Assembly (NCBI RefSeq): GCF_025612915.1
Contig: NC_069116.1
Span: forward strand, 6,218,123-6,282,122
Length of the DNA: 64,000 nucleotides
Direction: 5' to 3'
DNA from: Crassostrea angulata
Lineage: Eukaryota
The position numbers and the translations under genes were made by a program. Positions 1 through 64,000 of this stretch are shown in pieces. Every line of letters starts with the position of its first letter. The first letter of the stretch is position 1. The notes under the pieces are model-generated. The model was not told the DNA's origin. It saw only the letters and a list, made by a program, of their open reading frames with translations, and did no database searches.

Positions 1-248
1 AATTGATGACTGTTTTTGATTGAGTAATGCAATTCTATGATCACCAGGTTTTATGAATTGTTTCAAAAGCAAAAAACTAAAGTTGATTGATGCTGATTGA
101 TTGATGCTTGTTCTTGTTGTCATTGATTGCATTCTTGTCATTTGATATTGAAAAAAAGTAACCAGATTTTTCACTAAACAAATAAGTAACATGTACATTG
201 AAAAATTTGCCTTGTAATATGTATTGCTATTTATTCTGTATTTAACAG

Positions 249-411
249 GCAGGAGACAGAGTTGGAGTGAAGAGACGAGGGGATGGCACGCTCCACTTTT
301 ATGTGAATGGGATTGATCAAGGGCAGGGGGCAACAGGTGTCCCTCCCAATGTGTATGGGGTCATTGACCTTTATGGTCAGGCAGCACAGACCACCATTGT
401 TGACCATACAG
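249..411 (+). CDS. NEURL4: NEURL4-like exon (partial gene, C-terminal half of an NHR domain: [44 protein letters not shown])
   Basis: Acceptor ttaacag|GC at 247-248 and donor G|gtaaat at 412. The exon is an open frame matching the second half of a neuralized homology repeat (DGTLHFY.NG...G.......VY.V.DLYG). Confidence 0.75.
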
Positions 412-744
412 GTAAATATATTGAGGACCCTTTGTTGAAATGTATACACCCTAATCTAATCAGCTTGTCAGTTTTGAAAATCTGATGATTTTGTTTTATT
501 ATAAAACAGGTGTTTTTATTTATACATGTACATGTATATACATGTAATTATAAATGTTAGCTTGTTATTAAGTTAAATTGTACCTCACTCTTGTGTAATG
601 CCTTGAATGGAAAGAGTGCAGCATTTGAAATATTATGAATATTCAGACAATTTAAGCCTGTATTGCCCTGTAAGAAACAAGTGAAGTTAGAGGACTTCTT
701 AATAAGAAGTGACATGAGCAGAATGAGGTTGTGTCCTGTTTTAG

Positions 745-1063
745 ATCCCCTATCTCCGGATGCTGACTCCAGTAATATAAGCGACACAGAGGAACTCCGT
801 TTCCATCACATTCATGGTCAGAATTCCACCATCGCTAACAATGGTCGCACCTGTCTAAGGCCCAATGCCACAGGCGAGTTTAACGATGCAATAATAATGA
901 GCAGTCGTCCCCTGAAAGATAACGAGCTGTTTGAAGTTATCATTGAGAAGATGGTGGATCGCTGGTCTGGGTCACTGGAGGCAGGGGTGACCCTAATCAA
1001 ACCAGAGGAGCTGGAGTTTCCCAACACGATGACAGACATAGCATACGATACTTGGATGCTTAG
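745..1063 (+). CDS. NEURL4: NEURL4-like exon (N-terminal half of an NHR: [64 protein letters not shown])
   Basis: Acceptor ttttag|AT at 743-744 and donor AG|gtaggc at 1064. Phase 1 in, phase 2 out, consistent with the flanking exons. The NHR signature FH..HG.N..L.N.G..A.R.........FS.RPL...E.FEV.I.....WSGSL..G.T is present. Confidence 0.8.
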
Positions 1064-1308
1064 GTAGGCAGCTTGAACAGGACATATATAGGAAATAACA
1101 ATCTTATCATCCATGGCTTATCCATTATGTTACTTTTGAAGATTTCTAGAGTCTATGATTCTTAAAAAGAAAACTATGAATCAGATGTATAAAATTTTAA
1201 ACAATATGCATATAAAAATGTTTAAATATTTTGAAAGAAGAATGAAGCGTGAGATACTTTGGATGATTGATTTTGAAGACAATATTTTTGGGGTGTTGAT
1301 TTTGCCAG

Positions 1309-1478
1309 TGGGGCAGCCATCATGCAGGATGGGTCTACTATCAGAAATGGGTACCCCCTCGACCTTGATGCTGTTACTGTGGGTTGTAGGATCGGGATCA
1401 TGCGGTGCTCTGATGGCACTCTACATTATTTCTTGAACGGGGCTGACCAGGGAGCGGCCTGCTCAGATGTTCCACATG
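1309..1478 (+). CDS. NEURL4: NEURL4-like exon (C-terminal half of an NHR: [15 protein letters not shown]...[31 protein letters not shown])
   Basis: Acceptor ttgccag|T at 1307-1308 and donor G|gtgtgt at 1479. The incoming and outgoing phases match the neighbouring exons. Confidence 0.8.
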
Positions 1479-1821
1479 GTGTGTTATATCTCATAAACAG
1501 TATATGCCCATTCTAGATCATAATGCATTGTTTACATAGTTATTTTTTCTGTTAAAGTTTGTCAAATCAAGCTTGAAAAAGATTTTTCCTCTTTAAAATT
1601 TGCCCTAACAAGGAAATGTTTATACAATAAATGAACTTATAAATGATGTTCAGACTTCTGAAGCACATCTAACTCAGTGTCCTCAATTTTATGTACATTA
1701 CAATGATGTTAAAGAGCATTAAGTAAAAGGAATTAGATGCTGATTCCTGTGCACGTGGAACATACACTGTACCATGGAAGAGTTAAATTTGTTTTACCTA
1801 CTTTGATATCATTTTTAACAT

Positions 1822-1828
<7 letters not shown>

Positions 1829-1870
<42 letters not shown>

Positions 1871-2205
1871 ATTTTGTCGTCTTGTCTGTCCGTCCGTAAA
1901 CTTTTCACATTTTCAACATCTTCTCAAGAACTACTGGGCCAATTTCAACCAAACTTGGCAGAAATCATCCTTAGGCAAAGGGGATTCAAAGTTGTGAAAA
2001 TTAAAGCCACACCCTTTTTCAGGGGGAGATAATTAGAAATTATTGAAAAATTTTGAGAAATTTTCAAAATTCTTCTTCTCAAGAACCATAAAGCCAGGAA
2101 AGCTGAAACTTGTATGGAAGTATCCTCAGGTAGTGTAGATTCAAAGTTGTGAAAATCATGACCCCAGGGGGTAGGGTGGGGCACAATGGAGGGTCGAAGT
2201 TTTAT
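1829..2205 (+). mobile_element. Composite MITE/satellite-like repeat in NEURL4-like intron: 13-bp-stem hairpin (agctcacctgagc...gctcaagtgagct) + (GTCY)n head + about 2.5 tandem units of about 145 bp ending in gacccc(a/t)ggggg
   Basis: The palindrome and tandem units are directly visible. The same unit resumes at 3284–3560 after the LINE insertion. Confidence 0.7.
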
Positions 2206-3283
2206 CCTTGCTAGGATATCATGAATTTTGTACAAAATTTGAATTAAAAACACCATTTACATTATTTCTTGGAGTAATTGATTGTATTAGAAAAGTACAT
2301 TTGAATTATGACTATGGTAATATTCAAAGAAGTCAACCTTATTTCCCAAAATTCTTACAATTGATTACAAAAAGCAAACAAGGTGGTAGAGATTTCTATG
2401 ATGTTTTTATTAATCAGAAGTACAGAAAGCCAAAAAGTGAAATCAAATGGGAAAATATTTTAAACTTAAATGTTGACAATTCTTGGTGGAAAAAACAAAA
2501 TATTTTGTTTTTTAAAATAACAAATGATATACAATTAAGGTGGTTCAATTATAGAATTATACATAGAATCTTAGCAACGAATACATTCTTATGTAAAATT
2601 GGCATTACCAGTACAAATTTATGTAGTTTTTGTAAGATACATCCAGAAACACTGTGTCATCTTTTCTGGGAATGTGAATTTGTTGAAAATATTTGGGAAA
2701 ATGCATTGATTTGGTTCAAAGAACAGTTTGGAATAGATATATCTCTAAACAAAGTTGATGTTATGTTAGGAAAATACTACAAGTATTACAATATATTTAA
2801 TTTAATAATATGCATAATTAAAAAACATATTTATAGAAGTAGGAGCAAGAGTTGTAAACCCTCATTTGAAAGGGTCAAAGAGGAAATTGTTTACTACTTT
2901 CACTGTGAGAAACATATTTATAAAAAAAAATGGTGACATGGAAAGTTTTAATAAGCGATGGAACCTGATAATGTTTTAAGAAAAAGGATAACTATTTTTT
3001 ATGCAGTTACAGATGATGTAATACAATTATCTATTGCAAAAGCAAGATTAACATAAAATTATAGTTGTCTACATATTTTCATACGCATGTGTTTGGATGA
3101 ATATGTATAAATGTTAAAGAGAAAAACCTCTCACAAAAGTGTACAAGTTTATATATTTATATGTAACTGTATGTAACTTAGTACTTGGTGATCCCAGGGC
3201 CCCAACCCTGGCACCAAATATATTGCTTTATATTAAGTGATGGGACAATATAAGGTTAAAAGAAAAAAAGAAAAAAAAAAAGT
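2206..3283 (+). mobile_element. 5'-truncated non-LTR retrotransposon (LINE) 3' fragment: ORF2 C-terminal zf-RVT-like domain (ORF 2208–2936), 3' UTR and A-rich tail
   Basis: The ORF carries a W..RI.H.ILATN..L......S..C..C......HLFWEC cysteine motif typical of LINE RT C-termini. An A-rich tail lies at about 3258–3283. It is flanked by the same tandem repeat with an agtttta-like duplication at both junctions. Confidence 0.7.
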
Positions 3284-3560
3284 TTTACGTAGGAATCTAT
3301 TGAGTAAATGTTTAAAAATCTTCTTCTCAGAAACTAATCAGCCAGGAAAGCTAAAACTTGTGTGGAAGTATCCTCAGGTAGTGTAGATTCAAAGTTGTGA
3401 AAATCATGACCCCTGGGGGTAGGGTGGGGCACAATTGAGGGTCGAAGTTTTACATAGGAATATATAGAGTAAATCTTTAAAAATCTTCTTCTCAGAAACT
3501 AATCAGCCAGGAAAGCTAAAACTTGTGTGGAAGTATCCTCAGGTAGTGTAGATTCTTAAG
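3284..3560 (+). repeat. Continuation of the about-145-bp tandem repeat (two units) interrupted by the LINE insertion
   Basis: Units at 3290–3430 and 3430–3560 are near-identical to 2040–2200. Confidence 0.7.
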
Positions 3561-3893
3561 ACTTTGGTTCCAGGACAATTCTTCGGCCTCACAAGAAGGT
3601 TCAGAGTTTGATGTAGCTTTATATTCCATATATAAACAATCGGTAAGGATCTTTTTGAGAACTGCAATACTCAACATGTGATATGACTATGAAATCATCC
3701 TGTTGGAAAAGGGACTTATGATTATAAACATAAGAATATCCAAGGGGAAAATGGATTTGATATATACAGGATCTACATGTATTATTGTACATTGTCCAGA
3801 TAGTTTGTATTATGACTCCATTAAGCTGATTTTATCATACCTATTATTCTTCAGGTGAGCGATGTGGCCCATGAGCCTCTTGTTTAATTTCAG

Positions 3894-4019
3894 GTATATT
3901 TGCTGTGATTGACCTATATGGACAGTGTGCTCAGGTGTCTATTACCAGTGGATCAGGTGTTTACCAAGACAACAACCTCCCACAGTCTGATCAGGCCATT
4001 ATGTCACCCTCCTCATCAG
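3894..4019 (+). CDS. NEURL4: NEURL4-like exon (end of NHR plus linker: IFAVIDLYGQCAQVSITSGSGVYQDNNLPQSDQAIMSPSSS)
   Basis: Acceptor aatttcag|GT at 3892-3893 and donor CAG|gtaaat at 4020. The split codon with the previous exon gives Gly. The motif DLYGQ is present. Confidence 0.8.
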
Positions 4020-4363
4020 GTAAATAAACAAGTCATAATGTCACCTTACTCATCAGGTAAATAAACAAGCTATAATATCATCATTCCCATCAGGTAAATA
4101 AACAAGTCATTATGTAACCTTCCTCATCAGGTAAATAAACAAATCACAATGTAACCCCCCTCATCAGGTAAATAAACTAGTCATAATGTCACCCTCCTCA
4201 TCAGGTAAATAAAAAAGTCATAATGTCAATGTCCTCATCAGGTAAATAAACAAGTCATAATGTCACCCTCCTCATCAGGTAAATAAACAAGTCATAATGT
4301 CACCCTCCTCATCAGGTAAATAAACAAGTCATAATGTCACCCTCCTCATCAGGTAAATAAACA
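3996..4363 (+). repeat. 36-bp minisatellite of about 10 copies (unit approx gtcataatgtcaccctcctcatcaggtaaataaacaa) seeded from the exon 4/intron junction
   Basis: Each unit repeats the exon-4 3' end plus the 5' splice site CATCAG|GTAAATAAAC. Confidence 0.9.
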
Positions 4364-4428
4364 TCTTTAAAAAGAGTAATTATCCCTGCAAATGCAAGTA
4401 ATTTACTCAAACATTCCTCTTGTTACAG

Positions 4429-4568
4429 ATGTTTCTCACCGCTTTAGTTTGTGTTGTGGTAAATGTATAACAATAAAAAACAACAGCTGTACCACGGTAC
4501 GTTCCACTGGGTACAACAACGCCATCGTGTTCAGCTCCGATCCACTCAAGAGGGACGAGATATTTGAG
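4429..4568 (+). CDS. NEURL4: NEURL4-like exon (NHR N-terminal half: DVSHRFSLCCGKCITIKNNSCTTVRSTGYNNAIVFSSDPLKRDEIFE)
   Basis: Acceptor tgttacag|AT at 4427-4428 and donor GAG|gtgagg at 4569. Phase continuity holds. Confidence 0.8.
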
Positions 4569-4901
4569 GTGAGGAATTGAATGTGAAAGCATCTTCATCC
4601 AATTTAATAAGATATGGAAACAGTGTTTTTTCCCCCCATTTTATACTTGTTAATGAATAAGTAATGCTATAAATTTTAAAATCACTTTTTGAAGTATTTT
4701 TAAGAATGAATGAGTTAAGAAGAGTAACTGGTGATTTTGCCCCTATAGAGACTAGCCCTCGTGTCTTTGTTGCATATACTCATTATAGAATGATGTTCTC
4801 TAATAGTATAAATGTTACATATCCTACACTCTAAATAAATAGGTTTACAGTACCTTACAGTGGTGTAAAACTGTAAACATGTCTTCTTCCTTTTTTAACA
4901 G

Positions 4902-5114
4902 ATAAGAATTGATCAGGTGTGCCGAGTATGGTCTGGGTCACTACACATTGGTCTGACCACTCTAGCGATCTCTGATACAACCTCTTCCTCAATCATCCCA
5001 GCGTCTGCCCTTGAACTGACCTCCAAACTGACGTGGTTAATCACAGGGTCAGAGGTCAGGAAGAATGGTTTTGTCATCAAGGAGAACTATGCACCAGCTC
5101 TTGAGAGATTAGAG
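4902..5114 (+). CDS. NEURL4: NEURL4-like exon (NHR middle: IRIDQVCRVWSGSLHIGLTTLAIS...FVIKENYAPALERLE)
   Basis: Acceptor ttttaacag|AT at 4900-4901 and donor GAG|gtgagg at 5115. Phase 0 in, phase 0 out. Confidence 0.8.
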
Positions 5115-5376
5115 GTGAGGTCAAGAGATCATGCATTTCTATGCAATGATTGTTGGTAAATACATGAACATAAGAATGTACATGTACCAGTAAATATTTT
5201 TGAATTTCTTCATGCATTTACATGTACAAAGATGGTACCTGTAGTTTGAGAACTGAGAGAAAACTTCTAGAAAATAAAACAGTGATCGGATGATCAGAAA
5301 ATGAATTTGATAGGTTTTGCAGAATAAAGTAATCTGGTTTGTAATTGCTATATTTTTGGTGGGATTCTTTAAACAG

Positions 5377-5772
5377 GTTGGTAATTTTGTGGGCATCCGC
5401 CGCGTCTCAGATGGAACTCTTCATCTGTACATTAATGGTGAGGACATGGGCGTGGCAGCCTCTAACATCCCTAAGAACGTGTTTGTGGTGATCGACCTTT
5501 ATGGTCCAGTGGAGATGATCACCATCACCAGCAGTTGCTCTTGGGACGCCTCTTTAATGGCCAGCCAGCAGTCTCAGTCCATTACCTCAGAACTCGCCGA
5601 GGCAGCGGAGTTTGATGCGGATGAGGAATACCCCAATACTATTGGGTTCCACACGAACCATGGCAAGAATATAATGATCAGTAATGGAGGCCTGACAGCT
5701 GACAGAACAGAGAGTTACAACCAGGGAATTATTGTTACTAGCCAGCCACTGCGCAAGAAACACATGTTTCAG
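5377..5772 (+). CDS. NEURL4: NEURL4-like exon (end of one NHR, linker, start of the next NHR: ...GIRRVSDGTLHLYINGEDMGVAASNIPKNVFVVIDLYG...GFHTNHGKNIMISNGGLTADRTESYNQGIIVTSQPLRKKHMFQ)
   Basis: Acceptor taaacag|GT at 5375-5376 and donor CAG|gtagtc at 5773. The exon is 396 nt, open, phase 0 both sides. Confidence 0.85.
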
Positions 5773-6037
5773 GTAGTCATCTTCAGTGCTCTCTCTTGAT
5801 TGGTGCAATGTACTTTATCTTTCAAGACATAATTCTTGAATTTGTGAAATGTACTGGTACATAAAATTGAGAGTTCTGTTATAGTAATGTTAAGAAAATT
5901 TGGTTCGCAAAATGTCTCCTATGGAAGCTTTAGGGCAGTATTTGGTGTGAGAGAAAATTGTTATTATTTAATATGAACATGATACACTTGGTATATAACA
6001 GGTATCATACAATTTGAAAGTTTTTTACCTGTATCAG

Positions 6038-6196
6038 GTGCGGATTGAACACCTGAACACCCGCTGGAGTTTCTCACTGATGATCGGTGTATTGGGATTC
6101 CCCCCTGATAAATACACCTTTCCTGTGTCTTCCATGTCCATCAAAAAGTCCTGTATCATGATTCAGGGGAATGCAGTGTACAGCTCAGGGTGTAAG
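6038..6196 (+). CDS. NEURL4: NEURL4-like exon (VRIEHLNTRWSFSLMIGVLGFPPDKYTFPVSSMSIKKSCIMIQGNAVYSSGCK)
   Basis: Acceptor gtatcag|GT at 6036-6037 and donor AAG|gtaggg at 6197. Phase 0 both sides. Confidence 0.8.
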
Positions 6197-6553
6197 GTAG
6201 GGGCTCTCTAGATATACATTATTACGTGCAGTGCATATCTACACACAGACTCTTTGATTATCATTTGATGATTTGATGATTTTTTAGGCATATTCATGTA
6301 AAGTGATTTGCATGTGTACCAGGCTACATCTATTTTTTTCCCTTAACAAGGACAGATCCACAGCGAATACCACAAGTTTTTGTCTTATAGTCTCTATGTA
6401 ATGTTTAATATTAAGATGAAAAAGAACTTTTTGAGTTTTGTAATATAAAACATGTTTAATGTGCTGATATAGTTGTGTAGATACATGCTACAAACATGTA
6501 TTAACAGATGATTGAAGACTGACTTAAATCGCATTGAAATTCATTTTACACAG

Positions 6554-6733
6554 ATTAAAGAAAATTATGGTCCAAATCTGGATGAGCTACAGATTGGTCA
6601 TGTGATAGGGATAATGGTGGATGAGGAGAGTAACCTGCGACTGTTTTTTAACGGGGTGGATCAAGGCGTGGCGGCGCGGGATGTCCCAGGCTCCTGTTAC
6701 GGTCTGGTGGATCTCTATGGGATTTGTGACAAG
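6554..6733 (+). CDS. NEURL4: NEURL4-like exon (last NHR C-terminal half: IKENYGPNLDELQIGHVIGIMVDEESNLRLFFNGVDQGVAARDVPGSCYGLVDLYGICDK)
   Basis: Acceptor tacacag|AT at 6552-6553 and donor AAG|gtaggc at 6734. Phase 0 both sides. Confidence 0.8.
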
Positions 6734-6996
6734 GTAGGCAGACAGGAGAATTGGGTGGGGGATCAGATGGGAATATTTATTGTTGCTTGTTGTGTGTATC
6801 ATTTTATTTTTTTTTCAAAATTATCAAACTAAGATCTGCAAATTAAATAATTGTAAACAGCCTTCTGCATAATGAAAGAGCTAAAGTAAGTGTTGTGTTT
6901 AGAAGAATATTTCTACCTGCAAACCAGTCTAAAGGACTATTGTCATTTGTAACTAGATTTTCTGTTCGTTTGATTGTGTCTCTGTTGATCTGTCAG

Positions 6997-7087
6997 GTGA
7001 CAGTGGTCCCTAACGAAGGAAGTGGGGAATCCCCTGAGCCTCATCACAAAGACAAAGAGAAGGCAGAGAAAGAAAATATGGAAGAAG
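6997..7087 (+). CDS. NEURL4: NEURL4-like exon (acidic linker VTVVPNEGSGESPEPHHKDKEKAEKENMEE)
   Basis: Acceptor ctgtcag|GT at 6995-6996. Donor is AAG|gtgggt at 7088. An alternative donor lies 4 nt downstream. Confidence 0.6.
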
Positions 7088-7239
7088 GTGGGTAATTGCT
7101 CCCTGACATACAAGCAGACCACACAACCTGATACATGTAGTTGATATTGGCATTACAGTACATGTAAACTTTATTGAAGCAGCCCAATCTTCTTTTTAAT
7201 TGTTGAAATAATTTCCTAGGATACTTTTTCTGTTAACAG

Positions 7240-7350
7240 TGCTTAAGGAAAAGCAGAGTCTGAGTGAGTCCATTTTAGGGAGTGTTGTGATTCGGCCATG
7301 CGAGTACGCCAAAACTTGCTCCAAAGTTCGCAGTCTGATGGGTATCCCGG
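7240..7350 (+). CDS. NEURL4: NEURL4-like C-terminal region exon (VLKEKQSLSESILGSVVIRPCEYAKTCSKVRSLMGIPG)
   Basis: Acceptor gttaacag|TG at 7238-7239 and donor G|gtaagt at 7351. The phase is compatible with the previous exon. Confidence 0.65.
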
Positions 7351-7597
7351 GTAAGTCAACAGAGCATAAAAGTTACATTGTATAACCATAATTATCATAT
7401 TAGAAATTTTTTTTGTAAACTGGAAATTTTCTCCTTGAATATAATACCGGTAATAATTAAAATAATTACAATTTATAAACTTTTTGATATTTTTGTTGAG
7501 TAAAATAACTACTTTTTAGGGTTTTATGGTGCAGAGAATTGAAATTATTGTTGACTACCTGACCTCTTCAAATTACATGCTTCATTCTTAACTGCAG

Positions 7598-7736
7598 ATG
7601 GATTCTTCCTGGAACAACAAATGACATGTTATTGTGAATCTTGCCATAAACTTAGATCGGAGGATTTGTATCTCAGGAGAGGGGAACCCCCTAGGGAGTA
7701 CTCGGTACCCCTGGGATGGTGCCGATACATTCTCAA
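7598..7736 (+). CDS. NEURL4: NEURL4-like C-terminal exon (DGFFLEQQMTCYCESCHKLRSEDLYLRRGEPPREYSVPLGWCRYIL)
   Basis: Acceptor aactgcag|AT at 7596-7597 and donor AA|gtaagt at 7737. Phase compatible. Confidence 0.7.
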
Positions 7737-8113
7737 GTAAGTTATTCCTTTCATACAACTTAGAAGGGCCCAGTTCCCACTAAACAAAATAAATTAATCC
7801 TTAGTTTCGAAAGCCAATATTAAAAATATAACGTGGGAAACAGGTATTTTATTTTTAATTACATATGTACATGTACATTGTGAGATTTGCAGAGGGGAAT
7901 AACTCATTTTTAGGCGATGCCTGTTGAGAAACTAAAATATTTTTTTTGCCCAGCCTTAGTGACACCCTAATAATGAATTTTGATACCAAGTTTCAAGTGC
8001 AGGTCAAAATCATTATTTTTTTATTGGGCTTGTAAACATCTAGGAACCATTTACCAGTTCTTAAAACTGTCTGATATTTCACTTCTCCCCCTGGGATTTT
8101 TCTTTCCTTGCAG

Positions 8114-8229
8114 ACAGCGTCAGAAAGCATCATCATTTGTAGCATCGGACAAATGGCATGTGGCATATTATGGAACGCAGCTGGAGGTCCTTAGAAAAAT
8201 TCTAGACACTGGAGATATACATGCATGTA
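8114..8229 (+). CDS. NEURL4: NEURL4-like C-terminal exon (KQRQKASSFVASDKWHVAYYGTQLEVLRKILDTGDIHAC)
   Basis: Acceptor tccttgcag|AC at 8112-8113 and donor A|gtaagt at 8230. Phase compatible. Confidence 0.7.
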
Positions 8230-8468
8230 GTAAGTGTTTGGAAGAGGTGATTACATAAATAGGCAACAAATGTTACACCATCAGATCACATTTATATATT
8301 TTGACAAAATCATGAACATGCATAAAAAACATAACTTGTGCTTAAAACTCAGATATTTAAAGATACTGCCAAGTTTGACTAATTTCAGAAAATGTTTGGG
8401 AGTGCAAACTAGCTTAGAACAAAGACAAGTGGCGAACGTGTAAAACCATATATGCTTTTGTTGTCAAG

Positions 8469-8616
8469 GTGACCAGATGGGAGGAGGAAGCATTCTGCTG
8501 CCACAGTCCATAGCATTCACCGAGAAATCCCGCCCAGACAGCTCTAGTCTCAAACAAATCATCATGTCTCCCACTATACGATACATAGGATGTAACGAGT
8601 TCTCGCCCAAATTCAA
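8469..8616 (+). CDS. NEURL4: NEURL4-like C-terminal exon (SDQMGGGSILLPQSIAFTEKSRPDSSSLKQIIMSPTIRYIGCNEFSPKF)
   Basis: Acceptor ttgtcaag|GT at 8467-8468 and donor AA|gtaagt at 8617. The − strand ORF 8464–8652 in the track is the antisense of this exon. Confidence 0.65.
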
Positions 8617-8838
8617 GTAAGTCACAAAATTATTATTTCTCCAATGATACAAAACATTAGATGTAATACACCCTCACAGCAATCAAGTTTAAGTTAGATG
8701 TACATATGTATATATACTTTAATCCCCCCTAATAAGGCAATGTAAAGTCACAGGATCATTATGGTCTTCAGCAACATTCCACCTTTACAACATTCCTTTA
8801 TATCGTATATGTCTGATAATTGCTTCTCTTTATTACAG

Positions 8839-9049
8839 ACTTCTAGATCCAAGAACAAAAAAGACATTCCATGTTCGAGTGGCATTTCAGGTCTGGCTAA
8901 AACCAGGCTCGTATAAAACAGGTCCCCAGAGTCTGGGTCTCACCGATCAGATTGATCCACAGTTCCCCAACAGTGAACTGGAGTGGTCCACCAAGGAGCA
9001 TGGGTCCGTTCTCTTACATGGACTGCTTATAAAGATAGAAAACTTGTAG
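8839..9049 (+). CDS. NEURL4: NEURL4-like terminal coding exon (...FHVRVAFQVWLKPGSYKTGPQSLGLTDQIDPQFPNSELEWSTKEHGSVLLHGLLIKIENL*)
   Basis: Acceptor tattacag|AC at 8837-8838. Stop TAG at 9047-9049, followed by 3' UTR. Confidence 0.7.
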
Positions 9050-10420
9050 CAGAAAACAGTTCTAAGACAGTTTATTTAATTAGGATTGCGGTCTAAGTGT
9101 TACAGGAAACAAAATTGGAGGGTGAAAGTTACAAGAACTTCTTAGCACTATTTAAAGAGCCTACAGTCCATCAGGAGGACACTGATTGAATAGATATATA
9201 TTACTAGTCTTCTCAAAAAATGAGAAAAAGACAAAAATGTTATCTGAGGAGAATGTAGCAATGGACTACAAAAAAATCCAGTTGAATGATGTTTGTGTGT
9301 GATTGTAATTTTGAATTTGCTAAATCAAAGTATTTTGCCATTAAGCACACTATGTAGTTGGATCTATTGTTTGATCAAGAGTTTTACGTAATCATGCATC
9401 AAAGTAATTAACTTTCATCCATACGGACACATATCTGTACCTGAATCAACCTACAGCTCATATGACTTGCTCACCATATGTATTGATGTGTGTTCACTGA
9501 CCACCTATTACAAAGGTTACAAAAAACAGCAACTGAAACCACGGCTACATTCAAGTGAATCAGGAATTCCTGAACTTTTTAAAATATTGTTAGTGGTTTT
9601 GTTTCTGTTTTATTTTTTAATGAAGATTTTGATACATGTAGAACAGATTTTACATTCAGAAAGATAGCTTTACTTGCATGAATTGTAAGTAGAAAACAGA
9701 ATGATGAAAAAATTTACAAATCAGAATATTCAATAATCTTTGTTGTTTTATAAGATTTTGTATTGGTGTCAGTGTGTTAACATAAAAACCTTTTTGTTGT
9801 ACTGAAGTTGTAAACAAAGTCCGAGTGACACGGTAGACTGTCAGAAGTATGTGATGGTGAGTCATTATTTATTACAGCATACTTGATGGTTTGTAACTTT
9901 ACCAGTCATTCTTGGTGGTTGATTGCTTTATGGTAAGTAAGCAGCATTGCGATTTATCAGTTAGAGGTCATGTATGTATAAGACTGGCATTTTGAGAATG
10001 GCTAATAAGTTGATCTGTAAAGTATTATTGTCAGGTATTTAAAACCAATGAAATCAGTCTAAAACATATTTTAGATGTGTTTGTATGAATTTTAATATAC
10101 TGTACATGTATATTTATGTGTCTTACTGTGTATGTATTTGTTTAATATATAAATAATAACTCCATAGGAGTGTTTTGACAATTTGAGGCTAACTGCCTTT
10201 GACACAATTTTAGCCATTACAATAATGTTTTTTGTTTTCAAAAAAGAATTTTCAATAGTAGATTTGTTTACAATATTAATATTAATAGAATGCAGATGTT
10301 TTTCAATTTTTTAATTTATTATGTTTGTTACTGATCTCACCTTCTCCATATCTGTTTTGTGTATAATACCGCAAAATAAAAGAGGGCGATAAATTTTAGG
10401 GAGTTATTTGCTCTTTTATT

Positions 10421-10442
10421 GAGAGAGAGAGAGAGAGAGAGA
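10421..10442. repeat. (GA)n microsatellite
   Basis: The run gagagagagagagagagagaga is directly visible. Confidence 0.9.
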
Positions 10443-10779
10443 CCCCCTCGGTCATTCTTCCTATTGAATTGACTAGTAACCCTAGGGTTATGTTGATGCG
10501 TACGCAGAGGCTAGACTCTATTATGAATGCAAATAATACGACAAATGTTGCTCTAGTGTTTTAAATGGCTAATAACTTTCTATTGTTTTTTTAAGCCAGC
10601 TGATCCAAGTCTTAATTATGTTTGGATGTAAAATTTACATAGTTGTATTTTTTTTTTTTTAGATAATATTACCATTCATAAAGTATATCTCTTTTGCAAG
10701 AAAAAAATTCTCCTGCAATTCCGTTGTAAAATTTCCCTGCCATTCATAACTAATAAGATTCCCTTCCTCTTGCTAAGGA

Positions 10780-11110
10780 ATTCCATTTACCACAGCCAAC
10801 TGTCAGCTGCCAACTGCTCATGCGTACTGCCAACTGCTTACTGCATACTTCCAACTGCTTACTAACAATTGCTTTCCTTTCCTCTTGATTGGGATAAGGG
10901 CATGTGCAGACATTTATTTGAGGATGAAGGGATTGATAGATAGCTATTTCAAAAAAAGTGTATACAAAGAACGGGAGACTATGGAATTCCTTATACGGCT
11001 GCCAACTGCTTACTCGCTGCCAACTGCTTACTGCCAAATTCCTTCTTTCCTCTATATTGGGTTAAGCGCATATGCAGACATTTATTTAAGGATGGCGGGA
11101 TTGATAGATT
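10780..11110. repeat. Tandem repeat: two about-150-bp units, each with (ctgccaactgcttactg) subrepeats and a conserved ...gcatgtgcagacatttatttgaggatgaagggattgatag... core
   Basis: The pair 10860–10950 / 11030–11110 is near-identical. ctgccaactgct recurs at least 6 times. Confidence 0.7.
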
Positions 11111-13097
11111 GATAGCGTTAATTTTATTTTGCACATATTAACAACCATCTGTCAGCCCTAATCACTGCATTCCATATCATCTTATTTTATCTTAAATCAA
11201 AACTAGCGAGCGAGCTTAGAGTGCAACGCCACTGCATGATCCTACTATTTATATTACCTGATCACGTGACCCGAAACCTATTCGAGTACGTATGAAACCC
11301 CACCACGCACATGATTTTAAAGGGGCATTGTCACGATTTTGGTCGAATTTTATTTTTCTGTTTTTATTAGTTGCAATGCTTTAGGAATGCATTTCTAATG
11401 TCAATGATCAGATGAAATTTGGGTGCCAGTCCTTGAGTTTTAAGCAAGATACAGGGCTTACAGTTCTTTGTCATGTAAACAATTAAGACTCGTGTCCTGT
11501 TTTTGTTTACATAGGTTAAATATGAAGTAGCGTTACTACTGGGCGTTGTACCAAGAATAACAATACTGATGGTTCGGATTTTCATATATATATATTCTGT
11601 GTTAAAATGAACAACCCTGAAATATACAATGAGAGTGTGCCTTATAATATGCACAACATGGTAATGATATAAACAATTTATACGATGTACATAATCATAT
11701 GAGTTATCGCTCTCACATAAACAATTACTTCATCCATGTAATTTCTACACGTACATATGCAATATTACTAAATCATATATTTATACATTTAGAGATATAT
11801 CATATATATGCATCTCTATAATAACAACAATTAATAGATTTATTTAGGTAACAAAATATTGTAATACCTGATTGTGGATCAGGGTCCACTTCAAATAATT
11901 ATGACAAATGCTGTTAATCAAGTCAGGATCCTGTTAAACAATAATGTGTGCGTATAGAACACTATTTTTGATAAATACCAACAAATAATAATTTCATTAT
12001 CTGCTTTCACACTTAGCATTCTCACTGAATAGTGTTTATGTAAAAACTATAGACAATCAAAAATATTACGCTATATAATTAGAGTTTAACTGTGAATTAA
12101 AAAGTAAAAGAACTTACAGTATGAGGTCATGTCAGAAGTCGTATTTATTTGACGTATAGTCTCAGACATATGAAGTCCACCTCTCCTGAGCTCGACAAAA
12201 AACTAGCCCTCACTCGAAAACTACCTGCCGCGCACCGCGCGAAAATTCTCTCAGCCAATCAACAACCAGAATTAAATATAGAATTGACCATTTGCTATTT
12301 TTAACTTTAAGGGATAACACGTATAACACAACTTTTTAATATGAATGATTTTATTATTGTAATGATAAACGTTAATTTGTAAAGCTGAAATAAAAAATGC
12401 ATAAAATAATATTTACGAAATTCAACACTATCACAAATACACCAGTAAACTAGAGCTGAGCTCGTGGCAAAGCCCCGAGTAGGTCTTCCGTTGTTGCTGC
12501 GAGTTGAAAATATATGTTACATGTATATGGTGTCAAACGATTATAATGACTATATTTTCTGTTCTGCTTTTGTTATAAAAACGTGTTGTGATTGAAAGCC
12601 TGTATATAAAACGTGTTTTGAAAAAAGAAAGGACGAAAATATTTTAGGAAAACTATTTGTCGAGCAGAGTTTATGTAATCGTTTCAAACATTCTTTAAAA
12701 AATGAGATGTTTAATGGCTAGTTAAATTTTCAAAGGGTAGCAAGCATTGTTATAAACAGTATGTACTCGTGATTCATGTCAGGAATTGTATTTCTTTTTT
12801 AAACTAAACGTGCCTACAAAACACGTAAACTTTTCACAAAGATAACTTCTATATTAAAATATTTCTAAATTTTTGAAGACTATGTGCAAGTTTAGAATTG
12901 CGTGCTGACAAAATTTACAGACCCTAAAACGTACTACTACACCAAAAAAGCGTGCGGCCTACGTGCGAGAAACGTTTCGTGTAAACCTTTCAGAGTTTCG
13001 TGTAAACCGTTTAGCGTTTCGGGCAAAGCGTGCGAAAACCGTGTGAAACGTTCATCAGATTTCATTCGGAACTCCCTAACAAGTTAATTGTTTCAAA

Positions 13098-13160
13098 ATG
13101 GCGCCCGTGTTTAACATTACTTTAACAAAATTGAACGAATTTTTAACAAACAAAAGAAAG
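13098..13160 (+). CDS. Candidate first coding exon (MAPVFNITLTKLNEFLTNKRK) of an unidentified gene. Downstream exons were not found.
   Basis: ATG in Kozak context caaaATGG and donor AAAG|gtatat at 13161. The upstream 12.1–13.1 kb is CpG-rich with CCAAT boxes (cagccaatcaa at 12245). Confidence 0.2.
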
Positions 13161-13929
13161 GTATATGTATTAAAAGACGACTAGTTACAGAGTACATGTA
13201 TATTTAACGTTTTCATGCGATGTTTCAGTACTGAAACAATATTAAAATTCGCTATACATAAAAAATATTAAATACAGTTAGTGAAACATGATTTCTATTG
13301 GAACAAACCTAAATCAACTTTAACTTGCACGATCATGTTTTGATAGGCATGTATTTTTATTATTTATTTACATCGATAACTCTTACTGATAACTCTTACT
13401 GAGACCATTCGGCTGTGTACAAGCAGCACACATAACCTCGGACATCGGGTGAGACCTGCACCTGGCTGAACCTGTCAATCAAACTCTGTGTATTTGTTTT
13501 CATTGGATGGTCAGGCGTCTCTCTTTTGTCAAAAGCCAATGGAAAATTAATGACTTCAAGGTAATCGGAATCAGTATTTGATGAAGCAATGAGTTCGTTT
13601 CCACAATGAAACTACAGAAGTGATTAATATGTGACCGATAGAACCTAATCTAAAGTTGTTTAAACTCATGTGAATATTTTTTAAAATAATCATCGAATGC
13701 CTCAATTCAGGGCATTCCTTTATCGTGCTAGCACCTACCGCAAACATGGAACTTTGATTATAATTTGATTTCATTTTTAAACTATCTTGTACGCTATCGT
13801 ATAAATCAATGCTTAATCAACTGTACAAGTAAAATAAATTTATCTTTTCATCTTAAACCAATATAATAGTTGAAAACATAATAAAATATAGTTGTGTCCG
13901 TGCAAAATATGAAACATAAACGCGTCATA

Positions 13930-14800
13930 AGGAACATGTACAAAAACACGAACCGACCGCGGATCACTTATCTACTCGCGCCGGATCTCCTCAGCCATGT
14001 GCGAGGGATGATCATCATTTAAAGGTTTAATATTTGAGGGGGGTTGTTGATTTAAAACATTAATTGTACAGTTTTTAAAGTACTTTACCTAAACAAACCA
14101 ACCATTAGTTGTCTAACGATTTTTCCGATTTGGAGTAATATCGTTCGTTAATATTCATTTACACTCAAATATTTAATTAAATATATATACAAGTAGGACA
14201 AACTTTTATAACATAAAATTAAAACAGTTCTTGTATATACGGCTATATTAACTCAAACACGTTCATATGCATGTAAATGTAAGTCGCGGTGTGCGAATCT
14301 TGTGTATTAAATAACCGCTTACCGCTAAGTAATGCAGCCGTGGCTGATCTCCTCGGCCGTGGGCGAAGAATAGATTACGTAAAGGTACAACGCACAGAAA
14401 CGCACAGCTCAGAACCAAGGAAGATTTGAAAAGTTTGCAGTATAATGACCTTACTCTATCAAATAGAAGTTATATATTTTAAACTTAAACCCCACAATTG
14501 ATCTATGTCTATTATTGCTTTAGGGAATGACATTGCTTTTATTAATTAAATGAACTATTTCTTACTTGACATCCAATCGTTTAATCCACAAAAGATTTTG
14601 TGTAATCAAAACTAAAACAATTCTTGAGTTCGCGGCTAAATAAAGTCATATATGAGAGACGCAATTCTCGTGTATTAAATAACCGCTGACCGCTAGGTAG
14701 TCCAGCCGCGAGCATGGTAACCGATTTTCTCGGCCGAGGGCAAGGGAGAGCTTACATAATGGTACACACACATGCAGCTCTGATTCAAAGTAGATTTTAA
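13930..14800. repeat. Three diverged copies (about 13935–14040, 14230–14420, 14600–14790) of a repeat with conserved core gtgtattaaataaccgct.accgcta.gta..cagccg...tctcctcggccg.ggc.a
   Basis: Direct alignment of the three segments. Copy spacing is about 370 bp. Confidence 0.6.
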
Positions 14801-15781
14801 ATGCATGGAGTTAATAACTAAAATATAATGCATAGAGTTTTTTAATTCCATATTTTGTGGTTTACTAGAAAAGAAAAAGAATGTTTTGTTTTCCAATTGC
14901 CGTTTTTAATGATTGTGCACTATAAGAACTTAACAACAATGACTTTAACTCCTAAAGGAAAAGCTTATACTCAAACAACAAAAAAATTCTTATGAATTAA
15001 TGCTTCTTGTATAAACCAGCATACTTTCTGCGGCAACTTTATGCCAGTTGTACGCACAAAGACTTTCGTTAACTTGTCAAATGACAACAGGTACATGTCA
15101 ACATGTAAAGCTTTTTACACTCATACTACACAAATCACTTATAAAATAACATTGTTACGACCTTTATGAGATCCCAACAAACAACTTTTCCAGCGACAGC
15201 CATATCAAAATCCTAACCGTTTTTGAGTTATTAAGCAAAAACTTTTAGGGGCTATTGGCCCTTAATTTAAGGGGCCAACCCTTTTTTATTGGTGTTAAAT
15301 GAAAGCCCTTGATATTCTGTACAACTTTTATTCAACATGTCTTAACAAAATATTTTTCGTTAAAAAGATATAAAGGAAAATATGTCTAAATTTTTGCACT
15401 TTTTGGAATCCTGTTTTTTGACCCCCTACCTTTTCCTAAATAAAAAACGTAATCTAAAAACAAAAACTAATGTGCACCACTACAATGTCTCTGCTATTCA
15501 AATTCGTTGGATTCCCATTCCCTGCTATCATAGTCTCGGAGCCTTTGTCTGGAAACCAAAGGCCCTAAAAAATTTTAAAAGGGGAATAACTCGTTACCGG
15601 AAAGGGAATTCTAACTTTTATGAATTGAGGAAGATAGTGTTTTGTAAAGTCCATTAGCCCTGAAAATTTGAGCAAAAACCGTTCACAAATGAGCACGATA
15701 TGAAGCCTCAAAGTTCGCGTCTAGGAAGAAAAAAAAAAAAAAAAGAAAAATAAGAATAATCTTAACCAGCACAATAATAGA

Positions 15782-15812
<31 letters not shown>

Positions 15813-16768
15813 AAATCTTTTTAAAGCGGGTTTGTCTACCTTATTAGACTTATCTATGACTCTAGACTTGTCTATCTTATCAGGTACCCTTTAAGCATAA
15901 ATAAACAGTTCCTAACGAATAACACATTCATTTTAGGTCTTAAACTGGAATTTTCACTTCAACATTCAAAATGTAAACAAACGCTTTGTTTACATAGCGA
16001 AGAATTGTAAGCTCTGTAACTCGCTTATAACTCAACAAATGATACTCAAATTTTCGTTGCCTATTGAAAATGCCTTACTAAAGCATTGTAAACATCAAAA
16101 TCGAAAAAATAATTTTTGACCAAAATCGTGACCTTGCCCCTTTTGAATACATTAACTCGTGTTTACCACTTTTAAAAGACACGAGATAGTGGAGTTCTTG
16201 ATTTGTCTGATGCTATCCATATAGAATGTTTGAAATTTTGGTTCAATCCGGAATAATCAGAGAATCAGAAAACAAAACACACTTTGTCCATCTGGTCGTC
16301 CATCTTTTTTCGGCATAGCAACCCAGATGTATTTGGTTGTTGCGATATAAAAAATGATGCCATTTTGTATGGAGGGTAATCGCGTTCAAAAATCCAGACA
16401 TGTAAACTTGTAAATCCGAATATGCAATCGTGTTGATGTGTGAGCATGAATATGTGTAATTCTGATCGTGTAACCTATAAAACTCGGGCATAAACACGTG
16501 TAAGATTTGACTCAGTTCCTTCGCATGATGCACATTTTGCAACTTTACTGGCGTGCCAGTATTGTTTACATTAGTTAATTAAACCTTCAACTTCAAACGC
16601 GCTCTGAAGCGTTCAATGGACATTGATCACGAAGTGAAACAGAAAGTAGAAATGGTTACGCATGTGTTGTGAAACATGCCTCAATATTATTTATTAATAT
16701 TTATTATGTAAGTAGCAGTTGCTACAGTATATTTATATATATTGTATATTGAATATAGTTTTGTTAAA

Positions 16769-16842
16769 ATGTCTTTGAAAGCCAACGATCTATTTGGGGG
16801 TGCGCTTAGTGTTCTACTTCCAAGCAACGCCAAGGATATTAG
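16769..16842 (+). CDS. RANGRF: RANGRF/MOG1 (Ran guanine nucleotide release factor) exon 1: MSLKANDLFGGALSVLLPSNAKDI
   Basis: ATG at 16769. The protein matches the MOG1 N-terminus (PLFGGAFSAILP). Donor AG|gtactg at 16843. Confidence 0.85.
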
Positions 16843-17044
16843 GTACTGTACAATAACGTATATCTACTTTAGTCGGTGAATAAGGTAGTATATTTAAACA
16901 AGTTAATGTTATTTCATGTCAATTAAACTAGATAATTACAGAATGATATTTGTCATATGAAGATTTTTAACCGCGACGAGCCCCTGTGATTTACTTTGCC
17001 TGAATATTGGGGCTTGAAGACCCTTCTTGTCATCACACTATGAT

Positions 17045-17243
17045 CACAGGCACCTGAATTTTTATCAATCAGTCGCTTAGTCAAATAGAAAAAAATTTAC
17101 TCCTACTTTATATCAATCAGTCGCTTAATAAGTCAAAAATAAAACTTCTACCCCTACTATATATAAATTTAGATATAGTAGGGGTAGAACATTTTATATT
17201 TGATTTATTAAGCGACTGATTGATAAAAATTCAAGTGCCTGTG
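17045..17243. mobile_element. MITE-like foldback insertion in RANGRF intron 1 (TIRs cacaggcacctgaatttttatcaatcagtcgcttag ... ctaagcgactgattgataaaaattcaagtgcctgtg)
   Basis: About 36-bp terminal inverted repeats, an internal direct duplication and a central palindrome (ctactatatataaatttagatatagtag). Confidence 0.7.
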
Positions 17244-17277
17244 TTGTTATCATGCGGTACATTGTGCTGTTTAACAG

Positions 17278-17391
17278 TGATCTACGACAGATTCCTGATA
17301 ACCAAGAAGTGTTTGCACACCCAGTTACTGACCAAAGCATCATCATTGAAATCCTGGAATATGTGGATAAAGATGACGACGAGGCCATTAG
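17278..17391 (+). CDS. RANGRF: RANGRF/MOG1 exon 2: [38 protein letters not shown]
   Basis: Acceptor tttaacag|T and donor AG|gttagt at 17392. The DNQEVF.HP.TDQS motif is diagnostic of MOG1. Confidence 0.9.
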
Positions 17392-17667
17392 GTTAGTACA
17401 AGGAGAGGAACTTGTAAGTTGTGTTACATATTTATATAAAGCTTATTTGATATAACTATTTTTGTATGTGAATCTAACTATACATTAACCACATTTATAA
17501 TATTATGATTAATGATTTAAAACTTGCATACTAAAATTTGTATTGCATAGATAATATTTGTAATGATAATTTTAAAATGATGAACTGTAAAAGAAATTAT
17601 TTAAAGGTAAAGCAATTCTACCAACGTTGGTAAAAATTTAGAGGTGAGAGGATTGACTCTGTTGTAG

Positions 17668-17769
17668 AACACACTTCAGTGACCTGGCTTCGGACAATGA
17701 TGTCCAGAGTGGAGATGCCATCATTGCACAGACTGAAAAGATCCCAGACACTGATCTGAAAATGACCCA
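17668..17769 (+). CDS. RANGRF: RANGRF/MOG1 exon 3: RTHFSDLASDNDVQSGDAIIAQTEKIPDTDLKMT
   Basis: Acceptor gttgtag|A and donor CA|gtaggt at 17770. Phase continuity holds. Confidence 0.8.
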
Positions 17770-17872
17770 GTAGGTCTTTACAAAGTTTTTAGAAGAAAGT
17801 CCATTATATGACGTTTTTAAAGTTTTAAACAATGTCTATGGTCAGGTATAAAGAGTCCCTTTATATATCCAG

Positions 17873-18025
17873 GTGTGACAATGCATACTATATTCTTGGA
17901 CAGCAAAATGTCTCCAAGTTTAACGAGGCAGCCAAGAACACAGTGGACATGCATATTGGTCTGTTTCGTATTTCCAAATTTACCACGGACATTTTGGTGA
18001 CCTTCAATAATCCTTCAAACATCAA
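17873..18025 (+). CDS. RANGRF: RANGRF/MOG1 exon 4: QCDNAYYILGQQNVSKFNEAAKNTVDMHIGLFRISKFTTDILVTFNNPSNI
   Basis: Acceptor tatatccag|G and donor AA|gtaagt at 18026. It matches the human ...LLRLPQYQTDLLLTFNQPP segment. Confidence 0.85.
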
Positions 18026-18445
18026 GTAAGTCATGTATTAGGTGATAACCATTTATCATTTTAAAGGTAGACACAATTGTACAGTGGGGCTTCAATTTCT
18101 GCTCGATTTTTTTTTTAATTTGGAAAAGAATTCTTGAATGGTGTTTCATTGATCTAAATAAACAAGATCATATTACACTTATTTTTTGACTGATACATTT
18201 CGAAGATTTAAAATGATGTTTAATATGTGACAATTTAATAAATACAGTACTTCATAAATTTAATAATTTATACACGTTAATACTGCTCCAATGATAACAA
18301 AGCAGGAAATAAAAAAGTGATATAATACGTGTGTATCTTCTTGTTCTACCGTTGAACAAAATGATAATTCATCATTATTTAAGAGTTTATGTAAACAGTC
18401 CTAAATAAGAGTTCCAAGTTGTCATGTGACTTGTCTATCCTTTAG

Positions 18446-18563
18446 CCCAGAGAGCAGTAGCCACAAGCCGGTCCCTGTCAGTGCCGACCCTTGGACCCTC
18501 CAGGATTTCAGACAGATTCTGACCTCTCTTGCTATCGTAGATGAGGGAATATTCGGCCAGTGA
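18446..18563 (+). CDS. RANGRF: RANGRF/MOG1 exon 5 (terminal): NPESSSHKPVPVSADPWTLQDFRQILTSLAIVDEGIFGQ*
   Basis: Acceptor ctatcctttag|C. Stop TGA at 18561-18563. It matches the human C-terminus ...[27 protein letters not shown]. Confidence 0.85.
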
Positions 18564-20055
18564 AAGTCTCCATACTTGAACTCCATGAGACATTTGATAC
18601 TTACTGTTGTGTTGTCAGGTATATGAGGTGGATGATCAGTTGTGAGTGAGAGCTCACTTGTACAGAGAAACAACAAATTGATTGTGTAACACCTTGAATG
18701 ACAAAACCCATTCAATCGATATGGGTCACTTGAAGGGTTTTTCTAATGTCTTAATCATTAATTATGCAAACAAGATACTTTTTTGAATTTTGGATGCATG
18801 GAAATTTACTTTCAAAGGGTCCAGTATTTCAGATGTTTTGTTCATCGTGTGTACATACAAAACATGATTCTGGGAGGTGTTATGAGAACTCAGTTTTGTC
18901 CACCCAAACATGTAGCATGTTAAGGAAAAGTATAGCAGGTTTATAAACATCTATAAGAATGGAAGGTGCTTTCTATTATTTGGTGTCATTTACACTAGGG
19001 GTACTGAGGGGTACTGGGACTATGCTTGACCTCTAGTGAACTCATCCAGCTTGATGTTGATTGGTCATTAATGAGGATATTGTACGTGAAGTATATATTG
19101 TAAAGTTAATTGTACTAAAGTCTTTGCCTTGTAATGACATTCGGTTATTGTTATAAAGACAATACATTAAATAAAAAAATATCAAACCATTACTGAAAGA
19201 TATTTTATAGGCTATAGTTATGTATGAAATAGACAACTTTTTATCTGATTAATTTTACTGTTGGTTATGTGTTTCATGTTATAAGTTCTGTCCAGAATGT
19301 GAATGTGAATGGATATGTACACCTTAATAATAAATATTTGACATGAGATATATTGCTTTAAACAAGTGGAATTGACCATTAGCTCAAAGTAAACAGTTCG
19401 ATTCCCATGGTTTTTTTAAAATATGGTTTTTGACGATGGTGTAAAATGAAACATCTTTGTCACTACCCCCCCCCCCCTAAAAAAAAATTCTAATTTTTTA
19501 TGAATTATATTACTTAGAAAACGGAACTACCTAATGTTAAAAAATTGAAGAAAGTACAATGAACAAAATAATAACAATACTGCAAACATTTTTTAAACTA
19601 GTAGTCTGCAGTGGTTTGGCAGGCAAGTGGCTGAACAATTCAGCCATAATGGCAGTGTTTACTGTCAATTGTGAGCGATATACTGTACATGCAATTAATG
19701 TTCTGAAATGTGAGGTACTATTTAATATGATCGTGAGTGCTATTGCACTTGGATATTAATTAACATTTTTAATAAAATATGTTAAAAAACATTTCCTTTT
19801 GTGTAAATACTGTGCTTGTAAATTTAAAAAAAACATTGCTAGTATTATTATTGGATTATTCAGAAAAACACGTACAGAGTCAAATCATTATCCAAAACAC
19901 ATACAAAATTTGAAGAATTCTATAGTTCTTCACCAGAATTTCACCACACTAAACAAATTGTACTTGTCAAAAGTTATTCACATTGCAGTAGCCCCGGGTT
20001 TATTTTTGTGGTATTTTGAAAACATGATATCGAAAAAATCTAGGTTTGTAGGTTT

Positions 20056-20139
20056 TCAGGGATTAAAAAATAACTTCTTGGTAAATGAACTTGTATACTC
20101 CACTATCTCTGGCTCGCTGACCGCATTAAGGTGATTTAT
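20056..20139 (-). CDS. Caspase-like gene, terminal exon (INHLNAVSEPEIVEYTSSFTKKLFFNP*)
   Basis: Acceptor ctgttttacag|ATA. It aligns with the caspase-3 C-terminus KQIPCIVSMLTKELYFYH. Stop TGA at complement 20058-20056. Confidence 0.65.
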   Translation of the reverse strand: MNHLNAVSEPEIVEYTSSFTKKLFFNP

Positions 20140-20247
20140 CTGTAAAACAGAAGAGTAGTATGTTTGTTTTTGTGCAGTGCTCTGGAAAAATCATGGTACT
20201 GTGTATTTTATTTTTTGGCATTCCCTAATATTTGATACTAATTGTAC

Positions 20248-20344
20248 CTTTTTAACGATTTCTCCGAAATCTTCTTCGCATACCAAGTTTCTCATGAGAT
20301 ACACCAAAGATTGAATAAATCTTGAACCAAAAACTCCATTATAA
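20248..20344 (-). CDS. Caspase-like gene, p10 small-subunit exon (SYNGVFGSRFIQSLVYLMRNLVCEEDFGEIVKK)
   Basis: GSRFIQSL aligns with caspase GSWFIQSL. Acceptor gttag|T is chosen for phase; the stronger ttttcag 10 nt upstream is out of phase. Donor AAAAG|gtacaa. Confidence 0.6.
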
Positions 20345-20420
20345 CTAACTTCGACTGAAAATAAACAGAGAATATTATGTAAGTGTATGGGGGAAAGAAT
20401 GATAAAACACTGAAATTTAC

Positions 20421-20568
20421 CTTTTGAAATATAATGAGTTACCGTCTTTTGTTGCCTTGACAACAAACATGTCTGCCCTCAAGTCGCCAGAATCCTCTAA
20501 AGTAAGCGAAGACGAAGATGTTGGTGTTTTGGATTTCTTTTGGAACTCGGCGGTGCCTGATTTAGGCG
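20421..20568 (-). CDS. Caspase-like gene, inter-subunit linker and p10 start (APKSGTAEFQKKSKTPTSSSSLTLEDSGDLRADMFVVKATKDGNSLYFK)
   Basis: Same reading frame as the p20 exon after intron removal. Acceptor ttgaaag|CG (alternative at complement 20556). Donor AAAAG|gtaaat. ADMFVVKAT aligns with caspase ADFLYAYST. DSGD/LRAD are Asp-rich linker cleavage-site-like motifs. Confidence 0.65.
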
Positions 20569-20700
20569 CTTTCAAAAAAAAAATATAAAGATCTAGCTAT
20601 GGTTCGTAGAAATGAAGCAGAAACCTTGCATGCGATCTACTGAGCACCACAAGAGCAGCATGGAAAATGAAATTGCAAATCGTAAAACCTGACAACCTAC

Positions 20701-20917
20701 CATCGCTGCATGTTTGAAAAATAAAAACCTTCGGTTTCCCTCGAAGATAGCTACAATGCTCACTATCAAACATGGAAATGATTGTGTCAGTGTCTATTTT
20801 ATAACCATCAACGCCAAACAGACGTTCTCCGTCACCACGTGACATGATCACCATGACAAAGCATTCCAGAGAGGCATGGTCACGTGTTCTCTCTCCCTCA
20901 AGCACACTGGAGAGGTT
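20701..20917 (-). CDS. Caspase-like gene, p20 large-subunit core exon (NLSSVLEGERTRDHASLECFVMVIMSRGDGERLFGVDGYKIDTDTIISMFDSEHCSYLRGKPKVFIFQTCSD)
   Basis: Acceptor cttattag|AAC and donor GATG|gtaggt. It aligns residue-for-residue with caspase-3 [27 protein letters not shown]...LTGKPKLFIIQACRG, with SRG in place of SHG and QTCSD in place of QACRG. Confidence 0.8.
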
Positions 20918-21051
20918 CTAATAAGAAAAATAAGAAAACTACTGCACTCTCTTATTGCATTAAACTATTTACTGTTACAAAAAGTAACTCATGCAAATTT
21001 TCTAAACCGCTGAAGAATTGAAGCACTGATGATCATGCCAACGGATGTTTA

Positions 21052-21196
21052 TGAACTGTTCAACGTTAATATCCAATTAAACAAGATGCACATGCAATTT
21101 AAAATGTAGCGTCTTGTGATCCAATTTTTATTAGCGAGAGAGAAATTTTCATCGTCGTCGCAAACATACTCGCCGCAAACCAGTCCATACATGTAT
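21052..21196 (-). CDS. Caspase-like gene, candidate p20 N-terminal exon (YMYGLVCGEYVCDDDENF...). The 3' boundary is unresolved.
   Basis: Acceptor aactatcag|A. The segment aligns loosely to caspase-3 YKMDYPEMGLCIIINNKNF. No clean phase-0 donor was found before the in-frame stop at 21049. Confidence 0.3.
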
Positions 21197-21819
21197 CTGA
21201 TAGTTAAAAAAACCCAATTCCATCTTAATCCCAAAAAGTAACGTCAGTCAGTTTTTCTTTGTTTAAATTGCGAAATAAAGTTGTCACAAATAAAAGTTGG
21301 TTTATTGTACCTTTAGCGTTAGGTTGCTGTGTTGTTTTGTCTGGAAGTGTAACTGTTTGAAGAGAACGTCCAAACTTGTGGCGTCTTGCTGGGACCGTGC
21401 CATTCTTTCTTTGTCCACCTCATCACCAAACAGGAAGTTATTGATAATAACTAGTCTACCTCGGGTTGCTTCTTTCATTCGGTAGACAGCAAGCTTTTTT
21501 TTTTGAAAAGGGGAATTTGAAAATTGACATATATGTAGCTATTAATATTACAAACTAGAAAATGAAATATACAGCGTATATATACAGTGTGCGCGTACCT
21601 CGTCCTCTTTAGAATCACCCTGTGGACGTTGAGAAAGGCGGATTTGGAAATCCATAGACTGTGCATGGTCCTGCTCAGACGGCCAATCTATCATAATGAA
21701 CACCAGAATTAAAAGAAATACCATTTATATTGAAGAAAACTACTGGAAAACTGCGGCACACAAAAAAAGAAGCATGCGAACCATATGGAAAGACAAAATC
21801 CTCTTCCGTAGTTCTTAAC

Positions 21820-22068
21820 TTCCGAAAATCTTTCTCTTTTAAGGATTTGTGGTGTTCCGGATGAAGTTCCATACTTGGCACCACGAGGTCATCATCAAAG
21901 GACTCTACAGGTTTCCTGTGCGCCTGGAATTCTCCGATAGACTCCATCGGTTCTCGCTTTGCCCCTGTCATCCAGTTGTGCAGAGGCGTCTTAGGTAACC
22001 CAACATACTGCCGAGGTTCTATTGCTGCTTTTGGAGGATATGGAGTTGTGTTTAGTCGACCCCCAGGG
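21820..22068 (-). CDS. Caspase-like gene, prodomain/linker exon (HPGGRLNTTPYPPKAAIEPRQYVGLPKTPLHNWMTGAKREPMESIGEFQAHRKPVESFDDDLVVPSMELHPEHHKSLKEKDFR). The 3' boundary is tentative.
   Basis: Strong acceptor aatttttcag|CCC. A phase-2 donor CGGAA|gttaag at complement 21819 would fit the next candidate exon. Alternatively the ORF continues to 21690 (donor AATG|gtattt, phase 1). Confidence 0.45.
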
Positions 22069-22430
22069 CTGAAAAATTATTTTTTTTCTTCAAAATATAT
22101 AAAAATAACTGCAAAGACACCGACTTAATAAATAACCTTTTGACAATGAAAATTCAGAAACCTGTTTGAAGGGATATGCTTGCAAGCATCGATGCAAATA
22201 AACACAATTATATGCTCTTAGCAGTATTTCAGAATTGTTTAGAATGGTCAATATTATTATCCTGTACATGTATAATGGTTTGAGCGGAAAGTGACTAATT
22301 TTAGTTAGAGCAATTAGAAGTAGAATTGAAACAACTGTTAAGCATTTTTTAAAAGTATTTTTGTAATTGCAGATCTTATTTAGTATTCTCCTTATTTAGT
22401 AGTTACTAGAGAATACTGGCGAGGTTGTAC

Positions 22431-22537
22431 TGGTAAGTTTCTTCCAAAACGTCATAAAACGCCCCATAAGCTTTCTGGCCTCGCTTTGGAATCATATCCA
22501 TCAGTGTACGAATTTGATTTTCTCTTGTGGTCTCGGA
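22431..22537 (-). CDS. Caspase-like gene, exon encoding the CARD C-terminal half (SETTRENQIRTLMDMIPKRGQKAYGAFYDVLEETY)
   Basis: Acceptor atttgtag|TCC and donor TACCA|gtacaa. It resembles the caspase-2 CARD ...LLPKRGPQAFDAFCEAL. Phase compatible with both neighbours. Confidence 0.65.
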
Positions 22538-23376
22538 CTACAAATATACATTTTTGTAAAGCTTGTTAAGAAACGGTAATACATCTTTTAAGTTTGTAGA
22601 TTTAATTGAATATTAGCCAAGGAACAAGATATGTATAAAGCAACAAGTATTTGAGAGCAGCTAGGTTGGGAAATAAGATCTGATATACATACATGTAGTA
22701 CTAAAATGACTTTGAATTTGTAATGAACGTTGTAAACAACAAAGATAATAAGATATTTTCTTCCCGTAATGGTAAAAACAAATTAAATTTTTAATAATAG
22801 AGGAGCAATTTTTGCACGAAAAACCACAACCGAATCGGTAGTGTTTTGAGACAAAATATATAGATACTTCATTTGCTGATATCTAATAGAGTGTAGGTAT
22901 AGGTGTATCAATTTAATCAAAGTCGAGATTAAAAAATGTCAGACATTATCTAATTCGAAGGCCACTCTTTTTCAGTTAACGTTTTGTTTTGCACACATGT
23001 TTAAAAATTTTATCTAACATATTATGAATTGGGGCAGGTGTTGAGCAATTCTTTGTCATCAAATAGTTCTACAAAATACTGTTAGTAAAAAAGAGCAAGT
23101 ACTTCTGAGCCCTTTTAAATACTCGTACATTTCTCGTACATCAATAGATTTATTAAGTTTATTTCCTTTACAATTTTTATCACGTATTTTTATTATAATA
23201 CACTTTTGTTTGCTATAAAATTTAAAAATCTAAGTGTCAATTTGCAGTTTTTTTTTCAAACAATAACTCCCTTAAGATGTAGTGAAACAATTCAATCAGA
23301 CGACATTTAAAATCTTGCTCTAATTCTATATACATGTAATAATCCTCATATAAGATTGAATCATCCAGATAGATAC

Positions 23377-23511
23377 CAATATTTCGTTCTTCATCCCCTC
23401 GCTGAGCACCTCCCTCTGGTACAAGCGATCACACACCGTGACAACATCCACGAGGTCCCGGATGAACAGACTTCTACTCCGCCTCAGTATGGAGCGCTCT
23501 CTGTCGTCCAT
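23377..23511 (-). CDS. Caspase-like gene, exon encoding the CARD N-terminal half (MDDRERSILRRSRSLFIRDLVDVVTVCDRLYQREVLSEGMKNEIL)
   Basis: ATG at complement 23511 and donor TTG|gtatct. The protein is CARD-like, with caspase-2/9 prodomain character. Confidence 0.7.
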
Positions 23512-25799
23512 CCTAACCACGCCACCTAGCGACCAAACCTGTCAGTCCTCTCCAGGGAGTCTCTGCAAATATGTTTTTTAACCAAATGAAATTTAACTTC
23601 TTCATTCATACTTTTCCAGCTTCGTATTATTTGGATGATTTTTGAATAATTTACTATGACTTGTATCTTTTTGGTTAATTTGTTTTGGAAATGTAATATT
23701 TAGTAAGAGTTACAATTGAATAAGATGCAAGAGTGCAAGAGAAAAGATGTTGAGGTTTCTAAAATTTCGTATATAATTCCATGCAAAAAGGAGTGTAACT
23801 AAGTGGATATTATGTACCATACTCAAAAGAAACAGTAGGACAGTTAAACTTATGATAAATCAAGGTTTACAAGAATACAAATTTTCATTACACAAATGTG
23901 TTATAGAATATATTTTGTGTTGAAATGTCCAGAATATTTATAATTAACAAATATTATATGTTATTTTTAATTAAAACCTTCTTCATTCTAAAAAAACCCC
24001 TAGTAGTCCAGGAAAGCAATTACTATGTGGACGTACACTGTATAATAAAATCAGACACCAACAAATCATATATGCAGCTGATATATGGAATATGCATTGC
24101 ATTGATAAGGTGATGGGTATTTTATGTTTAGTAAACTATAGAAAAGTTTATGCAACAATATTTCTGTGATTAAATCTGAGCAACTGTACAAGAGGGGAAG
24201 ATTTTGTAAGTTATTGAAATTTTAGTTGCAGACACCTATATTACTACATCAAATAATACTTACCAAACGTACATACTACCTTCGTGACGAATTAGTATAC
24301 AAGATAGGGTTTCTGCATGAAAAGCACAATTTAAAATATCGCGCGGAAATATTCGGTAAATCCCCTGCATTTTCCATGTAAACACGGACTCGATTGTTTA
24401 TATTTTTGTCATACATTAATGGCATTTCGATAGATTAAAACAACAGAAAACGTTTGTTTGTTCATTCTATAGATATGAAATATGAATTTAAGCAGAAAGA
24501 AGAATATAAGTTTGAATCTGTGCTTTTTTGTCAACGTGCTGGACGAGTGACGCAACTTGTCAGAAATTTTAGGGGAATCACCGAATATTTCCGCTATTTA
24601 TATATGATTCTATACAGTGTGTTTCTGTGGAAATCGTTGCACCAACTCGATATCCATGCTTATTTTGATTTTTGTTTGGTAAATTTGTTGCTGCTTTTAA
24701 CTTGGATTTTAATCAAGAAATTATACTGCATTTCTCAGAAAATGTCAAAAACCATTTTCAAATACTGAGTACTTCGAATAATTCTTTTTCATTATGTCTC
24801 AATCGCATATTGATAAATGAATCGTTTATTTTATTGTACGTATAAGATTAGCCATTTTTTCAGCGATAATCACCTGCAACGAAGTTAATTAGTAGAAAAA
24901 AAACCCATGAGGCGTCCGTAAGTCCAAAGATCGACTGTAGACGGCGGCTAGTATCTAGACAGCGCCGTCTTGATAAGTATATTAACCTTATTGTTTACTA
25001 GTGTTTCTACTGTATCACAATCAATGCCCTCCCTTTTGTTTTAATAACTGATATATGTTAGAAGTAGAATTTGTTGAAAAATTCAAGAAGACCTAGTTTT
25101 TTAGTAAATGGTGTATCCGTTCTTTTCAACGAATTGATTAAAATTGCATTTTTGGCATTTTGAATGGAAATATATTTATTTTGATTTTTAATTTTTTATC
25201 TTTTTTTTTAATAAGAATAAGATATGTATCAATTTACCTATAATTTGAATTATAAATCATTTCTAATACGTTATATAAGGTTTGTTGTATTTGTAAATCC
25301 CAGAGATAAAAGTTGTATTATATCATGATATATTACAACTTTTATACAACTTTAATACTTCTTGCGGTTTTTCATTTTTGTTTTCAATTCTACAATACAT
25401 TTTGTACTTATATACTATTAAATGCAGTCAAAGAAATGACACTGTTGAGAAATAGTTTCCTCATTCTTTTCAAAGTAAAAGCCTATTGTAGCCGTTTTCC
25501 ACGATACATCAAAATATAAACATTTTTGAAAAGTGTCCCATATTAGACTTATATATTTACATCGTATATTGAGATACTCATTGTCTTACTTTCATCTTCA
25601 CTAAAAAGCCCCCAAAACACGCATATCATTTTTAAAAATTCTCCATCCTCTCTTCATTTTCTCTGTTATATGATAGAGTGCTTAACAGTTTATGATGAAA
25701 GTCAGATATTTTTAAAACACAGTTCATAATACCAGTTTTCAACCATTTTTTAAACATAATAATTTTATTACACTATAGCGGTTCCTTTGATAATGTGTT

Positions 25800-27850
25800 T
25801 AGACTCATGTCTGTTTTAATTTTCTTGCACTCGTAAAAAAAGACAAATGTTTATGTATTGATAATCATTTTTTGCAACATTAATTTTATAGAAATGCTCA
25901 AAATCTAAATGTTTTTCTTTACATAGACTGTCTACAAAGATAGCCAAGGAACTGCTTTTTTTCTGGAAATGTGATTTATCCAGGGCTCTTTCATTGATTT
26001 TAGTTTCATAATTATACCCACGTCTACATCTTGGATTCTGCCTATCTGAGTAGTTCTTTGAATTAATTCTATCTCTTTTATTCCCAATAAAATTATACAA
26101 AAGACTGTATTTTTTCAATATATCTTTACCAGGGACGTTTAAAATTGACCCGGTGTATAAGAATTTTGGTATTGCCAAGCTATTTATTATATAAACTTTA
26201 CCAAATACTGTTAATTTTATTGTAACACATTCGTTTATTTTGACCTATACAGATTCCAAGAGTTTTTATACACGTCTTGTTTACTCTTACATTTTCTATT
26301 TCACGTATAACATTTTTCCAGGGACCTCTAAAGATACATTCTGTTTTAGACATGTTTTATTTCATACCTGATACTTCACTTAAACTTTGTACATGTGTTA
26401 TCTTTAAGGAGGTTTTCAACGAAGCTTCGTCTTTTAAAGGGAGAATACAGTTATCTACATGTTGTATTATTTAAATACTCTGAGGCATTCTAGGTTTTTG
26501 AAAGCCTTTTATCTTTGGATTAGATCTTATGAGGAATGCTTGGATTTCGACAAATAATATTGCGAATAATGGACACCCCTTCTTATATCTCTTTATGCTT
26601 TAGATATCTACACATTTTTTTATATTCTGAATATAGGTTTGTTATATAAAATGTTAATCCGTTTTAAAAAAATTCTCCGAAATTGAATTTTTGAGAACTT
26701 TCAACATAAAAATCCACTCCACTGAATCAAAAGCTTTTTAAAAGTCAAGGATCAACAAAATTTATTCTAAATCATTTTCATCAAATATGTCAACAAATAA
26801 TCTTGCGTTCAAAGCTATATTTCGTCCTTTAAAATAATGTGATTGATTGATATGTATTTCTTTATCAAGAATATTTTGTAGTCTGATAGCAAAACTAAAG
26901 CAAGAGTTTTGTAATCAGTGTTTGTAAGGCTAGTACATTGTAGGTCTATAATTGTTTAAATTTTTGGAGATCTCCTTTTAGATTAAAGAGTTATTAGAGA
27001 AAGTCTCTGCAAATATGCCATAATTTTCTTTTCATTAATTTCTTGAATAGTACAATAATAATTTTCTTTTAAGCTATTCCAAAACGTTTGTTAAAATTCT
27101 GACGGTAATCCATCAAGTCCCGGATATTTTTTTCCGTACTTAGTATTGCTTCTGTACATTCCGAAATCGTTGAAAATTTGTCTTATTCTTTATTGTCATA
27201 TTGTTTTGTCAATGTCGTTGAGTTTACACTCTAAATTTAGATCATCGAGATATTTGTTTACTGTGCTGTTATATGTGTTGCATGATTTATATAATTTTTC
27301 ACTAATCTCTCAAACAGATTGTAAAATTTGGTCTTCATAAGATATGTAATCCTCTGTTTTTTAAAAATGTAATCACGTTTGTTAATTGTCTTTTCTTTTC
27401 TAATCTTAGAAAGTATGCGGTATTTATCTCCATATTCTATCCAGTTTGCTCTCGAACTTATTTTGAATTTTTGTTTATTAACTCTGATAATCCAGTTTCT
27501 AATTCTCCTTTCCTGTTCATATTTTCATTAGGCAAGTTTTTTTTTGTTATATTCATTTCTATTTATGCAAACAGTTTTTATCCTTCCTTTCAAAATATGC
27601 CATGAATCAATAAATTTTTCTTTATTGAAAGCAAAGTGTTAAAGGAATATGTTCATTTCACTATTGATTTTTTTTCAAGCAATGCAGCATTAAATTTCAA
27701 ATATCCGATTTTTAGAATTAACACCTCTCAAAATGACACAATACTTATATCATGCTTAGTTTACGTCAAAAATGTTTTCAAACTATTATCTGTTACATTA
27801 ATAGTCCAAAGGCGGTCATTGTCTAATAAATATAATATTTGACAAGCTTA
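25800..27850 (-). mobile_element. Degraded non-LTR retrotransposon (LINE) on the − strand, carrying RT motifs with frameshifts
   Basis: The reverse complement encodes ...KKYPGLDGLPSEF.QTFW (about 27100; RT N-terminus PGPDG.P.EFY motif) and ...KGCPLFAILFV... (about 26560; RT GCPLSP motif). ORF 25816–26178 is its C-terminal remnant. Multiple stops and frameshifts are present. Confidence 0.6.
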
Positions 27851-28264
27851 ATAGTCTATACTTATAAATTAAGACATTTCGTCAATAAACTACGAAACGC
27901 CTGCACCAGAGCAACTGCTTATACCTTTGGTATTTTAACATTGCAATATGTTGTCCGTCTGCTATAATTAAATTTTACCTGATAAATAATTTTTGAGAAA
28001 TAATTAAAGAAAACTACTTTCATTTTCGATAAACCAGCCTAAAATAGCAAAAATGAGGGTAAGGTGGTGGACACGCTTTGGCGGATCCAAGTCAGTAGGA
28101 GTTTGCATCAAAATATATGCTTGCAATGAAATGATATTGCACGATTACGTAAAAAGTGAATATATTTACTGAGAACTTATCTAGGACATACCCTGACTAA
28201 GAGCGCAAATAATGGCTTTATAGCAGCGATATATAATAGTTCCTACAAATAGACATTAGTATGA

Positions 28265-28450
28265 ACATATAAATATTAGCATTGAATGCTTATTTTAGGA
28301 TGTCGTCGGTCCTTTGATACACCAAGCGGTGCAAACGAATTATCATATATTATTAGCTAACGCGCGGTATTCAATTTTTCTTCACCGCTTGGTGTGTCAT
28401 AGGACCGATGACATCCAAAATTAAGCATTCAATGCTTAAATAAAGTACTT
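28265..28450. repeat. Approx. 185-bp imperfect inverted repeat (hairpin) with arms ...tttaggatgtcgtcggtcctttgatacaccaagcggtg / caccgcttggtgtgtcataggaccgatgacatccaaaa...
   Basis: The arms and the outer pair agcattgaatgcttatttt / ttaagcattcaatgcttaaat are reverse-complementary, with an about-55-bp loop. Confidence 0.65.
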
Positions 28451-29469
28451 ATAAATATGGGAAGTTGAGTGGGGGAGGGGATTTTTTTTTTTCAAAACAG
28501 TATTTTATCTGAAATTCTTATTTAGAACAGTGACAAAAATTTTATTAAAATTTGACCTTAAGAGCAAAATTTAGATATACAACGCACTAAATACCGACTC
28601 ACTGGTTTGATATTAAACAAAAAAGTTTAAGGCCACGTACATGTATGTAACCGAGCAGAAAGGAGGCAGATGGTGGTGTCAGTCAATTTATTAAATATAT
28701 AAATAGAGGCATTGACCTATAAACAAAGAAATAATACATTAGACTTAAAATAGAGTATTACATGTACATTTCATATGTTTTGTTTCTGAAATCTTTGACA
28801 ATAAGCAACCGTTACTCCAATATTCATTTATAATATAAAAACATGTTTTGTAACAATTTTACATTTGAACTTACAAACAAGTTTTAGAAATTACTATGAC
28901 AAATTTAACTGCAAAAATACGATAAAGTATAATCTTTGCAATTAAAATAAAATGCCCTAATCACTAACATGGTAGTAAAGAAATATATAAGTAAATATAA
29001 TATTAACATACCAAAAGATGCAGCAGATACACGCTGGATTGACCGACGATGTTAAAAATGAAAAACTGCCTAATTTAACTTAGTTTAAACGGTTACTTAT
29101 ATCAAATAGAAAAATGAAATTTAAATAAACGCCAGTAACACTGCGCAACTGCAGGATTGAGTTGGCTGTGTAAAGTCTTTCGTTTTTCATTATCCAATAA
29201 ATTTCATTTTCATAGCAAATTAGACAAAAGCAGGTCGATATTTGACAGCTTGTTTTGATGAGCAAACTATAGATAGTAGTGACATCCCACCGAAAGTCCA
29301 AGATCTTGTTACAACGCCCATATCTACGCAGTTCATAACCCGCGTTAAATAGAAACAGCCAAATCGTCTCCTATGTCTGAGTCTGAGTATGTTGAGTCTG
29401 ACATTATCATCATGATTATTTCGTGCAGTTCGTGATTTTTCTAAGGTCGCTGTTGGTTTTACGAAAGAC

Positions 29470-30065
29470 GAATAGGGCCACATAAAAATATTTTTATCTC
29501 GTAAATACGAAAAAAGATCTCGTTATTACGAGTTAATTATCTCGTTATAACAAGAAAAGATCTCGTTATTATGAGTTAATTATCTCGTAATTACGAGAAA
29601 AGATCTCGTTATTACGAGATAATTATCTCGTTATTACGAGAAAAGATCTATTTAAAATGGTGCATTTCATTGTTCTATTCCCTTTATGTAAAGAGTATGA
29701 ACTAATGCAATGTTTATTATTATACACATCCTTAGCATCGTTTTAAAGCGTGCACATAATTTGATATAAAATCGGACAAAGCAGTTTTAAAGAAACTACG
29801 AGAAAAGATCAAAATTAAATCAACGTTTCTAGAAAGAAAAAGATAGACTGAAAGGATAATCCCGTCGACAAGGAGGTCTTTTCAGAAACGCTTCATTTCA
29901 TATAATTTTTTTCTCGTAATAACAAGATCTTTTCTCGTTATTACGAGATAATTAACTCGTAATAACGAGATCTTTCTCGCAATAACGAGATAAATAACTC
30001 GTTATAACGAAATCTTTTCTCGTTATTATGAGTTTTAAAGAAATAGGGCCACATAAAAAAATATT
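29470..30065. mobile_element. Foldback-type element: subterminal inverted arrays of (tctcgttattacgag/ataattatc) tandem subrepeats flanking an about-250-bp core, bounded by direct repeats atagggccacataaaaa
   Basis: 29500–29650 and 29900–30040 are reverse complements of each other, made of about-25-bp subrepeats. The 17-bp direct repeat is at 29473 and 30044. Confidence 0.65.
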
Positions 30066-30169
30066 TGTGAAGTTCTTATAATATTAACATGTAGTAGTGA
30101 TTTTTTTTTATAGAAGTGCAATTATCTGTTACACATATCACTATAAGAACTTGTTTTAGTTAGTGTATC

Positions 30170-30640
30170 AACAAAACTAAATTAATTTTGTTACTAAATA
30201 GACGTCTGTCAGGTGAGGGGAATTTAATCGTTTTTGGCTTTATGGCATAAGAAGATACCAACCTCTTTCTGATTATTTTACTGTACAACTTTATTGGTAG
30301 TAATTGTTGTTTTGCAATATTGGTTGGGGAACCAACCGATTCACTTAAATGTATTTTTGATATTCAGATAATTTTACAATCTTTTCGTACATGTATATGA
30401 GTTTATTCTTGACTTTACGTCATTAAAGCTAAAAAAATATATAATGGCTGTTGGGGTTAAACCGTTTCTTGAATTCATTTAGAAAAAATTGAGACCATAG
30501 GAATTTTTAATTTTTTAAATGTGTCAAAGTCACAGAACATACAAACACTAAACCTGTATCAAGTTACAGAATTTGTAAAGACTTGTGTTCAATAATAGTT
30601 TATCACCATCCTATGAACACATACCGGATGTGGGTGGGAT
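30170..30640. repeat. Dispersed repeat family copy A (about 470 bp); second copy at 40120–40600
   Basis: Segments ...gcaatattggtt.ggga.ccaac.g.ttcactta.a.g.atttt...gagtttat.cttgac.ttacgtcatt.aagct... and ...gtgtca.a.t.aca.aa.a.acaaa.c.aaac.tgta.ca.gtt.c..a.ttgtaa.gact.gtg.tcaataa.agtttatca.c are shared. Confidence 0.6.
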
Positions 30641-31370
30641 GTATCGGATTCGAGAATACAACATGTGGTACAGCTGATCGAAGTCATTTATTCATATAAT
30701 TGACTGTAGATGGTTTTTTTTTTTTACTGAATAACGAAATGTTATCGCCTAATATCAATATTATACACTTTATGTCATAATACATTTTAAAAGGCATCAA
30801 TATTTAGGCATTGTTTAGTGAATTACAAACTAACTTGTCTTTCAAAGAGAAAGATAAAAACCTGAATTACGTGTATGAAATAAATGAACTTTGCAAGCCA
30901 CCTGTTTTCGATTATATTAAGTAACAGAGGGAAACATTTTACACATTTAGTATGTAAGAAAGGCTTGTCTAGCTTCCTCAACATTTTAACCATAACTTTA
31001 AATCCTTAAAGTTTTTTAATAGTGATGAATAACTTCAAGAAAATTATAGCAGGTCATATTAAGAGTTTTATTCAACTAAAATAGCAATTAAAAATGATTA
31101 ATAATTAAAAATAATATGTAAGATTAATAACTCTTTGAAAATAAATGCGAACTGTGCAATATTGAGGATTAATAAAACTTGTCGTTTGGTATTTTTTTTC
31201 GTTCTTAATTCTACAACATATTAAATTGTCTTTAAAAAAAGAGTACAATTGCAAGATTTACCCTTTTAAGATGGTAGCAATATCTGCGAAACATTTTGGC
31301 ATGTAAGAGTGTATTTTATACATTATCTAAAATAAAGCGATCTCTTTAAGGTTATTTCCAACCTGTCAAA

Positions 31371-33670
31371 ATGCAAATAATTTTTAACGGTCAAAATTAT
31401 ATTGAATTACCATTGTTTCTCTTAGGAGATTTTAATTTTGATATGCTAGCTGATGGCAATAATGCATTTAAACAAATGCTGCAAAACTTTTCTTTGTCAA
31501 ATGTTGTGAAACAACCAACAAGTTTTTCAACATCAAGAGGTACATTTATTGATCTTTTTATGACAAATGTTGTTGAACATATTGAATCTGTAAATGTCTT
31601 AACACCATTTTGTAGTACACATTGTCCAGTGGGTGCAGATTTACATTTAAGCAACATTCATACAAAAGATACGTAAGAAATTATGCAAATGCAAACTACA
31701 TACAATTGCGCAAAGACTTATTAGATGTTGATTGGGATATGGAGGTATTTAATACTCATAATATCAATGATATTTATGACAATTTTACTAAAGTATATGA
31801 CCATTATGTTGACAAAAATATTCCCAAAAAAGTAGTTACTATTCATAGGATACACTATAAGGCAAAATTAAAAAACAATGATTACCAGTGGGATAAATAT
31901 CGGCAGCTAAGAAATGAAGTCATAAGCATGGTGCGCAAATTAAAACAAGCTTACAAAGAAAAAATTACCTCTCAAGTGTTAGATAAAACAATCCCTCCTG
32001 GAAAATGGTGGCGAATAGTTATTTTGCATCACTGACCAGGATGTAGAAGATCAACTAAGAAATATAAATCCATCTAAACCTCCAGGACCCGATGATATTT
32101 CTCCACATATACTTAAAAAAAATTATCCCTTCCATTATTAGACCCCTTACAAAGTTGTTCAATTTATCATTAAGTAATAAACAACTCCCTCATGTGTGGA
32201 ATGTTTCCAATATCACACCAGTTTACAAAAATAAAGGTAACACTGAAGAGCCAGGAAACTATAGACCAATCGCGTTAACTAGTATTTTATGTAAAATTAT
32301 GGAAAAAATCATTTTTAAATATCTCTACAACTACATGTTAGAGCATAATCTTTTATCTAAAAACCAATCAGGTTTTCAACCTAGAGATTCTACTGTGAAT
32401 CAACTTTTGGAAATATATAATACTATTATTAGCAATCTAGACCAAGGAAAAGATGTTAGGTTTATATTTTGTGATATTTCAAAAGCATTTGACAAGGTCT
32501 GGCACAAGGGACTATTATATAAGCTAAAACAAAATGGTATCTATGGGAACATATTAGATTGGATTGAAAATTATCTTACTGACCGCGAACAAAAAGTATT
32601 GTTAGACGGATATTTCTCTACTGAACAAAGTATAAATGCTTTTGTTCCCCAGGGCTCTGTACTTGGTCCATTTCTTTTTTTTTTTGTATATATTAATGAT
32701 ATCACTCTTACTCTTGAAAATCAAATTCGGTTATTTGCAGATGATACTTCTCTTTTTGCAATTGTAGACTCTGATACAATAGGACCTGCAATATCTTTAA
32801 CAAATGATCTAGAAAAAATTAAAAAATGGTCTACACAATGGCTGGTGGAGTTTAATCCTAACAAAACTGTAAATGTTAACTTCACTCGGTCAGATAAATC
32901 ACATCCGGATATCTCCTTTGGTCATACAATAAACTATATAGACTGTAAGCAAAATCACTGTCACCTCGGACTAATTCTCCAATCAAATGCATGTTGGTCT
33001 GAACAAATTACAAACATTTTTGATAAAGCAAGTCAACGTTTAAATGTTCTTCGTACTCTTAAATACAAATAAAACAGGGAGTCTTTAACTAAAATTTACA
33101 TTTCCTTTATTCGTCCTATTTTAGAATATGGTGATGCAGTATGGGATAATTGTACGCAAGAACAGAGCAATCTTTTAGAAAGTGTACAAATAGAGGCTGG
33201 GCGCATTATACAGGACTGAGGCGCACTTCCTCAAGACAAAACTTATAGAATGAATTAGGGTGGGAAACGTTAAGCGATAGAAGGAAAAAACACAAAGTTA
33301 CACTCATGTATAAAAAACTGAATAATTATACACCCAAATATTTGTTTGATATGGTTGAACAGTGTCTCCCAGTCTCACACAATTATTCATTACGTAATAA
33401 TAACTTGTTTCACATTCTAAATACCAGAACTGTTGCATATTATAATAGTTTTTTACCCTCAACAGTTAAATTATGGAACACTTTGCCGAACAGTTTAAAA
33501 TCTGCATGTAAATCTTCGGAAAGTACGATACGTATATACTATTAGTATTATAAATATTTATACCTTGATCTCAGATGGAGAGAACTAATATAGGCTATTA
33601 TTGCCTGCTGTTCAATCCAGATTCATTTATATACTTATATGTATATTTTTGAATAAAATATTTCTTAAAC
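31371..33670 (+). mobile_element. 5'-truncated CR1/L2-like non-LTR retrotransposon: endonuclease C-terminus, RT domain with FADD motif, C-terminal domain and 3' UTR. It is degraded by stops and frameshifts.
   Basis: ORFs 31371–31676 (LGDFNFD..., EN end), 31622–32035, 32092–33072 (RT: PPGPDDISP...YRPIALTSILCKIMEKII...FCDISKAFDKVWH...FADDTSLF) and 33306–33545. The frame breaks at 31677 and 32035–32092. Confidence 0.8.
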
Positions 33671-34527
33671 TAACGGTCAAAATTAAAAACTTTAAAATAA
33701 CACAGACAACCGTGAAAACTTTTAAACATAAAACTAATTTATGTTTTCAAAAAATCTATCCAACATAAGAATTGCATTTTATGGGCAAAAACAAAACAAA
33801 GACATCTATAGAATCTTCAGTTAGATAGTAAATCTTTCCCACAAACACTGCTTTCAAATGAATATAAAAATGGGCCCTAATAGTGCTAATCTTGTATTTC
33901 GATAATTATTTTGCATTACGTGTAAATCAAGATATTTAATGAACTCCATTCAACTAGGTGTACATGTATAACTTTTAAAAAAGTTACAAAATCAACTACA
34001 CGTTATCACCTGATTGTTATTAACGGAGACATTATCTGGATATCATTTCAGATTCCTTTGGACTCAATGCAACATAACCTTTGCTCATTTAACCTGTTTT
34101 TCTAGTTTACTGTTGTGGTGCTACCAGCCATATTTTCTGCATTTTTTCTTTTCTCTGACATGAGCTTTTTTTTCCATAGAAAGCTGCTATGTGACTAACT
34201 AATGCAATAAGACAATATTTAGTACTGGACAAATCTGTTGTAGCACCAAAATTGAAAATTTTTAATTACGTGAAGTATTTAAAAAACAAACCCTGATCTT
34301 TTTAATGGTTTTTTTGAAGAGTTTGTTTAAACGTTATGTAAGAATGTAAGTCAGTCAACAGTTTTTTCATATTGTCATAAACAGTTTAGAGCTCTTATAA
34401 TTGATACAATCAAGAGGGAAAATATAAATAAATAAACCATAAAAAAATGCTAGTAAAGGCGGGGTCAGAATGTGTCAGTTACACGTGTTATCTGAGTAGA
34501 CACAAAATAAAAAAAAAATAGATTTCA

Positions 34528-34550
34528 TTGACATACCCGGCTTATAAAAA
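34528..34550 (+). promoter_or_regulatory. Candidate core promoter of S1 (TTGACATACCCGGCTTATAAAAA, TATA box about 45 nt upstream of the ATG)
   Basis: TATA-containing motif repeated at 45178–45200 and 57495–57517, each followed about 45–65 nt later by an S1-like ATG context gaaccATG. Confidence 0.5.
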
Positions 34551-34595
34551 GGTGTAAACTGAAACAGTTCTCATTAAACAAAGACACCAAGAACC

Positions 34596-34812
34596 ATGCA
34601 GAGCGCTGTTCTTCTCCTACTCCTTCCGGTTTGTTGTGGGATGGTGATTCCACACGGTCCAACCCCTGGCCCTCCCCCCGGATGTTTTTACAACGGGAAG
34701 CATTACAGGCCCGGGGAAATCATGCACTCCAGTACGGAGGGGGACTGTGAGAGAACAATGTTATGTACAGAATACGGTCCAGTTGCCGGAGATTCCAGGG
34801 GCTGCTTTACGC
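34596..34812 (+). CDS. S1: small secreted cysteine-rich protein, exon 1 (signal peptide MQSAVLLLLLPVCCG + four-Cys domain PGCFYNGKHYRPGEIMHSSTEGDCERTMLCTEYGPVAGDSRGCFT)
   Basis: ATG with upstream TATA, a hydrophobic signal peptide, a four-Cys motif shared with three paralogues downstream, and a good donor ACGC|gtatgt at 34813 (phase 1). Confidence 0.65.
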
Positions 34813-35639
34813 GTATGTTTTTTTTATATTCCTACAAAATTATTTTAAATCTAATATCTCTATGAAGCAACCCTTGTCTATGCAAGTTTATGAAACTGAA
34901 TCTGTATCAACAATGTGATTCAACATAAAATGCCATTTTTAACTAAGTCGAAATGAAAAGAACCTCTGCATCATTCCTAAACTGAGAAACAAAGATGAAA
35001 AATAAATTTGTGAATTTTTCAAAATTAATGCTTAATTAATGTTTAGTCAAAAACAACACAGTCAAAAATGGTGTTGTGTGGTACTTTTTGGCCTTGAGTG
35101 GCTAATTGTTTTTGTATGTATATATCTTAGCATTATTAATACAGTTGATAGATCTGTTGATAAAATTATTTTCAACAATTTTGAGACAAAGAAAAAAAAA
35201 AGGGAAAGAAGAAAACGGAGAGATTGAGAGAGAATAAGAGAATTATGAATACATGTATCATGTCAGAAATGTTTTACAAATAGGCATGATAAAAATATTT
35301 ACGAATTATCGTCATCAGACAAGGTATATATAATTCGTGCAATTAAGTTGCTATGCCAATGGTCAGGACCTGATATATACACCAGACAAAATTGCTAACG
35401 CACCATTTAAAATAAAATTATATTTACATTCTAAAAAAATTTCAAGATGTATTTAATGTTTAAATAGGTGACCTTAATTATAAGTAAGACATTTAAATGC
35501 CCAAACGGATAAATGAATGCAATGTTAACCAAAGCGTAACTGTTCTTTAGAAATGCTCAAATCGTGCTCACACTTTTTTTGGAAAAATAAATCTTTATTT
35601 TCTTTTTTGTGTGCTCATTATTGATGCATGCATTACTAA

Positions 35640-36010
35640 AACCTCACAAAAAAAACCCGACGGGGTATGGCGCGTTTGACCACAGAAATGCGTGGCAGGA
35701 CAGTTGGTATAGTGTCTGCAGGTGCTCCTATAGTGAGGTTAGAAAAAATGTTAATTTAACGATTACCGGTGATATTGGTCAAAACATGATGCAGCATGCT
35801 TATCTACTAAAACAATGTCATGTTTAGGTAGCCACATTGTTTAATAGGCACCACATGTCAATTGCAAGTTTGTACCGGAAATTTGTACAAACCGGAAGTG
35901 TGAGGGACCGAGCAAGAATTCCAAAGCGCCGCATAAATACTAGGCGACAAGACAGACACATCACATTTATCCAAGCAAATGGAGGCTACACCCAATATTG
36001 ATATGTGAAT
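35640..36010 (+). mobile_element. Tc1/mariner-family transposase fragment (N-terminal HTH region) with frameshift
   Basis: It translates to MARLTTEMRGRTVGIVSAGAPIVRLEKMLI... and ...IPKRRINTRRQDRHITFIQ, resembling the Tc1 G(R)PRKTTPR.DR motif. The ORF is interrupted. Confidence 0.5.
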
Positions 36011-36089
36011 CACATATTGGGGGGTACCAATGTTTCATAAACTGTACTCAAAGCAACTGGTCAATAATTTTGCAACAAATTCATTAATA

Positions 36090-36180
36090 AATCATTTTAA
36101 TAGTTTATCATAATACAGATTATTTTTCATTATCTGTATTATGATAAACTATTAAAATGATTTATTAATCAATCTTTGTT
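36090..36180. repeat. Near-perfect palindrome: 39-bp arms (cattaataaatcattttaatagtttatcataatacagat / atctgtattatgataaactattaaaatgatttattaatc) around a 12-nt loop
   Basis: The arms are exact reverse complements except for the terminal base. Confidence 0.85.
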
Positions 36181-36596
36181 GTGTTCAGATCTAAAACAAA
36201 GAAATAGTAGGTGGTGTGTTAGCATTTTTGCCTAATGTATTCTTATGCTTATACTTCTGAAGGCCATTTCTGGGGAAAATTTATGCGAGTTCTCCTCCAA
36301 AGATTCACTTGAAAATTTTAGAGTCAAAACTGTATGTGTTTATTAAGCACTTTATATATAAGTAGCATATAAATCATACATTGATATGTCATTATAACAT
36401 TATTTATTTCATGAAATTTTTTAACCATTCTAAACTGGAATTCTTCGAATTAGAATAAACACAATAAATTCTAAGATTGAGGTTGAAATCTCAATTTCTA
36501 TCCCTTTTCACAAAGCTCAAAAAAAGGAAACATAAAAAAAACGCATTAAAAAACATGCTCATATGTAGTCTAATTCAATGCAAATTTATTAATCAG

Positions 36597-36943
36597 ATCA
36601 TAAAAGAGCCGAGGTATCAGATGAGCCCGTTCCTTCTAGTCCTGATGAAGATGAAGAAAATCCTAAACCAGCAGTAAATTCAACAGGTCAAGGTCAAACG
36701 GGAGCCGATGAATTATATGAGCCCGTTACTTCTAATCCAGTTGAAATTGAAGAAAACCCTGAACCAGCAGCAAATTCAACAGGTCAAGTTGAAGAAAAAA
36801 GAGCCGAGGAATTAAATGATCCCGAGCTAGACACGGTGGACATAGATCAGGCAATCCCTAACAAACCAGAGGAACGGTCTATGCTAAACAATTATGACGA
36901 GACCGTCCGGGCGCTGAACTATGACGTAGAGGACCGTCCATAG
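36597..36943 (+). CDS. Candidate downstream exon of S1: Met-less acidic repetitive ORF (HKRAEVSDEPVPSSPDEDEENPKPAVNSTGQGQTGADELYEPVTSNPVEIEENPEPAANSTGQVEEKRAEELNDPELDTVDIDQAIPNKPEERSMLNNYDETVRALNYDVEDRP*)
   Basis: A 115-codon open frame opens right after a stop, beside an AG at 36595-96. It has no internal start Met until near its end and contains two about-35-aa tandem repeats. It needs a phase-1 upstream donor, which is what S1 exon 1 provides. Confidence 0.3.
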
Positions 36944-37583
36944 ACGTCATGGGGACTGCATTAATTCATTTGATTTTATTGATCGACGTAAAATAAATAT
37001 TTATATAATGTATTGATTTGTTTTATAACTTGGTTTATCCTTTAAAAGGAAGATAAAAGCTTCCTAAAATTTGAAGGGCACGACCCTTAAAAATCACTGA
37101 TATATAGTTTTTGAGCTTTGGTAAAACAAGTTTTTATATTTATATCCTTTAGTTCTGGTTTATGGGTAAAACAAGTTTGAATTATATCATATAATGAAAA
37201 TTACACATATATAATATATTATGCTTATAATTATTATTACATGGCTTTGAGGGCGAGATACCAGAATTTTTGCACTGAGGTTGCAGTTGCATGAAAGCCC
37301 TGGAGTGTTTTGACATAAAACCCCAGGGCCTTTTGATTTACGTTTGCTTAGTTAAATTTCGAACCCGACGTATTTACTTCATATTCAGAATTATTGTAAG
37401 CAAGGATGATTTAACAATTTCGGGAGGGCAATATAATTATTTCCGGTGTGATTCAGCAATTTTCAGGGTATAAGAATAAGATTATTTTACTTGTGACATA
37501 ATGAGAAAACTAATTAAAAATGTTAAATTACTAAATATAACAACACAAAATATGACATTGTATTTCAAAAAAAGGACAGCTGT

Positions 37584-37590
<7 letters not shown>

Positions 37591-37669
<79 letters not shown>
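37591..37669. repeat. (TA)n microsatellite, about 39 units
   Basis: Directly visible. The track ORFs 37482–37836 are artefacts of it. Confidence 0.95.
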
Positions 37670-37673
<4 letters not shown>

Positions 37674-40119
37674 CAACATCTTTCGTGATATCAGACGTAT
37701 TTTTGAGGTCGCAATTCATACCCAAATTATTATATGTCCCTCAGTAGTCTCTAGTATATCAGTGTATTATATTGCATTTATTTCAGCGGCTAGCTTACAG
37801 GCAACAGGTCTCATGTTGGCAAGGCAAGCTATCTGAGTAACGGGTATTTTAAAATATCTTAAATTTTGAGGTTCATTGGTTCTCCAAGACCTTACAATGA
37901 GTAAAAAGTAATATATTGCACTGCGATCATTTCCGTCATTAATGTTAAGTGCCGACGGGTGTTTTTTCCCCTTCATAACCCTTGTTCTGATGGAAAACGA
38001 AGGCCACTTAATATTAGTGTGGATTTCGTCTAGTCTCGAGTATCATATTCTTTTAATAAATGTATTAAAAGAACTGGGATCACTTCACCCATAGGTAAAA
38101 ACTTTGCTTTATATATATTTTATGAATTACGAAAATTCTTGCCTTTGTAGCTTTACAAGATAGAGGTCAGGTAAGTTAGGTCCATTAACTATAAGGTTTA
38201 GTTGGTCAGTTACTTTCATTAGACCAGATCAATATGAAAAAGATTGTGAAAGTTATTTATCCAGTCCCTTTCAATTTGTTCTAAATTGTATTTTATAGAG
38301 AGTCAACAATTTTAGGCCGACCTGTTAAACGGACTAGGGATTTTGTAAACATGATTTTAATGAGCGCCAATTCATATGTCTTAAACCGTATTTGTTATTT
38401 AACAGGAGTGAAGATTAATGGGATTGTGGATGTTCTCCGGCTATTGATTATACGCTCTCCCAAAACATTGGACAAACTAGCATTACAAGAGGACATGTCA
38501 ACCGAATTCCTTTTCAGGCTCAAATACTCCGATTAGATTCTTTGACTAAAGATGAAAATGGGGTATTATGGATGCTACCCTTGTATTCTCATATTTGTTT
38601 TCGTAATACAACTGAAGAAATAAGAACGGCAAACATTTGGTCAGACATATATTACGATTATGAATTGTAAAATGTGTTCATTATAACTTTGATTAATATT
38701 CTAGTGAGAACTGTTTTAATTCTCATATAAGGAACCTATTCTACCCGCTTCATATCAAAGTTTCGGTGGTCCGTCCCTTATTCCTATGGTTACCGTGCAA
38801 AAATGAACGGCGAAATATTAAATTATGGTGTTATAACGTCATTTGATGTTTCATTTATGCGCATTTTCTGTGTAGTTTTATAATGGCTACGCGGGTTACG
38901 GGTCTTGAGGCACAAAGTCCATTTTAGGGTCAACCGATCCCCCCAAAACTATTGCCTTTACAAAAAATAATGGTAATAGGGGATTGTGGGTGTTTTCCAA
39001 TCAATTGTTATACCGCATGCTAACATAATAACTGTGTTATTTGCAAGTCTTCCATTTTCGCAATCGGTCTTTTCACCGTGATCTGTTTCAGTTGATTTGT
39101 CCCTTTGCCTGTTTTTAACAAACACTCTCGTCAAAATATAGGATTGTTGATGCTTTCCAGTCCTCAACACCGTTCTCCAGGTATAGCTACGCCAGTATTG
39201 TCTTTGCACTCATCCCATTTTCCAAAGGCTAGAAACATAAGTTGGATGTCTAGAAACCATAACATCTTTTGACGTTTTTTAAATAGTATTTGGTTGGGCC
39301 TATCTCCCACATTTGGAAATCCATGACCAGTCGTTGAAGATTTAAAGATCCATCAATGAGAGAGTCTCTCCTAAAGTTCACAGTCTATCATATATGCCAG
39401 GTGTATTACTGTATTGTATTGCACAATTGATGCCATCCAGTCAAAGCAAGCTGAAGGGTTTAAGTGCGGTGCGTCTCTTTTTTAGGTGCTGAGTAACTCG
39501 GGTGCCCTATTGCTATCTGTTTTTGTCCGTCGTCTTGCGTTGTGCATTAATGATGAATAAACATTTTTAACTTATTCTTAAAACTGCAAGACAAATGGTT
39601 AATATCTTTGATGTGAACATTTCAATGTAAGGTGGGACGTAATTTGTGAAGTTGATGGCTCTGTCACCCCCGGGGCGCCACAGACGGGGCCAAATATGAA
39701 AAAAAACAACTAAAATTAACATGTCCCTTTTACCCGAAAGATGCATCATACTAAATTCGAAAAGAATTGGTCATGTAGTTATTAAGAAACAGTTTTAAAT
39801 TGTTCAATTATTAACACACGACACACTACGCACGGCAACAGACGAAAAATAATTGCAATAGGTCACCTGTGTGGCTCAGGTTTTAGTTTTTGAATCTTTT
39901 TTTTATCTTATCTTGCTATTTTGTATCAATGATAATATAAAATTCATATTCTGATCAATAAATTCGAACAAAAAATGGTATTTTTACAAAGAGGGAAAAT
40001 ATATAAAAAGGTAATGAGAAAAGAAGAAGAGAATATACATGTAACTGTAATTTGTTTTACGACCTGCAATTATTTATTGCATGAAACACTATGAAAAATT
40101 GTTTAAAGTAAGCGTAACA

Positions 40120-40600
40120 ACAAGAAAAATTAATTTTATAAATAGACGTCCCTTAGGTGACGTAAATCGTTTTTTGGCTTTAACTGTTTAATAGCATAAA
40201 AAGAAACCACCTTTTAAATATCTTTCCTATACAACTTCTTTCAGTATTAGAATAAATGAAGTTGCTTTGCAATATTGGTTAGGGAATCAACAGGTTAGAT
40301 TCACTTATAATGAATTTTAATAAACAGTTTATTTTTTAAGGTTTTTTTCTACATATGAGTTTATACTTGACCTTACGTCATTTAAGCTTCAATTAAGTTT
40401 AACTTAATTAGAGCTGTTTTTACAAGAGCTTGGACTTCGGGAAGTACGTGACGATCTCTTAAAACATTTTAGCGGTGTCACAATGAACAAAAAACACAAA
40501 ACCAAACTTGTAACATGTTTCGCATTTTGTAAGGACTCGTGATCAATAACAGTTTATCATCTGTCTATAAAAGCAGACCGGTGGTACATATAAATGAAGT
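40120..40600. repeat. Dispersed repeat family copy B (see 30170–30640)
   Basis: Alignment to copy A. Confidence 0.6.
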
Positions 40601-41789
40601 AATTGGCAACATAATGTGAATGCATGTGAATGTTACTGACTGTATAAAGAGATGTTATTGTGCAGTATCGGTGTTATATACTTTATATCGTATTACAATT
40701 TGAAAGACATCAACATTTGGGAATTGTTTGACGAAATACGAGCAAACTTGTCTTACAATGAGATATTGCAATATTTGGTGCCACCTGTTTTCGATCAAAA
40801 AGTAACAGAAGGAAAACTACAAATTGGTATGTTAGAATGACTAACATAACTTCCTACCTATTCTTTACCTTAGCCCCTAAATCATAAACGTTTCGTAGTA
40901 GCTTTGGCATAAACACTTTAAAGGAAATTATACCATGCCCAGTTGAGAGTTTTACAAAACTAAAATAGCAAATAAAGAAAGATAAAATTACTTTTTTATT
41001 CACCATCATAGTTTAAAATGAATATAAATTAATGAGAATATATTTTTTATTCCAGTACCACTGGCATATTGAAAAGAACAGTAAAAGAACTACAATTTTT
41101 TTTTAATCAAACAGTACTTTGTTGCGTTTTGATTTCACTCTTTATTTACACTAAAGAGAATTACAACACAGTAAATTTATTAAAGTACACTGTTTATAAT
41201 AGAATTTCTGCAAATGTTTTCCACATAAACTAACACATTGACTGATTTAAAGGAGAGGGTGAATTAAGTTTTTATAACTTGTGCCCAATCTTATTGTAAT
41301 ATAAAATGCAAAAAAATATGTTCAAATCAGACTGATTCATACTTATAACAAGGTACCTGACAGCATACTTATTTTCATTTGTTGACTTAGTAGTACAAAC
41401 GTCTGAAAGTTTTGAACAACTAAAATACATATGTCTCACCATGTATAAACCTATTTATTCCAAAATTAGACTGCAATTTTTTTTATCGTGTAAAGCTGAT
41501 TGAATGAATCAATTATTCTGTTTGAAAGTAGTGTACATAATAATTCACCTTTTTTGGTTGAGAATATAGTTTCTGTTACACTTAATCTGTTTGAAGATTG
41601 AGTATTTTCAAGATAACAGCTGAGACGACATGCTGAATTAATTATAACATGTGACAGCAACCATTGATTCCTAGTTTTCCTTTATCAAGGCGGAGTTACA
41701 AGGATTTTTCTTATTCTTAACGATCTTTCACAAAGCAATATAAAAAGATGATTAATTCAACTACGGTGACACCAGGGATCCGTAAGACA

Positions 41790-42057
41790 ATGGCAAAGAT
41801 TCAACTGACCACTCTGTTTTCCACAGTTCTTATCATATGTTACTGCAATGCAGCAGTCCTTCCTCCAAAGATCGATGAAAGCTCAGTATCTCAACCTGTA
41901 CCCATCCCGCCCCCATCAGGGAAGTGTGAATACAATGGGAAATATTATGACCCTGGAGTTATCGAAAAGGAGAAGAATGGTGACTGTGTGTCTGACGTCA
42001 CCTGTATGGAAGGCGGTGTGATTTCGATCGGGGACTGTTTGGAAAGAATGGATAAAG
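41790..42057 (+). CDS. S2: small secreted cysteine-rich protein, exon 1 (MAKIQLTTLFSTVLIICYCNA | AVLPPKIDESSVSQPVPIPPPSGKCEYNGKYYDPGVIEKEKNGDCVSDVTCMEGGVISIGDCLERMDKG)
   Basis: Signal peptide then four-Cys motif GKCEYNGKYYDPG...GDC.....C.EGG......C. TATA aatataaaaag at 41735 places the upstream ATG (41748) before the likely TSS, so the start is called at 41790. Donor AAAG|gtaggg at 42058. Confidence 0.65.
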
Positions 42058-42203
42058 GTAGGGCGATCATCATCGGCATATTTGCATAAATAATACAAAA
42101 CGTTGCATTAAAAAGTTGATGTTCTGTTTTATGAGATAAACGTAAAATAAGTATCTTAAAAAAATATAATTATGATTGTCTCACAGTATTTTGCTCATTT
42201 CAG

Positions 42204-42298
42204 AAGTTTCTGAGTATTTAAAACGAATAGCTGAAATGTATAAACGTCACGAAACAACACCGAAAATTACCACACCACCTCCTCCCATGTACTGGTAA
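42204..42298 (+). CDS. S2 exon 2 (EVSEYLKRIAEMYKRHETTPKITTPPPPMYW*)
   Basis: Acceptor tcatttcag|AAG at 42202-03, phase compatible. Stop TAA at 42296-98. The 146-nt intron is conserved in paralogue S3. Confidence 0.6.
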
Positions 42299-45177
42299 TA
42301 AACACAGACACGGCAATAAACTGTCTGAACGATCTGTTTTCTTACTATTTTCGGCGATGTAAACCGTTGCACCAATACAAATAAGCGAAGTCATCTATTT
42401 AAGAACATTACAAATTTTTCAACATTTTATTGGTTAACATATTATTGAGTTCATACATATACATGTCGAATATTGTTTGAAACTGATCATATCTGCATGC
42501 AGATATACTTACACCTAGAATATTACCCTCTCAAATAAGCATGTCACCTAGATGTTGTTATCAACAGTAAATCTACTTAGATGCTTTTGACTAGTTCAAG
42601 AAGCAAGCTGTTTCATCCACATCGTGCTTAACTGTTGTCGTTGTCAGTAATTGACCCACATACAGTCTGGCTGCATGGTTGCAATTATTTTGAGTGGATT
42701 GTTGCACCAATGGTCACTCAGCAACAAGGTAAGGTTTGCGGCTTGCATTTTCTGATGAAATTCAAATAATTTTGCCAGTGCCGTTTTATAACTACAAAAG
42801 GTCAAAGTTCATGATTTCAATTTTCATGTTGATGAAATGTAAACAATTTCGTGAAAATATATACATTTTATATATGACTTTTATGGGGGTAACTAGTATT
42901 CATGCTTAAAAATTTTGAAAACGATGTCGCTTTTTATATCAAGATTCATTTTTATTAATTTCCGATGAACTATCTAGAGATAGCAAATAATGCAACAAAA
43001 GTCTTAATTTTACCTACTATTTTGTAAACGAAAACATCTTATTTAAAAAACTTACAAGCCCACAGACTTCAGGAAAAACGTATCTTAAAATATGTTTAAT
43101 CTGAACTTTTTAAAACACAATTCAAAACAATATGATGCGGACTTCGTTTTTGTGGAAATTGATAAAATTCTTACCTCTTGAGATTCTTTCATTTAACCTA
43201 CAAAACTCCACGAAATAAATAAAAAAACAAACTTAAATCAATTATGACCTCATATAAATTTAGACGTCAAAGATGAAAAAGGGTAGTTGGTGTTACGTCA
43301 CAATGAAAATGTGAGATATCTCCCTGTAAGTGCAAACCTTACCTTAAGTCTGCTAAGAAGGTAACTTAAGTTTTTTTTTTCTCAAATTGAGCAAAAAACA
43401 CGACTAAGATTTTTTTTGTGAAACGCAGAGATTTTAGTTTACTCAAATTTGAGAAAAAAAACCTCAAATATTTGAGAAAAAATTCAGGTTCAAGTCGAAG
43501 ATTTGACCTTAGTTTTTTTTAGATCAACTAAACATGACATTTTTAACGTGAGCAAGAAACAAAGTAATCGGTACGTATTATTCTTTTCCTGTTAACTTTC
43601 TAAAGTAAAACTCAAGGTGTACATATTTTCCGGCAAGCAATTAAAGCAATATGAGCTGCAATTTTCATGCTGAAATTTTTTTTTTTTTTTTTTTACGAAA
43701 ATGTTATTTTCAAGTAAAATGACAAAAATGTCATGGTTTTTAAATTTCTGTTAGCCTAATTTTTGTGGTAAAAGACATTAAGAAGCCTTAAAGCAAAAAT
43801 GAATAACTGTCGTCAATACAAAAAATAATCTGCTATATACTCCTTAGAAGAGAAATCTTTCTACTGACAAAAATTAATGATTTTTTCAAATATTATTTAG
43901 CATAAAAGTTTAAGTTACATGCAGACCTAGCATACTAGCAGGTTTTTTGAAGCAAAATAAAATTCTAAAAGATACAGCTCATATTGCTTAAAATATTGTG
44001 TATTAAACAGGCAAAAATCACGTGCGTTTTATGAATCGTTAACACATTGTAGACCGTCATGCTTTGCGACTCATCCATGGATTGGAGAATCTTTTTGAAG
44101 TAAATACTGTCATATGTTGAATAATCCTATCCATATAAGGAAGTGTACCCGACCTGTTTAAGGAATAAGGAGCCATTCCTACAGAATGATGTGACATGTT
44201 CGTTGGAATGGTGATCAAGATCAATGAAGCCCGAAAGATATATGGTAGATTTGATCACTTCCAAGAGTATTTAATCATCTCATATTATTCACAGAATGAT
44301 TTCTTATTACTTGAACTAAATAGTTTTTACCAAGTGCTCAAAAAGATATTAAATCATAAACATTTTTACATTATTTTTTTCATTTCGTATAGTGAAGCAA
44401 ACCCGCCTTGCAATTTGGTCCTACAATTCGCGGAGAATTGCATTTTAGGACCAAAAACAGAACAAGGATAACTAAGAGACCTGCATTTTTGTAAATCATT
44501 CTCCCACAAAACATTTTGATTTTTGGCCGTTGAAAAGATAAATAAATGTGTAAATAAAATGGCACTTGTTGTGGTAATCTTGCAATAAAATTAATTATTT
44601 GCAATATATATAACAAATGGGTGTTTTTGTCATAGATTAGCGCTTAAGCAATCTTGTTATCGTTGCCCAGCTCGGCTTGTTGTTATAGACTGTCTGTTCT
44701 TTGCCCTCTCCTCTGTTTTTCAACATGGTGAAAAAAAAATATTCAATCGGAATACATCTAATAAGCCTTTAGTTTGGTTTTATCCTTTTAAACAACGGAT
44801 TTATGTTTTCCTGTCTTTTATTTTTGACTTTTGGTTTGATAGAGGGAATGAAAGAATAACTTAATAACAATTTACAATTTCTAGACATTACCAAAGGTAT
44901 AAATAAATAATATTATTAAGTAAACTATTAATATCATGCATGGAATCATAATCAAACAACACACAGAATGCTTCAATTTCGACTTGGTTAACATGGCCCT
45001 TTTATGTTGACTCAATACTTTATTGTCATAGAGAGTTGAGCTCTTGTAATTGACAAAGCCAAAGGGACAATTATGAACAAATGAACCAATTGAATACCAG
45101 TTAAGATGAAGTCGGAATTTTGAAGGGATACAAGACGTAATCTTGACACAAATCAAAAGGAACGAATATGTATTTTA

Positions 45178-45420
45178 TTGACATACCTGACTTATAAATA
45201 ACGAGAACTATAGCAATTATTAAAAAAAAAATAAGTAAATAAAAAACCAAGCCGTCCGGAACCATGCCAATTCCTGATATAATTTTCTCCTTCCAATTTG
45301 CGGTGGGGTAGTGACTCGACACCCTCTCCGATAGACTAAGTGTACATAGGACAGGAAACATTAGAACAAAGGGGATGTCATGCACAATAGCACGAATGGA
45401 GTGTCAATGTGAGAAACAAG
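45178..45420 (+). pseudogene. Decayed S1-type paralogue: promoter motif TTGACATACCTGACTTATAAATA, S1-like gaaccATG context and a 15-codon truncated ORF; remnant of ...GDCER...
   Basis: gaaccatgccaattcctgatataattttctccttccaatttgcggtggggtag aligns with S1 gaaccatgcagagcgctgttcttctcctactccttccggtttgttgtgggatgg. There is a premature TAG at 45309. Confidence 0.55.
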
Positions 45421-45945
45421 TAAATCTGTGTAAATTATTACTATTTCACACCTTAAATACCAATTGTTACTCCTGAGGAACTTTAAAAATACAACTTATT
45501 GGCAGGAGAACCATTAATGCATCACTCAAAGGAAGTGGAGGCAATGCTAGCATCTTACGATCCAGACACGACGAGATTTAAACTGCCACATCCCACCAAC
45601 CAGAAGGATGGGGTCGGTAATAGCGCCAACTGAGACCGGGTGTTGGACTTAAATGAGAGAAGAGTTCATTGATGTGATTAACTTTCACTATTCTAATGAT
45701 GTGACAAAACATAGAATCAGAATTTATATCTGCTTTATACTAATAATGGTTTCAATTAAGAGCACACTGATGGTGGATAAAATTGTTTAATTTGTCATAA
45801 AAAAGAAACCAAAATACGAAAAAAAGGAACAATCACTTGAAATCAGAGAAAACTATGTTTGAAAGTATCAAATAGTAAAAAAACAACCGAAAAACAAAGA
45901 AAGACAACCAACATTATATAGCAGCAATATTTTAACGAAGTATCA

Positions 45946-45988
45946 ATGAATGAATGAATGAATGAATGAATGAATGAATGAATGAATA
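45946..45988. repeat. (AATG)n microsatellite
   Basis: The run aatgaatgaatg... is about 11 units. Confidence 0.9.
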
Positions 45989-46510
45989 ATGGTATATTTA
46001 CTATCAAATTGTATATCAACATTAATCACCATAGTTTAATTTTATCTAGGTAAACTGTTTTTACTAATATTTCGGCATAAAAGAACTCAGACCGATTCAT
46101 TTTTATCACAAAGTACTTTACAGTATACTTATTTTCATTGGTTGAAAATATTCTCACCACGTATGAACCTATTTATTCCAACGTAATACTATTACTTTTT
46201 TCTAACCGTTTAAAGCTAATTATATGGAATAATTATTTCGTTTGAAGAAAGTATGTACACAGATGTTTATCTTTGTTCAGAATACAATTTTTTCTGTTAC
46301 ACATAATCTGCTTGATGATGGAGTACTTTTAAGATATCAGCTTAGTTGGCATGCTGAATTAATTATTACATGTGACACAAATCACTGATGCCTCATTTAT
46401 CTTTTTTAAGGCGGGGTTACAAGTATTTTTCTTTTTTACAACGATTCTTCACAAAGCAATAAAAGGAGATGATTAATTCAACTACGATGATACCAGGGAA
46501 CCGGAGGACA

Positions 46511-46784
46511 ATGGCAAAGATTCTGACAACTCTCTTTACCACATTCCTCATCATCTGTCACTGCAATGCAGGAGTCCTTCCTCCAAAGATCATTCTAGGC
46601 TCAATATCTCCATCGGTACCCACCCCGCTCCCATCAGGAAAGTGTGAATACAATGGAAAATATTATGATCCTGGAGTTATCAAAAAGGAGAAGAATGGTG
46701 ACTGTGTGTCTGACATCACCTGTATGGAAGGCGGTGTGATTTCGATCGGGGACTCGTCCGGCTGCTGGGGAAGTATGGATAAAG
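46511..46784 (+). CDS. S3: small secreted cysteine-rich protein, exon 1 (MAKILTTLFTTFLIICHCNA | GVLPPKIILGSISPSVPTPLPSGKCEYNGKYYDPGVIKKEKNGDCVSDITCMEGGVISIGDSSGCWGSMDKG)
   Basis: Recent duplicate of S2; flanks, exons and introns are alignable. Donor AAAG|gtaggg at 46785. Confidence 0.65.
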
Positions 46785-47847
46785 GTAGGGGAGATCATTA
46801 TCGGCTTCATGCATCACCCTGTGCAGACTTGGCAATGTTTCTGGTCAAAAGTTTTACATTTCAAATTATTTATTGAAAGATATTGCAAATCTATAACTGT
46901 AACATTGTGTTTTGCATAAAATAAACAAAACATATACAGAACGTCGCATTAAAAATAAAGTTATATGTCAATTATAAATAAGGCGAAAATGCATATTCTT
47001 GTTTGCTTACAAAAGTTACTAATATGCCGTAAATAACAATGCTGAATTCATTAGCGTTACAAGGGTATAGAAATTTAATAAATAAGAATTATGCATTTTC
47101 CTGCCAGGCCTTTTGAATATAAATCTATTACGTAATTTATCGATATCTCATTTAGACTAGTATACAAACTGCAATATTGACGTGTCAAGAGGGACGATTA
47201 CAATTTCTCCTATATAACATAAATTGATGATAACAGAAACAAAGTGTGTAACAATCAGGGACGTATATGCTATCCTGGAACACTGACGCATATATATGTC
47301 TTTTCCCATTAGAGCTTTTTTATTCGTATGAGTTTTAGCCTCTTTAAAATGGGCAAGAATAAGGGTATCGTCATTGACAAACGTAAAACACAAAAATACA
47401 TGATGTCATTTTTCAACAACTGTATTAAACATAGAAGTATAAAAGTCTTATCTACTGCATAAATTGTTTTGGGCATATACACAACCGTGTTATCTATTTC
47501 ATTTATCCAACAATAACAACATCTAATTTACCGCGGATTTTCACGATAAGTTTGATTAAGTTCTTACTTCATCAATATTCATTAGTAACAGTAGAATTGT
47601 TAATTTTTTGTTATTAAAATAAACCATTGCAAGCATTTTAAGCGTTTTATTTCATACCTTTCGACAGTTTTATTTTAGGCAAACAAATTTTGTTTTAATT
47701 TAGTGTATAGCATTTGAGAAAAACGTAAAAGAATTTTTCCAGCAGAAAAAACAGAATTGCTTAATTACAGTCCTAAAAAGTAATAAATCATGAAAAGATA
47801 CTTGTATATGTCATTGTTTTCACTTGGGTATATATTACTTATTTCAG

Positions 47848-47942
47848 AAGTTGCTGAGCTTTTGAAACGCATAGCTGATATGAGTAAAAATCACGAAACT
47901 ACGCCCAAAATTACCACACCCCTTCTTTTCATGTACTGGTAA
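47848..47942 (+). CDS. S3 exon 2 (EVAELLKRIADMSKNHETTPKITTPLLFMYW*)
   Basis: Acceptor cttatttcag|AAG at 47846-47. Stop TAA at 47940-42. The intron is 1063 nt against 146 nt in S2, an insertion in the S3 intron. Confidence 0.6.
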
Positions 47943-50182
47943 CAAACATCGAAACGGCAATAAAATCTCTGATCATTCTGTTTTATTATTATTTTGGGCA
48001 ATGCAAACTGTTGCACTAATACGAATAAACAAAGTGATCACTACTAGAACAAACCAATTTTTTTTATTTCAACATTTCGATGGTTAACAAATTATTGACT
48101 TAATACATGCACAATCAAATATTGTTTGAAAGTTATCCTATCGGCATGCACATTGTACACCTAGCATAATACCATCTCAAATTAGCATGTCACCTAGATG
48201 GCCTTGTTATTAACAGTACATCCTTTTAAGATGCTTTTGACTAGATTAAGAAGCAAGCTGTTGTCATTTCATCCACATCGTGCTTAACTGATGTCAGTTA
48301 TTGACGCATGCACAATCTGGCTGCATGGTTGAAATATTTTTGAGTTGATTGTTGCACCAATGGTAACTCGGCAACAAGGTAAAGTTTATACATGTACCAA
48401 TGAAGATAAAAATATTAGAATCAGCGTGTCTTCGATGTACCATCTGTATGTTTATTTGTCTTCAGTTAACAGTGAAAAAGGAGTGATAAAAAAAATCATC
48501 AATAGGTAAACAATGGTCTATAGGATGTATCATTGCACTCCATAGCAATTCATTACAAAGGTTTACAAAGGTATAATATGATAAACATACATAACCAGCA
48601 CTCCCTACCTCCTTCTGAAGACTCCTGGCCACGGTCCCAGTCATAAACAGCGGCAGATGTTGACATGTTGATGGATGATGACAGAGGCGCTCTCTGTCTA
48701 GCTGTCAGCCTCAGACTCAAAATGGAAGTTATCAGCAACATGTTTTGCATAGTATGAAATGAGTATGAATATTGATATTTATGTCAGTCTATAATTTATT
48801 AATTTACAAAGTTAATTGCCTTTGGTATATCACCATTGCATACTAAGTAACTTCTGTCGTGTCCCTTAAAGCTTAATGAATTAAAATTTTTAACTTGATG
48901 ATGTAAGATAGCTCAAATAATCAAGGCACTATTTAACCTTTAGAAAAAAAATTAAACATTTTTAAATTAAAAAGCTTATGGACACACTGCTACTCACACA
49001 AACAAACAAAATAGATGCATATTAATTCACACATAATAACATTCGTTTTCTCCAAATAAAGATATATTAAGTCAAAAGAAAAATCGAATTATGAGCAAAA
49101 GAATATAAAAAAAGAATTCTATTTAATTAAACAATTGAATAATGGATACAGGGAGTACATGTGTTTAATGTTCATAATAAAACCTTTTCTTGCTTTTTGA
49201 CAAAATTTTATTTCAGCTGAAGAGCGAGCTGGAAAAACATTTAATACAAATCTATAAAATGTAATCATTGAAGTTGAATGCTATAATACTCTCGATACAA
49301 GTATATTCAGGTTACTGTAAATAACGTGAACTGATTACTTTTCTTAAAAGAATAATCAAATTCTTAAAAAATAAACAAATTCTTAACGAATACTAGTAAT
49401 CAAATTCTCTGCCATACTAGCATACAAATAATTGTAACGAACAATAACATTAATATTACTCTGAAAGACACTCTCTAAACATGCCCCAAAAAACACCGAA
49501 ATTATTATCAGATTAGCACTAAATTGTAAAGCGACGGTCGCAATGTCCCATGTAAACGCGAACAATTCTGGCAAATGGTCAAATGTTACACATGTGTTTT
49601 AAAAAGTATAATTTAGCAAGTTTTGCAATTAAAACATATGCTAAAACAACTTTACAAAACTAAATAGTTTTTTAAACATCTACAACATCCAAAGCTTTTG
49701 TTGATAAGCTTAATAAGGAAAACAGGATCAACAAAAAATTCTAATCCTGGCACATTTTCCTTGAATTCATTAAAATGGTACAGAATTTGATTATAATTGT
49801 TTGCAATTTTAAAACATATATAACCCTAAAAAAACAGCTTGTTAAATTTCTATTTGTTCAAAAGATATAACGAGAATCTGTTTGTGCCGATTGTTTAAAA
49901 TACTTTTTGTATTATTTATGATTATGTCACATTATGTTAAAGCTTGACACGTTACCCACTATTTTTATGTCGATAAGATGTATACACGTATTTTGCGCAT
50001 TAATGCAGCAACAATATTTTGATTAGACTTTAGTGACGAAAATGTCTTCGATTTTTAATATTTTAATCAAAGTATGTTCACCTCGGTAAGATTTATTGGA
50101 CCAACAGCTGCTGTTCTCTTCATGATAACAGAGGACGTATTCTAAAAGCTTTCAAAACTGTCAGTCATGTGGACGGCACATG

Positions 50183-50190
50183 TTATAAAT
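50183..50190 (+). promoter_or_regulatory. TATA box (TATAAATA) about 50 nt upstream of the S4 ATG
   Basis: The element gttataaataacacc sits at a consistent distance from the ATG at 50240. Confidence 0.45.
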
Positions 50191-50239
50191 AACACCAACA
50201 AGGAAAGTTAGCTTAAGACTTGCATAATATACTGGAGAA

Positions 50240-50506
50240 ATGAAAACCTACGTTATTTTTGTGATTCTTGTGATTCACTGCTACTCAGTATCCGCAGTAC
50301 CTTTACCGTTCCCTCTTGGCCCCCAGGGCTGTGAATACCAGGGGGAACTGTTCGCTCCAGGAGATTCGATTCCAGGTCTTTTTAGCCGGGATGGAGACCG
50401 CTGTTCCGGAGCAACCTGCACTGAGACGGGGAGGGGACAGTATATGATGATAAACTGGGAAAGTCCGGATTGTCCAACAGAAAGACCGAAAGCCAACAAA
50501 CCTTAA
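50240..50506 (+). CDS. S4: small secreted cysteine-rich protein, single-exon divergent paralogue (MKTYVIFVILVIHCYSVSA | VPLPFPLGPQGCEYQGELFAPGDSIPGLFSRDGDRCSGATCTETGRGQYMMINWESPDCPTERPKANKP*)
   Basis: Signal peptide and the same four-Cys spacing (G-C-E-Y-x-G-x-x-F/Y-x-P-G ... D-x-C ... C-x-E-x-G ... C). The antisense ORFs 50281–50542 are artefacts. Confidence 0.6.
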   Translation: MKTYVIFVILVIHCYSVSAVPLPFPLGPQGCEYQGELFAPGDSIPGLFSRDGDRCSGATCTETGRGQYMMINWESPDCPTERPKANKP

Positions 50507-52149
50507 ATTCTTATAAACTATTCGAAAGGTAAATATTCGCATTTAGTTTCAGTCAGTCTCAAACACATAGTAAAATTGATTTATTTTAAATGATGAATAA
50601 AAAAAAGATAAGGCCAGATCGTCATTTCATTTCAGAACTTACTCGCCAAATAAAGTCAGCATGGCATATTTAACAGAGGCTAGAACAAATTAAGTGTCAA
50701 TATTATCATTCATTATAAATTATGGTTATTTATAGTTATGTTTGCTTCAACAACCTTTTATTAAAACATTTTAAAAGCAAATAAACACTGAATTGTTGAT
50801 TAATATTTGTCTCAGTTTTCATTGTGTTCAAGGTTACATAAAGTCGTAACATAACATATTCTTTATTCATGAGCGGAACGTAAGAAAAATTAATGAGCGA
50901 GTTAAAATAGTTTGAGAAGGTTTTTTCAGCTTTTTCATGTCAAAGCATACATAAACAGTTTATTTCCAGGTTTTGTTATGTAATTACACTAAATAAAAAA
51001 TAAGCAACAGCGACGTTCTTTCTTCTCATTTTCACACATAGAAAATGAATTTTAAAAACAAACCTCCTCTCGACTTTTTTGCTGGCAGTGAAAAAAATGG
51101 TAGTTAATTGTTTTTCTTCTCATTTTTAAAGCATCTTATCGCTACCAACCCATCCACCCACCACGCAATGAAAAATTTGTTAACTGGACGACTTTCTTTT
51201 ACCCTTTTCGAAATTTACTTCTTATTGTTCTGAGAATATGTATTATTAGCAACAAGAGTAACTTACCATCAACTAAACAGCATGAATAAGAAGAGCGAAG
51301 GAAAATAAGCGTTACCATAAATACCGAGCGCTACAATTTTTTAATGATCGTTAAGTTAGAAAAATTTCTGCATGAAAAGTATACAGAAATTCTGTTAAAG
51401 AGAAATTTTATACTTCTCTTAATCAAAAAAAACTTTAAACTGTATAGATCCATTACATTGTGATGATATAGTGGTTAAAGCTTGTAAATATATTGTACAC
51501 AATGCAAAACTATTGATGTTGACTTCAAACTCCCTTGTTTTTCAGATGCATATACTTGTATATTGGAGGGAAATCACCGACCAGATATATTGATTGTAGA
51601 AGTTACGATATGATGTACAAATTAATCGTATATTTGGAGAAAATAAACACTTATTTTTATTAAAATACGGATCTTTGATCTGATTTTAAAGTCGCTTTGG
51701 TTTAAAAAAATGTATATTAATACAAATAGTTTCTAAAGGAAAGGATCGAAAACGAGTTTATATTAAATTATATGTCTTTCATTGATGGAACATGTAATAA
51801 TTGTCAAGAAATTATAACCGATACAAAATAATAAAGTCGAATAAATGCATAAAAAATATCCCTTTAATATAGATAGATTTATGACTGCAAAAACATGAAA
51901 AAGACAAAAATCTTCTATCTCATATTATGAGTTTGCTCGAATCTAAAGAGTAATAGAATATATGATGCGTTTAAGAAAACATGTATGAAATTAGCAAACG
52001 TTAATTCTACCATGTGAGTAAAGAAAAAGCGAAAATATTTAATCTTTTATTTGATAAGAAACACATGACAAGTTTCTTGTCTGCTGTTTTGATCATTGTA
52101 ATGGTCACTGTTACGTGCATTATCTTAATCAATAAATATCAATATAATT

Positions 52150-53560
52150 ATACCCGCACTTTCCAAAGAAAGTTCGGGTATATTGTTGTTACCCTGTTCC
52201 GTCCGTCCGTCCGTCTGTCACGTTTTACTTTCTCAAACTGCTCTTACATCTTATAAACCAGCAAACTTAACTCTTGGAGTTTGATTTGGGGTATCATGTT
52301 GTTTTGTAAAAAGGTTTCAAAAATTCTCTGTTAGTCCTGGGGGTCAAATAATTGGTAAAAATGACGTTTTTTTTCACAAAAAACCTTCTTCCTCGAACTC
52401 CTCCTACATTTTCAACAGTAAACAAATCATCTTTTGGAATATCTTTTAGGGTATCCTATAGATTCGCAATAAGGTTTCGAAATTTTCAATTTTGTCCTGG
52501 GAACAGAACTCCTCTTACAACTTTTGGAGTAGCTACGTCATCTCTTGGGATATAATTGGGGCTGTCCTATAGATGTGCAATAAGGTTTTAAAAATTTAAA
52601 TTTCATCCAGGGAGTCAAATAGTAGCAGAAAATTGACGTTTATCACTAAAAACAAAAACATTGATCCAAGAGCTCCTCTTATGATTTAATGGATAGACAC
52701 ATCATATCTTGGGATATGATAGGGACTGTTCTATAGATGTGTAGTAAGGTTTTAAAAATTTAAATTTCATCCAGGGAGTCAAATAGTAGCAGAAAATTGA
52801 CGTTTATCACTTCAAAAAAACATAGATCCTAGAACTCCTTTTATGATTTAATGGATCGACACATCATATCTTGGGATATGATAGAAACCGTTCCATAGAT
52901 GTGCATTACGGTTTTGAAAAATTAAATTTAACCCTGAGGCCCATTACCTACATACCTTTTGATGCCCTTTAAGGATCAAGAATATATATGGTTATGGGGT
53001 GGGGATCTCAACCGTTTTCGAGATATTCGTGTACTTCCTGTTCGAGGGGGGTCAAGACCACCCCCGGGGCCCATGACCTACACACTGTTTGATGCCCCTT
53101 GACACAAGGAACAAGAATATATATGGTTTAAGGGTGGGGATCTCAACTGTTTTGAAGATATTAAAGGACTTTCTGTTTGAGGGGGTCAGGACCACCCACA
53201 GAGCCCATGACCTACATAACATTTGATGCCCCTTGACATCAGAAGCATGAATATATATGGTTTAGGGGTCATGATTATAACAGTTTCTGAGTTATATGGT
53301 AATTTCAAATTCCTGGGGGGGGGGGGGGATGACCCCAGGGGTCAGATCTAATAAACCCTATATATTGCCAGCAACAGTCAGTATATGAATATTAAAACCC
53401 TATATTATTATCTTTGTCCGTTTTCAAGTTACCATTTACAATAGAGTCTACGATTCTTCCTACAAGGTTCAATGTTAGACCCCACCCCCTTTTGATCCCC
53501 CTCCCCCTGAAAAGTGGTTGTCTAACCCAAAATGAGATAAATCAAACCAGGGTGTACAAC
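52150..53560. repeat. Composite satellite: hairpin (atacccgcactttccaaagaaagttcgggtat) + (CCGT)n head + about 4.5 units of an about-145-bp repeat (52260–52920), then about 3 units of an about-110-bp repeat (...ggcccatgacctaca...tttgatgcccc.t...) (52920–53300)
   Basis: The tandem units are directly alignable. This is the same architectural class as the element at 1829. Confidence 0.75.
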
Positions 53561-53799
53561 TAAATATGCAGGCCTATCATGTCCTAGAGTTTTGTACAAT
53601 TCTGTTCAGCCATCTCTGAGAAACAAGTTCAGAGCGGGAAAGAAGAAAAAGAAGAAGACGAAGAATAATAATACATGTATTAAGAACCATACAAAAACAA
53701 TAAGTCTCAAAATTTCATTCGGGAGACTTAATAATAAAGATTAAATAGAGATAGGATCATCAAACATCAATAATTTAAAGATAATTGACAATTTGTGAT

Positions 53800-54048
<249 letters not shown>

Positions 54049-54879
54049 GCCCTGAACAAAGAAACAATAATATAATATGTACATGATATATGATTCAATT
54101 TAATAACCCAGATATAGATCAGTCATCTATGTTTTGTAATACTTCCTATGTATATATACATGTATTAGTTTGTGTTTTGTTCTATACTATTCATGTTCAT
54201 GACTGTATTATGGCTTAGTCTTATTTGAAATTACATTAAAAAATTGTCAAATATATGACTTGGAACCCCCACCCCCAAACAAACTCAAATATAAACTTCT
54301 CCCCCCCCCCTTAATTGTCGAATGATCTATTAAAATCAAAATATAATTTGGGTGTCTAAAAACTTTGATAAACTGGTAAAAAATGTTATTCTTAAAAAAA
54401 ATTACATTAAACCTTGCAATAATTGACAAATGATCTATTGAGATATGATCAGAGGTCATATTTCTACCTTGGGATCAATAACTAGTATTCATTGACAAGT
54501 TAAAATTAATAACAATAAATGATTCAAATTATAAATGTTTATACTCCACATTCACTCCCCCTTTCTAACCTGGTTCTAAAGATTCAGTCTTTTTAATACA
54601 TTCTTATATGTGTGCAGTAGCAAATTTTAAATCATTTCTTGATTGTTTTTTCTCTTCTGATGCACATTAACATTTTGGAAATTGCTTAATTCAATTTTTT
54701 AGATTTATAAACAAATTGTTATATGCATGTGTTTTCGCCTATTCGGGGCAATTGTAAAGTCTCCTAAACAAAGCATGCAGTGACATCATTAGGCTAGGAA
54801 TTACCCACATGGATCAAACACTACTGTAACATATGAATAAGATAAAATACTTTATTATTTCTAGTTCTAGAATGTCAGG

Positions 54880-55160
54880 GTGTCTCACTTAGGGGGCATA
54901 ATCTATATACAATTTCACGCGCAATGACACAAAGAGCAAGAATAAATTATATGGTTTAGGGATGAGGATCTCAGATCTCAGAAGTTAACAAAATATACAG
55001 TGTATCATCATTTCCTATTTCTTAAAGGGGGGTTAAAGACAACACCTGGGGGTCATTAATGTACTTTACACCATTTGATGTATCATAATGACGTTAGAAG
55101 ATATTTTGTAATTCCTGTTTCGTGCGGTCAGAACAGTCCCATAAGGTCATGACCTACATT
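54880..55160. repeat. Two diverged units of the same ...ggggtca....acctacat...tttgatg... satellite family
   Basis: Alignment to the 52920–53300 units. Confidence 0.5.
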
Positions 55161-56814
55161 GTATTTGATGCATTATAATACATTAAGAAAGAAATACTCC
55201 TTCCTTCCTTCCTATTATAACTCATATAAAAATGATAAGTGTCCACACTTACTTACATGTAATACACAAATTTAATAAGATATTGTTGGTCAAGATGGGG
55301 TCAACTCAATAGTGCAAGTCTGACAATTAAATGAAAAAAATAACTTTTGCAACTAAAATGACAGAAACTTTACAAATGCAATAGGATAGGTAACAATGAT
55401 AAGCTTATTTAAATATTAAAAGATGATGATACAGTATGCTGTCAAAGGGAGATCACATTTAGAAAGTGAAAGTAGAACTTATGTATGTTAGCTGGAATCT
55501 CATTATATTGTGCTACTGCTACTACATATGTATTATGCTTACCTATATTGGTCAACATCATAATGATAATCCAATAAAAACACAATAATGAATTCCTTTA
55601 GCTGATCTTAACTAATCCTTTTCTGCATATCGAAAACACAGACATGTATGTATACACGTGAACCCATCTTATCGAAGAGCTGGGTAAAACTAGTACCCGC
55701 TAATGAGACCTGCAGGTCTGTTTTGTGTACGTAACCTCAGACAAATATCAGTTATTTGTACATGCATGTACTTTTATGACCTATTCTTCAAATCCACTTG
55801 CACTATTTTATTAGGTAAATAACAGCTTTAAGGTGGTGCATGACACCTGCATATTGTGATCGATGTATACTTCCTATTGAGATAAACAATAAAGTATATT
55901 AAATATTAATTAAATATTTACCCCCCCCCCCCCCAATAATGTTATCTAACATTGAAGCGCAATGGGTTAGAGCGTTTACATGTCTGTAAGAGCATTGGGG
56001 TCCAAGGTGTATTTTTGGTAATTTTACAAATGATATAAATGAATTTTCATGGGGGGGGGGGGGGGGGGTCTGGACCCCTCACTCCCACCCCTTCTTTAAA
56101 TCTGTGCACACGATGATGTAGGTACATCGAAGCAAATCTAAAACCGGCAACCGCCACGGGGAGGGGGCATAATTTATTTTCAATTTTGTTTGTAATAAAT
56201 ATGTAGACCGTTATACTTTCTATGACATGAAATGTTAAGATTATTGATTAACTGAAAATTCACTGCAAACAGTTCAACCCCAAATTGCACATAAAGTGCT
56301 GCCCATGTGTATTATCATATGGGAAGGGATCTCATCCTTCAGTTATAATTATAAAATTATAACTTTTAAATGTATTACCGGAGTTTGCATGTGGCCTTCA
56401 TTTTTAATTAAACTGGTACAAAACAGTGTTATTTAGGGGCAAACACTTGGTGTGGATATTACTGTCTAATGACAGCATCTACTTTTTATTTTCCTTGTCG
56501 ATGTCAAAATATTGCGTTTTATTACATACTTAGTAATAAATACAGGTTTCTTGCACATGTGATACAGATGACATCACAAAATCCGTATCGGCCTCCGGGG
56601 CTGATACAGGTTATCAGCCCTCCAGGGCTGATACGGATCCGTATCACACCCCTTGCGGAACCTCTGCCTTTTTTCGCTTCGGCATTTTTGCATGTTTACA
56701 GACGAAAAATAAAACATTTCCAAATACAGTCGACATTTTTAAGTGCAGTTGAAACTTCAAATGCTAGCAAATGTTTTAAAGCAGTCAACTTTTAAAACCT
56801 GATAAAATTCCGTC

Positions 56815-57100
56815 CTGTAGCTTCATGTTTGTTAAAACAAGAACTCATATTTTTATTAAATACGTGTACATGTCCATACTTTTTTCAAATGATATGAATA
56901 ATCAATTTGTTCAAGTTGATGGGTTTTCTTTTTAAATTTATTACTAAGTATGTCATGTAGCTTCATGATTGTTAAAACAAGAAGAACTCATATTTTTATT
57001 AAATACATGTACATGTCCATACTTTTTTCAAATGATATGAATAATCAATTTGTTCAAGTTGATGGGTCTTCTTTTTAAATATATTACTAAGTATGTAATA
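56815..57100. repeat. Tandem duplication, two copies of about 142 bp
   Basis: 56815–56955 and 56956–57100 are near-identical (gtagcttcatg.ttgttaaaacaaga...actcatatttttattaaatac.tgtacatgtccatacttttttcaaatgatatgaataatcaatttgttcaagttgatgggt.ttctttttaaat.tattactaagtatgt). Confidence 0.85.
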
Positions 57101-57494
57101 AATATAATAATAGATACCCTTTTCCCTCGACCAATATCAACCCTCGGGCTGATATTGGAGTCTCGGGCTAATACAAGCTGTGATATGGAAAAGGGTATGT
57201 ATTATTTTCTATATATCCTCTATCCAAATCACAAATCAAACACAAAGTCCATGCTAAACTGTGATGAATGCTTCTCGGTTTATAAAGCGTAAACTGCACA
57301 AACCATTTTATATCGTATAAAACAAATAAATATTGAATTCATTGCTTAATGCATAAATGCAGTATGAAATGTAAATGCATAGAAAAATATTTTTAGAAAA
57401 CACATTATCTCAAGTACTGTGTGGGCTACCTAACAAGGCGGAGTTTGAATTTTAAAGACGTATGCGAGTAACATAAGCAAGGTAAATGGTTTTA

Positions 57495-57600
57495 TAGACA
57501 TATCCGGCTTATAAAACAAACGAACTGCTGTGCTACTTCACCCAACAAACAAATTAAACTAGAACCATGTAGGGCACTTTCCTTTCAACATCATTTACGG
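57495..57600 (+). pseudogene. Decayed S1-type paralogue: promoter motif TAGACATATCCGGCTTATAAAAC plus S1-like leader with ATG immediately followed by TAG
   Basis: gaaccatgtagggcactttcctttcaacatcatttacggtttgctgttggaag aligns with S1 gaaccatgcagagcgctgttcttctcctactccttccggtttgttgtgggatgg (CAG to TAG). Confidence 0.55.
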
Positions 57601-59489
57601 TTTGCTGTTGGAAGACAGTTTCCTCGGTTAAAGGCAAGTGCTAATATTGTTAAAAACATAAAACTTGGATGCAATTTACACATATACAAATAGTCAACAT
57701 TTAATCAATGTGTATTGTGGATCAAATTGTCTTCTGTCCAAATTTAATCCCAAAGCTGTTTAAGCTGTATGGAGATTTTTTCTTGCATGATGCTCCCGAA
57801 TATAAATCTTATTAAATAAATTTGTTCTTCTGTATAACATACAAACTTGAGTGTAAATTATTTTTGCAACTAAATATACATTTGGTATGCATGGGAAAAA
57901 AATCGTCGGATACTGACAACCAGTCTCCTATTCCCTTACCAACAACAGGCTTGTCCACTGATATGTCTCTTTCTCATGTGGTACATTGTGTGTATGATTT
58001 TTAAAATATCGTTATTATTTTGATGTAATAACTATGTTGAACAAAATTTGTTTCCTATTATTTTGTGGTCAAATGCTGTCGGCAAAAATCTCTTTTTTAT
58101 TTTTGTCAAAAAGCTACAGTAACAGTGTATGCTGAAAACCATTCACTTACACAATATCGCCAAATTCTAAATAAAATTTCCTTTGTATTATTTCATAATG
58201 GACAAATTGTATGATATTATAATAGATGTTTTTAGTTTTATCCCTTCGTGCAACTTGTTGCGGAGGAGATACATTGTTTCTTGCTGGGTGTGTTTGTGGG
58301 CGTGTTTGTGTTAAATGCAACAGTTTGAAACTGTAGATTCCCAACTTCAAGTTGATTTATGTCTTAATAGTGAAGAGTTGATGCATTTCAAATTTTATGT
58401 ACGAGTTAATAATAGAACACATTCAAAGGATTCACTGTAATGTTGTGACATATTTTAAGGAAAACATTTAGATACACGTCTTGTTCATGTTTTTTACCCT
58501 TTTTTTCCTTAAACGGGAGCCTAAATTTTCTGAATTAATAAACTGTCGGACGAGACACATTTTAAAACAAAAGTGGTCATATACTCTCTAAACCATGGTC
58601 TATCATTTGGTTTATATGGATTTTGTTTTACGAAATTGCATTTTAAGCGGATGCAACAATGCCACCACGGCACTGGCATAATTACTTGTATCCGACTGTT
58701 TTATTTTCATTAAAAAATGATTCATTTAAATTGATTTCCTCGTATATCTTTTAAATTTTGATCTTAGAAAGCATATGTAACAACTAAAACGATATAGCAC
58801 AGAAATAAACCCGTTTTGTTGTTTATACCAGACAACTGTCTAAAGAACGACCTCAAATGATTTATTTATCAAAAATATGTTGAAATTAAATGGATTTGGA
58901 ATAAACAAAAAAGAAAGGCATACTGTGTCTGATAAACTATTTTTGTCCTGTTGCATTATATAGAAATCCTTTCACAGCCATAAAACAAGCTTGTGTTTGT
59001 CAAAACGCTATATAAACAAGCATTCTGAGAGTATTGCATAAGCAATACACGTCCCCTACCGGTTTGTAGAAATTTATGAAAACAATGCATTGTTATGCAG
59101 AATATCATTTCTTACCGTCTTTTGTACCCCGAATCAACAGACCAACCCGATAACGAACCCGATTGTAATTATACAACAACAAAAAAACGTCGATTAAATT
59201 TAAAACACAATGCTTGACACTATTTTACAGAACTTATTTGTTTGTTAGAAACAATTAAAGGAATGGTCAAAGTAATGCACGATATTATTACTTACTACAT
59301 ACTTTCCTCGTTTATTCAATACACACCGAGCCCGATAACGAACCCGAACATTAAGAAATTGGAATATAAAAAATAAATTTTCTCGAAAATATGTCAACCA
59401 GACACTAAAAAAGTGTAAACTTGATCTGTAGTTTGACATTTTGAAGCTGTTCAGCAAATTTCATATTATTCCTCAAACGCATAAAGAAA

Positions 59490-59620
59490 AAAAGTGTGGA
59501 AAACTGAAGTGGGACAGACAGACGGACGGACAGACAGACGGACTGACGGACGCAGAGGAAAGCTATAGTCCCCTCCCGTGAAAACCGGTAGGGGACTAAT
59601 AAATGCAATGTTGACAACCA
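59490..59620 (-). repeat. Third copy of the hairpin + (GTCY)n module (reverse orientation): (ggacagacagacggacggacagacagacggactgacggacg) adjacent to palindrome tagtcccctaccggttttcacgggaggggacta
   Basis: Same architecture as 1829–1900 and 52150–52215, with an unrelated hairpin sequence. Confidence 0.6.
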
Positions 59621-60756
59621 TGCCTTCCCAAAATAAGTGTAAAATTTCGTAACAAATAGTTTAACTGATTACATTCATATGCCTGATCTTATTTGTTTTT
59701 AATTTTCTGATTGCGTGATCATCGTCATAATTTCGAGTGGCAGTAGAAAAAAAAACAACAAAATTGCGTGTGGTTTTGTTAAGATGAATACACAGACCTG
59801 CTCTGAGTGGGATGTATCTTGTGTTGCACTACAACAGGTGGTACAGGTGACTGAGGTTATATACAGGTAACTGTAACTATTCATTATTGTTATAGACACA
59901 TAAACATGATTACGTTTGTTTTGTTTTAAATCAATCAAAAGTTGGAATAAAACAAAAATACAGTTTGATAGTGCATAATTATTATACATTTCGAATTACA
60001 TATTCATTTTTTACTATATTCTGTCTCAAGATATTTATGCTACACATTTGGCCAATTTTTAATACAAATACACATACATGTGAAAGAAGTGCAATCGAAA
60101 TCGATGAAAGGGAAAATTTCAAAGAAAACTTCTTTAACATAATATCATTTTCCCCTCGTAAAAAATTACAGGAACGGAAAAAGATTTCCAACCGAAATTT
60201 AGAATGGGGAATGTTGACATCTTTTGTACATTCGGATGTCACTCGGAATACCTCGCACAATTTGTCGAAGTTATTATCTGGGTACCTTCATCTCTTTAGC
60301 AATGGAAGAACTCCGTAGAGTTTTTATTTTTAGCCGTGATTTGAAACGTGACAAGCTAGAGTGGCGTTTCAAAGGGACTATTGAATGAAAATCGTCTTAA
60401 TCAAGAGATATTTCTGAATATCGAATGAATTAGGAAAATATGCGGCAATAATATCCTAGTACAGACTAAAGTGAATTAATTCCACGAGCATAGATCTACA
60501 TGGAATACCAAAGTAAATAAGATAGGTAAAAAGTTAGATGCTAGTAACTGGCTACTAGAAATAAGAATAGCTAGCTCATAATAACAGGCTACTTCTAGCC
60601 CTCTACTATTTTTTAACAATTACATTAATTCATATAATATAGTATGAAGATATAATATATATATTATACTATTGTTGTTAATATAACTGTTTTTGCAAGT
60701 CTAATGTTATTCAATACAATTACTCGTAGTAATTTCATTAGCTACCAATGCCTTTC

Positions 60757-61260
<504 letters not shown>

Positions 61261-62711
61261 GTCTGTAATTATAATGTATTGAATTGTACATTATCTACTA
61301 TGTTACATATTACATTTTTTCCGCTAAATCTAGCTATGACGTCATAATAGACATTGCCGTTCAAAGTTTTTTGACGTCACGTTACTATGTTACCATTATA
61401 TAGCTTCTGAAGATTTTAAAATGAAAGCGCTTAAGGATGACGTTTACTCAAAATGAAAAAAAAATCCAATGATGATAATGAAAAACCAACTATTGTGTGT
61501 TAAAGACCTTTTATTGTTGTGTTATTTTTCATTTTCAAAAAAGTAGGTCAATGACCTACTTTTTGAGTTAATGGCCATTGTATATTTTTGGAAAATTAAA
61601 GGAAAATCACTTAAAATTTTACTCTAGGAATAAGATTTTCTTAATTGTGAAAATAATAATAATTGCTCAACACTTTTGAAAATGAAATACAATTTATGAA
61701 TGGCAGTGACACTAAATACATACAAAGCATTAAGTTTTCCTTCACAATTTTTATAAATATTCCAGTCCGAATTTCCTCTATCACTTTTCAAATTCCTACC
61801 CATTTTTGATCCAATTTTACAAAAAATTGAATGATGATAATACATGAACATTTATGGTATTATACTACTTATATTGATCTTATTCTGTTGGCATATAATT
61901 TATATGAGGTCAATGACCTAAATTTTGAGATATGGTGTCTTTTCTCGTTTTTAAGCATATTTCAATATTTCTTAAATTCATGCCATACGGTTATTATAAT
62001 GAATAAATGAGGTAAAACTACCAGAAAATATGCAAAATGATATAGACTAAAATATAAAACTTAACTTTTAATATTAGAGTACTTCCAAAAATATTTTAGC
62101 AGAAAACAAAATCTGCAAAATTTAGACCGAATTTCCTCTGTTTGGCTAAAACTCTTTTTTTGTTTTGGCATAATCCCATAACATAGTAGAAATATCGAAT
62201 GTTATATCAATAATAATTCATTTCACAGATACTTTTTGTGTTTAGAACAAATTTTACTCATGACATTGAACTTTATAACAATCCGAATTTGAGAACTCAA
62301 ACCCTGAGTAAACAACACCCTTAAGCTATATTGAACGTTTTTCGTGTTTTCTTATTTTACTTAAGGAATGAATTTAATTTGGGGCAGTATACGCTTTATA
62401 AACCGCGAAGCGGTTTATAAAAAAGCGTTAACTGTTCCAAGTTATGTTATACTCGTATAACATAGGCAGAAATTAAATTTATTCCTTATAATTTAATTTT
62501 CTACTATCTAAATTAGATAATTAGGCCTATTAATTAGTTAAAATATGTTAATTTGCACAAATTTTAAACGTAACGTCAAGCGGATTAATACGTTTCGCAC
62601 GCGCGTCATATTGTGACGTAGGCAAGTTATGTAATACGATATATATCAATTTGCTCAGCCAATCAAATGAGGCGTTATAATAAGAATTTAATTATTTAAA
62701 TATATATTTTG

Positions 62712-62713
<2 letters not shown>

Positions 62714-62797
<84 letters not shown>
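62714..62797. repeat. (TA)n microsatellite, about 40 units
   Basis: Directly visible. Confidence 0.95.
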
Positions 62798-62800
<3 letters not shown>

Positions 62801-63535
62801 TCCAAAGTCAAACGGTCGGACGCCAAAGTCCGATGGTGACGGAATAACACTGTCTGTGATGTCACGTCATGACGACGTCATGGAAAACGTCGAACTAGCA
62901 ATTCAAAACCACAAGATGGGAGCGACAGGCTATCCGGACGATCGATTCATGAGACATTTTGACAAAGTGAAGGAAAAAAGGAGAGACAAACGATGCCAGT
63001 CCGGATATTTTTTCCGTTTAACGCGAGATGCAAAAAAGTAAATAAAAGGCGTAGCATTAGTCATAATATTGTGAATAGGAATTAACGGTAGAGGACTGCA
63101 AAAACGAAATAAAATGCATATCGTGTACTAATAACTCTCACAATTTTAAAACGTGCTTTGAATTAGTCGATGACGATCAAATCTAGAAGAAATGTGTTGA
63201 GAACTTGGGAGAGAAGCTGAAATAGTTGAAATAGTTGAAATAGTTATTACCATAATCTGAATTTATCCTATTTATTTTCACTTCAATTTGAATGCATTTT
63301 ATTCTAAAGTACATGTAACAAGCCCACTGTAATTTATCGTGAAGCATACAGACAGATTATATATATATTACGGAAACAATATTTGTGTTTTTATGGGAAC
63401 AATTAGAACCATCAGACTTTGGCGACTGCACGCGGACCATTTGACTTTCGCATGCTTAACCATCGGGGTTTAGCGCAGACCATCGGACTTTGGTGTGACC
63501 ATCGGGCTTTAGAGTGCCATCACACTCTGGAGTCC
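62798..63535. mobile_element. Non-autonomous DNA-transposon-like element (MITE-like, about 740 bp) with about 42-bp imperfect TIRs containing ccaaagtc.gatggt subrepeats, flanked by TA
   Basis: Left end gactccaaagtcaaacggtcggacgccaaagtccgatggtgac; right end gtgaccatcgggctttagagtgccatcacactctggagtc. TA dinucleotides flank both ends, inserted at the edge of an (AT)n tract. Internal 61-aa ORF 62856–63041 of unknown meaning. Confidence 0.55.
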
Positions 63536-64000
63536 TACATTTATATATACAGGGTGAAGAACAATGAGAAATCTATAAAACAGTAGTATTTTCAGTTTAT
63601 GCATTCAAAACATTTAAAACATTTTGTATTTATTTTCGTTGCCTCTAAACCAAAGGTGCGGTGCATGTCCGAGATGAAATAATCACACATTGCAAAAACA
63701 TTTTTATTGTTAAATATCAGACTTTTTCTTTTTACATTGCGCTTAAAATGTACCTAAGGATATCAGTTTTAAGAAAATTCCTTGGTTGAAAAATATGAAA
63801 ATTGATTGAAGAACGTATGGTTAGGTCTTAAAAATAATTTTTCTTTTCAAACTTATATAATTCCTGTTTTGTATGTCTGACTAAGGCAGGGTGACTCAGG
63901 ATATCTGATACCATTGAAAACTCGTAAAAAATAAACAATTATTGGCCAATATTTGTAAATTGTGGTTCAAATGAAATAAAAAAATCTTTTAAAATTGTTT

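Follow-up and report, generated by a model that had tools for sequence, protein, structure and literature searches.

The array described here lies in a multi-NHR, NEURL4-like gene. On the plus strand, positions 1-9000 of the window (the whole 64,000-nt stretch of DNA that was analysed) contain a chain of exons for Neuralized homology repeats, and in Pfam the conceptual translation of these exons contains four PF07177 (Neuralized) stretches (E = 4e-125). Homologues are 36-61% identical, and JGI and NCBI name some of them neuralized-like protein 4; bryozoan, shark and coral proteins are the nearest named ones, at 44-52% identity. For comparison we used orthologous regions on four long-read metagenome or host contigs (L008-L011) and eight metagenome contigs (L012-L019). 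Exon d, the fourth exon within the window, follows an acceptor ttcag/G at 3893/3894 and ends at a donor CAG/GT at 4019/4020 (in motifs, the slash marks the splice junction), and exon e, which comes next, begins (D)VSHRFSLCCGK (Table 1). The junction between them is placed by the reading frame, by the continuation of the NHR in exon e, by the intron position in orthologous loci and by collinearity with P0001, a spliced, intron-free homologue on contig L013 that aligns along the window exons in tblastn and joins the end of exon d straight to an (E/D)VS(H/Q)RF exon. An orthologous exon e was found in L008-L012, and exon d donors stand at the matching place in L011 (CAG/GTAAAT) and L012 (CAG/GTAGGT). 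The intron after exon d is 409 nt long, or 76 nt (11 + 65) once the nine extra units of the array are subtracted, and other introns of the gene in the window measure about 250-350 nt.

Some further features of this gene deserve mention in their own right. In the 2.4-kb intron upstream of exon d lies an open frame of 253 codons (2175-2933) with a zf-RVT (PF13966) match, a retroelement fragment that probably explains the length of that intron. Exon d itself holds a candidate in-frame alternative donor (TCAG/GTGTTT at 3950-3962, with its GT at 3957), use of which would skip a 21-residue linker, GVYQDNNLPQSDQAIMSPSSS, and still be in frame to exon e. The first exon of the chain also ends in CAG/GTAAAT (406-418, ..CATACAG/GTAAATATAT), identical over nine bases to the donor that the array reiterates.

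Tandem Repeats Finder (TRF) reports one head-to-tail array at the end of exon d, with 88% matches and a score of 580. Its unit joins 23 nt of exon (3997-4019) to 14 nt of intron (4020-4033), and the first unit (3997-4033) contains the exon-intron junction 4019/4020. Cuts made every 37 nt from 3997 onward place every unit in register, and a 12-mer, CAGGTAAATAAA, recurs exactly in 10/10 units at 4017 + 37k (4017, 4054 ... 4350). The consensus unit, CATAATGTCACCCTCCTCATCAGGTAAATAAACAAGT, has seven matches at ≤3 mismatches compared with none in 100 dinucleotide-preserving shuffles, and it shows none of the scattered copies of a dispersed family, with no match at that threshold outside 3997-4366 within the 64-kb window. 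Older degenerate units beside the array were considered and rejected, as local alignment on both flanks stayed at shuffle level. Between positions 3000 and 5500 of the window no Rfam family was found at E ≤ 1, and the RNA structure of the array transcript is not unusual (folding z = -0.64).

The per-unit comparison points to an array with some history. Units 2-5 and 7 carry three to six substitutions each, private or shared, and are 8-16% diverged. Divergence of the central units combined with identity at the 3' end indicates an old array that has recently turned over at one end, not a fresh artefact, and the identical 3'-terminal units mark the most recent expansion or homogenisation.

Since CAG/GTAAATAAA is exact in all ten units, the intron begins with the authentic donor and nine downstream decoys, whose GTs lie at 4057, 4094, 4131, 4168, 4205, 4242, 4279, 4316 and 4353. 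Every decoy overlaps an AATAAA hexamer (+4 to +9) and is preceded by a pyrimidine-rich stretch, TCACCCTCCTCAT. At the junction the frame runs ..TCA TCA G/GT AAA TAA, and the stop-to-stop ORF 3875-4024 accordingly ends ..SPSSSGK. With this TAA at 4025-4027, every downstream donor means a premature stop, whatever the frame arithmetic of a 37-nt unit.

The sequence-only reading of this stretch had described an array at 3996-4363 in a NEURL4-like gene, with its first unit lying across an exon-intron boundary and with G-K-stop read from any downstream donor. The gene assignment is upheld by the four Neuralized stretches and the homologue names, the boundary by the collinearity of spliced P0001 on L013, and the stop by the TAA just described; the array itself starts one base later than was thought. 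Its supposed 36-bp unit, split into 24 nt of exon and 12 nt of intron, has to be replaced by a 37-bp unit (from TRF and the in-register 12-mer) split 23 + 14, and the downstream donors that it placed at 4056 and 4092 were 1-2 nt off the true GTs. Its figure of about ten tandem donors is right for the exact CAG/GTAAAT sites in all; it had put all ten downstream of the authentic site, where there are nine.

Table 1. Features at the exon d junction of the window and duplicated splice junctions in orthologous loci.
Locus	Feature	Positions	Strand	Unit and copies	Remarks
Window	Exon d (exon 4 within the window)	3894-4019	+		Encodes (G)IFAVIDLYGQCAQVSITSGSGVYQDNNLPQSDQAIMSPSSS, last part of one NHR domain and a linker
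Window	37-bp minisatellite	3997-4363	+	37 bp x 9.9	Consensus CATAATGTCACCCTCCTCATCAG/GTAAATAAACAAGT; unit 1 is exon end plus intron start
Window	Authentic 5' splice site CAG/GTAAAT	4017-4025	+		GT 4020-4021; sole donor keeping the frame into exon e
Window	In-frame TAA	4025-4027	+		Read upon use of a later donor or retention of the intron (..SSS-G-K-stop)
Window	Nine decoy donors CAG/GTAAAT	4054-4358	+		Same as the authentic donor; exact 12-mer positions
Window	Three 3'-terminal units	4256-4363	+		Equal to the consensus exactly (per-unit mismatch table)
Window	Unique intron remainder	4364-4428	+		Polypyrimidine tract and acceptor ..ttcctcttgttacag; without array-like similarity
Window	Exon e	4429-4568	+		Start of next NHR domain, (D)VSHRFSLCCGKCITIKNNSCTTVRSTGYNNAIVFSSDPLKRDEIFE; donor GAG/GTGAGG
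L009	Array at exon d donor	5400-7994		137 bp x 19	120 exonic + 17 intronic nt
L009	Array at donor of the 'FHCNHGKNIM...LFQ' exon	18669-20106		137 bp x 10.5	119 nt exon + 18 nt intron; unrelated to exon d array
L009	Third exon, 3' end and donor copied				Embedded in 698-bp repeat
L010	Duplications at the donors of the two L009 arrays	6513-6830, 13443-13762		About 159 and 151 bp, 2 copies each	~82% identical
L014	Array at exon d acceptor	2-641		56 bp x 11	Also L015:1-247 (x 4.4)
L014	Array at a further donor, inside NHR exon	1274-1692		60 bp x 7	About 4 nt of intron after 56 nt of exon
L014	Exon d donor, degenerate second copy				In intron

Short-read contigs from the same species bear on whether the array is real. 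A window ORF at 5314-5796 encodes protein P0051, and seven such contigs carrying P0051 are 96.5-99.6% identical to the window. Two Logan contigs, L002 (99.3% identical) and L005 (96.5%), come from different runs and represent different haplotypes; they reach furthest upstream, and both start at window position 4334, 30 nt before the array exit. We take the Logan contigs to have been built with k = 31, so that 30 nt equals k-1. A k = 31 contig must stop where the last 30-mer of a unit precedes two different bases, and the genomes behind L002 and L005 therefore hold at least two units each, which places a repeat at this site in two other individuals. A break k-1 before the array exit is the signature of a branching repeat and argues against an assembly artefact, a possibility that the sequence-only reading had itself raised; together with the substitutions specific to individual units, the breaks of L002 and L005 at the array edge indicate that the array is real. 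Exact-protein look-up with five window ORFs (3909-4064 and 3905-4027 on the plus strand; 3516-3677, 3619-3792 and 4407-4598 on the minus strand) returned no contig over the left edge of the array.

The orthologous loci also indicate in which direction the array arose. Exon d is single-copy in L008, L011 and L012, with a related end sequence at the same intron position, and an orthologous exon end (..SPSS followed by CAG/GTA) is found in six other invertebrate loci. In L008-L011 exon d ends ..TTCAACTCNCCNAGTTCAG/GTA, encoding ..NSPSS; in L012, which is closest to the window (exon c is 83% identical in protein), it ends ..TTTATGTCCCCTATCACATCAG/GTAGGT, compared with ..ATTATGTCACCCTCCTCATCAG/GTAAAT in the window. 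Because this exon end is orthologous across loci, the exonic 23 nt of unit 1 represent ancestral coding sequence. Unit 1 also keeps an ancestral T (CATTATG), and most downstream units have A. The array was thus seeded on the junction, and the exon neither grew into a pre-existing repeat nor was captured from one. Seeding on an exon-intron boundary was proposed in the sequence-only reading, and the proposal agrees with the orthology of the exon end and donor to the single-copy ends in L008, L011 and L012.

Repeats of other kinds lie close to the same junctions in these loci. In L012 a 39-bp x 12.9 array (3580-4083) starts 32 nt past the e+f exon donor, near the junction and not spanning it. In L008 the intron after exon d contains a tRNA-like stretch at 7795-7870 (..GGCTCAGTTGGATGCGCC..GGTTCAACCCCCGCC..), which is probably a tRNA-derived SINE.

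Duplications that do span splice junctions are found in several of the orthologous loci (Table 1). Two unrelated 137-bp arrays of L009 (5400-7994 and 18669-20106, with 19 and 10.5 copies) have the same period and 93-97% matches. Also in L009, a 698-bp x 3 tandem repeat at 14488-16576, in the preceding intron, holds the last 59 nt of the third exon and its donor; the authentic copy of this exon end (..CACATACAGCAG/GTAAATAGGTACAGT) lies at 16864-16937, and one more lies downstream at 17137-17362. In the L010 duplications the donor of the second copy has decayed, from CAG/GT to TAAGGT in one and to CAGCTA in the other, and the unit boundaries differ from those of L009. Since unit boundaries differ and the introns of L008-L011 are not mutually alignable, the duplications are lineage-specific. 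Shared ancestry of the L009 and L010 duplications was rejected as a simple explanation on the same two grounds and on a third, that the intronic copies are 82-97% like their own exon.

The L014 and L015 contigs extend the pattern to an acceptor. Their 56-bp unit consists of ~36 nt of intron (pyrimidine tract and CAG) and the first 20 nt of exon d, and in L014 it provides up to 11 acceptor copies upstream of the authentic one; an asymmetry limited to donors, which we had considered, was rejected given this array. The 60-bp array of L014 is in frame and without stops, such that later donors would add 20-residue repeats, and its duplication junction makes a donor (GTGAGA) better than the original (GTATCT). 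It has seven copies compared with the single copy of L015 (836-991), and the two contigs are 93-95% identical.

Junction-spanning TRF arrays number 5, where random placement predicts 1.9 (p = 0.045, or 0.11 when the window is left out), and exon d compared with other exons gives a Fisher p of 0.011 (0.089 without the window). These counts are only suggestive, and we do not claim a mutational hot spot at the exon d junction; lying within ~2-fold of random placement, the arrays of the orthologous loci require no special mechanism. In 6/6 donor arrays the donor lies within the final 7-38% of its unit (p about 0.02-0.03 when combined), the units being mostly exon with a short intron tail of 4-34 nt. 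These repeat-rich genes tolerate junction-spanning duplications, and such duplications have arisen repeatedly in the orthologous gene.

The window array belongs to an already described class, that of human F7 IVS7, and is less novel than the sequence-only reading had implied. In F7 IVS7, a 37-bp VNTR of 5-9 copies carries strictly identical pseudo-donors; all of them are functional in tests, only the most upstream is used, and inactivation of the first donor shifts splicing to the next (Borensztajn et al. 2006, PLoS Genet, PMC1557585). As in the window, the first F7 monomer spans the exon-intron boundary, the authentic donor is followed by identical pseudo-donors and the use of a later site disrupts the message; the copy numbers are similar (5-9 and 10), and the shared period of 37 bp is a coincidence. 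The F7 unit, however, combines 4 exonic with 33 intronic nt (23 + 14 in the window), and its donor is weak (UGG/gugggu), whereas that of the window is near consensus (CAG/GTAAAT). The host of the window array is an invertebrate with short introns, and the F7 array is polymorphic and experimentally dissected. At the sequence level the window array has all the features of the F7 IVS7 class, and what is new is its occurrence in an invertebrate and in a different gene.

Further members of the class are found in CBS intron 13, IFI6 (6-16) intron 2, LMNB2 and PDGFA intron 4, where donor-reiterating arrays of 15-20, 26, 10-15 and 16-18 copies, respectively, in units of ~12 to 100 bp, start on the exon-intron boundary (PMC1557585). 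The window array likewise begins on the boundary and repeats the donor; unlike these four, it has an in-frame TAA 6 nt into the extension that every downstream site brings. In a related process, new introns arise when an AGGT-containing segment is duplicated in tandem (PMC3265369, PMC4974935), and this too supplies extra AG/GT copies usable as splice sites without point mutation. There, an exonic copy makes a new intron that restores the message, whereas the copy in the window includes an existing donor and needs no new intron. The array matters little for its gene alone, and its wider interest is as an invertebrate example of a donor-reiterating minisatellite.

The sequence shows a tandem duplication that spans the junction and has grown to ten units; we consider it probable that the first donor is the one used, with the decoys silent or leaky, and that the array is a nearly neutral passenger. 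A short tandem duplication would have arisen across the boundary of exon d and its then 76-nt intron in an AT-rich invertebrate, and the duplicated unit (23 nt of exon and 14 nt of intron) would later have been amplified by slippage or unequal exchange, leaving an intron that begins with ten identical CAG/GTAAAT donors. The spliceosome would use the most upstream of these, as the analogy with F7 IVS7 and the intact, conserved NHR exons downstream suggest. The nine decoys would normally be silent, or their low-level use would send stop-containing transcripts to nonsense-mediated decay, and copy number would drift.

The 'most upstream donor' rule of F7 comes from mammalian cells (PMC1557585). 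In the window the last donor (GT 4353) recreates the 76-nt intron and could compete strongly if the host uses intron definition; were short-intron pairing to favour it, most transcripts would be unproductive. It is nevertheless unlikely, in our judgement, that downstream donors are used appreciably and that the array works as a dial for unproductive splicing, with gene output depending on copy number and stop-containing transcripts that may undergo nonsense-mediated decay or encode a truncated protein ending ..SPSSSGK. Such use would fit the identity of the ten donors and of their 37-nt surroundings, as well as the restored 76-nt intron, and two downstream pseudo-sites are indeed used in human IFI6 and CBS; the intact frame and conserved NHR exons downstream speak against it, as does the use of only the first site in F7, LMNB2 and PDGFA (PMC1557585). 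Ten identical near-consensus donors in front of one acceptor form a natural test case in a short-intron organism, given that the mammalian 'most upstream site wins' and the 'nearest pair wins' of intron definition make opposite predictions at this array.

The preferred reading, with its nearly neutral array, has to accommodate the conservation of the donor itself. A 15-nt core, CATCAGGTAAATAAA (CATCAG/GTAAATAAA, -6 to +9), is invariant in 10/10 units, and the 22 substitutions of the array fall in 15 columns, all among the 22 columns outside the core. Among column permutations, 0.05% show an invariant run as long as this (p about 5e-4), and a base-aware test, which corrects for the surplus of substitutions at C, gives p about 0.003 on non-C sites alone. 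The core covers both the donor (-3 to +6) and the AATAAA hexamer (+4 to +9), and the absence of substitutions from it in ten units is not expected under strict neutrality. One could suppose that the decoys are functional and kept by selection, in that U1 snRNP at the nine pseudo-donors could help to define the short exon or intron, or that U1 'telescripting' could mask the overlapping AATAAA and block premature cleavage and polyadenylation inside the gene. The core has indeed stayed invariant though units 2-5 and 7 diverged by 8-16% elsewhere, and AATAAA stands at the same place in every unit. Selected decoys are improbable all the same: with 15 variable columns the sample is small, the invariant block includes AATAAA, which if harmful should be free to decay, and homogenisation by conversion may account for the invariance. 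Conservation of this kind is also not general to such arrays, as the L009 137-bp array has lost the donor GT in 3-4/19 units. It is likewise doubtful that the core is under purifying selection through U1 acting along the array (to silence ten poly(A) hexamers or to promote the first site) while the junctions of this gene are recurrent targets of duplication; if that were true, a junction-linked mutational or filtering process could feed the evolution of introns and alternative splice sites.

Drosophila recursive splice sites consist of a pyrimidine tract followed by a CAG/GTAAGT-like motif, and they are single, conserved and located in introns of tens of kilobases. Each unit of the window array might be read in the same manner as a composite 3'/5' splice site, a recursive 'ratchet' by which the array is removed stepwise and a mis-chosen donor is repaired, but we regard this as very unlikely. 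As at the Drosophila ratchet points, a 3' and a 5' splice site do stand back to back: the unit reads TCACCCTCCTCATCAG/GTAAAT, with 11/14 pyrimidines before CAG, and so has the pyrimidine tract-AG joined to GTRAGT that such points display. A possible branch A lies in CATAAT, 18 nt upstream, and if a donor were spliced to the CAG of a unit further on, the exact original junction would be regenerated, the retained piece being GT...YnCAG. The composite motif exists, however, because the exon end encodes S-P-S-S-S, and ten copies spaced 37 nt apart, unlike the Drosophila points, are explained by descent from that exon end. Neighbouring units at this spacing are too close for an intron between them, variation is greatest in the columns of the pyrimidine tract and the putative branch region, and in place of one site in a long intron there is a 409-nt intron with a motif that the orthologous introns lack.

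We also regard it as exceedingly improbable that the array results from misassembly, or that the exon donor moved into an intronic minisatellite that already existed or was carried by a transposon. Assemblies are error-prone at tandem repeats and minisatellites are abundant in these genomes, but the units carry their own substitutions, breaks at the edge of the array occur in two independent assemblies, the rest of the window holds no further copy of the unit, and the exonic 23 nt of the unit are orthologous to exon ends in six loci (single-copy in L008, L011 and L012).

Elsewhere in the window, a reverse-transcriptase ORF at 31616-33069 (RVT_1, E = 4e-31) belongs to a non-LTR-type retroelement. 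Two paralogous open frames without a Pfam match lie about 4.7 kb apart, at 41721-42086 and 46463-46873; both are signal-peptide-like and contain cysteines (..LPPKI..SGKCEYNGKYYDPGVI.KEKNGDCVSD.TCMEGGVISIGD), and they are probably copies of a tandemly duplicated gene for a small secreted protein. Other repeats include a 96-bp x 1.9 repeat at 36606-36788, within an acidic, proline-rich open frame (36593-36940), which looks like a coding repeat since 96 is a multiple of three, and two blocks of 22/43-bp repeats at 29494-30032 built from the palindromic motif CTCGTAATTACGAG / CTCGTTATAACGAG.
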